Below, in pieces: positions 1-64,000 of a DNA stretch of 64,000 bases. Source of the stretch: Eledone cirrhosa. Lineage: Eukaryota. The position numbers and the translations under genes are program-made. The DNA is taken from contig OZ024751.1 in the NCBI GenBank assembly GCA_964016885.1, positions 10,354,001 to 10,418,000 of the forward strand, given 5' to 3'. The notes beneath the pieces are model-generated. The model made no database searches, was not told where the DNA came from, and saw nothing but the letters and a program-made list of their open reading frames with translations. Every line of letters begins with the position of its first letter. Position 1 is the stretch's first letter.

Positions 1-1500
1 TCAATCGGGGGTACACAGTAAGTAAGGTACTAAATACATAGCAGAACATAAATTTTTAATATAGAAATGGCTTCTACAGGACTAGAACTGTTTCATTGAA
101 GGAAATCATCAGAAAAGCTGACTGTCAATGTGATATGGTGGTATGTATATATTTTCTGTTGGTTGGGGAAGGTGGTGATTGGGTGCAGGTCATTGGCTGA
201 TGGATTTAAAGAATGGAGATTCTTTGAAAACTATATTTAGAGAAAAATACATAGTGATACAGAATGAAACAAATGCAGGCACTCTTAATTTTCAAAGTTC
301 ATTTATTCTACAGGGCATGTCAATACAGCCACTTAATGAAAACCCTTTGCTTGCTTAGAATTTACTCAAACACGCACATGCACATACACTCACAGCGTAG
401 CTTTTTCATCCTCCCCTTCCTTAGTATGAGGTAGTCAAACTACTTCTCTCTCTTTACGTGTTGTGACAGAATCGCAGAAATTTATATATAGATTAACTGG
501 CCCTGTGCCATCAAAAATGATAGCTAATTGTAATATCTATCCATAATATAAAAAAGAGATGTTTGTTTGTTTGTTGGTTGATTGGCTCCTTCACACTCAC
601 ACACACAAGTGATACAAACATACAAACACACTACTGTGACGAATTTTAGAATACTGGACTTCTATAGTATTTCACCCTCTTCCATCCTCAGTCATCACAC
701 TCACACAAATATTATAGATAAATATAATTTATACAAACACACATATACACACACACACACATAAACACTCATATAATAACAGCCAATGTATGTAGCCAAT
801 TTGCTACACATATATACACACAGACGGTGCTTTCTGTAGTTTGTCCTCACCCTTTCCTTCCTCAGTCATCTCTAGTGCATGACGGACAAATACACATTGG
901 CTTTTATTATACCATGCTTTGCAGCATGGTATAATAACCCTTTACGGTCTGAGTTCAACTCCCGCTGAGATTAACTTTGCCTTTCATCCCTTTGGGGTCG
1001 ATAAAATAGAGTACCAGTAATGCCCTGAGATATTTCCTGGCCTGGGTGACATACTGTCAAGTGTTTCGTCTCTTTTGTGTCTGGTGATTACAAGTTTGTT
1101 CATCAAGTTGTTTGTTTTGTTGATTGGGAAATATTCAGAATAATTAGATGAAGATTTATTTACATAACAGTTGTTGATTGAACACTGTAATTATTGTCAA
1201 ATGTCTGCTACAGGAGAATATATAATAATTAACTATGTTCTCTGTTAATTACTGAATACAATTACTCTATTAAAATTCAGATGGTTTAATCACATATATA
1301 TGTGTGTGTGTGTGTATGTCTGTATGTCTGTGAGTGTATATTTTAGTAAGTGTGTCTGTGTTTGCACGTTTATATTTATATACTCATACATATAAATGTA
1401 TACATATGCACATACACTCATGCACACACATATACACATATGCGTCAGCGTGTTGAAAAGAAAATTCTAGTTATCAAAAACACATGTAATCACCAGATAT

Positions 1501-1695
1501 CAGACCTGCCAACCTCTAAAAACACTAACGGGTGGGGGATACCATGAAAAAAGTGCCTCAAAACAGGGAGAAATGAGACAAAATAGGGAAGATTTTAATG
1601 AAAGATATACCCATTTTCACAAAAGAAGACATCTCTCACCCACCCCAAAGTGGGTGGAAGATATCCCTATTGGATAGAGAGAGTTGACAGGTCTG
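1501..1695. mobile_element. MITE with CAGACCTG(C/T)CAAC TIRs (hAT-like); copies at ~8960-9145 and ~22187-22382
   Basis: 13-bp terminal inverted repeats and three homologous copies; no clear TSD. Confidence 0.6.
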
Positions 1696-1779
1696 AAACA
1701 TGAAAGAAAAGTATGTCAAGCAGTGCCCCCCCCCCCCCCAACAGATCTAACTATAATAAACACCATACCATAAGCAACA

Positions 1780-2009
1780 TTAACCCTTTAGCGTTTACAT
1801 TACTCTATATATACTATTGTATTTTTGCGTTAAAGTCTTTATCTCACATAATTATCTCACATAATATCGAATCTATGAGATTTTTGATTTTACTTATTTT
1901 GAGAACAATACCTTAACATCACTATGAGTGGTCAGTTACAGTGGGTTTGAACAGAAAGTGGTGAGAGAATTCTGGTTGGATATGGCCAGTTTAAATGCTA
2001 AAGGGTTAA
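1780..2009. mobile_element. piggyBac-type MITE (~225 bp)
   Basis: TTAA-CCCTTTAGC(G/A)TTTA ... TAAATGCTAAAGGG-TTAA terminal inverted repeats with TTAA target site. Confidence 0.85.
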
Positions 2010-2137
2010 TACTCTGTCTAAGTAAGTGTGAGTCCCTCAAAGTGGAGTGGCTGTTCCAACGCATCTCCTTCGCTGTTCTCCAGGGCAATGTCTTCTCCAT
2101 CCTGTTGGCCGGGACCCCGAGGCAGACTGTCGCTTAA
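2010..2137 (+). mobile_element. 3'-end fragment of a restriction-like-endonuclease (CRE/R2-group) non-LTR element; second copy at ~2320-2441
   Basis: WLFQRISFAVLQGNVFSIL matches the FQRLS.A.QRGNA..I terminal motif of RLE retrotransposons. Confidence 0.55.
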
Positions 2138-2441
2138 CCCTTTATTACATACCCCACAATGCTTCATATTAATTATATTACTGTATTCTTGTTCTTTAAC
2201 CCGAGCTCAGGTCTAATTGAGCAAACCTATGAGAATGTTAGAAAATAAAGAATTATTTAACAGAGGGTAGAGAATTAACCCTTTAGCATTTAAACACCAT
2301 ACCATAAGTGACATGAACACTCTGTCTACACAAGTGTGAGCCCCTCAAGATGGAATGGCTGTTCCAATGCATCTCCCTTGCTGTCCTCCAGGGTAATGTC
2401 TTCTCCATCATGTTGGTTGAGACCCCGAGGCAGACTGTCCC

Positions 2442-2856
2442 TTAACCCTTTAACATTTAAACCGGCTGTATCTGGCCAGAATCCTCTCGCCTCTTTCTGT
2501 TGAAACTAACTGACCACACATACTGATGTTAAGGTATTGTTCCCAAAATAAATAATATTGAAATCTCATAGATTCAATATTATGTGAGATAATTATGTGA
2601 GGTAAAGCCTTTTATGTGAAAATACAATAATAAATATAGATTAATGTAAATACTAAAGGGTTAAACCAGCTGTATCCGGCCAGAATTCTCCCACCTATTT
2701 CTGTTCAAACCGGCTGTAACCGACCACTCATACTGATGTTAGGTATTGTTCTCAAAATAAATATCGAAATCTCATAGATTCAATATTATGTGAGTCAAAG
2801 CCATACCATGAAAATACAATAGTAAATATAGAGTAATGTAAATGGTAAAGGGTTAA
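2442..2856. mobile_element. Two tandem copies of the piggyBac-type MITE
   Basis: Same internal sequence and TIRs; the second copy lacks most of its left TIR. Confidence 0.8.
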
Positions 2857-3194
2857 GATATGCTATTTGTGAACCTACTAACACATTTATTTTACACTAG
2901 CCTTCAGAAATAAAGTATAGAATGACTTGGATTTTTACTTGCAACAAAACAATCCCTGAGAGTGAAAATCTAAGTAGAACAATATAAATAAGTATATAAG
3001 GCGATGACAACACTTGTCTCCTGTGACAAGATTATTTTATAGTCAGCTCGTGACACTTGAACAGTTAGTTGTATCTAAATATAATTGTTTCTACTTTTGG
3101 CACAAGGCCAGCAATTACCCAGTGCATTACTGGTACTTTATTTTATCGAGCCCGTAAGGATGAAAGGCAAAGTAAACCTCAGCGGGATTCTAAA

Positions 3195-3715
3195 TATAAT
3201 AAACACTGTAGCCATGAGCTACATCTACAGTCTTTCTGACAGTGATACTCCAACAGATAGCTCTTTCTAACCATAATAAACACTGTAGCCATGAGCTACA
3301 TCTACAGTCTTTCTGACAGTGATACTCCAACAGATAGCTCTTTCTAACCATAATAAACACTGTAGCCATGAGCTACATCTACAGTCTTTCTGCCAATGAT
3401 ACTCCAACAGATAGCTCTTTCTGACAGTGATACTCCAACAGATAGCTCTTTCTAACCATAATAAACACTGTAGCCATGAGCTACATCTACAGTCTATCTG
3501 CCAATGATACTCCAACAGATAGCTCTTTCTAACCATAATAAACACTGTAGCCATGAGCTACATCTACAGCCTATCTGACAGTGATACTCCAAGGACTAAT
3601 TCTTTTTAACCATAATAAACACTATATATTATGAGCTACATCTACAGTCTCTCTGCTAGTGGCACACCAAGGACTTGTATCCAACCATAATAAACACTAT
3701 ACTATGAACAACATT
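3195..3715. repeat. ~75-bp minisatellite
   Basis: Repeated taaacactgtagccatgagctacatctacagtctttctgacagtgatactccaacagatagctctttctaaccataa. Confidence 0.9.
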
Positions 3716-3999
3716 AATAATTGTTTCTTCTTTTGGCACAAGGCCAGCAATTATCCCAGTGCATTACTGGTACTTTATTTCATCGACCCCGTAAGGATGA
3801 AAGGCAAAGTTTACTTTGGCGGGATTTGAACTCATACCGTAAAGGGGTGTAACTCTATGCTGCAACGCATGGCTTCCGACCCTCTACCGGTACTGCCCAT
3901 CAACTGCCCTTAATAATGTCTGTCAGTAATACTCCAAGGACTAATTCTTTCTAACCATAGTAAATACCATAGTATGAGCTACATGAACATTCTATCTGC

Positions 4000-4390
4000 T
4001 ATGTTGTGATGTATGTTAAACTTAAGACATATATCATTAAGACATTATATACTTGACATATATTAAATTTAAGACATCACATGTTAATACATTGTATGCT
4101 GTGATATATATTTAACTTATGACATCACATGTTAAGACATTGTATGTTGTGATGTATAGTAAACTAAAGACATTACATGTTAAGACATTGTATGCTGTGA
4201 TGTATATTAAACTTAAGACATCACATCTTAATACATTGTATGTTGTGATGTATGTTAAACTTAAGACATCACCTTAAGACACTGTATGTTGTGATATATA
4301 GTAAACATAAGACATTACATGTTAAATCATTGTATGTTTCGACATATATTAAACTTAAGACATCACATGTTATGACATCATATGTTAAAC
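4000..4390. repeat. ~48-bp diverged minisatellite
   Basis: Repeated tgttgtgatgtatattaaacttaagacatcacatgttaagacattgta. Confidence 0.85.
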
Positions 4391-5059
4391 AGGGCGGTGG
4401 ATTGGCAGTATCAGTAGAGAGTCGGACGCCATACTTTCCAGCATAGTTACATCCCTTTACGGTCTGTGTTCAAATCCCGCCGAGGTTAACTTTGCCTTTC
4501 ATCCTTACGGGGTCGATAAAATAAAGTACCAGTAATGTACTGGATAATTGCTGGCCTTGTGCCAAAAGTAGAAACAATCATATGTTAAACATAAAAAAGT
4601 ATGTGAGATATTTTTGAAAAATTTTGATGTGTTCTTTCATGTCTAGGAATAACAAATTTTCCTCATACGGCTTACATCACACCAAAACCTGTATCATGGT
4701 TGAAATTACTGTAGGACTGTAGCTGGTACCAAAGAGTGCAATGATGATGTTACGATACATCAGATATTCACAAGGTCAGTATGAGAAATCTGAATAGAGC
4801 TTGCTTCATGCTGGCCATGTAAATATCTTCTGAACCGTTATTAGAGAGAACTGTTTGGCAAATCTTTAACTTTCCATCTTGCAAATGTCCATCTTGAAAC
4901 TGTTTGTTGTTGGTGCTGCTCTTTAGCCCCCGGTTAACCCAAATTGAACCAAATTATAACCAAAGGCATTCCAGTTTTGACCATCCCACCATATATTAAT
5001 GTTAAATCAAGGCAACAGTTTATTCATTTAATCAGACGTATTTCTATGGTCATGAATCT

Positions 5060-5549
5060 TGGGTAATGACCAAAAGAATACAATCACGAATACAAGTGGC
5101 CAAAATGGGATTCCTCCAAAGGGTCTTTGGAGTAATGTTACACAATTGAGTGCGTAGCTCGGAGATCAGAGTCACTCCAGGTAGAGCCGCTACTTCTCCG
5201 AATTGAGAGATCACAGCTCCAATATTATGGACATGTAGTTACAATGTGTCAGGAAAGAATCACTGGACAGATTTTATGAGCAGAACAACCAGCAAGAGAC
5301 CCAGGGGTAGATCCCAAGCAAGATGGGTGGATAATATCCATGAGCTTGGTTGGGCATGCATGGGGATCCAGTCGGATCAATTGGAGACAATTGTTTCTGA
5401 CAAGACCCACTGGAATGAGAGTTTGACGACTCTGTCCCACGACCCTCTCAGGAAGAAGAAGAAGAAGAAGAAGAAGAAGAAGAAGAAGAAGAAGAAGAAG
5501 AAGAAGAAGAAGAAGAAGAAGAAGAAGAAGAAGAAGAAGAAGAAGAAGA
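5060..5549 (+). mobile_element. RTE-like 3' fragment ending in (AAG)n; related fragments at ~11200-11370 (+) and ~48020-48290 (-)
   Basis: QLQYYGHV, KRPRGR..RWVDNI motifs followed by an (AAG)n tract. Confidence 0.7.
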
Positions 5550-6049
5550 ATTTATCAATGGAAGATTAAATTCAGAGAAGTTTCTTCATCAAACTGTATC
5601 AGCTCCATGGTTAGATTCGATCTCTACATGATTTATTTGTAACCTAGGTAGATGTGGACATGTGAGATTGAAGTAGCTCAAGATATAATAGAATGCAAAG
5701 TCAATGTAAACATATTAACCTTTGAACCAATGCTAAAAATAGCAGCCAAATAACCTCATACCATCTTTAAAACAAATGAATAACACATGTAAGCAATAAA
5801 TGGGCTCCCAACCCATCTGAGAGGTCAATAACTCGAATTAAGTACTGACTTAATTTATGATGACCCCCCATCCCACCACACTCCTCTCCAAACATTGATA
5901 ATGATGATGGTGGGTTTGATATACAAAAAGATGGGATGGTCACAGGTGGAAAGCTTTGATCATAAATTCTGATCAGCTGACCTAAACATTAAAACCAAAA
6001 CAATTAAAAAAAAAACAAGAACATCATATCAACCCTGACCCCTTTTTCT

Positions 6050-7245
6050 GATTGTAGATCTAGTTACATCTTACTAACAACTGTGGCCCTAGTTAAGTCT
6101 TACTAACAACTATGGCCCCTGGTTGTAGACCTAGTTAAACCTTACTAACAACTGTGGCCCTAGTTATGTCTTACTAACAACTATGGCTCCTGGTTGTAGA
6201 CCTAGTTACACCTTACTAACAACTGTGGCCCTAGTTATGTCTTACTAACAACTATGGGGCCTGGTTGTAGACCTAGTTACACCTTACTAACAACTGTGGC
6301 CCTAGTTATGTCTTACTAACAACTATGGCCCCTGATTGTAGACCTAGTTAAACCTTACTAACAACTGTGGCCCTAGTTATGTCTTACTAACAACTATGGC
6401 CCCTGGTTGTACACCTAGTTACACCTTACTAACAACTGTGGCCCTAGTTATGTCTTACTAACAACTATGGGGCCTGGTTGTAGACCTAGTTACACCTTAC
6501 TAACAACTGTGGCCCTAGTTATGTCTTACTAACAACTATGGCCCTGGTTGTAGACCTAGTTACACCTTACTAACAACTGTGGCCCTAGTTATGTCTTACT
6601 AACAACTATGGGCCCTGGTTGTAGACCTAGTTACACCTTACTAACAACTGTGGCCCTAGTTATGTCTTACTAACAACTATGGGGCCTGGTTGTAGACCTA
6701 GTTACACCTTACTAACAACTGTGGCCCTAGTTATGTCTTACTAACAACTATGGGCCCTGGTTGTAGACCTAGTTACACCTTACTAACAACTGTGGCCCTA
6801 GTTATGTCTTACTAACAACTATGGCCCCTGGTTGTAGACCTAGTTACATCTTACTAACAACTGTGGCCCTAGTTATGTCTTACTAACAACTGTGACCCTA
6901 GTTATGTCTTACTAACAACTATGGCCCCTGGTTGTAGACCTAGTTACACCTTACTAACAACTGTGACCCTAGTTATGTCTTAATAACAACTATGGCCCCT
7001 GGTTGTAGACCTAGTTACACCTTACTAACAACTGTGGCCCTAGTTATGTCTTAATAACAACTATGGCCCCTGGTTGTAGACCTAGTTACACCTTACTAAC
7101 AACTGTGACCCCTGATTGTAGTCCTAGTTATGTCTTACTAACAACTATGGCCGCTGGTTGTAGACCTAGTTACACCTTACTAACAACTGTGACCCCTGAT
7201 TGTAGTCCTAGTTATATCTTGCTAACAACTATGACTCTAGTTATA
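6050..7245. repeat. 71-bp minisatellite built from two related subunits (29+42 bp)
   Basis: ctagttacaccttactaacaactgtggcc + ctagttatgtcttactaacaactatggcccctggttgtagac. Confidence 0.93.
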
Positions 7246-7855
7246 TTATGATGACTCAGCAGTTTTTAGTCCTCTTTAGTCATAATTTAATCAATGCAAA
7301 CAATAGAGAACAGGAAAATGATAGCATATATCCATTTAAGGTTCACTCTTAATACTTATATGTATATATATGAATGTGTGTGTGTAGACAATACATTCAC
7401 TTAAGGTTAACACTTAATACATATATGTACATATATATTTGTGTGTCTGTAGGTATATGCGTGTTTGTATGAGTGTGTATGTGTGTGTGTATAAGTGTGA
7501 GCACATGTGCTTGTGTCTGAATGTGTGTGTGTGTGTGTGTAGACAATACATTCACTTAAGGTTAACACTTAATACATATATGTACATATATATTTGTGTG
7601 TCTGTATGTATATGCGTGTTTGTATGAGTGTGTATGTGTGTGTGTATAAGTGTGAGCACATGTGCATGTGTGTGAATGTGTGTGAATGCGTGTGTGTGTT
7701 TATGTGCTTGTGTGTGAGTGTATATGTATATGTGTATGTGTGTATATATGTGTGCGTGTGTTTGTGTTAAGTACATATTCACTTCTATCCTGCTTCACTC
7801 ATACATATAAGTTTAAAATATTGAACTCGTATACTTGGCTGATACAATATAACAA

Positions 7856-7914
<59 letters not shown>

Positions 7915-9202
7915 CACCACAAGAACATTTAACTCAATCAAAATTATGAAGGAAACCTTTTATAAACCTAGAAATAAGTCAAGAACAATGTATGACAACT
8001 GTCTATGTTTTAGAGATCTTAAAATGGAAATGAGCAGGATGTAGAATATAGAAAAAGACCCCTTCAGTCATAAATGACCACAGGTTTTTCACTTAGAATG
8101 TTCCCCACTTAGGTACAACACCGGGCAAGAAGGTTATTTTTATTTTTATTTTTATTTATTTTTTTGCCGAAGACCAGCAGTCACCCATGCATACCAGACT
8201 CCCCTCTCTATGTCAATGATTTTGTCCAAGGGAATGGTACCAGTGACATCACAACTCACTTCTACTGCTGAGTAAACTGGAGCAATGTGAAATTAATATC
8301 ACAACACACACTCAATGCAGTCACCACTCAAATATTACAACATACAACACACAAACTCTACTCAAAATACCAAAACACACAACCACTATTGAAATATCAC
8401 AACAAACAACACACAACTCACAGTCACTACTCAAATATCACAATATTCTACACACAACACATAACACACAATCACTGCACAAATATCACAGTATACAACA
8501 CACAATCACTACTTAAATATCACACCACACAACCACTACTCAAACATCACAGCACATAACACATAACACACAATCACTGCACAAATATCACAACACAACA
8601 CAGAACACAAAAACACACAACACATAATCCCCACTTAAATATCACTACACACAACAGACATCACACAACACACAAGGCGGAAGATACACACAAAAGTTTA
8701 TATTTACAAATTCAATAGAACAAAGAAAAGCTAAGACAAAGAAACCTGCTATGACATAGGACAAGCTGTAAACACCACTTTCAAATCAACCAGTGTTTGT
8801 TAGGCTCCAGTTTAAGGCCTATTATGTAAGATCCTCTTCTTTCATTCTTCAGTTGCTGACTGTTCAACTACATTTAATTGTGGCTGTGAATGACCTTACT
8901 GATATGTGATATTTTTAACTGCCGGAATTTACCATTGACATCGTTACCCAAACAGATATGTCAACATTTAAAAGCCCAAACAGGGAGTACCATGAAAAAA
9001 AGGGGCACAAAATGTGAAGAAAAGAAGCAAAATGTGGAGATTTTACATAAAGAAAGCTACCCATTTCCACAAAAGAAGACATCTCTCACCCACCCCAAAG
9101 TGGGTGGGAGATCTCCCCGTCAGACTGGGAGAGTTGACAGGTCTGCCCAAAGCAATTTGAGTTGATACATCTGCAATGGTTTGACCAGCACTCAAGGAGA
9201 AA

Positions 9203-10270
9203 TGTTTGTGGCATATATTAATGACATAGATGCCAACTTAAAGAATGCCACAGTACTGAAATATGCAGATGACATCAAGCTGTACCTTGAGATAAAAAGG
9301 ACAGATCCTGAACACTATAGATCTTGCCTGCAATCTGACCTGGACACAATGCAACAATGGATTGGCAACTAAAGCTAGCTGTGGACAAGTGCACCACCAT
9401 GCATTTTGGGAGTAAAAATCCAGCATCCACATACTCCCTCCACAACACTAATATCAAGAAGTCTTCTTGTGAACGTGACCTGGGCATTATGGTCAGCAGC
9501 GATCTGCGTTGGACGAAGTACATCTCTAAAATTATCAAGAAGGCCGAGTGTGTCTTAGCATCACTCAGCAAGACCTTTGTCAACCGCTTCCAGCTATCTA
9601 TTTAAAGCTGTACATAGCTATGGTGCGGCCACACTTAGAATTTGCATCACTAGTCTGGAACCCTTATCTTGTTCAGAACATTGACCAACTGGAAACTGTT
9701 CAGAGACGTGCAATACCCTCCATCAGGCATCTACCATACTCTGAACGCCTTTCTTCCCTGGGCATGGATACATTGAAGCTCCGACGTCTGGCAATTGACT
9801 TGGTAAACGCCCACAAAATTATTAACCATCTTGCCAACAACAACCCTGAGCACCTTTTTGATTTCCATGTGTCTAACACACGTGGGCATGCCCACAAAGT
9901 CAGAAAACAGCACAGCTCCCATGACTTTCGGAAACATTTTTTCACACTCAGAGTTGCTGAAGCATGGAACAAACTGCTTCCATCAGTTATTAGCTGTCTA
10001 GACACTGCATCCTTTAAAACCTCCATGGAACAAACTACCTGCATCAGTTATTAGCTGTCAAAACACTGCACCCTTTAAAACCTCCATGCTTCCTGAGATT
10101 CGCCAACACTACACCTAATATTCCCCCTCCATACACATACACACATGTATATCATGACTCATGCACTATTCACTTCCCTGACATTTGTATATTATTCTAT
10201 GTACTATACATGCACCTTTGACGAGTTGTAGTGCACCTGAGCACTTTACACAATAATTTCATTATTATTT
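9203..10270 (+). mobile_element. 5'-truncated CR1-group LINE (same family as 33925-36556)
   Basis: YADD, ERDLG, VRPHLEF and TRGH motifs; near-identical 3' UTR and tail. Confidence 0.92.
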
Positions 10271-11884
10271 AATTCATTGTCTCAAAATGGGAATTATTAA
10301 TTCAAATTAATAAAGGCTTTGTACAGAACATAAATACAATTAACAGAGATCAAACACAGAACAATAGTTACAAATACCAGGGAAAATGTATATAATTGCC
10401 TAAGTGAGATATCACAGATAACCTGTAACATGATTGTTTTATTCCTACCTAAGACCACACACACACACACACACACACACATGCACACACACACACATAC
10501 ATACACACTTACACTATACACTATTTTCTTTAATATTCAACATATCATACATCAATCTCATTTAACAATATATTCTGGGAGCAAAAGAGGAATTGTCTGC
10601 ACATTTGCTTGACCTGCTAAAAATAGCAGCCAAAATACCCTCCAAATCACACTTTGCTAGTTTAAATAAAGAGGGATACATTAAACAATGTAATAGTTAA
10701 AAACAAAATTTGTTTCGCTCAAACATGGTGGATACTTAAATGTATTTGTGAGGGAATAATAATAATATTATAATAATTGTTTCTACTTTTGGCACAAGGC
10801 CAGCAATTACCCAGTACATTACTGGTACTTTTATTTAATCGACCCTGTAAGGATGAAAGCAAAGTTAACCTTGGTGGGATTAACTTTGCCTTTTTATAAT
10901 AATATTATAATAATATTATTAATATTCAGTTTGTTTGCACACAAACAGCCTCATAATACCATGTGTGTTTTCTAGATGACTGGTGTCATCCTTTTGTTCC
11001 AGCGAATATGTTAATGGCTAGAATACATTTGAAAATAAGGTTTGTATAGAAATTAAGAGATTAAGAACAATAATAACAATAAACATTATAATGGTTTCTG
11101 ATTTAGGCCAAGCCCAACAATTTGGGGGGGAGGGGAAAGTTGATTCTTTTTTTGTTCTTCTTGCCACATTGCAGTTGCAGTTTTGGTGGTCTTATTTGCA
11201 AGATGGTTGGATAACGCTGAACAAGATGGTTGGATAACATCCATGAGCTTGGCTGGTCTTACTTGGGATGCAGCCGGATCCGTTAGGAACAGTTGCTTTT
11301 GACAGGACCCGCTGGAAGGAGTGTTTGAGGACTCTGCCCCCATGACCCTCTCAGGAATAAGTGTGCAAAGAAGAAGAAAAGGGAAAGTCGATCCAATCGA
11401 CATCAGTGCATTACAGGTACTTAATTTCATCGACATCATAAGGATGAAAGGCAAAGCTATCCTGGGTGGGATTTCAACTCAGAACAGAAAGGGACGTGAT
11501 TGACAATATATGAGGACATGTTATGTCAAATGGTAGAATATATTAAAGTCGGTGTTAGCATAATTATATTTAAATGTTGATCATAGTGATCAGAGCAATC
11601 ATTTTTAAAATGGTTAATTCTGGTAAAAAGGACCAGGGGAGATAATCCTGGTATTTTAAGTAAATTAAAATTAGATAAATATGAAATGTAGTGAAGAGTA
11701 AGGTGCATCTTCACATATATGTGTGTGTATATATATATGTGTGTATATATATATATATATTTTTATATATATATGATAATGCTGTCAGTGAAACATCCAA
11801 GGGAAAACCTAGTATGTTGAAAAAAGAAACATCCAATATATGTTTTTGCATCTCTGTGTTTGTCTTGTCTATTCTTGAACTATT

Positions 11885-12612
11885 CTAGGGCGGGTAAAAT
11901 TCCCAAGATCCATGGACGAGTTCTCTCCAGCGGTCTCTGTCCCTCATTATCGCTGCCATGTCCCGCGTCTCCAACAGACCAGTGTCTATCCTTAGGGCAT
12001 CAACATACGTTAACCTTGGTCTTCCTCTTCCAGTGTGTCTATGTTGAGGCTCCCACAAGAGCACTGAGTGCAATGTCAACTCTGGATGTCGGTGAGCATG
12101 TCCAGCTAACCTCAGTCTCCTCTGTGTCACTTTTGAGCTGACTTTTGGGATGCTCCCATACAGCTCTGAGTTTTTCATCCTCAGTGTATACTGATTAATG
12201 TTCAGAGCCATCCTCAGCATTCTCGTGTAGCACCCATCCACCATCTGAGTGAGTTTCTTGGTCAGTGTCCAAGTCTCAGACCCGTACAGCAGCACAGACT
12301 CCACTACAGCAATGAAAAGGCGGATTTTCAGGTCCGACTTCCACACTGATCTCAAGCTGTGGCACACCGCCCAGGCTTTGCTCTTCCTCTCAACCACATC
12401 ATCTTCCGTATTCCCAATCTTTGCTCCCAAATACAGGAAGTCCTCAACCAATTCTAGCAGCTTCCCGCCTACATTAGTGATCCCCTCTGGCTTCTCAACA
12501 TTCTCTAGCAGATATTTTGTTTTAGTCTCATTCATTCTCAGCCCCACACTTATCAACACAGTCTCAACCTCCTGCATCAAATCCTCTGCCTCCTTCACTG
12601 TATTTGTCACCA
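11885..12612 (-). mobile_element. RTE-type LINE 3' fragment (RT thumb/C-terminal region), different family
   Basis: 242-aa ORF with GLRMNETKT, FLYLG, LLYGSETW, RRLRLAGH, GRGRP and DRDRWR. Confidence 0.9.
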
Positions 12613-12642
12613 AAACTATATATATGTATATCTATAGATCGA

Positions 12643-12686
12643 TCATCTCACTGCATTGATATTTTGGTGAAATGTAATCATGATTT
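12643..12686 (-). CDS. Candidate terminal exon (EIMITFHQNINAVR*); an alternative is 8867-8842 (VEQSATEE*)
   Basis: Good acceptor (ttctcttttacacatatccttcag) in the required phase 1, followed by a stop. Other candidates fit about equally well. Confidence 0.25.
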
Positions 12687-12978
12687 CTGAAGGATATGTG
12701 TAAAAGAGAAATGTACATAATTTTCATCATATTTTAAATTTTTGTTAAATTTTAAAATGATACCATAATGAACCATATGTTCTTACATTCAATACAGATT
12801 ATCTCCAGTTAAAGTTGATATATTCTATTGTACATATATATCATTAGATATATATGTATATATGTCATTCACTATTTTGTAATGATTAAATGCTCAGATT
12901 TATTCTTTGAGCTTATTCTTAGGGGATAAAGTTCATGTTTGAGATTAACTCAAACATGACATCTATAATTTTTAAATG

Positions 12979-13054
<76 letters not shown>

Positions 13055-13169
13055 CACATATATACACACACACACACACAAAACGCCAGCACCAACAGTT
13101 TCGCAAGAGATGTCAACATGAATGGACCTGTTATTTGTATCTAATGACATTTTTTCCAATTCCAACCCG

Positions 13170-13335
13170 CCCGTCCCCTCAATCTATCTTATTTCTCATT
13201 CTTTCTTCTGATGAAGGACTAGCATCTGAAACGTTAAGTCCCTCTTCCTGCTATATCAAGGATTATCCTAATATATCCCTTCCATATACTGTATCGATTG
13301 TGTTGTTATTTCTGTTTACTTTTTACATACATATA
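13170..13335 (+). mobile_element. Penelope-like pLTR fragment with minimal hammerhead (CTGATGAAGGACTAGCATCTGAAACGTTAAG)
   Basis: Homologous copies at ~23290-23490 (+), ~46220-46360 (+) and ~60470-60600 (-). Confidence 0.55.
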
Positions 13336-13373
13336 TATATATATATTTGAGAAATATGGTTAAACACACATAC

Positions 13374-13516
13374 CAGCCTCTTTGAAGCTTGATTCATTGC
13401 ATTGGTAGAAAGATTTGATGGGCTGCATGGCTTCTTTCAAGAAATTCCCCATAAAATGTCTCGCGTTGTCTTCACAGTCTATCATGCCTACACAGTGTTG
13501 AAATTCAGACATAAGC
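13374..13516 (-). CDS. Exon 9 (143 nt): [21 protein letters not shown]...[12 protein letters not shown]
   Basis: ttttttttcag acceptor, gtatgt donor, phase 2->1. Paralogous to exon 5. Confidence 0.88.
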
Positions 13517-16500
13517 CTGAAAAAAAATGAATACAGAATACACACATCTACATATTAGTATATAAATATATATTAATAATAACTTTACCAGTTTCACAGT
13601 TGGACGATTTTCAAAAGTTAAGAGGGATGGAGTGATGTGTCCACACCTCGAAACCAATTGCAATTACATAACAGTATCTACTATTACGTAAGCATGTGGC
13701 TTGACTCCAATACAATTAACTCATCAGATACTTGCCTGAACACTAATAGTTCACTGCCAATATCTAGACTGTACAAGGATGCCTCATAGTGCACAGTAGA
13801 TTATAAAGTATTTTAAGGGTTCTTTTTTTTATATCTTAGAGAAAATATTTACCCGCAGATGTAACGCATTGTCTCTCCCTTATGTCTGTCATAATAATAT
13901 TCCATCTTGCTCTGCATAAGCTCTTTACAAAGACTGTAGGTAACATTGGCACTGTGACTACTCCAGCATTGACGATAATTGGTCATATCTAAATAAAATA
14001 TATCATAAATGAAGATAAAACTGTTTGGTCTTAGTCAGGTTGCTGGTCATAGTTAGATTGTTGGTCATATCTAGATAAAACTGTTTGGTCTTAGTCAGAT
14101 CGTTGGTCATATATAGATAAGATATATCAAAAATGAAGGTAAAAATGTTTGGTTATAGTCAGATAGTTGGTCATATCTTGATAAAATGTTTGGTCATAGT
14201 CAGATAGTTGGTCATATCTAGATAAATCTCTTTGGTCATAGTCAGATAGTTGGTCATATCTAGATAAAACACTTTGATCATAATCAGATAGTTGGTCATA
14301 TCTAGATAAAACGCTTTGGTCATAATCAGATAGTTGGTCATATCTTGATAAAAATGTTTGATCATAGTCAGATTGTTGGTCATATCTAGATAAAATATAT
14401 CAGACATAAAGATGAAAATGTTTGGTCACAGTATTGATTAAAGGAACTGTAGACAGTCAAATAATTAATTGTATTATATTGTCCAAGTAATTGTCATTTT
14501 TAACTACGTGAAGAAGAAGAAGAAGAAGAAGAAGAAGAAGAAGAAGAAGAAGAAGAAGAAGAAGAAGAAGAAGAAGAAGAAGAAGAAGAAGAAGAAGAAG
14601 AAGAAGAAGAAGAAGATAATGACAATGAAGACACTTTCCTTACCTTCCAAGATTTCTGGTTTACAAAGATGAGTAAAGGACTGTACAAATGTCTCAAAAG
14701 GATATTGGAATCTGGTTTTACAGGAAGCTGTCTCTCTGTTTATACAGGGGAATATCTTCTGTTGCATAGTTCTACATGTTGAAAGGAAGACAAGAACAAA
14801 AAACATGAAAGAAAATTCTACATATTTATCTTAACAATGTTGTAATGATATTGTTGTTGTTGTATTGGCATCATTGACATTGTTGTTTCCCTCCCCTCTG
14901 TGATATAACCCCTCCCACTGCACCATCTAAGCTGTAACTCTCCTCCTTCATCACCTCTCACTAAAACTTCTATGATATAGCCCTTCCCACTGAATCTACT
15001 AAGCTGTAGCTATTTTCCTTCACCTCTCACTAAAACCTCAGTGGTATAACCCCCTCTGTGGTATAACCCCTCTATAGTATAACCCCTCTATGGTATAACC
15101 CCTCTGACTAAATCTGCTAAGCTGTAACTCTCCTCTTCTCACTAAAACCTATATTTATAACCCCCCCCCCCCCCCCCCCCACACACTAAATCTTCTAAGC
15201 TGAAACTCTCCTCTTTATCTCCACTTCTCACTGAAACCTCCCCTTCCTCCAACTGAACCTTCTGTGTAACTCTCCTTCATCTCTACCTCTCATTAAAACC
15301 TCTGTGATATAACCCCTCCCACTAAAGCTGCTAAGCTGTAACTCATCTTCATCTCCACCTCTCATTAAAACCCTCACAATATAACCTAACCGATCTCTTG
15401 AAAATCTCCAAATTATAGATGCAATAGTAACTTACCCACACATATTCCTCAATGTATCATAATCAGAGAACATCCTGAATTCATTGTCTTTGAATGAACT
15501 AAACCAACTTTGGAATGGTTGAATACAAGTCATTGCTTTGTGGTGGTCACAGTAAGTAGTTTCACTTTTAACAGAAACTGACTCAACTTCTGGTGCAGGC
15601 ACTGACAAATATAAAACGGGGTGAAAGTATTAACCCATTAGCATTTAAACCAGCCGTATCCGGCCTGAACTCTCTCACCTCTTTCTGTTCAAACCGGCTG
15701 TAACTGGCTGCTCATACTACATTAACTCTTTAGCATTTACATTACTCTATATTTACTATTGTATTTTCACGGTAAAGGTTTTACCTCACATAATTATCAC
15801 ACATAATATCAAATCTATGAGATTTTGATATTATATATTTTGAGAACAATACCTTAACATCAGTATGAGCAGCCAGTTACAACCATTTGAACAGAAAGAG
15901 GTGAGAGAATTCTAGTCAGATATGGCTGGGTTTAAATTCTAAAGGGTTAAGGTATTTTTCTCAAAATAAATAATATCAAAATCTCATAGATTTGATATTA
16001 TGTGAGATAATTATGTGAGGTAAATATAATAGTAAATATAGAGTAATGTAAATGCTAAAGGGTTAAATATATTTTGGATGAGAGAATCAACCATTCAGTA
16101 TTGCATTAGGGTCAGAACTGGGAGGGGCCATAGGCACAGGGCCGAGAGTTGTAGAAATGTTTTGGGGGTGTTCTGAATTTTTGGGAACTTTATACTATAT
16201 TTGTTACTTTTATATATGCTTTTATATAATTTATATATTCAGATCATCATCATATCTTGTCGCGCCAGTGCCGTATCCATTGAAGTGCAGCGTCGTTTGC
16301 TTCCATCAGGTCTTGGTCGGAGCATGTGGGTCCCAGTGAGTACCCATGGAGGATGTGGGCTATGGTCTGGGATGTCTCACTGCAGGGGCACTCAGCGCAG
16401 GTGGCCAATCCCCACTTGTGGAGGTTGTCTCCAGTTTTGCCCGTTTTGGCTCTGGCCCTATTTAGGGTTACCCAGTCCTTTCTACTAAGAGAATATTGTT

Positions 16501-17482
16501 CCCCAGTATGGGCAAGGTCGTGCCATGCAAACAGAGTTGACCTAGAGTTGAACAAATCATGCCAGGTGATCACCGGAACATTAAAAGCAACTCCTCTTCC
16601 AGCTGTATACACTCTTGCCGGTATTCCACCCGCCGCCCCACATACTACGAGAGGTCAACGCAAAAACTGAATGGTACAAACAACAACACGATCCCAGGCA
16701 TCCACTCTGTGGCCACCAGGAAATAAGAAGACGATTAAAGTCTCGAAAAATCTTCTTAACCGTGGATAGCCTGGAGCATGCACAATCGGCGGCTTACAGG
16801 CTGGAAAAGTGGGGGGGAGAGTGAGCGCCGCCCACCCAACGCAGCCTTACCGAGCCCAAATATATTCAGATTATATGTAGTGTGAAAAGTACATATATAT
16901 ATGTGTGTGCGTATATATATATATATGTGTGTGTGTGTATGTGCGTGTGTGTGTGTGTGTGTGTGTGTGGTTGAAATGAACAAACAAAACACAGGAGGCA
17001 ATTGTACAGAGTTATATTAGGTTCATGCTTGGTGGAAGTTGAGGAGGTTTCAACGTTTCGGACTTAGGTCCTTCATCAGAAAAGTTTGGATAGGGGGAGA
17101 ACAGGAACTCCAAGAGGGTTTTAAGGAGGGAAGTTACAAAGTAAAGAACACAAAGTGAAGAGAAAAATAGAAATAAAAATAAATATAAATGACGAAATTT
17201 AAAAAAAATTAATATATATATATAATAAATAAATAAGAGAGACAGTTTTATTCATACATCTTCATTTTATTACATAATTCCATTATACGCATTTCAAAGA
17301 TGCCAGAGTGGTTATATAATAACCCCCTGGCATGTCTTCATCAGATGGAGTAAGATGTATTTTCCTATCCATTGATACGTTACTGGTTTCTCGTGGTGTT
17401 TACATCGCTGGTCAGTACCCATCAGCAACTGAATAATATATATATATACACACATATATATATACATATATATATACATATA

Positions 17483-17528
<46 letters not shown>

Positions 17529-17698
17529 ATATATATTATATATATATATATATATTATATATATATATATATATTATATATATATATATATATAATATAT
17601 ATGATATATATAATATATATATAATATATATATATATGATATATATATAATATATATATATATATATGATATATATATAATATATATATATATATAAT

Positions 17699-17745
<47 letters not shown>

Positions 17746-20700
17746 TTTATACATATATATACATACATATATATATACACACACATATATATATACATAT
17801 ACATATATATATATATATATGTATGTATGTATATATGTATATCAAGAATACAAGAAACAAAGAAACAAGAGGATGCATTAACACATAATCTTATTAGTAT
17901 CACACTTAAAGAGAGTTTAATGATCAATGTATTGGGCATTTTCCCTCATCATATATATATATATATACACATATACACCCACTCTTATCTTTCTCTGTCC
18001 TTCTCCTTATACCTTCTCTACCCCCATATATGGTAAACATCAAAACCTTCAACTGTAACAATGGTCAAAGAATAATTGTTCCACATCACAGTACATGGAT
18101 TGATAGTGTGAAACTCTTTAGCTTTACCCCCCTCTTCACTCTTCTATCACACTAACTGACTGTATTTCATGCTATTTTTAACTTATTTACATTTTCTTCA
18201 ACAAAAATCTCTTTATTGAATTCTACTTCATGGTAATCAGTTGAATTCTACAAATATAGGCTTTTTGATGAAGTGTAATAAACAATTAAGTATATATTGT
18301 AGTCAGCATATGTAGACAATTTATAATAGATACAGAAACATATGTCAAAGCAAATAAATTCATAATCTCTTCAGGCCGATGTTTTATTTTTCTTGTTGCA
18401 ATACTTGCTTATATATATATATATATAGTTCTTTGATTCTTATAATTCATATAACTGCTCTGTAAATCATCTGATGTTTTTACATTGAGTTATTTAGCTT
18501 ACTGGTAATAAGGTAGTAATATATTACTGCCTACCACTATTTAGGGTTTATATAAAAATATATATAACTGCAAAAAGTTTTTGTATTTGCATAACCATAA
18601 ATAGTATAATTAATACTATATATATATATATATATATACATATATCTATAATATATGTGTGTGTGTGTGTGGAAAGAACTTTGTACAAAGAAATCCAGTG
18701 TATTGTATGGATGTAAATACACAGAACATTTAAATAATGGTTTCTGATTGAGGCACAAGGCCAACAATTTGGGGGAGAGGAAGTCAATTAAATTTACATT
18801 AGTGTGTTACTGGTACTTTATTTTATCGACCCCGTAAGGAAGAAAGGCAAAGCTAACCTCGGCAGGATTTGAACTCAGATCATAAAGGGCCATAACTCTA
18901 TGCTGCAAAGCATGGCATCTGACTCTACCGATACTGCCAATTCACCGCCCTCACCATTTAAATAATAAATGCAGTTCTTCATAATTTCTGTACTCATTAC
19001 TTCCAAATAAGTAAATGTATTTCTACAAACCATGACTTCCCATGGGCACAGACTCAAACATACATCTAGTAGGCACCTCTTAACCACTATACCCCTACCC
19101 ACCCACTCTTGTCCACACCACCCTTACATTATAAACAAAATATATCCAACCCACACTGTAAAGTGGCCATGTGGGTGTCACAACAAAAAACACACAGCCC
19201 ACACTGTAAGGTGGTCATGTAGGTGTCACAACAAAAAGCACACAGCCTACACTGTACAGTGGTTGTTTAGGAGTCCCGACAAAAAGCACCCAGCCCACAC
19301 TGTTAAGTGGTAGTGTAGGAGTCAAGACAAAAAGCACCCAGCCCACACTGTAAGGTGGTCATGTAGATGTCACAACAAAAAGCACCCAGCCCACACTGTT
19401 AAGTGGTTGTGTAGGAGTCCCGACAAAAAGCACCCAGCCCACACTGTTAAGTGGACGTGTAGGTGTCACAACAAAAAACACCAGCCCACACTGTAAAGTG
19501 GTCATGTAGATGTCACAACAAAAAGCACCCAGCCCACACTGTTAAGTGGTTGTGTAGGTGTCACAACAAAAAACACCCAGCCCACACTGTTAAGTGGTTG
19601 TGTAGGTGTCACAACAAAAAACACCCAGCCCACACTGTTAAGTGGTCATGTAGATGTCACAACAAAAAGCACCCAGCCCACACTGTAAGGTGGTCATGTA
19701 GATGTCACAACAAAAAGCACCCAGCCCACACTGTAAGGTGGTCATGTAGGAGTCATGACTAAAAGCACCCAACCTACACTGTACAGTGGTCGTGTAGGAG
19801 TCATGACTAAAAGCACCCAGCCCACACTGTAAATGTGGTTGGTATTAGAAAGGACATCCAGCTGTTGCAATCTAGCCAGAAATGGTTCTATATGAGCAAG
19901 ACATGGTCACCTGATCCAATTTGCTTCAAATGGGACAACCCTTCTAACCCATGCTGGTGTGGAAAATGGACGTTAAACAATGATGATGATGAAAAGGTAA
20001 AATTGTTTGTATAAATTGAATCCTAGACATACCTGGTGATTCAGCTGACATGTCACAATTCATGAAAAGACGACCAAATTGGTAAATCATATTGTTAAGA
20101 TTAAACATAAAGTTATCAGATTCTTTGTTGCAGACTTTCTTCATTTCATGAGAACAGTCCTTCATCTTTGCCATTCCTCTGGAAATAAAAGAAACAAAAT
20201 TCAAAGTTTTTGGTTTAACCCTTTAGCATTTAAACAGGCCATATCCAGCCAGAATTTTCTAACCTCTTTCTGTTGAAACTGGCCATAACCAGCTGCTTAT
20301 ACTTATGTTAAGGTATTGTTCTTAAAATACATATCAAAATCTCATGGCTTCGATATTATGTGAGATAAAGACTTTACCATGAAAATACAAGAGTAAATAT
20401 AGAGTAATATAAATGCTAAAGGGTTATTTGGATTAAAAGAAATAATGGTTTCTGAAGGGGGAGTTGATTAAATCGACCCCAGTGCCTTACTGGTACTTTA
20501 TTTTATCAACCCCATAAGGATGAAAGGCAAAGCTAACCTTGGCGGGATTTGAACTCAGAACGTAAATGGCCATAACTCTATGACACAAAGCATAGTGTCT
20601 GACGCTCTACAGATACTGCCAAAATAAATAACTGTTTCTACTTTATGGCACAAGGCCAGCAATTTGCTCTACCAATCTACCAATAATGAAAAGTGTAAAT

Positions 20701-21935
20701 ATTTATTAATTATTATTATCCATCATACATCCCTTTATATTCTGAATTTAAATCTCGTCCTTATGGGATCAATAACATAAAGCACCAGTAACGCACTCGA
20801 CTCAATGTAATCAACTTTCCCCAACCCACAAACTATTGGCCTTGTGCCTAAGTTAGAAATAATTATTAATGCTTAACTTAGGGCGATGGATTGGCAGTAT
20901 CAGTAGAGCATCAGACACCATGCTTTGCGGCATAGAATTATGGCCCTTTACGTTCTAAGTTCAAATCCTGCTGAAGTTAACTCTGCCTTTCATCTTTACG
21001 GAGTCAATAAAATAAAGTACCAGTAATGCACTGCAGTAATTGCTGGCCTTGTGCCAAAAGTAGAAACAATTATTAATGCTTAACTTAAATGGTAAAAAAC
21101 AAAAACAGAAGTTTGCTCTCCTCTGTACGAATTTTTATATATATGTATATCTAGCTCTCTATCTCTCGCTATATATATGCTATTAATTACAACAGTAATA
21201 TGTATAGGTACTTACGTTTCATTTGGTTATTCACCCCAACTCATACAATTACAAATGTCTTCCCATCATGGAGATTTTAAAAAGTATTGGAGAGTTCTTC
21301 ACTTACATTACTTAAGGTATTTGTCAAATTATAGATAAGTTCAGAATTACTTACCCTTAGAAATCTTCTATACTTTCAAGAATCTGTACATGTCACTGTT
21401 GTAACTAATCATACTAAACTCATCCTATGGACTGAGTGCTCTAAGTCCTTGGATATTTATACCAAATGTATAAACACCCCAACCCACTACCCCTACTCCA
21501 TTCTCCCACTCTGACCAACACCACCCTTTCTCTGTAAAGTTATGTTGGTACTACAACATCCAGTCCAAACTAAAGATGTCGTGTAGGTGTCACGACAAAA
21601 AAACACCCAGTCCACGCTGTAATGTGGTCACATAAGAGACATGGTAAAAAGGCTCCCAGTCCACACTGTAAATGTGGTTGGTGTTAGGAAGGGCATCCAG
21701 CCATAGAAAACTTGCCAGATACAGTCCTATATGAGCGAGACACGGTCACCCGATCAATCTTGCTTCAAGTGGGACAATTCCTGCCTAACCCATGCTAGCG
21801 TGGAAGATAGACGTTAAACGATGATGATGATGATGAGGATATATATCAATAAGCATGTACATATGCACACGTGTGTATGTATATGTGTATGTGTATTTAT
21901 ATATATATATTTATCTCTCTATATATATGTTATAT

Positions 21936-21973
<38 letters not shown>

Positions 21974-23040
21974 GAATAAGGTTAGTGTACTCTATAGATT
22001 TGCCTCTATGCCACTAAGAAAAAGGCACTACTGTATCCACAGAATAATCTAGATTTCAAGAATCAGAAATATTCCAGAGATTATTAATTTCAACTTGAGA
22101 ATCTGTAGACAGTGGAGTCACCAACTACTTTTCATATAATTAAGACATGTTTTTAATTGGATTCAGTCATTAGACTGTAACCATGTCAGACCTGTCAACT
22201 CTTCCCATTTGACAGGGACATCTCCCATGCACTTTGGAGTGGGTGAGAGATGTCTTCTCTTCTGAAAATGGGTATGGATTTCATTATGTAAAACCTCCCC
22301 ATTTTGCCTCATTTCTCCCTGTTTCAGGGCACTTTTTTTCATGGTACTCCCCGTTTGTGTTTTTAGAGGGTTGGCAGATCTCCCATTTTGCAGCACTACC
22401 TTCAAAGGTTTTAGTCAATCATATCAACCCCAATATTTATTTAAATTATTAATTTCATTGATCTATTTTATCAGACAGTTAAGCTGGTTGTTTAACACAA
22501 TGCCAGTTATTTTCTTTGTTCTGTTTTTTTTTTTAATTGGTTGTGTAAAGAATTTGATTGAAAAGTAAAAAATGTGGTGGGAAAACATTATTGAAATTGC
22601 TGACAATTTTTATGATAAATATTTTAGTGAATAAATAATTATTAAAGAAAAGATGAGATAGGTAAAAATGGAATCATTAACTTTAGAGTCAAAATAAAAA
22701 AATATCAAAATATCTCATCAGATGCATTGGTTTCATTGAGAAAGTGGGCATATGAAAATTTGACATACACCCACTGCCACCACCATATATATATGTAGAA
22801 GTTATATTTAATTTGTTGGGATACAACAAGCAAATATTTTTATAACTGATATAAAGCACTCACTATCCGGGAGCTTCCAACCAACATGGTCGCATTCTTT
22901 AAGGGTATGTCAATATTTGTTTATAAAACTGATCTATATTATATTTTATCTGATCAAAGCGCACCATAATTTGCTTTGGTGTCCTTGAAATATGTATAAT
23001 GAAATAAATATGGTTTTATAAATATAGTTTCCATTTGTTA

Positions 23041-23096
<56 letters not shown>

Positions 23097-26000
23097 TAAC
23101 AGATTAAATATTTGCTCTAGGGTTCTTATATACTTGATATATATTTATCCTTATCGAGCCCTCTTTGGATTTTAGTCTTCAAATTTATTATTATTACTAT
23201 ATATATACTGTATATATATGTATATATATATATACACACATACAAAATGGCTGACAGAAAATATGTATATTTTCTCCAACATTTATTCTCATTTTTCCTG
23301 TCCCTTCCTCTTCTCACTCTTTATCTTTCTATTTTATCTTTTATTTCTAACTCTATCTTCTGATGAAGGACTAGTATCTGAAACATTAAGACTCTTTCCC
23401 TGCTATTTCAAATGTTAAACTAATATATTTCTTCAATGTACTGTGTTACTTCCATTCTTATTTCTGTTTACCGTTTACATACATACATATTTATATAGTT
23501 AGGTTTAAGGTTGGGGTTGGGTTTGAGGTTAAAATTTGAGTTAGGGTTAGGGTTAGGGCTGGATTTAGGGCTGGATTTAGGGCTCATTAAGATTACCATC
23601 CACACATTAACCAGTGAATCTGATGAAATATTTTGTTTCTCTTATTTCGAACCACACAGTGATAACCAATAAGAGACACTTACTTGCAGATGGATGTACG
23701 GTATCTTATGTCATAGTTATAAAAAGCCCAATACTCTGGTCTACGTTCACCGGAACCATAGTAATTGTAACCATAGTTACGGCCATCAAACTCATAGTCT
23801 CGGTCATAAAACCTGTTGCGGTCATAATAATTATTACGATAGTGATTATTATAGAAAGGTGTATTTTCATAATTATCCCAGTCCCTGTCTTGGATGTCGG
23901 GGTTTACTTTGTCAGCTTCTGGCTGGGGCTGTTTCGCTTCAGGTTCTTCACGGGTTTCTCGGTTCAGTCTTTCAAAGTTTTGGTTATAGTAATCATTAGT
24001 GAAATAGTCTGACCTTTGATTGTGGTCTTTCTGCCAACCGTCCCGATTGTATTTCCTGTCGTAGTAATTACCATCATTGCCATCGTAATCGTTGTCATAG
24101 CGACGGCCATTGTTATCATATTCACGACGGTTGTTGTCGTAAGGGTTGTACTTGCGATTCCTGTCGTATTTATTAGACCAGTACCTGTAGTCATAGTCGG
24201 AGTTGCGATTACCATTGTTGCCATTACCAAAGTTGTGCATCCAATCATGCATATTAACATCATCATCGTTATCATGACTTTCGTTTTTAACATCATCTTT
24301 TTTGGCTGCTGATGTGACAATCTCCGTTTTAGCAGCAGCAGCAGCAGCAGCAGCAGTTGAATCAGATTGAATTCCAGCAACATCCTCTGTGAAGAAAGGT
24401 GCATCAGGATGGGAAACTTGGTCAGCCTGGTCAGGTTGGTCACCTTGTCTGTTTGGATCATCGTTGTAATAACCGTGCTGCCAATTGTAGGAATTTGGAT
24501 AATGATGGTAGAAGTCTCTGTTGATGTATTCGTACTCATGCTCAAAGAAGTTTCTGTTATTCAAGTCTGCTGTTGTGTAACAGTGCCTTATTTTCTCTTG
24601 GACGTTCTTCCTGTTTGATTGGAAACATTTCTGGAATTTCTGATAATCTATAAAGTTTGGAGACGGAGGAGTGGAGTGAGAGGTAAAAGAAGAGAGAGAG
24701 AGAGAGAAAGAAAAAGGAAAAAGAAAACAAAGAAAACATATATAAAATAACAACAAAAACAACAGCAGCCACAAAAACAAAAATAACCACCACAACAACA
24801 ACTACAATCATAACAAGCACAACAATAACCACAACAACAACAACAGCACCACAAAAACAACAATAACCACCACCAAAACAACTCTAACAACAGCCACAAC
24901 AATGACAATAACCTCCACATCAACCTCAACAACAACAACAACAACAACAACTCCTACAACCATCATATCAACAACAACAACAGAGAAAAAATTAAACACA
25001 TTATGTAAAATATGTGCAAAAATAAACAAATATATTTATCCCTTTCAATACCAAACCACTTGAAACTCCTTTGATTTTATAATACAAAACTGCTTAGTTT
25101 ACCTTTCATAACTGCATTTCTAATGAAATACATTCTATTTTAATTAATTAATGAAGAATTTTAAGGGATTTACTAAAATTATTAATTATTTCATTACTAA
25201 GATAGTAACTTAAAGTCAGGTTCTTATATAAAATTATATTGGAAGATTTTAATTTAAATTGGAAACCTTTAAAATAGGTGATTTTATTTCATAAAACCAG
25301 AGATGATTTTGGCCAAGTTGGCAACTAAAAGGTTAAAGTATTTATAATTATCTAAATTTCTCCATCATAATTCTATGTATGTACCTTCGTTAAGTTATGT
25401 TCCAAACACCCGCTTAAGGTTAGTTACTGTGATACAAAACTGCTTATTTCATAAAGTATTTATAATTATCTAAATTTCTCCATTATAATTTGATGTATGT
25501 ACCTTTGTTAAGTTATGTTCCAAACTCCAGCTTAATGATGAGAAAGTTAGTTACCGTATATACTTGAATATAAACTGATACAAATATAAGCCAACCGCAC
25601 TATTTTATGTCTGAGAAATTAGCAAAAGTCCAAACTGTATTTACGTAGAGTTTGAAGTTGATGAAAATCAACAAAATATATCATTGATTTTTTGGTCACA
25701 TATTCCTTGGCTTATATTCGAGTATAGACAGTATTTTACTAAATGCCTCCAAATCATTGGTAATGAAGGGTTAAATAAGAGTTAAAATTAAGTTTTCATT
25801 AATTGAAGAACTTCAATTAATGAAAACTCAATGTGGCTTTCTTTTTAGAGGACAAAGGAAGAATGTTTTCTCTTTCAGTTCTTCATATTCCATATTTTGC
25901 AATAAAAGACGACCCCCCCCCCCCCCCGCTTCTGTCATCAATTTTTAGTCCTATATTCTTTGGCTTATATTTGTGTATAGACAGTATTTTACTAAATGCC

Positions 26001-27601
26001 TACAAATTATTGGTTATTTTCAAAACATAAGCAGTATCTTTCAGTAAAAATAGGGTAATGAAAGGGTTAAATAAGAGTTAAAATGAAAGGGTTAAATAAG
26101 AGTTAAAATGAAAGGGTTAAATAACAGTTAAAATGAAAGGGTTAAATAAGAGGTAAAATGAAAGGGTTAAATAAGGGGTAAAATGAAAGGGTTAAATAAG
26201 AGGTAAAATGAAAGGGTTAAATAAGAGGTAAAATGAAAGAAGTGAATAAGAGGTAAAATGAAAGAGTTAAATAACAGTTAAATTGAAAGGGTTAAATAAC
26301 AGTTAAAATGAAAGAGTTAAATAAGAGTTAAAATGAAAGGGTTAAATAAGAGTTAAAATGAAATTTTTTTAAACTGAAGTTCTTCCCATAGAACTGTTGG
26401 TACTTGTAGTTCCTTTTTAGTGGACAAAGGAAGAATGTTTTCTCTTTTGGTTCCTCGTATTCCATATGTTGTAATGAGTCTGTGTTATACACATCCACAA
26501 GTTGTTGACTCGGTACTGTATAAATGGGAATTGACAAGTCAACAACATGTGGATGTGTACATCACAAACTAGTAGTCCAAGCTTTCATGATGGGAACATG
26601 TGGTGAAGAAGACAGTTGTTGTAAAAAATAAAAAGTTATCAACAAAATCACAAATTAAGTTTTTCAGCTGGTTTAATAATAGAAGTGGCAGTGGAACTGG
26701 GGGGGTCATGGCCCAACTCCCCCGCCGCCAATAACTATATCTTTCTCTCCAAACTACCAAAACACACATCTATCTGTATATGCGGTACAATTTATGTTCA
26801 TGTTATTTTTATCACATATGGAAGTTTTTATATCTTGGTTGATATTTTATAATTGTTTCTACTTTTGGCACAAGGCCAGCAATTACCCAGTGCATTACTG
26901 GTACTTTATTTTATCGACCCCGGAAGGATGAAAGGCAAAGTTAACCTCGGCGGGGTTTGAACTCTTTGATATTTTATATTTTATAATAACAGCTAAACTA
27001 ATCACTACAACTAAATTAACCAAATCCCCCCCCCCTTCCCCCATTCAGAAATGCTTCCACCACCCCTGTAATGGTTTCTGATTTAGGCACAAGGCCAACA
27101 ATTTTTGGGGAGGGGAACAACGATTAACTCAACCCCAGTACGTTACTGGTACTTTATCTTATCAACCCTGTAAGGATGAATGGCAAAGCTAACCTCAGCA
27201 AGATTTGACTTCAAAACGTAAAGGGTCGTGACTCTAAGCCACAAATCATATGGTCTGATGCTCTACTAATATTGCCAATCCACTGCCCTCGGCTGGTTTA
27301 ATAATTGAATAAATTAGTAAATATTTACTAGATATTTACTACTCACTGTTTAAGGGTTAGTCTGCGTCCTGGTCCTGACAAACAGAATGGAGAAGACGAC
27401 AAAGGAGACACACTGACACAGCCACTCCAACTCCTGGAGCTTGCACTTGTGGTTACCCAAGTGATTGATTAATTAATTAACTCTTTTAAAACCAACCTGT
27501 CTGAAATCGTCCATTTTTCCATTGTCTTTGCCCACCTTTTTTTAAAATTAATCTCATAAGATGTTAGCCATGTGGGACATTCTTTCAAATACACACACAC
27601 G

Positions 27602-27634
<33 letters not shown>

Positions 27635-28002
27635 TCCAGAGTCGGACTAAATCGATACAGATTGAATCTTGAGCTGATCAATAGCGTAACACACATCACT
27701 ACTCAATAAACGCCCTTCTCCAACACAACCTTTTTCCCCCCGGAAAACCCCCAGTTGATGGATGCGAAATCCGAAATATAGGGACAATTAAATCACTTCC
27801 AAGGTAACTCTATCATGCGTTATTATTTGTTACACTATTCCTACATTCTTTTACGCTCTCTACGTCTCTTTCTACACTTCCTCTTACATCTCTCTCTCTA
27901 CCACCTGATTCTGTTACCCGGAGATTTACCCATCTGCATTGTTGGGGCTTCCAAAATGGCTATTTCATCATTCCACAATGTTTCAAGCGAATTTCAACAC
28001 TG

Positions 28003-28063
<61 letters not shown>

Positions 28064-28148
28064 GATTATCCTAGATGCAGTGGAAACATTTGTAAGCACA
28101 TGGAATAAATTACCTTTTTATGATGTCTACCTGTTATTATTCATTCTT

Positions 28149-28198
<50 letters not shown>

Positions 28199-28586
28199 TG
28201 GGTGTGTGTGTGTGTGTGTGTGTGTGCACACATGCACATACACACACATATATATATTAATGTTATTGGGTAAAAAGAATGAAATTGTCAGATTAAAAGA
28301 GTGAAGAATGTGTTGATGATGTCTATAGTATATACATACCTTTCCAACCATTGTAACAGAAGTAATGGAAGGTTGAGTTCAGTTGTTTCAAAGCACTCTG
28401 TCGAGTTGTCTGACCACAGGAATCTTCAATTTTATCCATACAATACACTATATCGGTCTGTATAACCCTGCAGTAAGACAGCCAAATAATGGTTTTTAAA
28501 TGTTTTAAAATAATGTTTTAGATTTAATAATTTCAATAGTCAGGCAAAGGAGGAGGGGGGGGGGGGAGAAGAAGAAGAAGAAGAAG

Positions 28587-28617
<31 letters not shown>

Positions 28618-31600
28618 GTTTGAAGACTCTGCCCCTCGACCCTCCCAAGAATAAGTTGGAAAAGAAGAAAAAGAAGTATATGTTTGTGTCTGTATGTATA
28701 CAGGAGTGAGTGTGCGTATGTATACAAGTGTGTTTATGTGTGTGTCCTCCTGGCTTTTTTTTTTTTGCCCCCAGGTTGTGTGTACACCTTTTACTTTTTA
28801 TGTGGTGTGAGTTTGGTTAAAAAAAACTCACTCTGTCATATTTTACGATATTTTGTTGTCTTGTTTTGTAAAAAAGAAAAGATAAAAAGAAAATGAAAAT
28901 AACTTACTCGCACATATTGTCAAAATCTTGTTTATTGAACTCCAGGTGAGAAGTACGTCTGAGACGGTGATATTGCTGTTTGATAGTTTGATAAGCTGGA
29001 TAGAAACACCTCATCATTGACTGTGTGATACAGGTACCCATTGTGGTACTGGCGGGGTCTACACTCCGCCCACATACTAAAAGAAACAAACAAATATATA
29101 TAATGTAAGTATATATGTGTATATATACAAATATATATAATGTAAGTATATATGTGTATATATACAAATATATATAATGTAAGTATATATTTGTATATAT
29201 ACAAATATATATAATGTAAGTATATATGTGTATATATACAAATATATATAATGTAAGTATATATGTGTATATATACAAATATATATAATGTAAGTATATA
29301 TTTGTACATATACAAATATATATAATGTAAGTATATATGTGTATATATACAAATATATATAATGTAAGTATATATGTGTACATATACAAATATATATAAT
29401 GTAAGTATATATGTGTATATATACAAATATATATAATGTAAGTATATATGTGTACATATACAAATATATATAATGTAAGTATATATGTGTATATATACAA
29501 ATATATATAATGTAAGTATATATGTGTATATATACAAATATATAATTGTTTCTACTTTTGGCACAAGGCCAGCAATTAATCCAGTGTATTACTGGTACTT
29601 TATTTTATCGACCCCGTAAGGATGAAAGGCAAAGTTAACCTCGGCGGGATTTGAACTCAGACAATAAAGGGCCGTAACTCTTTGCTGCAAAACATGGCAC
29701 CAGACCCTCTACTGATGCTGCCAATCCACCGCCTACAAATATGTATAAAGTAAGTATATATGTGTATATATACAAATATATATAATGTAAGTATATATGT
29801 GTATATATACAAATATATATATTGCAAGTATATCTGTGTATATATACAAATATTTATAATGTAAGTATATCTGTGTATATATACAGGGGTGGCTGGAAAG
29901 AAACTCCCTAATTAAAATTGTTAATAACTTTATTAATTGTTAGTCAATTTTCATAAAACATGTTTTATTTTGAACAGTATAACATTAGAATTACAGTACA
30001 GTGTTAAAATTTTACATTGGCACCAGTGTTGTTTGCCAGATTCTGCAAATGAAGCTCACAGTTCTGTAATTGCTGTGACTACACATGAAGACATAGTTCT
30101 TTACTTGCTGTCGGGGTTAGATTTAGATTTTGGGGGCCCCTCATACATTAAAAATTTGAATACACAGCAACCCCACCCCACCACAATTTTACATATCAAA
30201 GCTAGCTTGGTCCATGTAATTGGAATTGAAAAGTTATACATACAGGTATTAAATTCAAAAATTCTAACCATCCTAAAACTAAAAAGTCCAGTTGAGGGCA
30301 CAAATAAATTGTGACGGCCATACTTGCTGTGTCTATAAAAAAAAAGCGCAGCTCTGTCCTTGTATTTCCAAATAAAGTCACAACTCTGTCCTTGTTGTAT
30401 CTACAAATAAAGGCAAAGCTCTCTCCTTGTTGTAGCTACAAATAAAGCCTCAACACTCTCCTTGTATTTACAAATAAAGTCACAGTTCCATCCTTGTTGT
30501 ATCTATAAAGACGCAGCACTATCCTTGTTTTATCTACAAAGAAAGACACAGTTCTGTACTTGTATCAACACATGAAGACACAGTTCTTTACTTGCTGTGA
30601 TTATGCATAAAGTCACACATGATGGAACTATGAAAAGAAAGACACAGCTCTGCCCTTGTTTTATCTACAAATAAAGACACAGCTCTGCCCTTGTATCTAC
30701 AAAAAAAAAAAGGCACAGTTCTGTCCTTGTTTTATCTACAAAAAAAAAGCACAGCTCCATAGTCTCTGTATCTACAAATAAAAGCACAGTTCTATACTTG
30801 GTATGACTACAAAAAGAAAAAGGCACAGTTCTGTACTTGCTTTATCTACAAATAAAGGCACAGACCTGTAATTGCTTTATCTAAAAAATAAAGGCATAGC
30901 CCTGTACTTGCTGTCTCAATAAATAAAAACACAATTCTGTAATTCTATCATCACCTCAAGCTCACAATTCTATACTTGCTGTGACAACTTGTGAAGCTAA
31001 CAGCTCTTTACTTGTTGTGACAACAAATAAAGACACAGCTCTTTACTTGTGACAACAAATAAAGACACAGCTCTTTACTTGTTGTGACAACAAATAAAGA
31101 CACAGCTCTTTACTTGCTGTGACTACAAAAAAACAGGTAAAGCTTTGTACTTGTATCTACACATGAAGCTCACAATTCTATACTTATTGTATCTACAAAG
31201 AAAGGCACAATTCTGCTCTTGTTATATCTACACATAAACATACATGAAGCTCACAAAATTCTGTAATCATTCCTGACAATTACGTCTCGGTCAATTTATT
31301 CTTACGTCTGTTTCTTTTCTTATTTCTTACTTTCATTTTATTTATTTCTTTGGGATTTTATTCTTCTCCACTTTCAAAATTGCCAGACATTTATTAACGG
31401 TTAAATTACAAGTAATTAACTATTTATTTCCCATTCTTTGGCATCGAGACAACTTGTCTTCAACTATTGTTTTCATCTCTTCAAATAATACTATTTAAAT
31501 TTAAAAAAATGTTTTCCTTTAATATTTATACACACACACATACATGTGTGTGTATATGTACGTTTGTATGCATGTATATATGTGTGTGTGTTTGTGTGTG

Positions 31601-31669
<69 letters not shown>

Positions 31670-32495
31670 GTATGTGTATGTATGTGTGTACATATATAGA
31701 TGTGTGTGTGTGCGCATGTGTGCATGTGATAGACCTGTGTGTAATGTGTGGATAAGTGGTTAGTGTATATATGAAAAATAAAATAAAACAAATGGATCTC
31801 AGTCAGTTTCAAAGATGAGTGTTCCAGTCATTCAATCAATTAAACTGTCTTTGCATTGTATTATCAGATTGTGTTTCCCTATTACTATCACATCTTTAAC
31901 AGTTTCAATACTAAACTACCCCCAAACCATCTCAGGTTTTATAATACAAACCTGTTTACATTAAGGTGTTTATCTTAAATATTTCCACATCTATCTTCTA
32001 ATGAAAAGTAACACTAGACAGCAGTAGCTGCAGTATATCATTATATGATATACAGATATCAATATACAAATATCATCATCATCATCATCATCGTTTAACG
32101 TCCATATTCCACGCTTGCATGGGTTTGGACGGGAGTTTTCCCACTTGAGGCAAGAGTGGTTGTCTTGCTCGCATAGGACTGTCTGGCAGGTTTTCTACGG
32201 CTGGATGCCCTTCCTAACACCAACCACGTTTACAGTGTGGAACTGGGAGGTTTTTACCGTGTTACCTACACGGCCACATTACAGCGTGGACTGTGTGTTT
32301 TTTTGTCGTGACACCTACACGACCTCATTTGTTTCGGGCTGGATGTTGTGGTACCAACATAACTTTACATTTGAAAGGGGTGGTGTGGATGGGGTGGGGG
32401 TAGTGGGACGACGGGGGGGGGGGGGGTATTTTGTTAGAGGTGCCTACTGAGTGTAGTAGGTTTCACTTTGTACTTAGGTACAAATATATATATAT

Positions 32496-32538
<43 letters not shown>

Positions 32539-35500
32539 AAGAAATTAAAAGATGGTTAAAAAAGTTCCATGTATTTTATTATGCGCATTTCAAAAACAAA
32601 TATCAGCCTGGGACGATATTTGCGTTCTCATCAGATAAAATAGTGAAACATGATATGATGCCTAAAAAGCACTTGTGAACAAGGAAGTGTCCAGCCAAAT
32701 AAACTGTTGAGTGCTACTTATCCAATATTTGCATTGGTTTATTGTTCTACAATAAAACTCACCTCCTACATATATATATATATAACTCAGTTCAAATCTA
32801 GCTGTCAAAACGGCCAGAGCTCAGCCATCGGGGTCCTGACTCTTTTCCTATTACCTACTCTACTACCCTAAGTATCGAGTACTCTGGTGCGTTATGGTCC
32901 ACCTGGTTCCTTACTACACTTCCTTCGTTATATCATCATCATTTAACGTCCGCTTTTCCCTGCTTGCAAGGGTGGGACGGGAACTGATTCTGGCTTGATT
33001 TCTACAGCTGGATGCCCTTCCTAACACCAACCTCATTTACAGTGAGTGCTGGGTGCTTTTTTGCCGTGGCACCTCCACGACCACTTTGCAGTGAAATAAT
33101 AGGGACCCCAGTCCCTATCATCTCATTTCTACAGCTGAGTAAACTGGAGCAATGTGAAATAAAGTGTCTTGCTCAAGGAAACAACACATCACCCAGTCTG
33201 AGAATTGAACTCACAACCTTTCGATTGCAAGGCCAATGCTCTAACCACTAAGCCATGTGCCTCCATATATATATAATAATTGTTTCTACTTTTGGCACAA
33301 GGCCAGCAATTATCTCAGTTTATTACTGGTACTTTATTTAATCAACCCCGTAATGATGAAAGGCAAAGTTAACCTCGGCGGGATTTGAACTCAGAATAGC
33401 AAGGGCCATAACTCTATGCTTGGCGTCCGACCCTCTACCGATACTGCCAATCCACTATATATAATAATGCAAGGACGATTTGTTAAGACTTCATTATGTT
33501 TATTAATTGGTGACATGCGTCTTGCTATTGATCAGCTCAAAGTTCAATGAGCTTTTGATTCCAGGGCCGGGCCAGATCGATACAGATCGAACCTTGAGCT
33601 GATCAATAGCGAAACATGCATTACCAATCAATAAATGGATTGAAGGCTTGACAAATCGTCCTTGTATTATTATATTATACTCTGTCTAGCTCTACACCTC
33701 ACTACTAATGTGAACCTAAACATGGTGTGCTCACCTGGGTGAATCTCCAGTAACTTCACATTACACTCCCTGGATATATATATATATAAATATATATATA
33801 TATATTATTCAATTTTTCACTTTAGGAAAGTTGGTTGATCAGATAATTCACCAACTCTGGTTGTAAACAGATGTAAAGCACTCTACAATTTTTATCCCTT
33901 ATCATATGGAATATCCAGTAACTCATGGAATATCTAATATCATATTCGTAAAGACCGCATTAATCATCGTGGTGGTGGAGTAATGGTCTACGTTCGGTCA
34001 AATTTTTCGGCAATTCCTTGTGTTGATTTGAACCAATCGCAGCAGGAAGTATTCTTCTGCGATATACGTATGACCATGTCAACAGTGCTACTTGGAGTTG
34101 TTTACCATCAGGACACTCAACTTTGTGATATCCTCAGAGTTGTTGCCAGGAAAACAGCCACTTATGTTTTTATTGCAAGGGACTTCAATCACCCTGAGAT
34201 TGACTGGGAAACCTTTCATTGGTCGCCAAGTGCAAATGACTTCCTTGAGTTAGTGCTGGACTCGAACTGGTCCCAAGTAGTTACCTCCCCAACAAGAGGT
34301 GACAACCCTTTGAATCTACTCTTCACCACCACTCCTGAAACGGTTATTAGTGTTACTACTGAGGAACCGTTAGGTGACTCTGATCATGCTATGATCATTG
34401 CCATCTCCAAACTGCTCACTTTGACTGGAATAAAGCAGACTGGAACTGTTACTGCACCGAGTTGCAACGTCCAAACTGGCTTGAGTTCTACGACTCTGGA
34501 GATGTCAACACTGTACTCCAGAACATCCTGAGCTCAATATGGACAACATGTGCAGCATCGGAGCCATGTGAGCAGACAAAAAAGGCAGTGCTTCAATTTG
34601 AGCAGCGCATAGCAACCAGCCCTGACAGTAAGGTGTTCTGGAAGTATGTTCACTCAAAGCAGAGGCCTCACTCTCCAGTTGGTCCTCTTCACAATCCCCA
34701 CATAAGCCAAGTTACTAACGACCCCAAGGAATGCGCAGAGCTCATTGCTGAATGCTATGCAGGCATTTTCACTATTGAAGACCAGAGTGTACCGTCTCCA
34801 CCACCTCTGACATCGGAACTATGGAATTTACATCTGCAATGCTGCGACGTCACCTTAAAAATAAACGCAACCATGCCTCTCCTAGTCTTGATGGTGTTAC
34901 ATACCTGCTTCTCAAACATGGTGGGTACTTCCTTCTGCACCAGCTATCATGCTTCTTTCAATTCTGTCTGAACAACGGTGCTACTCCAGAACAGTGGAAA
35001 ACTGCCAGTGTCGTTCCTCTGTTCAAAAAGGGTAACCGCACATCACCTGTGAACTATCGCCCAGTCAGTCTTACTACCTGCATTGCCAAACTGATGGAAT
35101 CCTGTGTCAGAGAAACGCTTTGGAACTTCTGGAACTCTCACAGTCTTATCCGGCCCTTGCAATTTGGATTTATCCCTAACTCCAGCTGCTTTGATCAACT
35201 TATCGAGTTTCTTGAAGACATCACCCGGATCACTGATGGTGGCTCATGCGTGGATGTTGTTTACCTTGACTTTGCTAAAGCTTTCAATTCTGTGCCACAC
35301 AAAAGACTTATGGCAAAACTCTTGCAATGGGTGTGAAGGATGATCTTTTTAACTGGTTGAAGTCCTTACTTCTCAGTCGAAGAGAGGTAGTCATGGTTTT
35401 AGGACAGCATTCCTCACCATATAAGATGTCATCTGGTGTACCACAAGGATTTGTTCTTGGCCCCCTTCTGTTTGTTGCATATATTAATGACACAGATGCC

Positions 35501-36767
35501 AACTTAAAGAATGTCACAGTACTGAAATATGTAGATGACATCAAGCTATACCTTGAGGTAAAAAGGACAGATCCTGAACACTATAGATCTTGCCTGCAAT
35601 CTGACCTGGACACAATGCAGCAATGGATCACAGACTGGCAACTCAAGCTAGCTGTGGACAAGTGTACCACCATGTATTTTGGGAGTAAAACCCAGCGTCC
35701 ACATACTCCCTCTACAACACTAATAACAAGAAGTCTTGTTGTGAACGAGACCTGGGCATTACAGTCAGCAGCGATTTGCGTTGGATGAAGCATGTCTCTA
35801 AAATTGTCAAGGAGTCCAAGGGTGTCTTAGCATCATTCAGCAAGACCTTTGTCAGCCGCTCTCCAGCTATCTATTTAAAGCTGTATATAGCTATGGTGCG
35901 GCCACACTTAGAATTTGCATCACCAGTCTGGAACCCCTATCTTGCTCAGAACATTGACTGCCTGGAAACTGTTCAGAGACGTGCAACCAAGTGAATACCC
36001 TCCATCAGGCATCTACCTTACTCTGAATGGTTTGCTTCCCTGGGCATGAATACATTGAAGCTCCGATGTCTGGCAACTGACTTGGTAAACACCCACAAAA
36101 TTATTAACCATGTTGCCAACAACAACCCTGAGCACCTTTTTGATTTCCATGTGTCTAACACACGTGGGCATGCCCACAAAGTCAGAAAACAGACAGCTCC
36201 CATGACTTTCGGAAACATTTTTCACGCTCAGAGTTGCTGAAGCATGGAACAAACTGCTTGCATCAGTTATTAGCTGTCTAGACACTGCATCCTTTAAAAC
36301 CTCCATGGAACAAACTACCTCCATCAGTTATTAGCTGTCGAGACACTGCATCCTTTAAAACCTCCATGCTTCCTGAGATTCGCCAACACTACACCTAATA
36401 TCCCCCTTCCATACACATGCACACATGTATATCATGACTCATACACTATTCACTTCCCTGACATTTGTATATTATTCTATGTACTATACATGCACCTTTG
36501 ACGAGTTGTAGTGCACCTGAGCACTGTACACAATAATTTCATTATTATTATTATTATATGGAATATCCTGTATCACATGGAGTATCCATGTGGAAGGAAG
36601 CTGCAATAGCGGACAACCAAGAAATAACTGGGAAGAGGTTATGAGAGCGGACCTCAAATCGTTAAGACTGGCAGAGGAGATGATGAAGGAACACGACAAT
36701 TTGAGAGATGCCATGCTGAGAAGGACCTGTCCAACCCATACAAACATGGAAACGCGGACCTAAAAAC

Positions 36768-36807
<40 letters not shown>

Positions 36808-36817
36808 TTGATGATGT

Positions 36818-36849
<32 letters not shown>

Positions 36850-39800
36850 TTGATGATGTTGATGATAATGATGATGATGATGATGATGATGATGCTTCAA
36901 TGTGTTTCTGGGTGCTTTCTGATGAAATTGTGTTTTTAGGTTGATTAACAAGTCTGATGAGCAGATTGATGCTGGAGTCCTGTCTAGAATATAGGTAGAC
37001 TGTATGATACAGTGTATGAATCAATATATTGATATATGATCAGAGTAGACACCTGCTCTGATATGTTCCAACAAAGTCTACTCCATTAACTATACATGTG
37101 AATCATGTAGTGGCCCTTAACACCATGGAGGGATTATCTCTACCTCCCATCTACAGAAAATTAAAAAATAAACAGGATTTAATTGCAATTTATGTGGTTT
37201 ATACAGAGAATTTATATCATCATCATCATCATCACCATTTTACGTCCACTTTTTCCCTGCTTGCAAGGGTGGGACAGGAACTGATTCTGGCCTGATTTCT
37301 ACAGCTGGATGCCCTTCCTAACACCAACCTCATTTACAGTGAGTGCTGGGTGCTTTTTTTTTTCCGTAGCACCTACACGTCCACTTTACAGTGTGGGCTG
37401 GGTGCTTTTTTGCCGTGGCACCTCCACGACCACTTTGCAGTGGAATGATAGGGACCCCAGTCCCTATCATGTCATTTCTACAGCTGCATAAATTGGAGCA
37501 ATGTGAAATAAAGTGTCTTGCTCAAGGAAACAACACATCACCCGGTCTGAGAATTGAACTCACAACCTTTCGATTGCAAGCCCAATGCTCTAACCACTAA
37601 GCCATGTGATTATATATATATATATTTATATCTATGTTTATATGCATTGCATGCATGGTCCTGTAACTACTGAAGGTGTTTTAGGGCCCTGTACACCATT
37701 TCTAGGGCATTCTAAAACCTGGCAGAGTCCACCTCCTCTTCAGGTCTGAATATAGAAGATTTTTTCAAGTGGAGGATAGAAAGTGAGAGAGAGGAAGTGA
37801 TAAAGAGATATAGAGGAAGGATTGATCCCAGTACTTCACTGCAACTGTTTTTATTGACCTCAAATGAATGAGAGGCAAAGTTGATTTTGGTGGGATTTTA
37901 ACTCAGAGAAAAGAGAGCCTCTCAGAGAAAAGAGGAGTGTTGGTGGTGGTGGTGGTGATGGTGTTGGTGTTGGTGGTGTTGGTGGTATTGGTGTTGGTGG
38001 TGTTGGTGATGGTGTTGGTGGTGTTGGTGATGGTGGTGGTGGTCTTGGTGTTGGTGTTGGTGGTGGTGATATTGGTGTTGGTGGGGGTGGTGTTGGTGGG
38101 GGTGGTGTTGGTGTTGGTGGTGGTGGTGATGATGTTGGTGTTGGTGGTGTTGGAGTTGGTGGTATTGGTGTTGGTCGTGTTGGTGGTGTTGGTGTTGGTG
38201 TTGGTGTTGGTGGTGTTGGAGTTGGTGGTGTTGGTGTTGGTGGTGTTGGTGGTGTTGGTGGTGTTGGTGTTGGTGTTGGTGGTGTTGGTGGTGTTGGTGT
38301 TGGTGTTGGTAGTGTTGGTGGTGGTGGTGTTGGTGTTGGTGTTGGTGGTGGTAGTGTTGGTGGTGGTGGTATTGGTGTTGGTGGTGGTGGTATTGGTGTT
38401 GGTGGTGTTGGTGGTGGTGGTGGTGTTGGTGGTGTTGGTGTTGGTGTTGGTGGTGTTGGTGGTGGTGGTGGTGGTGATGGTGATGGTGTTGGTGTTGGTG
38501 GTGTTGGTATTGGTGATGGTGGTGGTGGTGGTGTTGGTGTTGGTGTTGGTGGTGTTGGTGTTGGTGTTGGTGTTAGTGATGGTGATGGTGTTGGTGATGT
38601 TGGTGTTGTTGTTGGTGATGGTGTTGGTGGTGGTGTTGGTGTTGGTGTTGGTGGTGTTGGTGATGGTATTGGTGTTGGTGATGGTGTTGGTGGTGTTGGT
38701 GTTGGTGTTGGTGGTGTTGGTGATGGTGATGGTGTTGGTGGTGTTGGTGTTGGTGTTGGTGTTGGTGTTGGTGATGGTGATGGTGGTGGTGGTGTTGGTG
38801 ATGGTGTTGGTGGTGTTGGTGATGGTGTTGGTGGTGTTGGTGTTGTTGGTGTTGGTGTTGGTGTGTTTGGTGTTGGTGTTGGTGGTGGTTGTGGTGGTGT
38901 TGGTGTTGGTGTTGGTGTTGGTGGTGTTGGTGTTGGTGGTGTTGGTGGTGGTTGTGATGGTGTTGGTGATGGTGATGGTGGTGTTGGTGTTGGTGTTGTT
39001 GGTGTTGGTGTTGGTGTTGGTGGAGGTTGTGGTGGTGTTGGTGTTGGTGTTGGTGGTGTTGGTGTTGGTGGTGTTGGTGTTGGTGTTGGTGTTGGTGGTG
39101 TTGGTGTTGGTGGTGGTTGTGGTGGTGTTGGTGTTGGTGTTGGTGGTGTTGGTGTTGGTGGTGTTGGTGTTGGTGTTGGTGGTGGTTGTGATGGTGTTGG
39201 TGATGGTGATGGTGGTGTTGGTGTTGGTGTGGGTGGTGTTGGTGGTGGTGGTGGTGTTGATGTTGGTGTTGGTGGTGTTGGTAATGGTGTTGATGATGGT
39301 GATGTTGGTGTTGGTGTTGTTGGTGTTGGTGTTGGTGTTGTTGGTGTTGGTGTTGGTGTTGGTGTTGGTGGTGTTGGTGTTGGTGTGGTGTTGGTGTTGG
39401 TGTTGGTGTTGGTGGTGTTGGTGTTGGTGTGGTGTTGGTGTTGGTGGTGTTGGTGGTGTTGGTGATGTTGGTGATGTTGGTGATGGTGTTGGTGTTGGTG
39501 TTGGTGGTGTTGGTGATGTTGGTGTTGGTGTTGGTGGTGGTGGTGGTGGTGGTGGTGGTGTTGGTGATGTTGGTGATGTTGGTGATGTTGGTGTTGGTGT
39601 TGGTGATGGTGTTGGTGGTGTTGGTGGTGGTGGGGTAGGGGAGGGAGGGGTAATAGAGCAGAACTGTTTCAAACTACAAATAAGAGAGAAAAGAAGGAAG
39701 AAATAAAATTAAAAAAAACCAAGAGAAAAAAATGAAAAAAAATCCAAGAAAAAAAAGAAAGAAGGAAAGATAGAAAGAAAGAAAGTAAGAATGAATGAAA

Positions 39801-40319
39801 AAATAAAATAAGTAAATAAAGAACTGCAGACCTTCACATTGGGTTCAATAGCAAACTACTAGAGTAGATAGGTGTTGGTGGTGGTGGTGGTGGTGGTGGT
39901 GGTGGTATAGATAGATAGGTGGTGGTGGTGGTGGTATAGGTAAATAGGTAAATAGGTAGTGGTGGGGAGGTGATGTAGTTAGGTGTCGGGGGGGGGGGGG
40001 GGTAGTGATCTGTGTCTATGTGTCAGTTAATGTGTCATTCTGTCTCAGTCTGTGGAACAACATATTTAAAAACCACAGGTGATTAATGATTATCTCGTTA
40101 CATTGGAAAGGTAAGTTAGTACATTCATTGTCTGTAAGGTGAAGAGAAATAAATTACTCTAATTTTCTTCCAGATTTAATTAATAGAAGAACACCAATAT
40201 CTGTATAAGCTAATTAGCAGGAGAGTTGGACGAGGTTTCATTAGTGGAGAAGGGAAAGAAAGACAAATAGTTGTTGTTGTTATCTGAAGAAAAACAAACA
40301 AAATTACTGACAATCTTCA

Positions 40320-40352
<33 letters not shown>

Positions 40353-42787
40353 GTGATAATAATGGTTTCTTATATAGGCACAAGGCCAGCAATTTCGGAT
40401 GAGGGGAAAGTCGATTAAATCGACCCCAGTGCGTGACTGGTACTTTATTTTATCGAACCCGTAAGGATGAAAGGCAAAGTTAACCTCAGCGGGATTTGAA
40501 CTCAGATCATAAAGGGTGTCCGATGGTGTCCGATGCACTACCGATACTGCCAACCCACTGTCCTTAATAATAATAATTGTTTCTACTTTTTACTTTCTAC
40601 TAGCACAGGGCCAGCAAATTACTCAGCGCATTACTGGTATTTTATTTTTTCAACCCCGTAAGGATGAAAGGCAAAGTTAACCTCGGCGAGATTTGAACTC
40701 AGAATGGCAAGGGCCGTAACTCTATGCGTCAAAGCATGGCGTCCGACCCTCTACCGATTCTGCCAATCCTGGATTTAAGCACACTTTATTTTATCAACCC
40801 CGTAAGGATGAAAGGCAAAGTTAACCTCGGCGAGATTTGAACTCAGAATGGCAAGGGCCGTAACTCTATGCGTCAAAGCATGGCGTCCGACCCTCTACCG
40901 ATTCTGCCAATCCTGGATTTAAGCACACTTTATTTTATCAACCCCGTAAGGATGAAAGGCAAAGTTAACCTCGGCGAGATTTGAACTCAGAATGGCAAGG
41001 GCCGTAACTCTATGCGTCAAAGCATGGCGTCCGACCCTCTACCGATTCTGCCAATCCTGGATTTAAGCACACTTTATTTTATTGACCCCCATAAGGATTA
41101 ACTGTATACATATTACAAAAAGTACTCTCAATACAATAGAAAAACAACACCAATAACACTGCAGCTAGCCAAGGCACACAGAGCTGTGCTCGATAATGCA
41201 GGTACAACACCCAATAATAATAACAGTAATGGTTTCTTCATTAGGCACAAGGTCAGCCAATTTTAGGGGAGGGGAAAGTCGATTAAATCGACCTCAATGC
41301 ATTACTGGTACTTTATTTTATCGACCCCACACGGATGAAAGGTAAAGCTAACCTTGGTAGGATTTGAACTCAGAACATAAAGGGACATAACTCTATACCA
41401 CAAAGCATGTTGTCTGAGACGCTACCGATACTGCCGAATAATAAAATAATAATAAATATAATACAATAATAATAACAATTTCTTTATAATAATACCTTAG
41501 GACTTTTAAATAATCACATACCCTCTCGTCCCAAATAATAAGGGGTGGGGGATTGAACAAGCAGGATGGGGTTAGAAAATAGAAAATTGGTAATTTTTCT
41601 AGGTTGTCTCCATTGATTTTTTAAAACCAGAATTAGTCGTTTAGTTTACATATTGAGACCCCATCCCATCCTATTTATTTTATAACATATGACATTTCTT
41701 GTAATGTACTTTTTGTCATGTATAATGTTTTTTAATGTATAAAGAAAATGAATTGTTGCAAGAATGCTACCAATTAAAATAAAATTTCACCGGAGATAGA
41801 TTAGCAAAATTTAATAAGCAGGCATTTGGGGAGTGTAATAAAAACGGGTATGGGGGGGGGGGGGGGGGAATAAGCAGAAGGGGGGGGGGGGGCGATTATT
41901 TGAGATCCGAGAGTACTACATAAATAGCTTTATTAGATACTGTATACATATTACCAAAAGTACTCTCAATACAATAGAAATAATAACACTGTATGTAGCC
42001 AAGGCACAGAGCTGTGCTCAATAATGCTGCAGTAACAACACACAATAATAATAATAATTGTTTCTGTTTTAGGCACAAGGGCAACAATTTTGTGGGGAAA
42101 GGGAAAGTCGATTAAATCAACTCCAGTGCATTACTAGTACTTTATTTATCGACCCTGTAAGGCAAAGCTAACCTCAACTGGCTTTGAACTCAGAACAGAA
42201 AGAGAGTTACCACTACATGCAACAAGGCCAGCAATTGGGGGGAAAGGAAATCGATTATATCAACCCTAGTACATTACTGGTGAAAGGTAAAGTTGACCCC
42301 GGCAGAGATAACAATAATAATTAAACAAATAAAACCTATAAAAAAAGAAAATATGTCAAAGAAAATACCACAAGGTATTGAGAGCTTGGTAAAGTCAGGA
42401 ATGAAAGAGAAACAGTAAAAGAAAATCTAGAAAAAAATATTTTTATTTATGATTTTAGAAACCTATCTAACACCTCCCCACCTTCCACATACTGGCAACT
42501 AGACAAATATACAGACCGATGCATAGGTAGATAGATGGTCAGACAGACACATATATATATATTTATATAGATATAACTGTCTGTTAGATATATATGTATG
42601 AAAAATTCGGGACCCCAGCAGCTGAGCTCCTACCATTTCAACAGCTAGATCCAGTTCAGATCTAACAGTTGAAACGTCAGGAGCTCAGCCATTGGGGTCC
42701 CAAATTTTTCATATTACCCACCTACTACCCCAAGCATTGAGTACTCTGGTGAGTCATGGTCTAACTGGTTTTTACTGCTTCCATTCT

Positions 42788-42818
<31 letters not shown>

Positions 42819-44121
42819 CATCATCATCATCATCACCGTTTTACGTCCGTTCTTCCATGCTAGCATGGGTTAGATGGGTTGTCCTGTTGTGGGCAGTGTC
42901 CAGTCACCTGACCTTGTCTTGCTCATACAGGAACTGATTCTGGCTTCATTTCTACAGCTGGATGCCCTTCCTAACACCAACCTCATTTACAGTGAGTGCT
43001 GGGTGCTTTTTTTCCGTGGCGCCTACACGACCACTTTACAGTGTGGGCTGGGTGCTTTTTTGCCGTGGCACCTCCACGACCACTTTGCAGTGGAATGATA
43101 GGGACCCCAGTCCCTATCATCTCATTTCTACAGCTAAGTAAACTGGAGCAATGTGAAAATAAAGTTTCTTGCTCAAGGAAACAACACATCACCCGGTCTG
43201 AGAATTGAACTCACAACCTTTCGATTGCAAGCCCAATGCTCTAACCACTAAGCCATGTGCCCTCACGGCAGAAATGACAAAGGAAAATGACAAGTGGGGA
43301 GATGCTGTGTGTATACATACACACACACACACACACATATATATATACTAATTTAAAGTATCATAATATATATAATATGTATGATGAATATATTTCTCAG
43401 CAGAAAAGCTCAATGGATATTTGTCCAGAGCATCAATAATTCACATTAAAAGATATATGTATATAGCCATATAGAGAAAAAGAGTCATATGTCATTAGAG
43501 AAACACATACTGCTTTTACATATATATAAAGCATATAATATTTTAGAAAAAGAGTTTTGGCCCTTTATGATCTGAGTTCAAATCCTGCCAAGGTTAACTT
43601 TGCCTTTCATCCTTACGGGGTCGATAAAATGAAGTACCAGTAATGTACTGGGTACTTGCTGGCCTTGTGCCAAAAGTAGAAACAATTATTTGTATCATAT
43701 ATATGTACAAAATATTATGTGATAACGACATATGGCTCTTTCTCTCTATATACATACATCATCATCATCATCATCATCATCATTTTACGTCCGCTTTTCC
43801 CTGCTTGCAAGGGTGGGACGAGAACTAATTCTGGCTTGATTTCTACAGCTGGATGCCCTTCCTAACACCAACCTCATTTACAGTGAGTGCTGGGTGCTTT
43901 TTTGCCGTGGCACCTCCACGACCACTTTGCAGTGGAATGATATGGACCCCAGTCCTATCATCTCATTTCTACAGCTGAGTAAACTGGAGCAATGTGAAAT
44001 AAAGTGTCTTGCTCAAGGAAACAACACATCACCCGGTCTGAGAATTGAACTCACAACCTTTCGATTGCAAGGCCAATGCTCTAACCACTAAGCCATGTGC
44101 CTCCATATATCTTTTAATTTG

Positions 44122-44161
<40 letters not shown>

Positions 44162-44859
44162 TCATCATTATCACCATTTTACGTCTGTTTTTCCCTGCTT
44201 GCAAGGGTGGGACAGGAACTGATTCTGGCTTGATTTCTACAGCTGGATGCCCTTCCTAACACCAACCTTATTTACAGTGAGTGCTGGGTGCTTTTTTTTT
44301 TCCATGGCACCTACACGACCACTTTACAGTAGGGGCTGGGTGTTTTTTTGCCGTGGCACCTCCACAACCACTTTACAGTGGAATGATAGGGACCCCAGTC
44401 CCTATTATCTCATTTCTACAGCTGAGTAAACTGGAGCAATGTGAAATAAAGTGTCTTGCTCAAGGAAACAACACACACCCCGGTCTGAGAATTGAACTCT
44501 CAACCTTTCGATTGCAAGCCCAATGCTCTAACCACACATATATATATAGTAATAATGATAAATGTGAAGACTAAAGTCCATATATATATATATATATATA
44601 TATCCAAAATTAAATTAAGGGAGTCATGACCGAGACATGTGCCATATCCACCGTAGAATAAGCTCAAAGATTCCAATGAATATATCTGAGCATTTTATAA
44701 CAACTAGAAATTGATTGGAAATACACGAAAGAAACGTTTTTATGTGCAACTTTGCTATCTATACTATTGCAATGATACACATTCCTTCTTTGATTACATA
44801 TATATATACATATATATATATAAACGTTTCTTTCGTGTATTTCCTTTTTTTGATATGAA

Positions 44860-44903
<44 letters not shown>

Positions 44904-46357
44904 GAAAAGAGTCAGGCCCCGACGGCTGAGCTCCAGCCGTTTAAAGAGCTAAATCCGAACATGGATCTAGCTGTCGAAACGGCAGGAGCTCAGCTGTTGG
45001 GATCCTGACTCTTTTCCTATCACCCACTCTACTACCCTAAGTATTTAGTACTCTGGTGCGTTATGGTCCACCTGGTTTCTTACCGCACCCTCTTTGTTAT
45101 ATATATAAAGCACCCAGCCCACATAGAAAAGTAGTCATGTAGGGGTCACGACAAAAAGCACCTAGCACACACTGTAAATCTGCTTGGCATTAGGAATGGC
45201 ATCCAGCCATAGAAACCAAAGCAGAAACAGTTCTATATGAGCAAGACACGGTCACCTGACCCAACTTGCTTCTAATGGGACAACCCGTCTAACCCATGCT
45301 AATGTGGAAAATGGATGTCAAACAATGATGATGATATATATACAGCCACAAATTAATCCATTTTGATACAAAGCTGCCTGAAGTTGCTCCTGCTGCACTG
45401 ATACAAAAGTGTTTTTTATATTTATCTAAAAAAAAACCTTCCATCATAATTTTATGTAGAAACTTTGTCAAATTATGTTCCCTGCACTAACTTACTAATG
45501 AGAAATTTGGTTATTTTACTGAACTCCCTTGAATTCTCGATTATTTTCAAAGTGATTTGAGAATCATAGGCTGTCTTGCATACGGTAATGAAAGTATGGT
45601 ACATAAAAGTTTTATTGGGGTTGAATACAAAACTTAATTTCATTTTACATATATACATAACATTACAAATTGCTCACAATTCTTTCAGAATGAAAATATA
45701 AACACATACAATGGTTTCTTATTTAGGCACAGGGCCAGCAATTTGAGAGGAGAAAGTCGATTAAATCAACCTCAGTGCATTACTGGTACTTTATTTTATC
45801 ATGATGAAAGGATAAAAGGCAAAGCCATCCTTGGCAGGATGTGAACTCAGAATGTAAAGGGCCATAACGCATATAATAAATACAATTAATTATTTACTAG
45901 GAACCCCACAAATATGACACGCCCAAAAATACGACCAGAGCAAGAGAAAGAAAATAAAAGAAGAATAAAAAGAGGGGAAACAAAAACGACCATCAATTCA
46001 CCACCAAGTGTGACAATCAGCCACACATCACAAGGGTTAACAGAATATTTTGAGGCAAGCCAATACATACATAGAAGTAGAAAACATTGTCAACGGCTGA
46101 CATTATATTTACAAGGTTCCATTACAGAAGAGAACAAAGGTAGATATTTGTGCTCACCTCATTCATCCTAATGAAACATTAAAGAAAAAATGTGTTTTTC
46201 TTCAATCTTGCAACCTCTTCTTTCTCCTAACTTTACTCTTATCTGATGAAGGACTAACATCTGATATGTTGAGACAATTATTTTTCTTTTCCAACAAGTG
46301 TGAAACTAATAAAATTTTGCATAATTGTGTCTGTGTGTTTGTCTTTTTTTTAAATCT

Positions 46358-46398
<41 letters not shown>

Positions 46399-46472
46399 TA
46401 TATATATATATATAAAATCATTGTTTATTATTTGCTTTTCCATGCAGGTATTGGTTGAATAAATATATATAA

Positions 46473-46541
<69 letters not shown>

Positions 46542-46550
46542 TTTATATAC

Positions 46551-46585
<35 letters not shown>

Positions 46586-46634
46586 CATACATATATATAC
46601 ATATATATATATACATACATACATATACATACAT

Positions 46635-46695
<61 letters not shown>

Positions 46696-46698
46696 TAT

Positions 46699-46731
<33 letters not shown>

Positions 46732-46885
46732 CATACATACATATATATATATGGAGGAAGTTATAGTTCACTTGAAGCATTGTGTAATGAGGTATAAACG
46801 TTTGTATATATATATATATATACATACATATATATATACATAGCCAATAATAAATGACAAAAGCCAATAATAAATGATGATTATT

Positions 46886-46978
<93 letters not shown>

Positions 46979-47019
46979 ATCATCATTTATTATTGGCTTT
47001 TCCATGCAGGCATTGGTTG

Positions 47020-47071
<52 letters not shown>

Positions 47072-47267
47072 CATATATAAATATTTCTAAATATATATAT
47101 ATATATATATATATATGATTAATTATTATACAATACAGGTGTAATACAGGTGTAATAATTTGAAGTGTTATGTAGAAAAATGACATGATTCTGAGGTACA
47201 AAATAAAACAGAAAATCTTACCCAGAACTGAGAAAAATATGGCAGCAAATATTAGAAGGAACCTCAT
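13374..47267 (-). CDS. Multi-exon gene (>=9 coding exons, >=675 aa): secreted protein with two 12-Cys DUF19-like domains and a Tyr/Asp/Asn/Arg-rich insert; last exon not determined
   Basis: Exons 47267-47222, 29076-28908, 28467-28340, 24647-23684, 20178-20033, 15601-15436, 14771-14644, 13988-13853 and 13516-13374 all have GT/AG boundaries. Intron phases alternate 1,2,1,2,... and the exons splice into one stop-free ORF beginning [22 protein letters not shown]. The Cys pattern is repeated twice. Confidence 0.88.
13853..13988 (-). CDS. Exon 8 (136 nt): [23 protein letters not shown]...MRYICG
   Basis: tattttatttag acceptor, gtaaat donor, phase 1->2. Paralogous to exon 4 without the insert. Confidence 0.88.
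13975..14430 (-). repeat. 39-bp minisatellite containing copies of the exon 8 splice acceptor
   Basis: Minus unit ttttatctagATATGACCAACTATCTGACTATGACCAAA versus true site ttttatttagATATGACCAAT. Confidence 0.88.
14511..14616. repeat. (AAG)n microsatellite; others at ~28568-28615, ~47605-47659 and ~51897-51968
   Basis: Direct reading. Confidence 0.97.
14644..14771 (-). CDS. Exon 7 (128 nt): [18 protein letters not shown]...[11 protein letters not shown]
   Basis: cttcctttcaacatgtag acceptor, gtaagg donor, phase 2->1. Paralogous to exon 3. Confidence 0.9.
14890..15390. repeat. Diverged ~65-bp tandem repeat in intron 6
   Basis: Repeated ctctgtgatataacccctcccact...ctaagctgtaactctcct...cctctcactaaaac. 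Confidence 0.75.
15436..15601 (-). CDS. Exon 6 (166 nt): [30 protein letters not shown]...LRNMCG
   Basis: ttttatatttgtcag acceptor, gtaagt donor, phase 1->2. Paralogous to exon 2 (C-x7-C...NMC). Confidence 0.9.
15630..16066. mobile_element. piggyBac-type MITE nested, inverted, inside another copy of itself
   Basis: The outer copy is split at its internal TTAA; the inner copy 15722-15950 is in the opposite orientation. Confidence 0.85.
16233..16871 (-). mobile_element. Vingi/Ingi-like LINE fragment with 5' inversion and 12-bp TSD
   Basis: Minus 16490-16250 encodes WVTLNRAR..G...LHKWG...C.C...QT..H followed by a (TGA)n tail. Plus 16490-16860 encodes [12 protein letters not shown]...ITG.LK.TP...LAGIPP. 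ATATATTCAGAT flanks both ends. Confidence 0.8.
17048..17084 (-). ncRNA. Minimal hammerhead motif (Penelope pLTR type)
   Basis: CUUUU-CUGAUGA-A-GGAC-CUAA-GUCC-GAAA-CGUU-GAAA. Confidence 0.6.
17279..17349 (-). ncRNA. Type I hammerhead ribozyme motif, intron 5 sense strand
   Basis: UCCAU-CUGAUGA-helix II (AUGCCAG/CUGGCAU)-GAAA-UGCGUA-UA-AUGGA. Confidence 0.7.
17436..17840. repeat. Compound (TA)n/(TACA)n microsatellite; large similar tracts at ~46360-47115, ~31520-31740 and ~52600-52930
   Basis: Direct reading; source of the IYIYIY ORFs. Confidence 0.97.
18260..18351 (+). ncRNA. Degenerate hammerhead motif (C3U)
   Basis: GCUUU-UUGAUGA...UACA-GAAA-CAUAUG-UC-AAAGC; helix I and palindromic helix III are preserved. 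Confidence 0.45.
19145..19835 (+). repeat. ~40-bp minisatellite (~17 units) expanded inside a family-B SINE
   Basis: Unit cacccagcccacactgt(t)aagtggtcatgtag(a/g)tgtcacaacaaaaag, running into the SINE 3' end at 19835-19990. Confidence 0.9.
20033..20178 (-). CDS. Exon 5 (146 nt): [18 protein letters not shown]...[11 protein letters not shown]
   Basis: ttcttttatttccag acceptor, gtatgt donor, phase 2->1. Confidence 0.9.
20215..20425. mobile_element. piggyBac-type MITE; further copies at ~58808-58975 (truncated) and ~61665-61864
   Basis: TTAACCCTTTAGCATTTA...AAATGCTAAAGGGTTA. Confidence 0.82.
23290..23490 (+). mobile_element. Penelope-like pLTR fragment with minimal hammerhead core at 23360
   Basis: CTGATGAAGGACTAGTATCTGAAACATTAAGA plus downstream similarity to 13250-13330. 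Confidence 0.55.
23684..24647 (-). CDS. Exon 4 (964 nt): DYQKFQKC...RHC + Y/D/N/R-rich insert + ...RTSICK
   Basis: Long polypyrimidine tract and tttatag acceptor; gtaagt donor; 320 open codons of non-microsatellite sequence (inside ORF 23680..24801); phase 1->2. Confidence 0.92.
26057..26365. repeat. 25-bp minisatellite
   Basis: aaatgaaagggttaaataagagtta, about 12 units. Confidence 0.9.
28340..28467 (-). CDS. Exon 3 (128 nt): [19 protein letters not shown]...[10 protein letters not shown]
   Basis: ctgtcttactgcag acceptor, gtatgt donor, phase 2->1. Same length as exon 7, with Cys at codons 9 and 17 in both. Confidence 0.9.
28908..29076 (-). CDS. Exon 2 (169 nt): [30 protein letters not shown]...FDNMCE
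   Basis: tttgtttcttttag acceptor, gtaagt donor, open frame, phase 1->2. Confidence 0.9.
29091..29885. repeat. 37-bp minisatellite interrupted by a SINE-A (29545-29735)
   Basis: caaatatatataatgtaagtatatatgtgtatatata units on both sides of the SINE. Confidence 0.92.
30320..31260. repeat. Diverged ~35-bp minisatellite
   Basis: Repeated acagctct(g/t)t(a/c)cttg(ttg)tatctacaaataaag. Confidence 0.8.
32572..32642 (-). ncRNA. Type I hammerhead ribozyme motif (Penelope-type), intron 1 sense strand
   Basis: UAUUUUAU-CUGAUGA-helix II (GCAAAUAUC/GAUAUUUG)-GAAA-UGCGCA-UA-AUAAAAUA: 8-bp helix I, intact core, palindromic helix III. Confidence 0.75.
33925..36556 (+). mobile_element. CR1-group LINE, degraded ORF2 (APE fragment + RT) with 3' UTR and (ATT)n tail
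   Basis: Motifs [77 protein letters not shown]; several frameshifts. Confidence 0.92.
36570..36893 (+). mobile_element. RTE 3'-end fragment with expanded (GAT)n tail; similar fragments at ~56170-56370 and ~62000-62250
   Basis: VEG.C..GQPRNNW..V...DL motif, tail ccaacccat..catggaa..cggac.taaa.cgatgatg. Confidence 0.7.
37937..39632 (+). repeat. ~1.7-kb degenerate (GGT/GTT/GAT)n trinucleotide array
   Basis: Direct reading; explains ORFs 37868..39706 and 37903..39672. Confidence 0.97.
40640..41090. repeat. Near-perfect 144-bp tandem triplication of a SINE-A segment
   Basis: acactttattttat recurs at 40781, 40925 and 41069. Confidence 0.9.
41519..41915. mobile_element. Probable MITE with imperfect TIRs
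   Basis: taccctctcgtcccaaataa ... ttatttgagatccgagagta inverted ends. Confidence 0.35.
42817..43265 (-). mobile_element. tRNA/CORE-type SINE family B (representative; resembles Octopus OR-type SINEs)
   Basis: Head ggcacatggcttagtggttagagc..gagttcaattc; CORE-like tccttgagcaag; aggaagggcatccagctgta; tail catgctagcatggaa..cggacgt.aaa(cgatgat)n. Copies near 21480, 32075, 32932, 37217, 43757, 44159, 45110, 55455, 56390, 57830, 58990 and 60770. Confidence 0.85.
47222..47267 (-). CDS. Exon 1 coding part: signal peptide [15 protein letters not shown](V)
   Basis: ATG, basic residue, hydrophobic core, then G|gtaaga donor (phase 1). Joins exon 2 to give a VCG|RSV cleavage-like site. Confidence 0.8.
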
Positions 47268-47297
47268 GTTATGCTCCTGATGTCTGATATCTAGCTT

Positions 47298-47334
47298 ACT
47301 GAGAAGTAACAATTCTGACGATTTCTCTTATATC
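47298..47334 (-). promoter_or_regulatory. Putative core promoter: TATA-like box (TATAAG) and TCAGT initiator
   Basis: Minus-strand TATAAG starts at 47332. TCAGT Inr has its A at 47300 (32-nt spacing), 33 nt upstream of the ATG. Confidence 0.6.
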
Positions 47335-47550
47335 AGGAAGTCTGCCCTGGGTTGGGGGAAAATACAACAATAATATACAACAACAACAACAACAACAAAA
47401 CTAAATAATAGAGGAACACTTTCATGTTTGTTTTCTGAAGTTATATATCTGAGTTGCGGCGGGGGGGGGGGGGGGCGTATTGTAGAGAAATAGGAGAGAG
47501 AGAGGGAGAGGGGATTCGTGAGAGAGAGAGAGAGAGAGATTGTGAGTGTA

Positions 47551-47597
<47 letters not shown>

Positions 47598-48555
47598 TGA
47601 GGCAGAAGAAGAAGAAGAAGAAGAAGAAGAAGAAGAAGAAGAAGAAGAAGAAGAAGAAGCCATTTATTTGCAAGCGTCTCATTGATTGACAGTCGGACTG
47701 TGTGACTGACTGAACTCAAAATTAGCCAAAATGTGATAAAAGAAGCGAAATAGTTAATTAATACCCTGGGTATAAAACTATTCCTACTACTGAAGGAAGT
47801 GAAAGCGGGGAGGAATGGGGGAGAGAAATTGAAGGCTGACTATGTGTTGGGGTGGGTGGTCTGCTTGGTGTATTGGTGGCTGGTTTTGGCTGATTGAAGT
47901 TATAAGTTGACCTCTTGGTGGTGTCTTGCCAAATTTTACATGTGAAATGTGAAAGAAGAAAAAATAGAAAGAAAAATAAGAAACTTGTTATAGTTGTTGT
48001 TGAGGCCTGAGTCAGCTGTCTTCTTCTTCTTCTTCTTCTTTTTCGCTCACTTATCCTGAGAGAGTTGTGGGAGCAGAGTCCTCAAAAACTCCTTCCAGCG
48101 GGTCCTGTCAGAAGCAACCATATCCAGCTAGATACCCAAGTGAGACCAGCCAGGCTCACAAATGTTATCCACACATCTGGTTAGATCCTCAAGCGTGACC
48201 TGCCAAGCTCATGGATGTTATCCAACCATCTTGCTCGGGGGGTCTACTCCTGGTTCACTTGCCAGTTGGATTTGCCTGTAAAATCTGTCAGCTGTGATCA
48301 ACAAAATCTATGATCAATATCATCAATCATATATTCCTCTGGTCATCTTTTTTATTTTTTATTTTCTAGACATTGTTCAATGTCTTAGCTCCATTTTAAT
48401 TGTTTAGATTGATCTGAAAGGTAATGGATTGGCAGAGTTATTATAACATGGATAGAATGCTTTGTGATATTTGTTCCAGTTCTCTGGGCTCTGAGTTCAC
48501 ATCCTACTGAGGTCAACTTTGTATTTCACAATTTCGAGGTTCATAAAAAAAAGTA

Positions 48556-50910
48556 CACCAACACCAACACCAACACCACCAACACGACCAACACCACCAC
48601 CAACACCACCACCGACACCAACACCATCACCACCAACACCACCAACATCACCACCGACACCAACACCATCACAAACACCAACACCACCAACACCACCAAC
48701 ACCACCACCGACACCAACACCATCACCAACACCACCAACACCACCAACACCACCACCTACACCAACACCAACACCAACACCACCACCAACACCAACACCA
48801 CAACCAACACCAACACCAACACCACCACCAACACCACCACCAACACCACCACCAACACCAACACCACCACCGACACCAACACCATCACCAACACCACCAA
48901 CACCACCAACACCACCACTGACACCAACACCAACACCATCACCAACACCAACACCACCACCAACACCACCACCAACACCAACACCACCACCAACTCCAAC
49001 ACCAACACCACAAACACCAACACCACCACCAACACCAACACCAACACCATCACCAACACCAACACCAACACCAGCAACAACACCACCACCAACACCAACA
49101 CCACCACCGACACCAACTCCAACACCAACACCAACACCACCAACACCAGCACCAACACCACCACCAACACCAACACCAACACCAACACCAACACCACCAA
49201 CACCAGCACCAACACCAACACCACCACCAACACCAACACCAACTCCAACACCAACACCAACACCACCAACACCAGCACCAACACCAGCACCAACACCAAC
49301 ACCACCACCAACACCAACTCCAACACCAACACCAACACCACCAACACCAACACCACCACCAACACCATCACCACCACCAACACCACCAACACCAACACCA
49401 ACACCACCACCAACACCATCACCACCACCAACACCAACACCACCACCACCACCACCAACATCACCAACACCAACACCAACACCATCACCAACACCACCAA
49501 CACCATCACCAACACCATCACCATCACCAACACCACCACCAACACCACCACCAACACCAACAACACCAACAACACCAACACCAACACCATCACCAACACC
49601 ACCAACACCATCACTAACACCATCACCATCACCAACACCAACACCACCACCAACACCAACACCACCAACACCACCAACACCAACACCAACACCATCACCA
49701 ACACCACCAACACCATCACCAACACCATCACCATCACCAACACCATCACCAACACCATCACCATCACCAACACCACCACCAACACCACCACCAACACCAA
49801 CACCACCAACACTACCAACACCATCACCAACACCAACACCACCACCAAAACCAGCACCAACACCAACACCAACACCACCACCAACACCAACACCACCAAC
49901 ACCAACACCAACACCACCAACATCACCAACACCAATGCCAACATCAACACCACCAACACCAACACCACCATCACCAACACCACCAACACCAACAACTCCA
50001 TCACCAACACCACCAACATCAACACCACCAATACCATCACCGACACCACCACCACCACCAACACCACCACCAACACCAACACTAACACCACTACCAACAC
50101 CACCAACACCAACACCACCCACACCAGCACCAACACCACCACCACCACCAACACCAACACCACCACCACCAACACCAACACCACCACCACCACCAACACC
50201 AACACCACCACCGACACCACCAACACCAACACCAACATCAACACCACCACCATCAACACCAACATCAACACCACCACCACCAACACCACCTACACCAACA
50301 CCAACACCATCACCACCACCACCAACACCACCAACACCAACATCAACACCACCAATACCAGCACCAGCACCAACACCAACACCAACACCACCAACACCAA
50401 CACCACCAACACCACCAACACCATCACCATCACCACCAACACCAACACCACCACCACCACCACCACCACCACTATCACCACCACCAACACCAACATCAAC
50501 TCCAACACCACCAACACCAACACCACCACCAACACCAACACCACCACCACCACCAACACCACCACCAACACCAACACCACTACCAACACCACCAACACCA
50601 ACACCAACATCAACACCACCACCACCAACACCAACATCAATACTACCACCACCACCAACACCACCTACACCAGCCCCAACACCACCACCACCAACACCAA
50701 CACCAACACCGACACCACCAACACCAACATCAACACCACCACCATCAACACCAACATCAACACCACCACCACCACCACCAACACCACCAACACCACCTAC
50801 ACCAACACCATCACCACCACCAACACCACCAACACCAACACCACCACCAACCCCAACACCACCACCAACACCACCAACACCAACACCACCACCAACACCA
50901 ACACCAACAC
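48556..50910 (+). repeat. ~2.35-kb degenerate (ACC/AAC/ATC)n trinucleotide array, reverse complement in type of 37937-39632
   Basis: Direct reading; explains the 800+ aa ORFs in several frames. Confidence 0.97.
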
Positions 50911-52609
50911 TGGTACTAAAATATGCAGAGCAGCACATTGGCTGAGTTGTTAGAACATCAGATAGAATGCTTTGCAGTATTTGTTTCAGCTCTCGACTAT
51001 GAGTTAAAATCCTACCAAAGTCAACTTTGCTTTTCATTTATTCAAGGCCAATAAAAACGGTACCAGTCAAGTACTGAGGTCGGTTCTTCCTCTATATCTC
51101 TACCTTACTACCTATCCTTCTCTGGAAAAAAATCTGCTGTGTTCAGATCTGGAGAGGGATGGGCTCCACAGGCTTAAATGCTCAATAAATGCTGGATGAC
51201 ACTATGGCACCTCTACTACTCCATCAGGAGTTACAGGATCATATCCGACCATTGATCTAAAAAAAAAAACCTTCCATTGTAATCTTCCATAAGCACCTTT
51301 GTTAAGTTATGTTCCAAACAGCAGATTATTAATGATAAAGCTGGTTACTAAATCCCTACAGATTCTTCATTATTTTCGAAATCATAGGCAGTGTCTTTGT
51401 TTAGAAAGTGGTTTAAGATTGTAGGATGATTTAAGGGAGATTTGGTTGTTATTTCTGCCAGGCTGAGGGACTACTTAGAGGAAGTAGAGCAATAAGGTAC
51501 AAGGCCAACAATTTTAGGGAAGAAGTAGTCAATTAAATCAACCCAGGGCATTACTGGTACTTTATTTTATCGATCCTGTAAGGATGAAGGGCAAAACTAA
51601 CCTCGACAAGATTTGAACTCAGAATGTAAAGAGCCGTAACTCTATGCCTCAAAGCATATTGTCCGACACTCTACCAATACTGCCAATAATTCCTTTGTTA
51701 GCCACACAAGGTTGATCTGAAGAAAATATTAAAGATGGCCCAGGGAGGCACATGATGACACAATATGGGGGGATTGTAATAACAATAACAACAAAACATG
51801 TAATAAAAACTAAACAAAAGAAAATTCCCCAAGGGTGAGGGACACTTCCAAGGGTCACTTGAGAAGGAGAAGGAGGGGAGAAGGGGGAGGAAAAGAAAAA
51901 GAAGAAGAAAAAGAAGAAGAAGAAGAAGAAGAAGAAGAAGAAGAAGAAGAAGAAGAAGAAGAAGAAGACAATGACAACAAAGAAGAAGAAATGATAATCG
52001 CTTCTACTTTTGGCACAAGGCCAGCAATTACTCCAGTGCATTACTGGTACTTTATTTTACTGACCCACGTAAGGATGAAAGGCAAAGTTAACCTCGGCGG
52101 GATTTGAATTCAGAACGCAAAGGGCCATAACTCTATGCTGTAAAGCATGGCGTCCGCCCCTCTACCGCCAATCAAATGATAATGGTTGTATCAAAGTAAA
52201 CATTAAAAACCAAAACAACAACAAAAAACAACTGAGTGGGTGTGAGGTGGAATTAATGGAAGAGACAGGTTTGTTTACATTTAGAATCAGTTCCAGCAAT
52301 TATTCTCTGTTAGTAACGAGATAGTTCTAATTAAGCTTTGGTGATTGAGTTCAGTGTATCACGGTCATACAATAGTTTGGCCACACTAGAAAAGCCATAG
52401 TTAGTGACCAGCGGCTAAAAGAAAATCTAACCTTCAGCTATTGTTTAAAAAAGACTCTTTAAAGACCAAAATAAACAAATAAAGAGAGCACATCCATTAA
52501 ATTTAGAAATTAGTAGTTCTAATTACTGTAATTAGTTAGAAAGGAAACTGGTTCTAACTGGAGTCTTCAAGGAGAATTTGTATTAGAACTGCATATACAG
52601 TTGTATGTA

Positions 52610-52672
<63 letters not shown>

Positions 52673-52732
52673 ATGTGTGTGTGTGTGTGTGTGTGTATAC
52701 ATACATACATATATATAGGCATATATATAAAC

Positions 52733-52773
<41 letters not shown>

Positions 52774-53404
52774 GCATATATATGTATACATATATATATA
52801 TATATATATACACATATGCATATATATGTATACATATATATATATATATACACATATGCATATATATTCACATATATATACATATATATATATACACACA
52901 TATATATATATACACACACACATCTGTGTGTATAAATGTTAGAAGGTTGATGCCATAACAATCAATGCCAGGTGCACTTTAAGCTAAATATCTTTTGTTT
53001 TCAGCTCAATCACAATTAACAGTTTAGGTGAAATGTTAAAATAGCCAAACCCAATATCAAACAACCAGATTATTTCAACATATTTCAACATTATTGTTGT
53101 TTAACCCCAAAGTCAGTTCTCATCAAACATTATGATTAATGGCATACATGCAATAATTAGAACCATTTATTTGTTTCTTTTATATTTTTCTTTATTTCAA
53201 ACATAGTCTATCTAGGACTACATTATCCAAAGTGTCTTTCTTTTAAAAGACGACAGTGTGCAATTTGAAGGAGATTTGGTTGCGATTTCTAGTAAAGCAA
53301 GCAACCATGTACAGATTCCATCTTTGGTCCATTAAAACAGTTGGATTTGGTTTATATATTCTCATTTCCATGCTGGTATGTGTTTATACACACACACACA
53401 CATA

Positions 53405-54745
53405 TTATAGCGCAACTAATCAGAGAGCGAATTGATGAAATGCAGTTTGGGTTTGTGTCAGGTAAAAGTACCACAGACACTCTTTTCCTTGTACGACAAC
53501 TACAGAAATACCTAGCTAAAAGTAAACCCCTCTACTTAGCTTTTGTAGACCTGGAGAAAGCCTTTGACAGAGTCCCCCGCTCCATTATCTGGTGGGCTCT
53601 TAGAAAACTAGGTGTAGATGAATGGCTTGTGAGAGCTATACAAGCTATGTATAAAGAAACAGCCAGTAAGGTTAGAATTAACAATGAATATTGTGAAGAA
53701 TTTAGTGTAAAAGTTGGTGTTCATGGAAGCTCTGTCCTTAGCCCCCTCCTATTTATTATTGCCCTTCAGGCTATAACAGAGGAGTTTAAGACCAGCTGCA
53801 CATGGGAACTCTTATACGCAGATGATCTAACTCTCATAGCTGAATCTATGGCTGAACTAGAGAAGAAACTCCAAACATGGAAGAATGGCCTAGAATCAAA
53901 AGGCCTTAAAGTTAACTTGTCTAAGACTAAAGTTCTAGTTTGTAGAAAGGAAAATAGGGCACAGGTGCACTCAGGGAAATGACCATGCTCAGTGTGTAGG
54001 AAAGGAGTAGGCAGAAATTCCATTTTATGTCCCAAATGCAAACTATGGGTACATAAAAGATGTAGTGGGATCACAGGTAAACTAACTAAGAACGTAGATT
54101 TTATATGTGGCCAATGCTCAGGTGCAATAAGTAGCTAGTGCCCACAGGATGCTGGCTCCTTCTATTGCCCAGATGGTTCTATAGAAATAGTAGACACTTT
54201 CCGTTACCTGAGTGACAAAATCAGCAGTGGTGGTGCGTGTTCTGAAAGTACAGTAGCCAGAGTCAGAACGGGATGGAAAAAGTTCAGAGAGCTTATACCG
54301 TTGTGGGCCACAAAAGGTTTCTCTCTAAAAATGAAAGGCAGATTGTATGATGCCTGTATATGAACAGCAATGCTACATGGCAGTGAGACATGGGCATTGT
54401 GTGCAGAGGACCTGCGCAGACTGGAAAGGAACGAAGCATGCATGCTCCGTTGGATGTGTAATAGTAATATACGTGAACGGCAAAGCATAAATGAACTAAG
54501 TGAGAAATTAGGAATAAGAGGAAACAGATGCTGTTTACTTGAGAGAAGACTACATTGGTATGGTCATGTGATGCGCATGAAAGACGACAGCTGTATAAAA
54601 AAAGTGCAGGGCGATCAAAATTGATGATAGCTACGGAGTAGGTAGACCCAGAAAAACCTGGGACGATTTGATAAATTCCGACCTTACACACTTGCACCTC
54701 TCTGGAAGATGGACGTTAAACGAAGATGATGATGATGATGATGAT
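53405..54745 (+). mobile_element. RTE-clade LINE, 5'-truncated, with (GAT)n tail (same family as 62372-64000)
   Basis: RT motifs, CSVC..C..C..WVHKRC finger, LHGSETW, RRLHWYGHV and GRPRKTW; several stops. Confidence 0.92.
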
Positions 54746-54982
54746 ATATATATATATAATATAGAAATGGCTTCTACAGGACTAGAACTGTTTCATTCGA
54801 ATGAAACAGTTCTATTCCTATAGAAGCCATTTCTATATTATATATTAAATATTTATATTCTGCTATGTGGTTACCTAGGATAAACTGCTATGTGGAACCC
54901 AGGATAAACTTATATATATATATATATAAATAATATTAATTCAAAATATTAACAAAATAGATATTCTTGTGATCAATTATAT

Positions 54983-55043
54983 TTTATTATACATATTTCA
55001 GAAGTACTGAGTTAAGTTCAACAGTAAGTCCTCATCAGATAAA
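54983..55043 (-). ncRNA. Hammerhead motif within a 72-bp-arm inverted repeat (54931-55117)
   Basis: UUUAU-CUGAUGA-helix II (UACUG/CAGUA)-GAAA-UAUGUA-UA-AUAAA. Confidence 0.65.
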
Positions 55044-55206
55044 CCTCTGAAATATGTATAATAAAATATAATTGATCACAAGAATATCTATTTTGTTAAT
55101 ATTTTGAATTAATATTAATAACTCTGGAAAACATTTTTTGGTTGAGTGCTTCCAATCTATTGTAAAACTCATTCTTTGATGTATTCATTGAACCTTGTTT
55201 AACTTT

Positions 55207-55246
<40 letters not shown>

Positions 55247-57091
55247 TGTATAGGTGCAAGAAAATTGCGTCCATAGGTGGTATGCAGGGTGAGCACTCGA
55301 TGTTCGCTCAGAGCACAGTATAATAGTATAGGAATAAAAGAACAAAGAGTCATTGTTGCATCATAACATATTCGACAATGAAACATATGTAATATGTTAT
55401 TAAATATATTAAGATGCAACAATGACTCTTTGTTCTTTTATTCTTATACTATATATCATCATCATCACCATTTTACGTCCGTTCTTCCATGCTAGCATGG
55501 GTTAGACGGATTGTCCTGTTGTGAGCAGTGTCCGGTCAGCTGGCCATGCCTTGCTCATACGGGAACTGATTCTGGCTTGATTTCTACAGCTGGATGCCCT
55601 TCCTAACACCAACCTCATTTACAGTGAGTGCTGGGTGCTTTTTTCCGTTTTGCCTACATGTCCACTTTACAGTGTGGGCTGGGTGCTTTTTTGCCGTGGC
55701 ACCTCCACGACCACTTTGCAGTGGGAGGGTGTGGGGGCACATTGTCTATATGCTTCAGCTTTGGCTTGTTCCTGGGGGGGGGGGGGTCTTCTGTATTACT
55801 GCGTGACGCCAGAGGTCACGGTCGTGTATCATTTCCTTTGAGAGGTGCAATTGTATATACCGTTCAAATGCGGTCGTTTTATATTCTTGATAATTCTAAT
55901 GTATTTCGATATTGTTAGGGACTTGGCTCCTTGGACAACACAAACTCACAAAAGTGTAGCCAATCTAAGAATACTAGTTAAAATAATTATTACATGAAAC
56001 ACGTGTGTGTGTGTGTGTGTGCATATGTATACATTTATATGTATGAGTAACACAGATGTAGCAAATGCTGTTCACTGTTTTCTATACTTTGTCACAGTCC
56101 CCTTCTTCCCACACTCATCACATAGATGTATGTGTATGCAATGATTATTTTGTATAATGTATATGTTTATGTATGCGCATGAAAGTCGATAGCTGTATAA
56201 CAAAGTGCAGGGCAATAAAGATAGACAGTAGCCACGGAATAGGCAGACCTAGAAAAACCTGGGACGAGCTGATAAACTCCGACCTCACACACTTACACCT
56301 CTCCAAGACAATGTCACTAGACCGAGACCTTTGGCGGTACTCAGTAATAGAGAAGACCCGCCTTACCTAAATACATAGTAAAACCTACTACAGTCAGTAG
56401 GCATCTCTAACAAAATACACCCCCGTCCCACCACCCCCCACCCCATCCACACCGCCCCCTTCTATGTGAAGTTGTGTTGGTGCCACACCATCCAGGCCGA
56501 AACAAATGAGATCGTGTAGGTGTCACGACAAAAAAAACACACAGTCCACGCTGTAATGTGGCCGTGTAGGCAACACGGTAAAAACCTCCCAGACCCACAC
56601 TGTAAATGTGGTTGGTGTTAGGAAGGGCATCCAACTGTAGAAAACCTGCCAGACAGTCCTATGCGAGCAAGACAATCATTCTTGCCTCAAGTGGGAAAAC
56701 CCCCCGTCCAAACCCATGCAAGCGTGGAACACGGACGTTAAACGTTGATGATGATGATTTATATACTCAAACATAGATAAGCTACCTCCCTTTGCATGAT
56801 GTACAAAAACACAAGAACATTATATATTAGTAGATAAATATATATATATTTATTGTAAGTACAGATTAAAGTTTAAGCAAAGAATCGCTGCATTCACGCT
56901 TTTATGGGATCTTCTGAAACTGAGAAAAAACTGCTTCAGAAGATCCTGTAAAAGGGTGAAAGCAGCGATTCATTGATTAAACTTTAATCTGTACTTAAAA
57001 TAAATATTTGCTCTACGGGTTTTCATATATATATATATAACCCTTATCGAGCCCTCTTCGGATTTTAGTCTTCATATTTATTATCATTATT

Positions 57092-57283
57092 GTGGTGGAT
57101 TGGCAGTATCGGTAGAGGGTTGGACGCCATACCTTGCAGCAAAGAGTTACGGCCCTTTATGGTCTGAGTTCAAATCCCACCGAGGTTAACTTTGCCTTTC
57201 ATCCTTACGGGGGTCGATAAAATAAAGTACCAGTAATGCAATGGGTAATTGCTGGCCATGTGCCAAAAGTAGAAACAATTATT
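57092..57283 (+). mobile_element. tRNA-derived SINE family A (representative; ~20 copies in the window)
   Basis: A box TGGCAGTATCGG, B box GAGTTCAAATCC, core gccgaggttaactttgcctttcatccttacggggtcgataaaataaagtacc (Nin/Deu-like). Other + copies near 912, 4392, 20880 and 43555; - copies near 3083, 3719, 10775, 18735, 20445, 26850, 27070, 29545, 33278, 40360, 41228, 42058, 45710, 51495 and 51995. Confidence 0.85.
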
Positions 57284-59769
57284 ACTATATATATGGTGGC
57301 TGCCAACTCGTTTTCGAGTACGGCCACTACTTTATATCCATGTAGAACTCCTACCGATGCGCTGAATGAATGTGACTTTTTAGTCCAGCCAGCGACTTGA
57401 AAACTCTGGTACAAATACTACACTTGTGACAATTATTGACACATAGTGCTGGGCCCATGGTACCATGTGACGACAAGTGCAGAGAGATCTCCAGATATAA
57501 AGCAATGCCTGTGCTGTGAAGCTTTTATAGTGAGCAAAGGCACAGCACAAAGCCAGTCCCACTCTCTTAACCAAGATGATATTTACCAAAAAGAAGAACA
57601 AGTCAACATCATTGGATACCATCAGGGTTGCAGGTGTTACATCCAGTTTTCCTTCTCCTAGAATTCTGCCTTGACAAAGGCTAAAACATACATACACACA
57701 CATTGATATTCTACCCAATAAATGCAGGACTTATAACCCTATTAGAACTCATGCTATTGATTAGTCAATACGTCAATGTTTGTTTATTTTGGTCTTTCAA
57801 GCAATCGTAAAACAATACACATATATATTGTGGTTGGCATTAGAAAGGGCATCCAGCCATAGAAACCATGCCAAAAACAGTTTTGTATGAGCAAGATACT
57901 GTCACCTGATCTAACTTGCCTTACAACAGGACAACTCATCAAACTCCTGTTAACATGGAAAATGTTAAATGATTATGATGATATTGGACAGATAAAAGAA
58001 CAATAACAACAAATCAAAACAAGGATTACCAGGTAACTTACTTTTACTTACCTCATCTTACAGTCCATTTTGCATTGTCTAGCCTTCTATCTCTTTCAAC
58101 GTTATATATGTAAGTATAGCTATATATAAATATATATATAATGTGGGTAATACATATTACCCAGTTACAAGTATGAACATAGCTCGATGTAAAATAACAA
58201 ATATAATACAGAGCTGAAATATATTGTAAATGACAATCAAAGAGTGTTTAAACCTTCAAACATTTAATCACTGACGATCGTTTCATCCTAGCAAAGGATG
58301 AAAGGATCATCAGTGATTAAATGGAAGTTTAAACACTCTTTGATTGTCATTTACATTGTGTGTGTATATATATATAACTATATATATATAGTTATAAAGG
58401 TGGGGTTTTTACATTTTAATTTTACCTTTTAATTATGCATTTTTTCCACTCTTCGTAGACCTTATATCCTTCACTGAACCCCTTGTAATTGAAAACAGCC
58501 CCTTTTTGTGTTTTCTTTATATACTGTATTATTGAGAGCCCCGTAATTTATTCCTTGAGCTCATAAAATTACAGGGGATTAACGAGAGTCTTTACCTCCA
58601 TATTTTCAATTGATATATATATATATATATATATATAACCATATATCAATACAGGTTTAATTTCAAAAGTTATGTAAAACAGCATGAGAAAAAACTAGCA
58701 AGCCATTTATCTAATCCTGATTTTGTAAAAAACCACCAGACTATGGAACACGGTGCTTAGATATTAGAGAATATTGTACAGCATGGTAGGATTGTATATC
58801 ATTGCTTTAACCCTTTAGCATTGAAACAAGCTGTATCTGGCCAGAATTCTCTCACCTCTTTCTGTTCAAACCAATCGTAGTTAACCACTCATACTGATGT
58901 TAAGGTATTGTTCTCAAAACCTCATAGATTTGATATTATGTAAGATAAAGCATTTACCACAAAAATACAATAGTATATAAGCAAGTGATATCATCATCAT
59001 CATTTAACATCCATTTTTCTATGCTTGCATGGGTTAGACAGGTTATCACATTATGAGACAAGTTGGTCCACAAACCATGTCATGTTCGTATGGATCTGTA
59101 TTTTGGTTTGGTTTCTATGGCTGGATGCCCCCTTCCTTACACCATCTTAGTGTGGACTGGGTGGGTGCTTTTTTTCGTTCCACCAACACAATCACCGTAC
59201 AGAGTGAATTGAATGTTTTTTGCCATGTCACCAGCACAACGATCTTACAGTGTGGACTGGGTGTCTTTTCTCCTGTCACCAACATGCAGGATGTCATCAT
59301 TTTTACTTCCGTCTTGTTCATGTTTTGTCTGGCTGGATGCCCTTCCAATCCCTAACCACCTTACAGTGTGATCTGTGTGCATTATTCGTGCCACCAGCAC
59401 TAAAGAGGTTGTCTTACGGGATTCAAGAGTCCTCTCTACCGTGTTAGTTTCTATTTGGAGTGTCTACTCTCCTAGATGGGTTGCCGTCACTGACATTGGA
59501 CACCCTGCAGGATGAAGAACAAAACCTGCCAAAGAAACTCAAGAGAATCAATAGCCACCCAATTGTGAGCTCAACAAAGGTTGCCCATGCCTGGTTTATA
59601 CAATCAGTGCTGAATTCAAACTAAAAACATAAAAATAAAAATTCTTAAAATTCTAAAAGTTTAAATGATTTATTTGTATGCTTAATTGTTTTTAATAATT
59701 AAATCAGTTGTAATTTCAGGATTATCTTGGTCCCTTCCACCTTGGTACATATAATATATACATAAACCT

Positions 59770-60006
59770 TCATAATACAGGTTTCATTAACTGACGAATG
59801 TCCAAAAGAGGTGAGAGGGAAAAAGTTCTGGAAATCTCATGTCTCCAAAATGAGACAACTGCTAAAAGTGCCACTGAAGAAAAACATAAACTTTTCCATC
59901 CAATCAAATTTTGAAATGGGAACGTTCTTGATGTCCTTTTTTGGAACAGAGCATTGTCCTTCGCAGAGATTATTTCAACAGGTTGTAGATTCTTATCTGC
60001 TACTAG
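59770..60006 (-). CDS. Probable last coding exon of the second gene (78 aa with a hydrophobic segment LCFSSVALLAVVSFW)
   Basis: tttctttcttttgtttttag acceptor; 78 open codons in phase 0, matching the preceding exon, then TGA. Confidence 0.5.
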   Translation of the reverse strand, partial: LVADKNLQPVEIISAKDNALFQKRTSRTFPFQNLIGWKSLCFSSVALLAVVSFWRHEISRTFSLSPLLDIRQLMKPVL

Positions 60007-60074
60007 CTAAAAACAAAAGAAAGAAAAATATTAGGACAACAGGTCTAAGTCTAGTCTAAAGTCTGTCTTAAGCC

Positions 60075-60333
60075 AGAAGGCTCGTCAGGCCAGTGCTTAT
60101 CCCGGTTTCATGTAATGAAGCGACTGAGAGTACAAGACTCCCCCAGGACAGGGCCCCAGTCCATTGCAGGGTTAAACCCCCAGCTGTTGCTGGTACACAT
60201 TTTCAGCTGAGTATACTGGAGCAACATGAAATGAAGTGTTTTGCTAAAGAACACAACACGCAACCCAGGAATCGAACCCACAACATTATGATCTGAAGTC
60301 CAACACCCTTACCACTAGGCCACGCGCCTCTAC
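60075..60333 (-). mobile_element. Third tRNA/CORE-related SINE
   Basis: Minus strand begins gaggcgcgtggcctagtggtaagggtgttgg...gggttcgattcctgg followed by a CORE-like segment. Confidence 0.7.
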
Positions 60334-60469
60334 ATAGGACAACGGGACCTTCCCCAAATATAACAATATCTGTTTCAACACAAAGCAAAGCAAACACATC
60401 GCTGCTAAAAAAATAAAATATGTGTAAAAAGTAAACAGAAATAACAAAGCAAAAGACACAGTACATTGA

Positions 60470-60600
60470 AGAAAAATTCTTGGTCTTTTATTAGAAATAT
60501 GTTAGTTGAACACTCGAAATGATAGGAAAAGAGCCTTAACTTTTCAGACACAAGTCTTTCATCAGAAGATAGGATGAGAAATAAAAAATGAAATAGAAAG
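60470..60600 (-). mobile_element. Penelope-like pLTR fragment with minimal hammerhead
   Basis: Minus strand CTT-CTGATGA-A-AGAC-TTGT-GTCT-GAAAAGTTAAGG at 60534-60569. Confidence 0.5.
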
Positions 60601-61389
60601 ATAGAGATTGAGAAGATTAGAAAAAAAAATTGAGAAAAAAAACATGTGCATATTCAATCAGCCATTTTTTAGTTATGCTGGTCAGTGGGTGTGTGCCTGT
60701 TTTTGTGTGTAGACAAATAATAGAACCCAGTTGCTTGACCAGATAGCAGCCATATTTTCATACAGGCATACATCATCATCATTTAATGTCCATTTTCAAC
60801 GCTAGCATGGGTTAGACGGGTTGTCCCATTAGAGGCAAGTTGGGTCAGGTGACCGTGTCTGGCCGTTTCTTGCCTTTCTTAACACCAACCACATTTACAC
60901 TGTGTGCTGGGTGCTCTTTGTCGTGACACCCACATGACCACTTTACAGTGTAAGCTGGGTGCTTTTTGTCGTGTCACCTACACGACCACCTTACAGCGAG
61001 GGCTAGGTGTTTTGTCATTATACCTACAGAACCACTTTACAGTGTGCACTGGGTGCTTTTTGTTGTGACACCCACATGACCACTTTACAGTGTGGGCTGG
61101 ACTACACCTACATACAGACACACACATTAAATTGTTTATTATCTGCTTTCCCTTCTCGCAAGGGTTGGACAAGTTGTCAGCAGGTTGGGTTGGTACTAAA
61201 AGTAAAGGTATCAACCCCACAGTGGGCCAGGTGGCAGCATACATACATTCCTGCACCCTACATAATACTCAGACAGGCTGCACCATACATACATAAACAT
61301 ACACACACATACAAACATATATAGATAAACACGCACACACACATAAACATGCACATACATATACATATAATTTTCCATGTTTAACTAAC

Positions 61390-61494
61390 CGATTTAATTT
61401 CCTGGTCAAATCTCGCAAGCTGAGCTAGAAGTGCGTTGACATTTTTAATTGACTCTGATGAGTAATGAGAAAACTTCTCCAATAATCTGGTGTC
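61390..61494 (-). CDS. Probable internal exon of a second gene (DTRLLEKFSHYSSESIKNVNALLAQLARFDQEIKS, helical/coiled-coil-like)
   Basis: Strong polypyrimidine tract plus tag acceptor, gttagt donor, 105 nt open in phase 0->0. Confidence 0.55.
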
Positions 61495-62371
61495 CTAGCA
61501 GCAAAAACAAAAAGAAAAATAATCAAATAAAAAACAAGTAAAAAATTTATCCTAAAATAGAAATAAGAAGCAACAAAACAGAAAAATTTACCTCTCCCTC
61601 CATATGTTTTTTTTTCTTCTCGCACTAAGGTACTTTTACATAGCGAAGTATAAAACAATTAATACATTAGCATTTAAACCGGCCAGAATTCTCTCACCTC
61701 TTTCTGTTCAAACCAGCTGTAACCGGCCGCTCGTACTGACGTTAAGGTATTGTTCTCAAAATAAATAATATCAAAATCTCATAGATTCGATATTATGAGA
61801 GATAAAACCTTTACCATGAAAATATAATAGTAAATATAGAATAATGTAAATGCTAAAGGCTTAAACTAGATGAGATTATTTATATTATTCAATCATTCTA
61901 ATGTTAGTAAGTTTGCTCCGATGGATTGCAATGCTAATATACATGAAAGGCAAAGCACAGATGAGATGAGAGAGAGAGACTAGATATAAGAAGAATTAGA
62001 TGTAGTGTGCAGGCGTGAAGACTGCACTGGTAAGGCCATATATGCGTATGAAGGGTGAGTATCGGGTGAAGAGGTAGCAAGAAATTCCAGTGGAAGGGAA
62101 CTGTGGTAGAGGAAGACCAAGAAAGATTTGAGCAGAGGTTGTCAGAGCTGATCTGAAATCACTGAATCTCACAGAGAAAACAAATGACTGAGACAACTGA
62201 AGAGATGCTGTGCTGGAAAGAACCCATCCAACCCATGCAGTCATGATAGTTTAATAACCAAAAACTGTGATGATAGTTTAATAACCAAACTACCTGAAAC
62301 TGCATGTGATTCTATGATGTGAAAAATGTTTATTCATATTTCATATTTAACCCTTTAACATTTACATTAAT

Positions 62372-64000
62372 AAATTTCAAAGCATATTACTTGACGCTTT
62401 CGACAGTAAGGAAGAGCAATTAGAGTCGTATAATATAGAGGAACAGTGGGAATTCCTGAGAGCAAACCTGCTGACGGCGGCAGACGAAGTCTGTGGCTGG
62501 AGCAGGCCTGTAGGTAGGAGGAGAGTAACATGGTGGTGGAACAGTAAGGTGGAGGAGTCAATTAAGGCCAAAAAGCAGGCTTGGAAAGTATGGCGGGATG
62601 GGGGAAGTAGAGAAGACTATCAAGTGGCCAGGAGGGAAGCTAGGAGACAAGTGTACTTTGCAAGAAGGGAAGCATAGGAAAGAAAGTTCAAGCATGTTCT
62701 ACAACGTGAGGACCAAAAACGTGAGGTGTTCAGGATTGCCAGGCAATGTGTCAAGGAAAACCGTGATATTGTCGGGGAGAAGTGTGTACTTAACGATGAT
62801 GGCATACTTGCCATCACCGACGCTGATAAGAAGGTAGCTTGGAAGTGTCACTACGAAAGGCTTCTAAATGAGGAGAACAAATGGGAGAAAGACAGTCTCC
62901 CCCAGATCGATCCAATAGAGGGACCAGCAGTGTTAGTTGAAGGTAGTATAATAAGTAAGGCAATCAAAGATATGAAGACGGGTAAGGCGGCTGGGCCTTC
63001 GGAAATAGTTGCTGAGATGCTGAAGGCATCTGGTTCGGTGGGACACACCATGGTCACCCGGATAGTTAACCAAGTCGTACAGAATGGGGTTGTTCCGAAG
63101 GAATGGCGTAGCAGCATCATCGTTAACTGCTATAAGGGAAAAGGAGATGCCCTAGATAGGAGTAACTATAGAGGCATTAAATTAATCGACCAGGTCATGA
63201 AGGTCACGGAAAAAGTAATAGCGCAACTAATCAGAGAGAGAATTGATCTAGATGAAATGCAGTTCGGGTTTGTGTCAGGCAAAAGTACCACAGACGCTCT
63301 TTTCATTGTACGACAACTACAGGAGAAGTACCTAGCTAAAAGTAAACCCCTATACTTAGCTTTCGTCGACTTGGAGAAAGCCTTCGACAGAGTCCCCCGT
63401 TCCATTATCTGGTGGTCTCTTAGAAAACTAGGTGTTGACGAATGGCTTGTGAGAGCTATACAAGCCATGTATAAAGAAACAGTCAGTAAGGTTAGAATTA
63501 ACAACGAATATAGTGAAGAGTTTAGCGTAAAAGTTGGTGTCCATCAGGGCTCTGTTCTTAGCCCCCTACTATTTATTATTGCCCTTCAGGCTATAACAGA
63601 GGAGTTCAAGACCGGCTGCCCATGGGAACTCCTATACGCAGATGATCTAACGCTCATAGCTGAATCAATGACCGAACTAGAGAAGAAATTCCAAACGTGG
63701 AAGCACGGCCTAGAATCAAAAGGCCTTAAAATTAACCTGGCTAAGACTAAAGTTCTAGTTTGTAGGAAAGAAAATAAGGCGGCGGTCCCATCGGGGAAAT
63801 GGCCATGCTCAGTGTGTAGGAAAGGCGTAGGTAGAAACTCCATTTTATGTCCCAAATGCAAAGTATGGGTGCATAAAAGATGTAGTGGGATCACAGGTAA
63901 GCTAACTAAGAACATAGATTTTACATGTGGCCGGTGCTCTGGTGCAATAAGTAGCAGCAAGTGCCCACAAAATACTAGCTCCTTCAACTGCGCAGAGGGT
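62372..64000 (+). mobile_element. RTE-clade LINE, young 5'-truncated copy running off the window end
   Basis: Near-continuous frame (one TAG at 62675) with KAAGP, NYRGIKL, QFGF, FVDLEKAFDRV, GVHQGSVLSP, YADD and a Cys-rich finger. It directly follows a piggyBac MITE end at 62347. Confidence 0.93.

What the first reader, a model, noticed from the sequence alone, without database searches (positions are those of the whole stretch)
23720..24580. ~290-aa Tyr/Asp/Asn/Arg-rich disordered insert grafted into one loop of a disulfide-bonded domain
Seen: exon 4 is the paralogue of the 136-nt exon 8 but is 964 nt long. Between its 2nd and 3rd Cys, ~20 residues are replaced by a Cys-free region (e.g. [72 protein letters not shown]). 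It includes two similar linkers ([12 protein letters not shown] / [10 protein letters not shown]), a poly-Ala8 from a (GCT)n tract and several dibasic sites (RK, RR, KK). Established: Tyr/Arg-rich low-complexity regions drive coacervation; Tyr is the DOPA precursor in mollusc adhesives; reflectins are Y/R/D/N/W-rich, although the reflectin MD(X)5MD motif is absent here. Inference: candidate self-assembling biomaterial protein (egg cement/capsule, mucus, optical or mineralising matrix) or a precursor of convertase-released peptides.
Basis: partly seen in the sequence, partly recalled or inferred. Interest (0 to 1): 0.75.

Follow-up and report, generated by a model that had tools for sequence, protein, structure and literature searches.

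The report
Tyrosine-rich loop in secreted octopus protein
An octopus-type gene encodes a likely secreted, cysteine-braced protein with a 300-residue tyrosine-rich stretch, predicted to be floppy, set into one loop, and because distant relatives keep that stretch's chemistry while its sequence changes, it likely serves to make the protein stick to itself in a gel or matrix.

Summary
A 964-nt exon (23684-24647, minus strand) has 297 Cys-free residues between two cysteines where its paralogous 136-nt exon has 23. The gene has ten exons, a likely signal peptide and four six-Cys units (two 12-Cys helical domains), distantly related to DUF19/CPG4 proteins but under Pfam's cut-off. The insert is old and retained: 297-317 residues in three Octopus species, Argonauta and an unnamed distant relative whose intron-free contigs keep it; a still more distant one-domain relative has a 220-residue Tyr-rich insert at the same site whose core no longer aligns. 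Insert-bearing domains form one clade. The layout (acidic spacer + neutral Tyr/Asn/Asp/Arg block, twice) is kept; poly-Ala is not. The peptide-precursor idea fails (dibasic sites at chance level). It is not a reflectin (no Met, no motif, no homology to this genome's reflectin-type genes) though its composition is similar. Best reading, inferred and untested: a secreted self-associating matrix or gel protein, a folded particle with a sticky loop, analogous to squid S-crystallin. No tissue or function evidence was found.

The parts
47222..47267 (-). Coding part of exon 1: 15 codons, hydrophobic, likely signal peptide
   Evidence: Read; phase and GTAAGA donor; resembles the N-terminus of O. sinensis P0003. 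Assigned by eye; tblastn did not list it; no signal-peptide predictor was run
28908..29076 (-). Exon 2 (169 nt): six-Cys unit 1, first half, plus one extra Cys
28340..28467 (-). Exon 3 (128 nt): unit 1, second half
23684..24647 (-). Exon 4 (964 nt): unit 2, first half, carrying the insert
23689..24579 (-). 297-aa Cys-free stretch between Cys8 and Cys9 of domain 1 (23 aa in domain 2)
   Evidence: pLDDT mostly 18-25 over the matching residues of P0003
24463..24579 (-). 5' edge of the insert; its first 22 columns are conserved (12-19 of 22 identical across lineages)
   Evidence: edge motif recognisable in P0013
24253..24462 (-). Spacer A: 70 aa, no Tyr, net charge -12, fast-changing
24331..24354 (-). 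(GCT)8 poly-Ala8, lineage-specific slippage tract inside spacer A
23977..24252 (-). Tyr block 1: 92 aa, Y16 N23 D16 R12%, net -1
23890..23976 (-). Conserved ERLNxxT element and spacer B: 29 aa, Glu/Pro/Gln-rich, no Tyr
23689..23889 (-). Tyr block 2 with the invariant 3' edge YWAFYNYD: 67 aa, Y22 N15 R15 D12%, net -2
20033..20178 (-). Exon 5 (146 nt): unit 2, second half
15436..15601 (-). Exon 6 (166 nt): linker and unit 3, first half
14644..14771 (-). Exon 7 (128 nt): unit 3, second half
13853..13988 (-). Exon 8 (136 nt): unit 4, first half; insert-free paralogue of exon 4
13374..13516 (-). Exon 9 (143 nt): unit 4, second half. The last coding exon (24 aa, hydrophilic, then stop) lies about 5.5 kb outside the window at G000:C11:10348444-10348521

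Best explanation
This is a roughly 700-residue, likely secreted and soluble protein of two 12-cysteine domains predicted to be helical, the first carrying a 297-residue tyrosine-rich insert predicted to be disordered, which likely works as a multivalent sticky loop that would make the protein self-associate into a condensed gel or matrix outside the cell. Shown: gene structure, four six-Cys units, insert position, length, composition, block layout, retention in relatives. Predicted: helical folds, disorder, domain 1 closing around the loop (weak support). Inferred: the two charge-balanced Tyr/Trp-Arg/Asp blocks supply aromatic and cation-pi contacts; the acidic spacers keep it soluble until low pH or Ca2+ in a secretory granule, or a partner polymer, screens them; the folded domains limit valence and may bind a partner. 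Tyr oxidation to DOPA or dityrosine could then fix the gel, but nothing here tests it.
For: Insert length 297-317 aa, 0 Cys, Y 10-16%, D 12-14%, R 7-12%, aromatics 17-22% in 8 of 8 inserts measured, while identity to the distant P0007 falls to about 25-38% in Tyr block 1 and 8-18% in spacer A against 66-79% in the folded parts of domain 1 (P0003 and P0002 comparisons). A more distant one-domain relative (P0013, 39% identical domain) has 220 aa at the same site with Y 13.6% whose core aligns no better than shuffles (97-146 of 300 reach the score): composition is kept while sequence is not. All four insert-bearing domains group 100/100 against 8 insert-free domains. P0007/P0008 (657/662 aa) lie on contigs of at most 2398/2802 nt and the P0013 cluster on contigs of about 1.8 kb, so they are intron-free and keep the insert (RNA origin inferred). 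No internal donor near the 5' edge pairs with an acceptor near the 3' edge. Hydrophobic N-terminus only; highest later 15-aa hydropathy 0.91 (P0003). The two parts of domain 1 scored 0.36 together, best of 3 controls 0.01, runs agreeing in at least 66% of contacts, partner pLDDT at least 55: weak support; the mark was reached by 51 of 78 solved and 2 of 108 mismatched pairs, but at 0.60 or under by only 5 of the 78 and by all 4 mismatches that passed. Tyr blocks resemble reflectin-type genes of this genome in composition (cosine 0.85-0.87, 0.90-0.92 without Met, against 0.61 for domain 2). Precedents: S-crystallin loops (PMC5703641, PMC4976375, passages), Tyr-rich Mfp3Sp coacervates (PMC8237365, passages).
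Against: No expression, localisation or biochemical evidence. Aromatic residues are not consistently better conserved than others: 16/44 vs 42/211 against P0007 (p 0.028), 35/44 vs 138/211 against P0003 (p 0.077), 23/44 vs 111/211 against Argonauta (p 1.0), on an alignment that itself favours aromatic matches. The gene is single-copy at the sensitivity, whereas reflectins, suckerins, beak proteins and S-crystallins come as clusters (PMC9068888, passages). The insert is net acidic (-6 to -26), unlike cationic mussel adhesives (recalled). No listing in term searches of five proteome or atlas supplements of ink, skin mucus, posterior salivary gland, chromatophore and brain, which is weak because identifiers differ and files may be cut. 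Low pLDDT also reflects a shallow alignment (12 rows; domains only 50-70). P0013 sits on a long branch (1.33) and the clade was not tested with test_one_clade.
Confidence: 0.45

Rival explanations
1. A secreted binding or signalling protein (neuritin/RGM-N-like helical unit) in which the folded domains do the work and the insert is a tolerated or tethering loop kept polar and aromatic for solubility, sorting or partner binding.
For: Folded parts are far more conserved than the insert; single copy; insert-free Pomacea relatives hit NRN1 at E 2.7e-4 and RGM_N at E 0.069, below cut-off; short invariant islands (ERLNxxT, YWAFYNYD) could be binding motifs.
Against: A neutral loop would not be expected to hold about 300 aa, 17-22% aromatics and a block layout across lineages, nor Tyr-richness after loss of alignability. 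The RGMB match (Z 4.2, rmsd 4.6, 71 aligned) lies within the noise.
Confidence: 0.2
2. A mineral- or metal-binding matrix protein (statolith, shell remnant, eggcase): acidic spacers and Asp/Asn/Tyr blocks bind Ca2+ or carbonate precursors.
For: Asp+Glu 17-21% of the insert, spacer A net -12; Asp/Asn/Tyr-rich low-complexity regions are common in mollusc shell proteins (recalled).
Against: Argonauta, the octopod with a mineral eggcase, has the least acidic insert (net -6). Motif and name search of the Nautilus shell-matrix supplement found only DUF1943 strings (2 of 4 places shown).
Confidence: 0.12
3. A storage protein of haemolymph, yolk or perivitelline fluid whose insert stores aromatic and nitrogen-rich amino acids.
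For: Composition conserved without sequence; Atlas look-alikes include DUF1397 clusters at 0.82, a lead only; DUF1397 as an insect haemolymph protein is recalled.
Against: Storage does not need a conserved block layout or invariant islands.
Confidence: 0.1
4. A precursor from which prohormone convertases release Tyr-rich peptides.
For: Signal-like N-terminus; two dibasic columns are shared by the four octopod sequences compared (KK/KR at column 247, RR/RK at 512) and bracket the Tyr blocks; one Gly-Arg-Arg in the window protein.
Against: Dibasic counts at or below chance in 7 of 7 inserts (29-95% of shuffles reach them), RX[KR]R 0 of 7, no column shared with P0007/P0012; the column-512 site is followed by Pro and KK is a poor site (recalled); the Gly-Arg-Arg is not in P0003 or P0002; no repeated peptide unit.
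Confidence: 0.07

Closest known systems
DUF19 (PF01579) / CPG4 (PF15481) / DUF1397-type six-Cys helical proteins; Pomacea canaliculata 'DUF19 domain-containing' PVD20977/XP_025076180 and XP_025096046
   Same: 12 invariant Cys in 10 of 10 aligned sequences; profile hits at E 1.6e-8 to 7.7e-8; CPG4 hit E 1.6e-6 to 7.8e-6 on the octopod proteins; Atlas look-alikes 0.80-0.87, leads only.
   Different: Those proteins have 14-27 aa between Cys8 and Cys9, here 297-317; 15-24% identity; under Pfam's cut-off; no Ser-Gly-rich region as in C. elegans CPG-4 (35 predicted sites, PMC2063922, one passage).
Uncharacterised orthologues: Octopus sinensis LOC118766522 (XP_036365820), O. vulgaris CAI9733820, O. 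bimaculoides XP_014782791 (auto-named 'clkA' kinase), Argonauta hians GAB1605186
   Same: Same protein, with the insert.
   Different: No function attached; the 'clkA' name is not backed by any kinase family hit; no paper found with these identifiers.
Cephalopod S-crystallins (long-loop type)
   Same: A folded helical domain with a loop inserted between helices; disordered loops set cross-linking and gel density (PMC4976375, PMC5703641, passages). Works-like analogy only.
   Different: GST fold, lens protein, large gene cluster (PMC9068888); the solved loop is 11 residues; here a DUF19-like fold, likely secreted, single copy, about 300 residues.
Reflectins
   Same: Tyr/Asn/Asp/Arg/Trp-rich, near-neutral blocks; composition cosine 0.85-0.87 with four reflectin-type loci of this genome.
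   Different: Met 0.3-1.7% against 8.7-12.2%; no MD(X)5MD; alignment scores at shuffle level in 15 of 16 pairs (one at 3 of 200); embedded in a Cys-braced domain behind a signal-like peptide.
Mussel foot protein Mfp3S
   Same: Tyr-rich secreted mollusc protein that forms coacervates (PMC8237365, passages).
   Different: Small and without a folded host domain (recalled); homology not tested; DOPA in this protein not testable here.

Membership tests
CPG4 domain (PF15481) | Score over the curated cut-off of 32.7 bits | tested here: not met
   29, 28.7, 26.8, 18.3, 18.5 bits for P0001, P0003, P0002, P0007, P0013; only the insert-free relative P0016 passes (32.8). Distant relative, not a formal member
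DUF19 (PF01579) | Score over the curated cut-off of 23.2 bits | tested here: not met
   No hit on the insert-bearing proteins at E up to 10 or 0.1; Pomacea relatives reach 18-21 bits
DUF19/CPG4-like superfamily (informal) | Paired six-Cys units with C-x7-C ... C-x8/9-C-x7-C ... C spacing | tested here: met
DUF19/CPG4-like superfamily (informal) | All-helical fold with defined disulfides | tested here: inconclusive
   Models are all-helical but mean pLDDT 38 and 55; disulfide pairing not visible with these tools
Chondroitin proteoglycan core proteins | Many Ser-Gly attachment sites | tested here: not met
   0-3 SG per insert in 7 inserts against 35 predicted sites in CPG-4
   0 in 8 of 8 inserts; 4-7 copies in each of 4 reflectin-type loci
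Reflectins | High Met content | tested here: not met
   0.3-1.7% against 8.7-12.2%
Reflectins | Sequence homology beyond composition | tested here: not met
   15 of 16 pairs reached by 13-174 of 200 shuffles, one by 3 of 200
Reflectins | Tyr/Arg/Asp/Asn/Trp-rich composition (works-like feature) | tested here: met
   cosine 0.85-0.87; 0.90-0.92 without Met
Prohormone / neuropeptide precursors | Enriched, positionally conserved dibasic sites around repeated peptides | tested here: not met
Neuritin (PF15056) / RGM N-terminal (PF06535) | Profile or fold match | tested here: inconclusive
   Sub-cut-off hits on 1 of 10 members of A6; RGMB Z 4.2 in the noise
DOPA adhesive proteins (mussel foot proteins) | Tyr hydroxylated to DOPA; made in an adhesive gland | not testable with these tools
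   needs proteomics and expression
S-crystallins | Glutathione S-transferase fold | tested here: not met
   No GST family hit; 12-Cys pattern instead. Analogy of mechanism only

The most novel reading that the evidence does not exclude
An old, unnamed cephalopod-lineage family of secreted 'patchy particles': a disulfide-braced DUF19-like scaffold that took on reflectin-like Tyr/Arg/Asp chemistry independently, as one giant loop, and builds a dense extracellular material (optical gel, egg or sperm coat, glue or mineral matrix) by loop-loop condensation, with composition and block layout selected while sequence is rewritten.
Probability: 0.2. Interest if true: 0.8.

Novelty: new variant of a known kind. 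Interest (0 to 1): 0.5.

Why it matters
Known cephalopod material proteins are either wholly low-complexity (reflectin, suckerin, beak proteins) or enzyme folds with short loops (S-crystallin). A single-copy, likely secreted protein that hangs a 300-residue aromatic polyampholyte from a disulfide-braced domain, and has kept it across deep splits, would add a new design and give the function-poor DUF19/CPG4-like superfamily a testable role. The series of natural variants (no insert, 220 aa, 300 aa; one or two domains) is a ready set for testing whether composition rather than sequence is what selection keeps in a disordered region. Until expression is known it remains a well-defined orphan variant.

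Tried and rejected
RNA evidence for this organism: no RNA holder listed. Pfam on single exons: 0 of 8 hit. Shorter stand-alone forms of domain 2: 11 candidates, none significant. Fold searches: no Foldseek match at E 0.001 for either model; best VIA Z 5.0, within the range of common helical arrangements; no solved-structure sequence match better than E 0.15 and none for A6. Atlas on exon 4: no usable hit. CPG4 model on the own genome: 4 matches at E 1.2-7.4, none followed up. One search compared two alignments that share near-identical sequences and is circular; ignored. Alignment A2 misplaces exon 5. Internal duplication of the insert: first vs second half exceeds shuffles in 6 of 7 sequences (0-10 of 300) but not Argonauta (107 of 300), and the shuffles destroy block layout, so duplication is unproven. 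Core-insert homology to P0007 exceeds all global shuffles but exceeds all 20-aa block shuffles for only 1 of 3 octopod inserts. Exitron: a possible internal donor (24443) and acceptor (24386) lie 57 nt apart and could not remove the insert. Assembly artefact: rejected by orthologues. Literature: accession, name and motif searches gave 0 papers; searches returned nothing relevant; one search listed 3 papers; supplement term searches negative (one scanned file of PMC9712504 unsearchable; files may be cut; bioRxiv supplements and most subscription papers are not covered, so a proteomic sighting under another identifier is not excluded). Two papers sought were not held. First reflectin pattern found nothing. 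Earlier scan notes: none near or alike; 8 of 26 shown, none on this gene.

Full report
Observation. The minus strand holds a 964-nt exon at 23684-24647 with canonical splice sites and one open frame. A splice-site scan and tblastn with orthologues give nine coding exons in the window and a tenth about 5.5 kb beyond its left end; the in-window part is 2026 nt without a stop, about 700 aa in all. Exon 4 and exon 8 share phases and three cysteines; the last two are 297 and 23 residues apart. The 297 residues have no Cys and are N 14.8, D 13.8, Y 12.8, R 9.1%. The window lies at G000:C11:10354001-10418000, and exon 4 has one match in the genome.

The host protein. Exon 1 encodes a 15-residue hydrophobic start like that of O. 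sinensis P0003; no later hydrophobic stretch exists in P0003, so it is likely secreted and soluble (no predictor run). Exons 2-9 are four two-exon modules of six cysteines, phases 1-2-1, paired into two 12-Cys domains about 20% identical. Pfam CPG4 hits at E 1.6e-6 but under its cut-off; the Atlas returns CPG4, DUF19 and DUF1397 clusters at 0.80-0.87, leads only. The exhaustive profile search gave 8 proteins among 1.84 billion representatives: two orthologue clusters, P0013, three Pomacea proteins (cluster members named 'DUF19 domain-containing'), an unnamed 231-aa protein that passes the CPG4 cut-off, and a Gigantopelta protein. Twelve cysteines are invariant across insert-bearing and insert-free sequences. 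Models are all-helical but of low confidence and match no solved fold. Folded as separate chains, the parts of domain 1 before and after the insert scored 0.36 against a best control of 0.01, weak support only (counts under Best explanation).

The insert is old and retained. Named orthologues in O. vulgaris, O. sinensis, O. bimaculoides and Argonauta hians carry it. An unnamed cluster (P0007-P0012), 68% identical in domain 1, carries 300-314 aa; its full-length members lie on contigs of at most 2.4-2.8 kb, hence without introns, and its partial members begin and end at the exon 4 boundaries. That this is a squid- or cuttlefish-level relative is my inference from divergence, not a result. All 8 inserts measured are 297-317 aa, Cys-free, 17-22% aromatic and net acidic. 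The layout is conserved edge, acidic Tyr-free spacer A, neutral Tyr block 1, an invariant ERLNxxT island, spacer B, neutral Tyr block 2, invariant YWAFYNYD edge; 33 core columns are invariant in six sequences, 9 of them Tyr. P0013 has one domain, 39% identical, and 220 aa with 13.6% Tyr at the same site; its core scores as shuffles do. In a 12-row tree the four insert-bearing domains group at 100/100, which fits one origin, though P0013 is a long branch, 7 of 9 inner branches are open and no clade test was run. Poly-Ala8 is lineage-specific; relatives have poly-Asn or poly-Gly/Ala slippage elsewhere.

What it is not. Dibasic pairs are at chance level in 7 of 7 inserts, no RX[KR]R exists, and no site is shared by all lineages, so a convertase precursor is unlikely. 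Four reflectin-type loci were pulled from the same genome: the Tyr blocks resemble them in composition, but lack Met and the motif and align at shuffle level in 15 of 16 pairs. Ser-Gly sites are 0-3, so it is no proteoglycan of the CPG-4 kind.

Mechanism. Shown: architecture and conservation. Predicted: helical domains, disordered loop. Inferred: a sticker-and-spacer loop on a folded particle drives self-association after secretion (0.45). That Tyr/Arg-rich disordered regions promote condensation is established knowledge, recalled; the paper I sought was not held. Precedents read as passages: S-crystallin loops and lens gels (PMC5703641; PMC4976375), Mfp3Sp coacervates and DOPA (PMC8237365), reflectins and gene clusters (PMC6397165; PMC9068888). 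Against: no expression data, inconsistent extra conservation of aromatics, single copy, acidic net charge. Rivals: binding or signalling protein with a tethering loop (0.2), mineral matrix (0.12), storage protein (0.1), peptide precursor (0.07).

Novelty. No paper was found with the accessions, gene name or motifs, and term searches in supplements of PMC10142993, PMC10138644, PMC6397165, PMC9712504, PMC7693380 and PMC8700984 were negative (only supplements were searched for five of these, texts not read). Supplements under other identifiers, cut files, bioRxiv supplements and subscription papers may still hold a sighting. Verdict: a real, conserved, undescribed variant of a DUF19/CPG4-like scaffold; function open; interest 0.5.

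Noticed in passing
P0013 cluster (P0013, P0019-P0021; unnamed source): One-domain relative with a 220-aa Tyr/His/Pro-rich insert at the same site, one Cys inside the insert and no domain 2; its best matches in this genome are exons 2, 5 and 3 of this gene.
   Followed up: partly
window 13374-29076, exons 2-9: All four six-Cys units are two-exon modules with intron phases 1-2-1 and the middle intron right after the third Cys, a clean record of 1-2-4 module duplication.
   Followed up: yes
G000:C1:45749253-46094912 (L025-L028): Cluster of at least four reflectin-type open frames of 335-508 aa with 4-7 motif copies each; used only as comparators.
   Followed up: partly
window 24025 and 24269: Two variants in runs X2/X3 against the window: one synonymous (Asp), one Asn-to-Ser in spacer A.
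   Followed up: yes
window 37937-39633 and 48555-50910: Two long degenerate 6-nt tandem arrays (GTGGTG-type, 283 copies; ACACCA-type, 397 copies) with extreme strand skew; their long open frames look like repeat by-products.
   Followed up: no
window 34779-35333 (+) and 53296-53979 (+); also 9300-10050 and 11885-12631: Reverse-transcriptase (LINE-like) fragments; the first two hit RVT_1, the others judged by eye.
   Followed up: partly
window 6048-6898, 19146-19839, 26057-26363, 29090-29544, 40641-41098: Intronic or flanking minisatellites with periods 71, 48, 25, 37 and 144 nt.
   Followed up: no
L020:5439-5720 (-) and L023:3882-4187 (-): Upstream neighbours outside the window: an ankyrin-repeat exon and a protein-kinase exon; no paralogue of this gene within 164 kb.
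   Followed up: partly
P0006 (O. bimaculoides UniProt model) and P0004: The public O. bimaculoides models look incomplete: P0006 jumps from exon 2 into the middle of exon 4, and P0004 stops after exon 6 and is auto-named a kinase.
   Followed up: no
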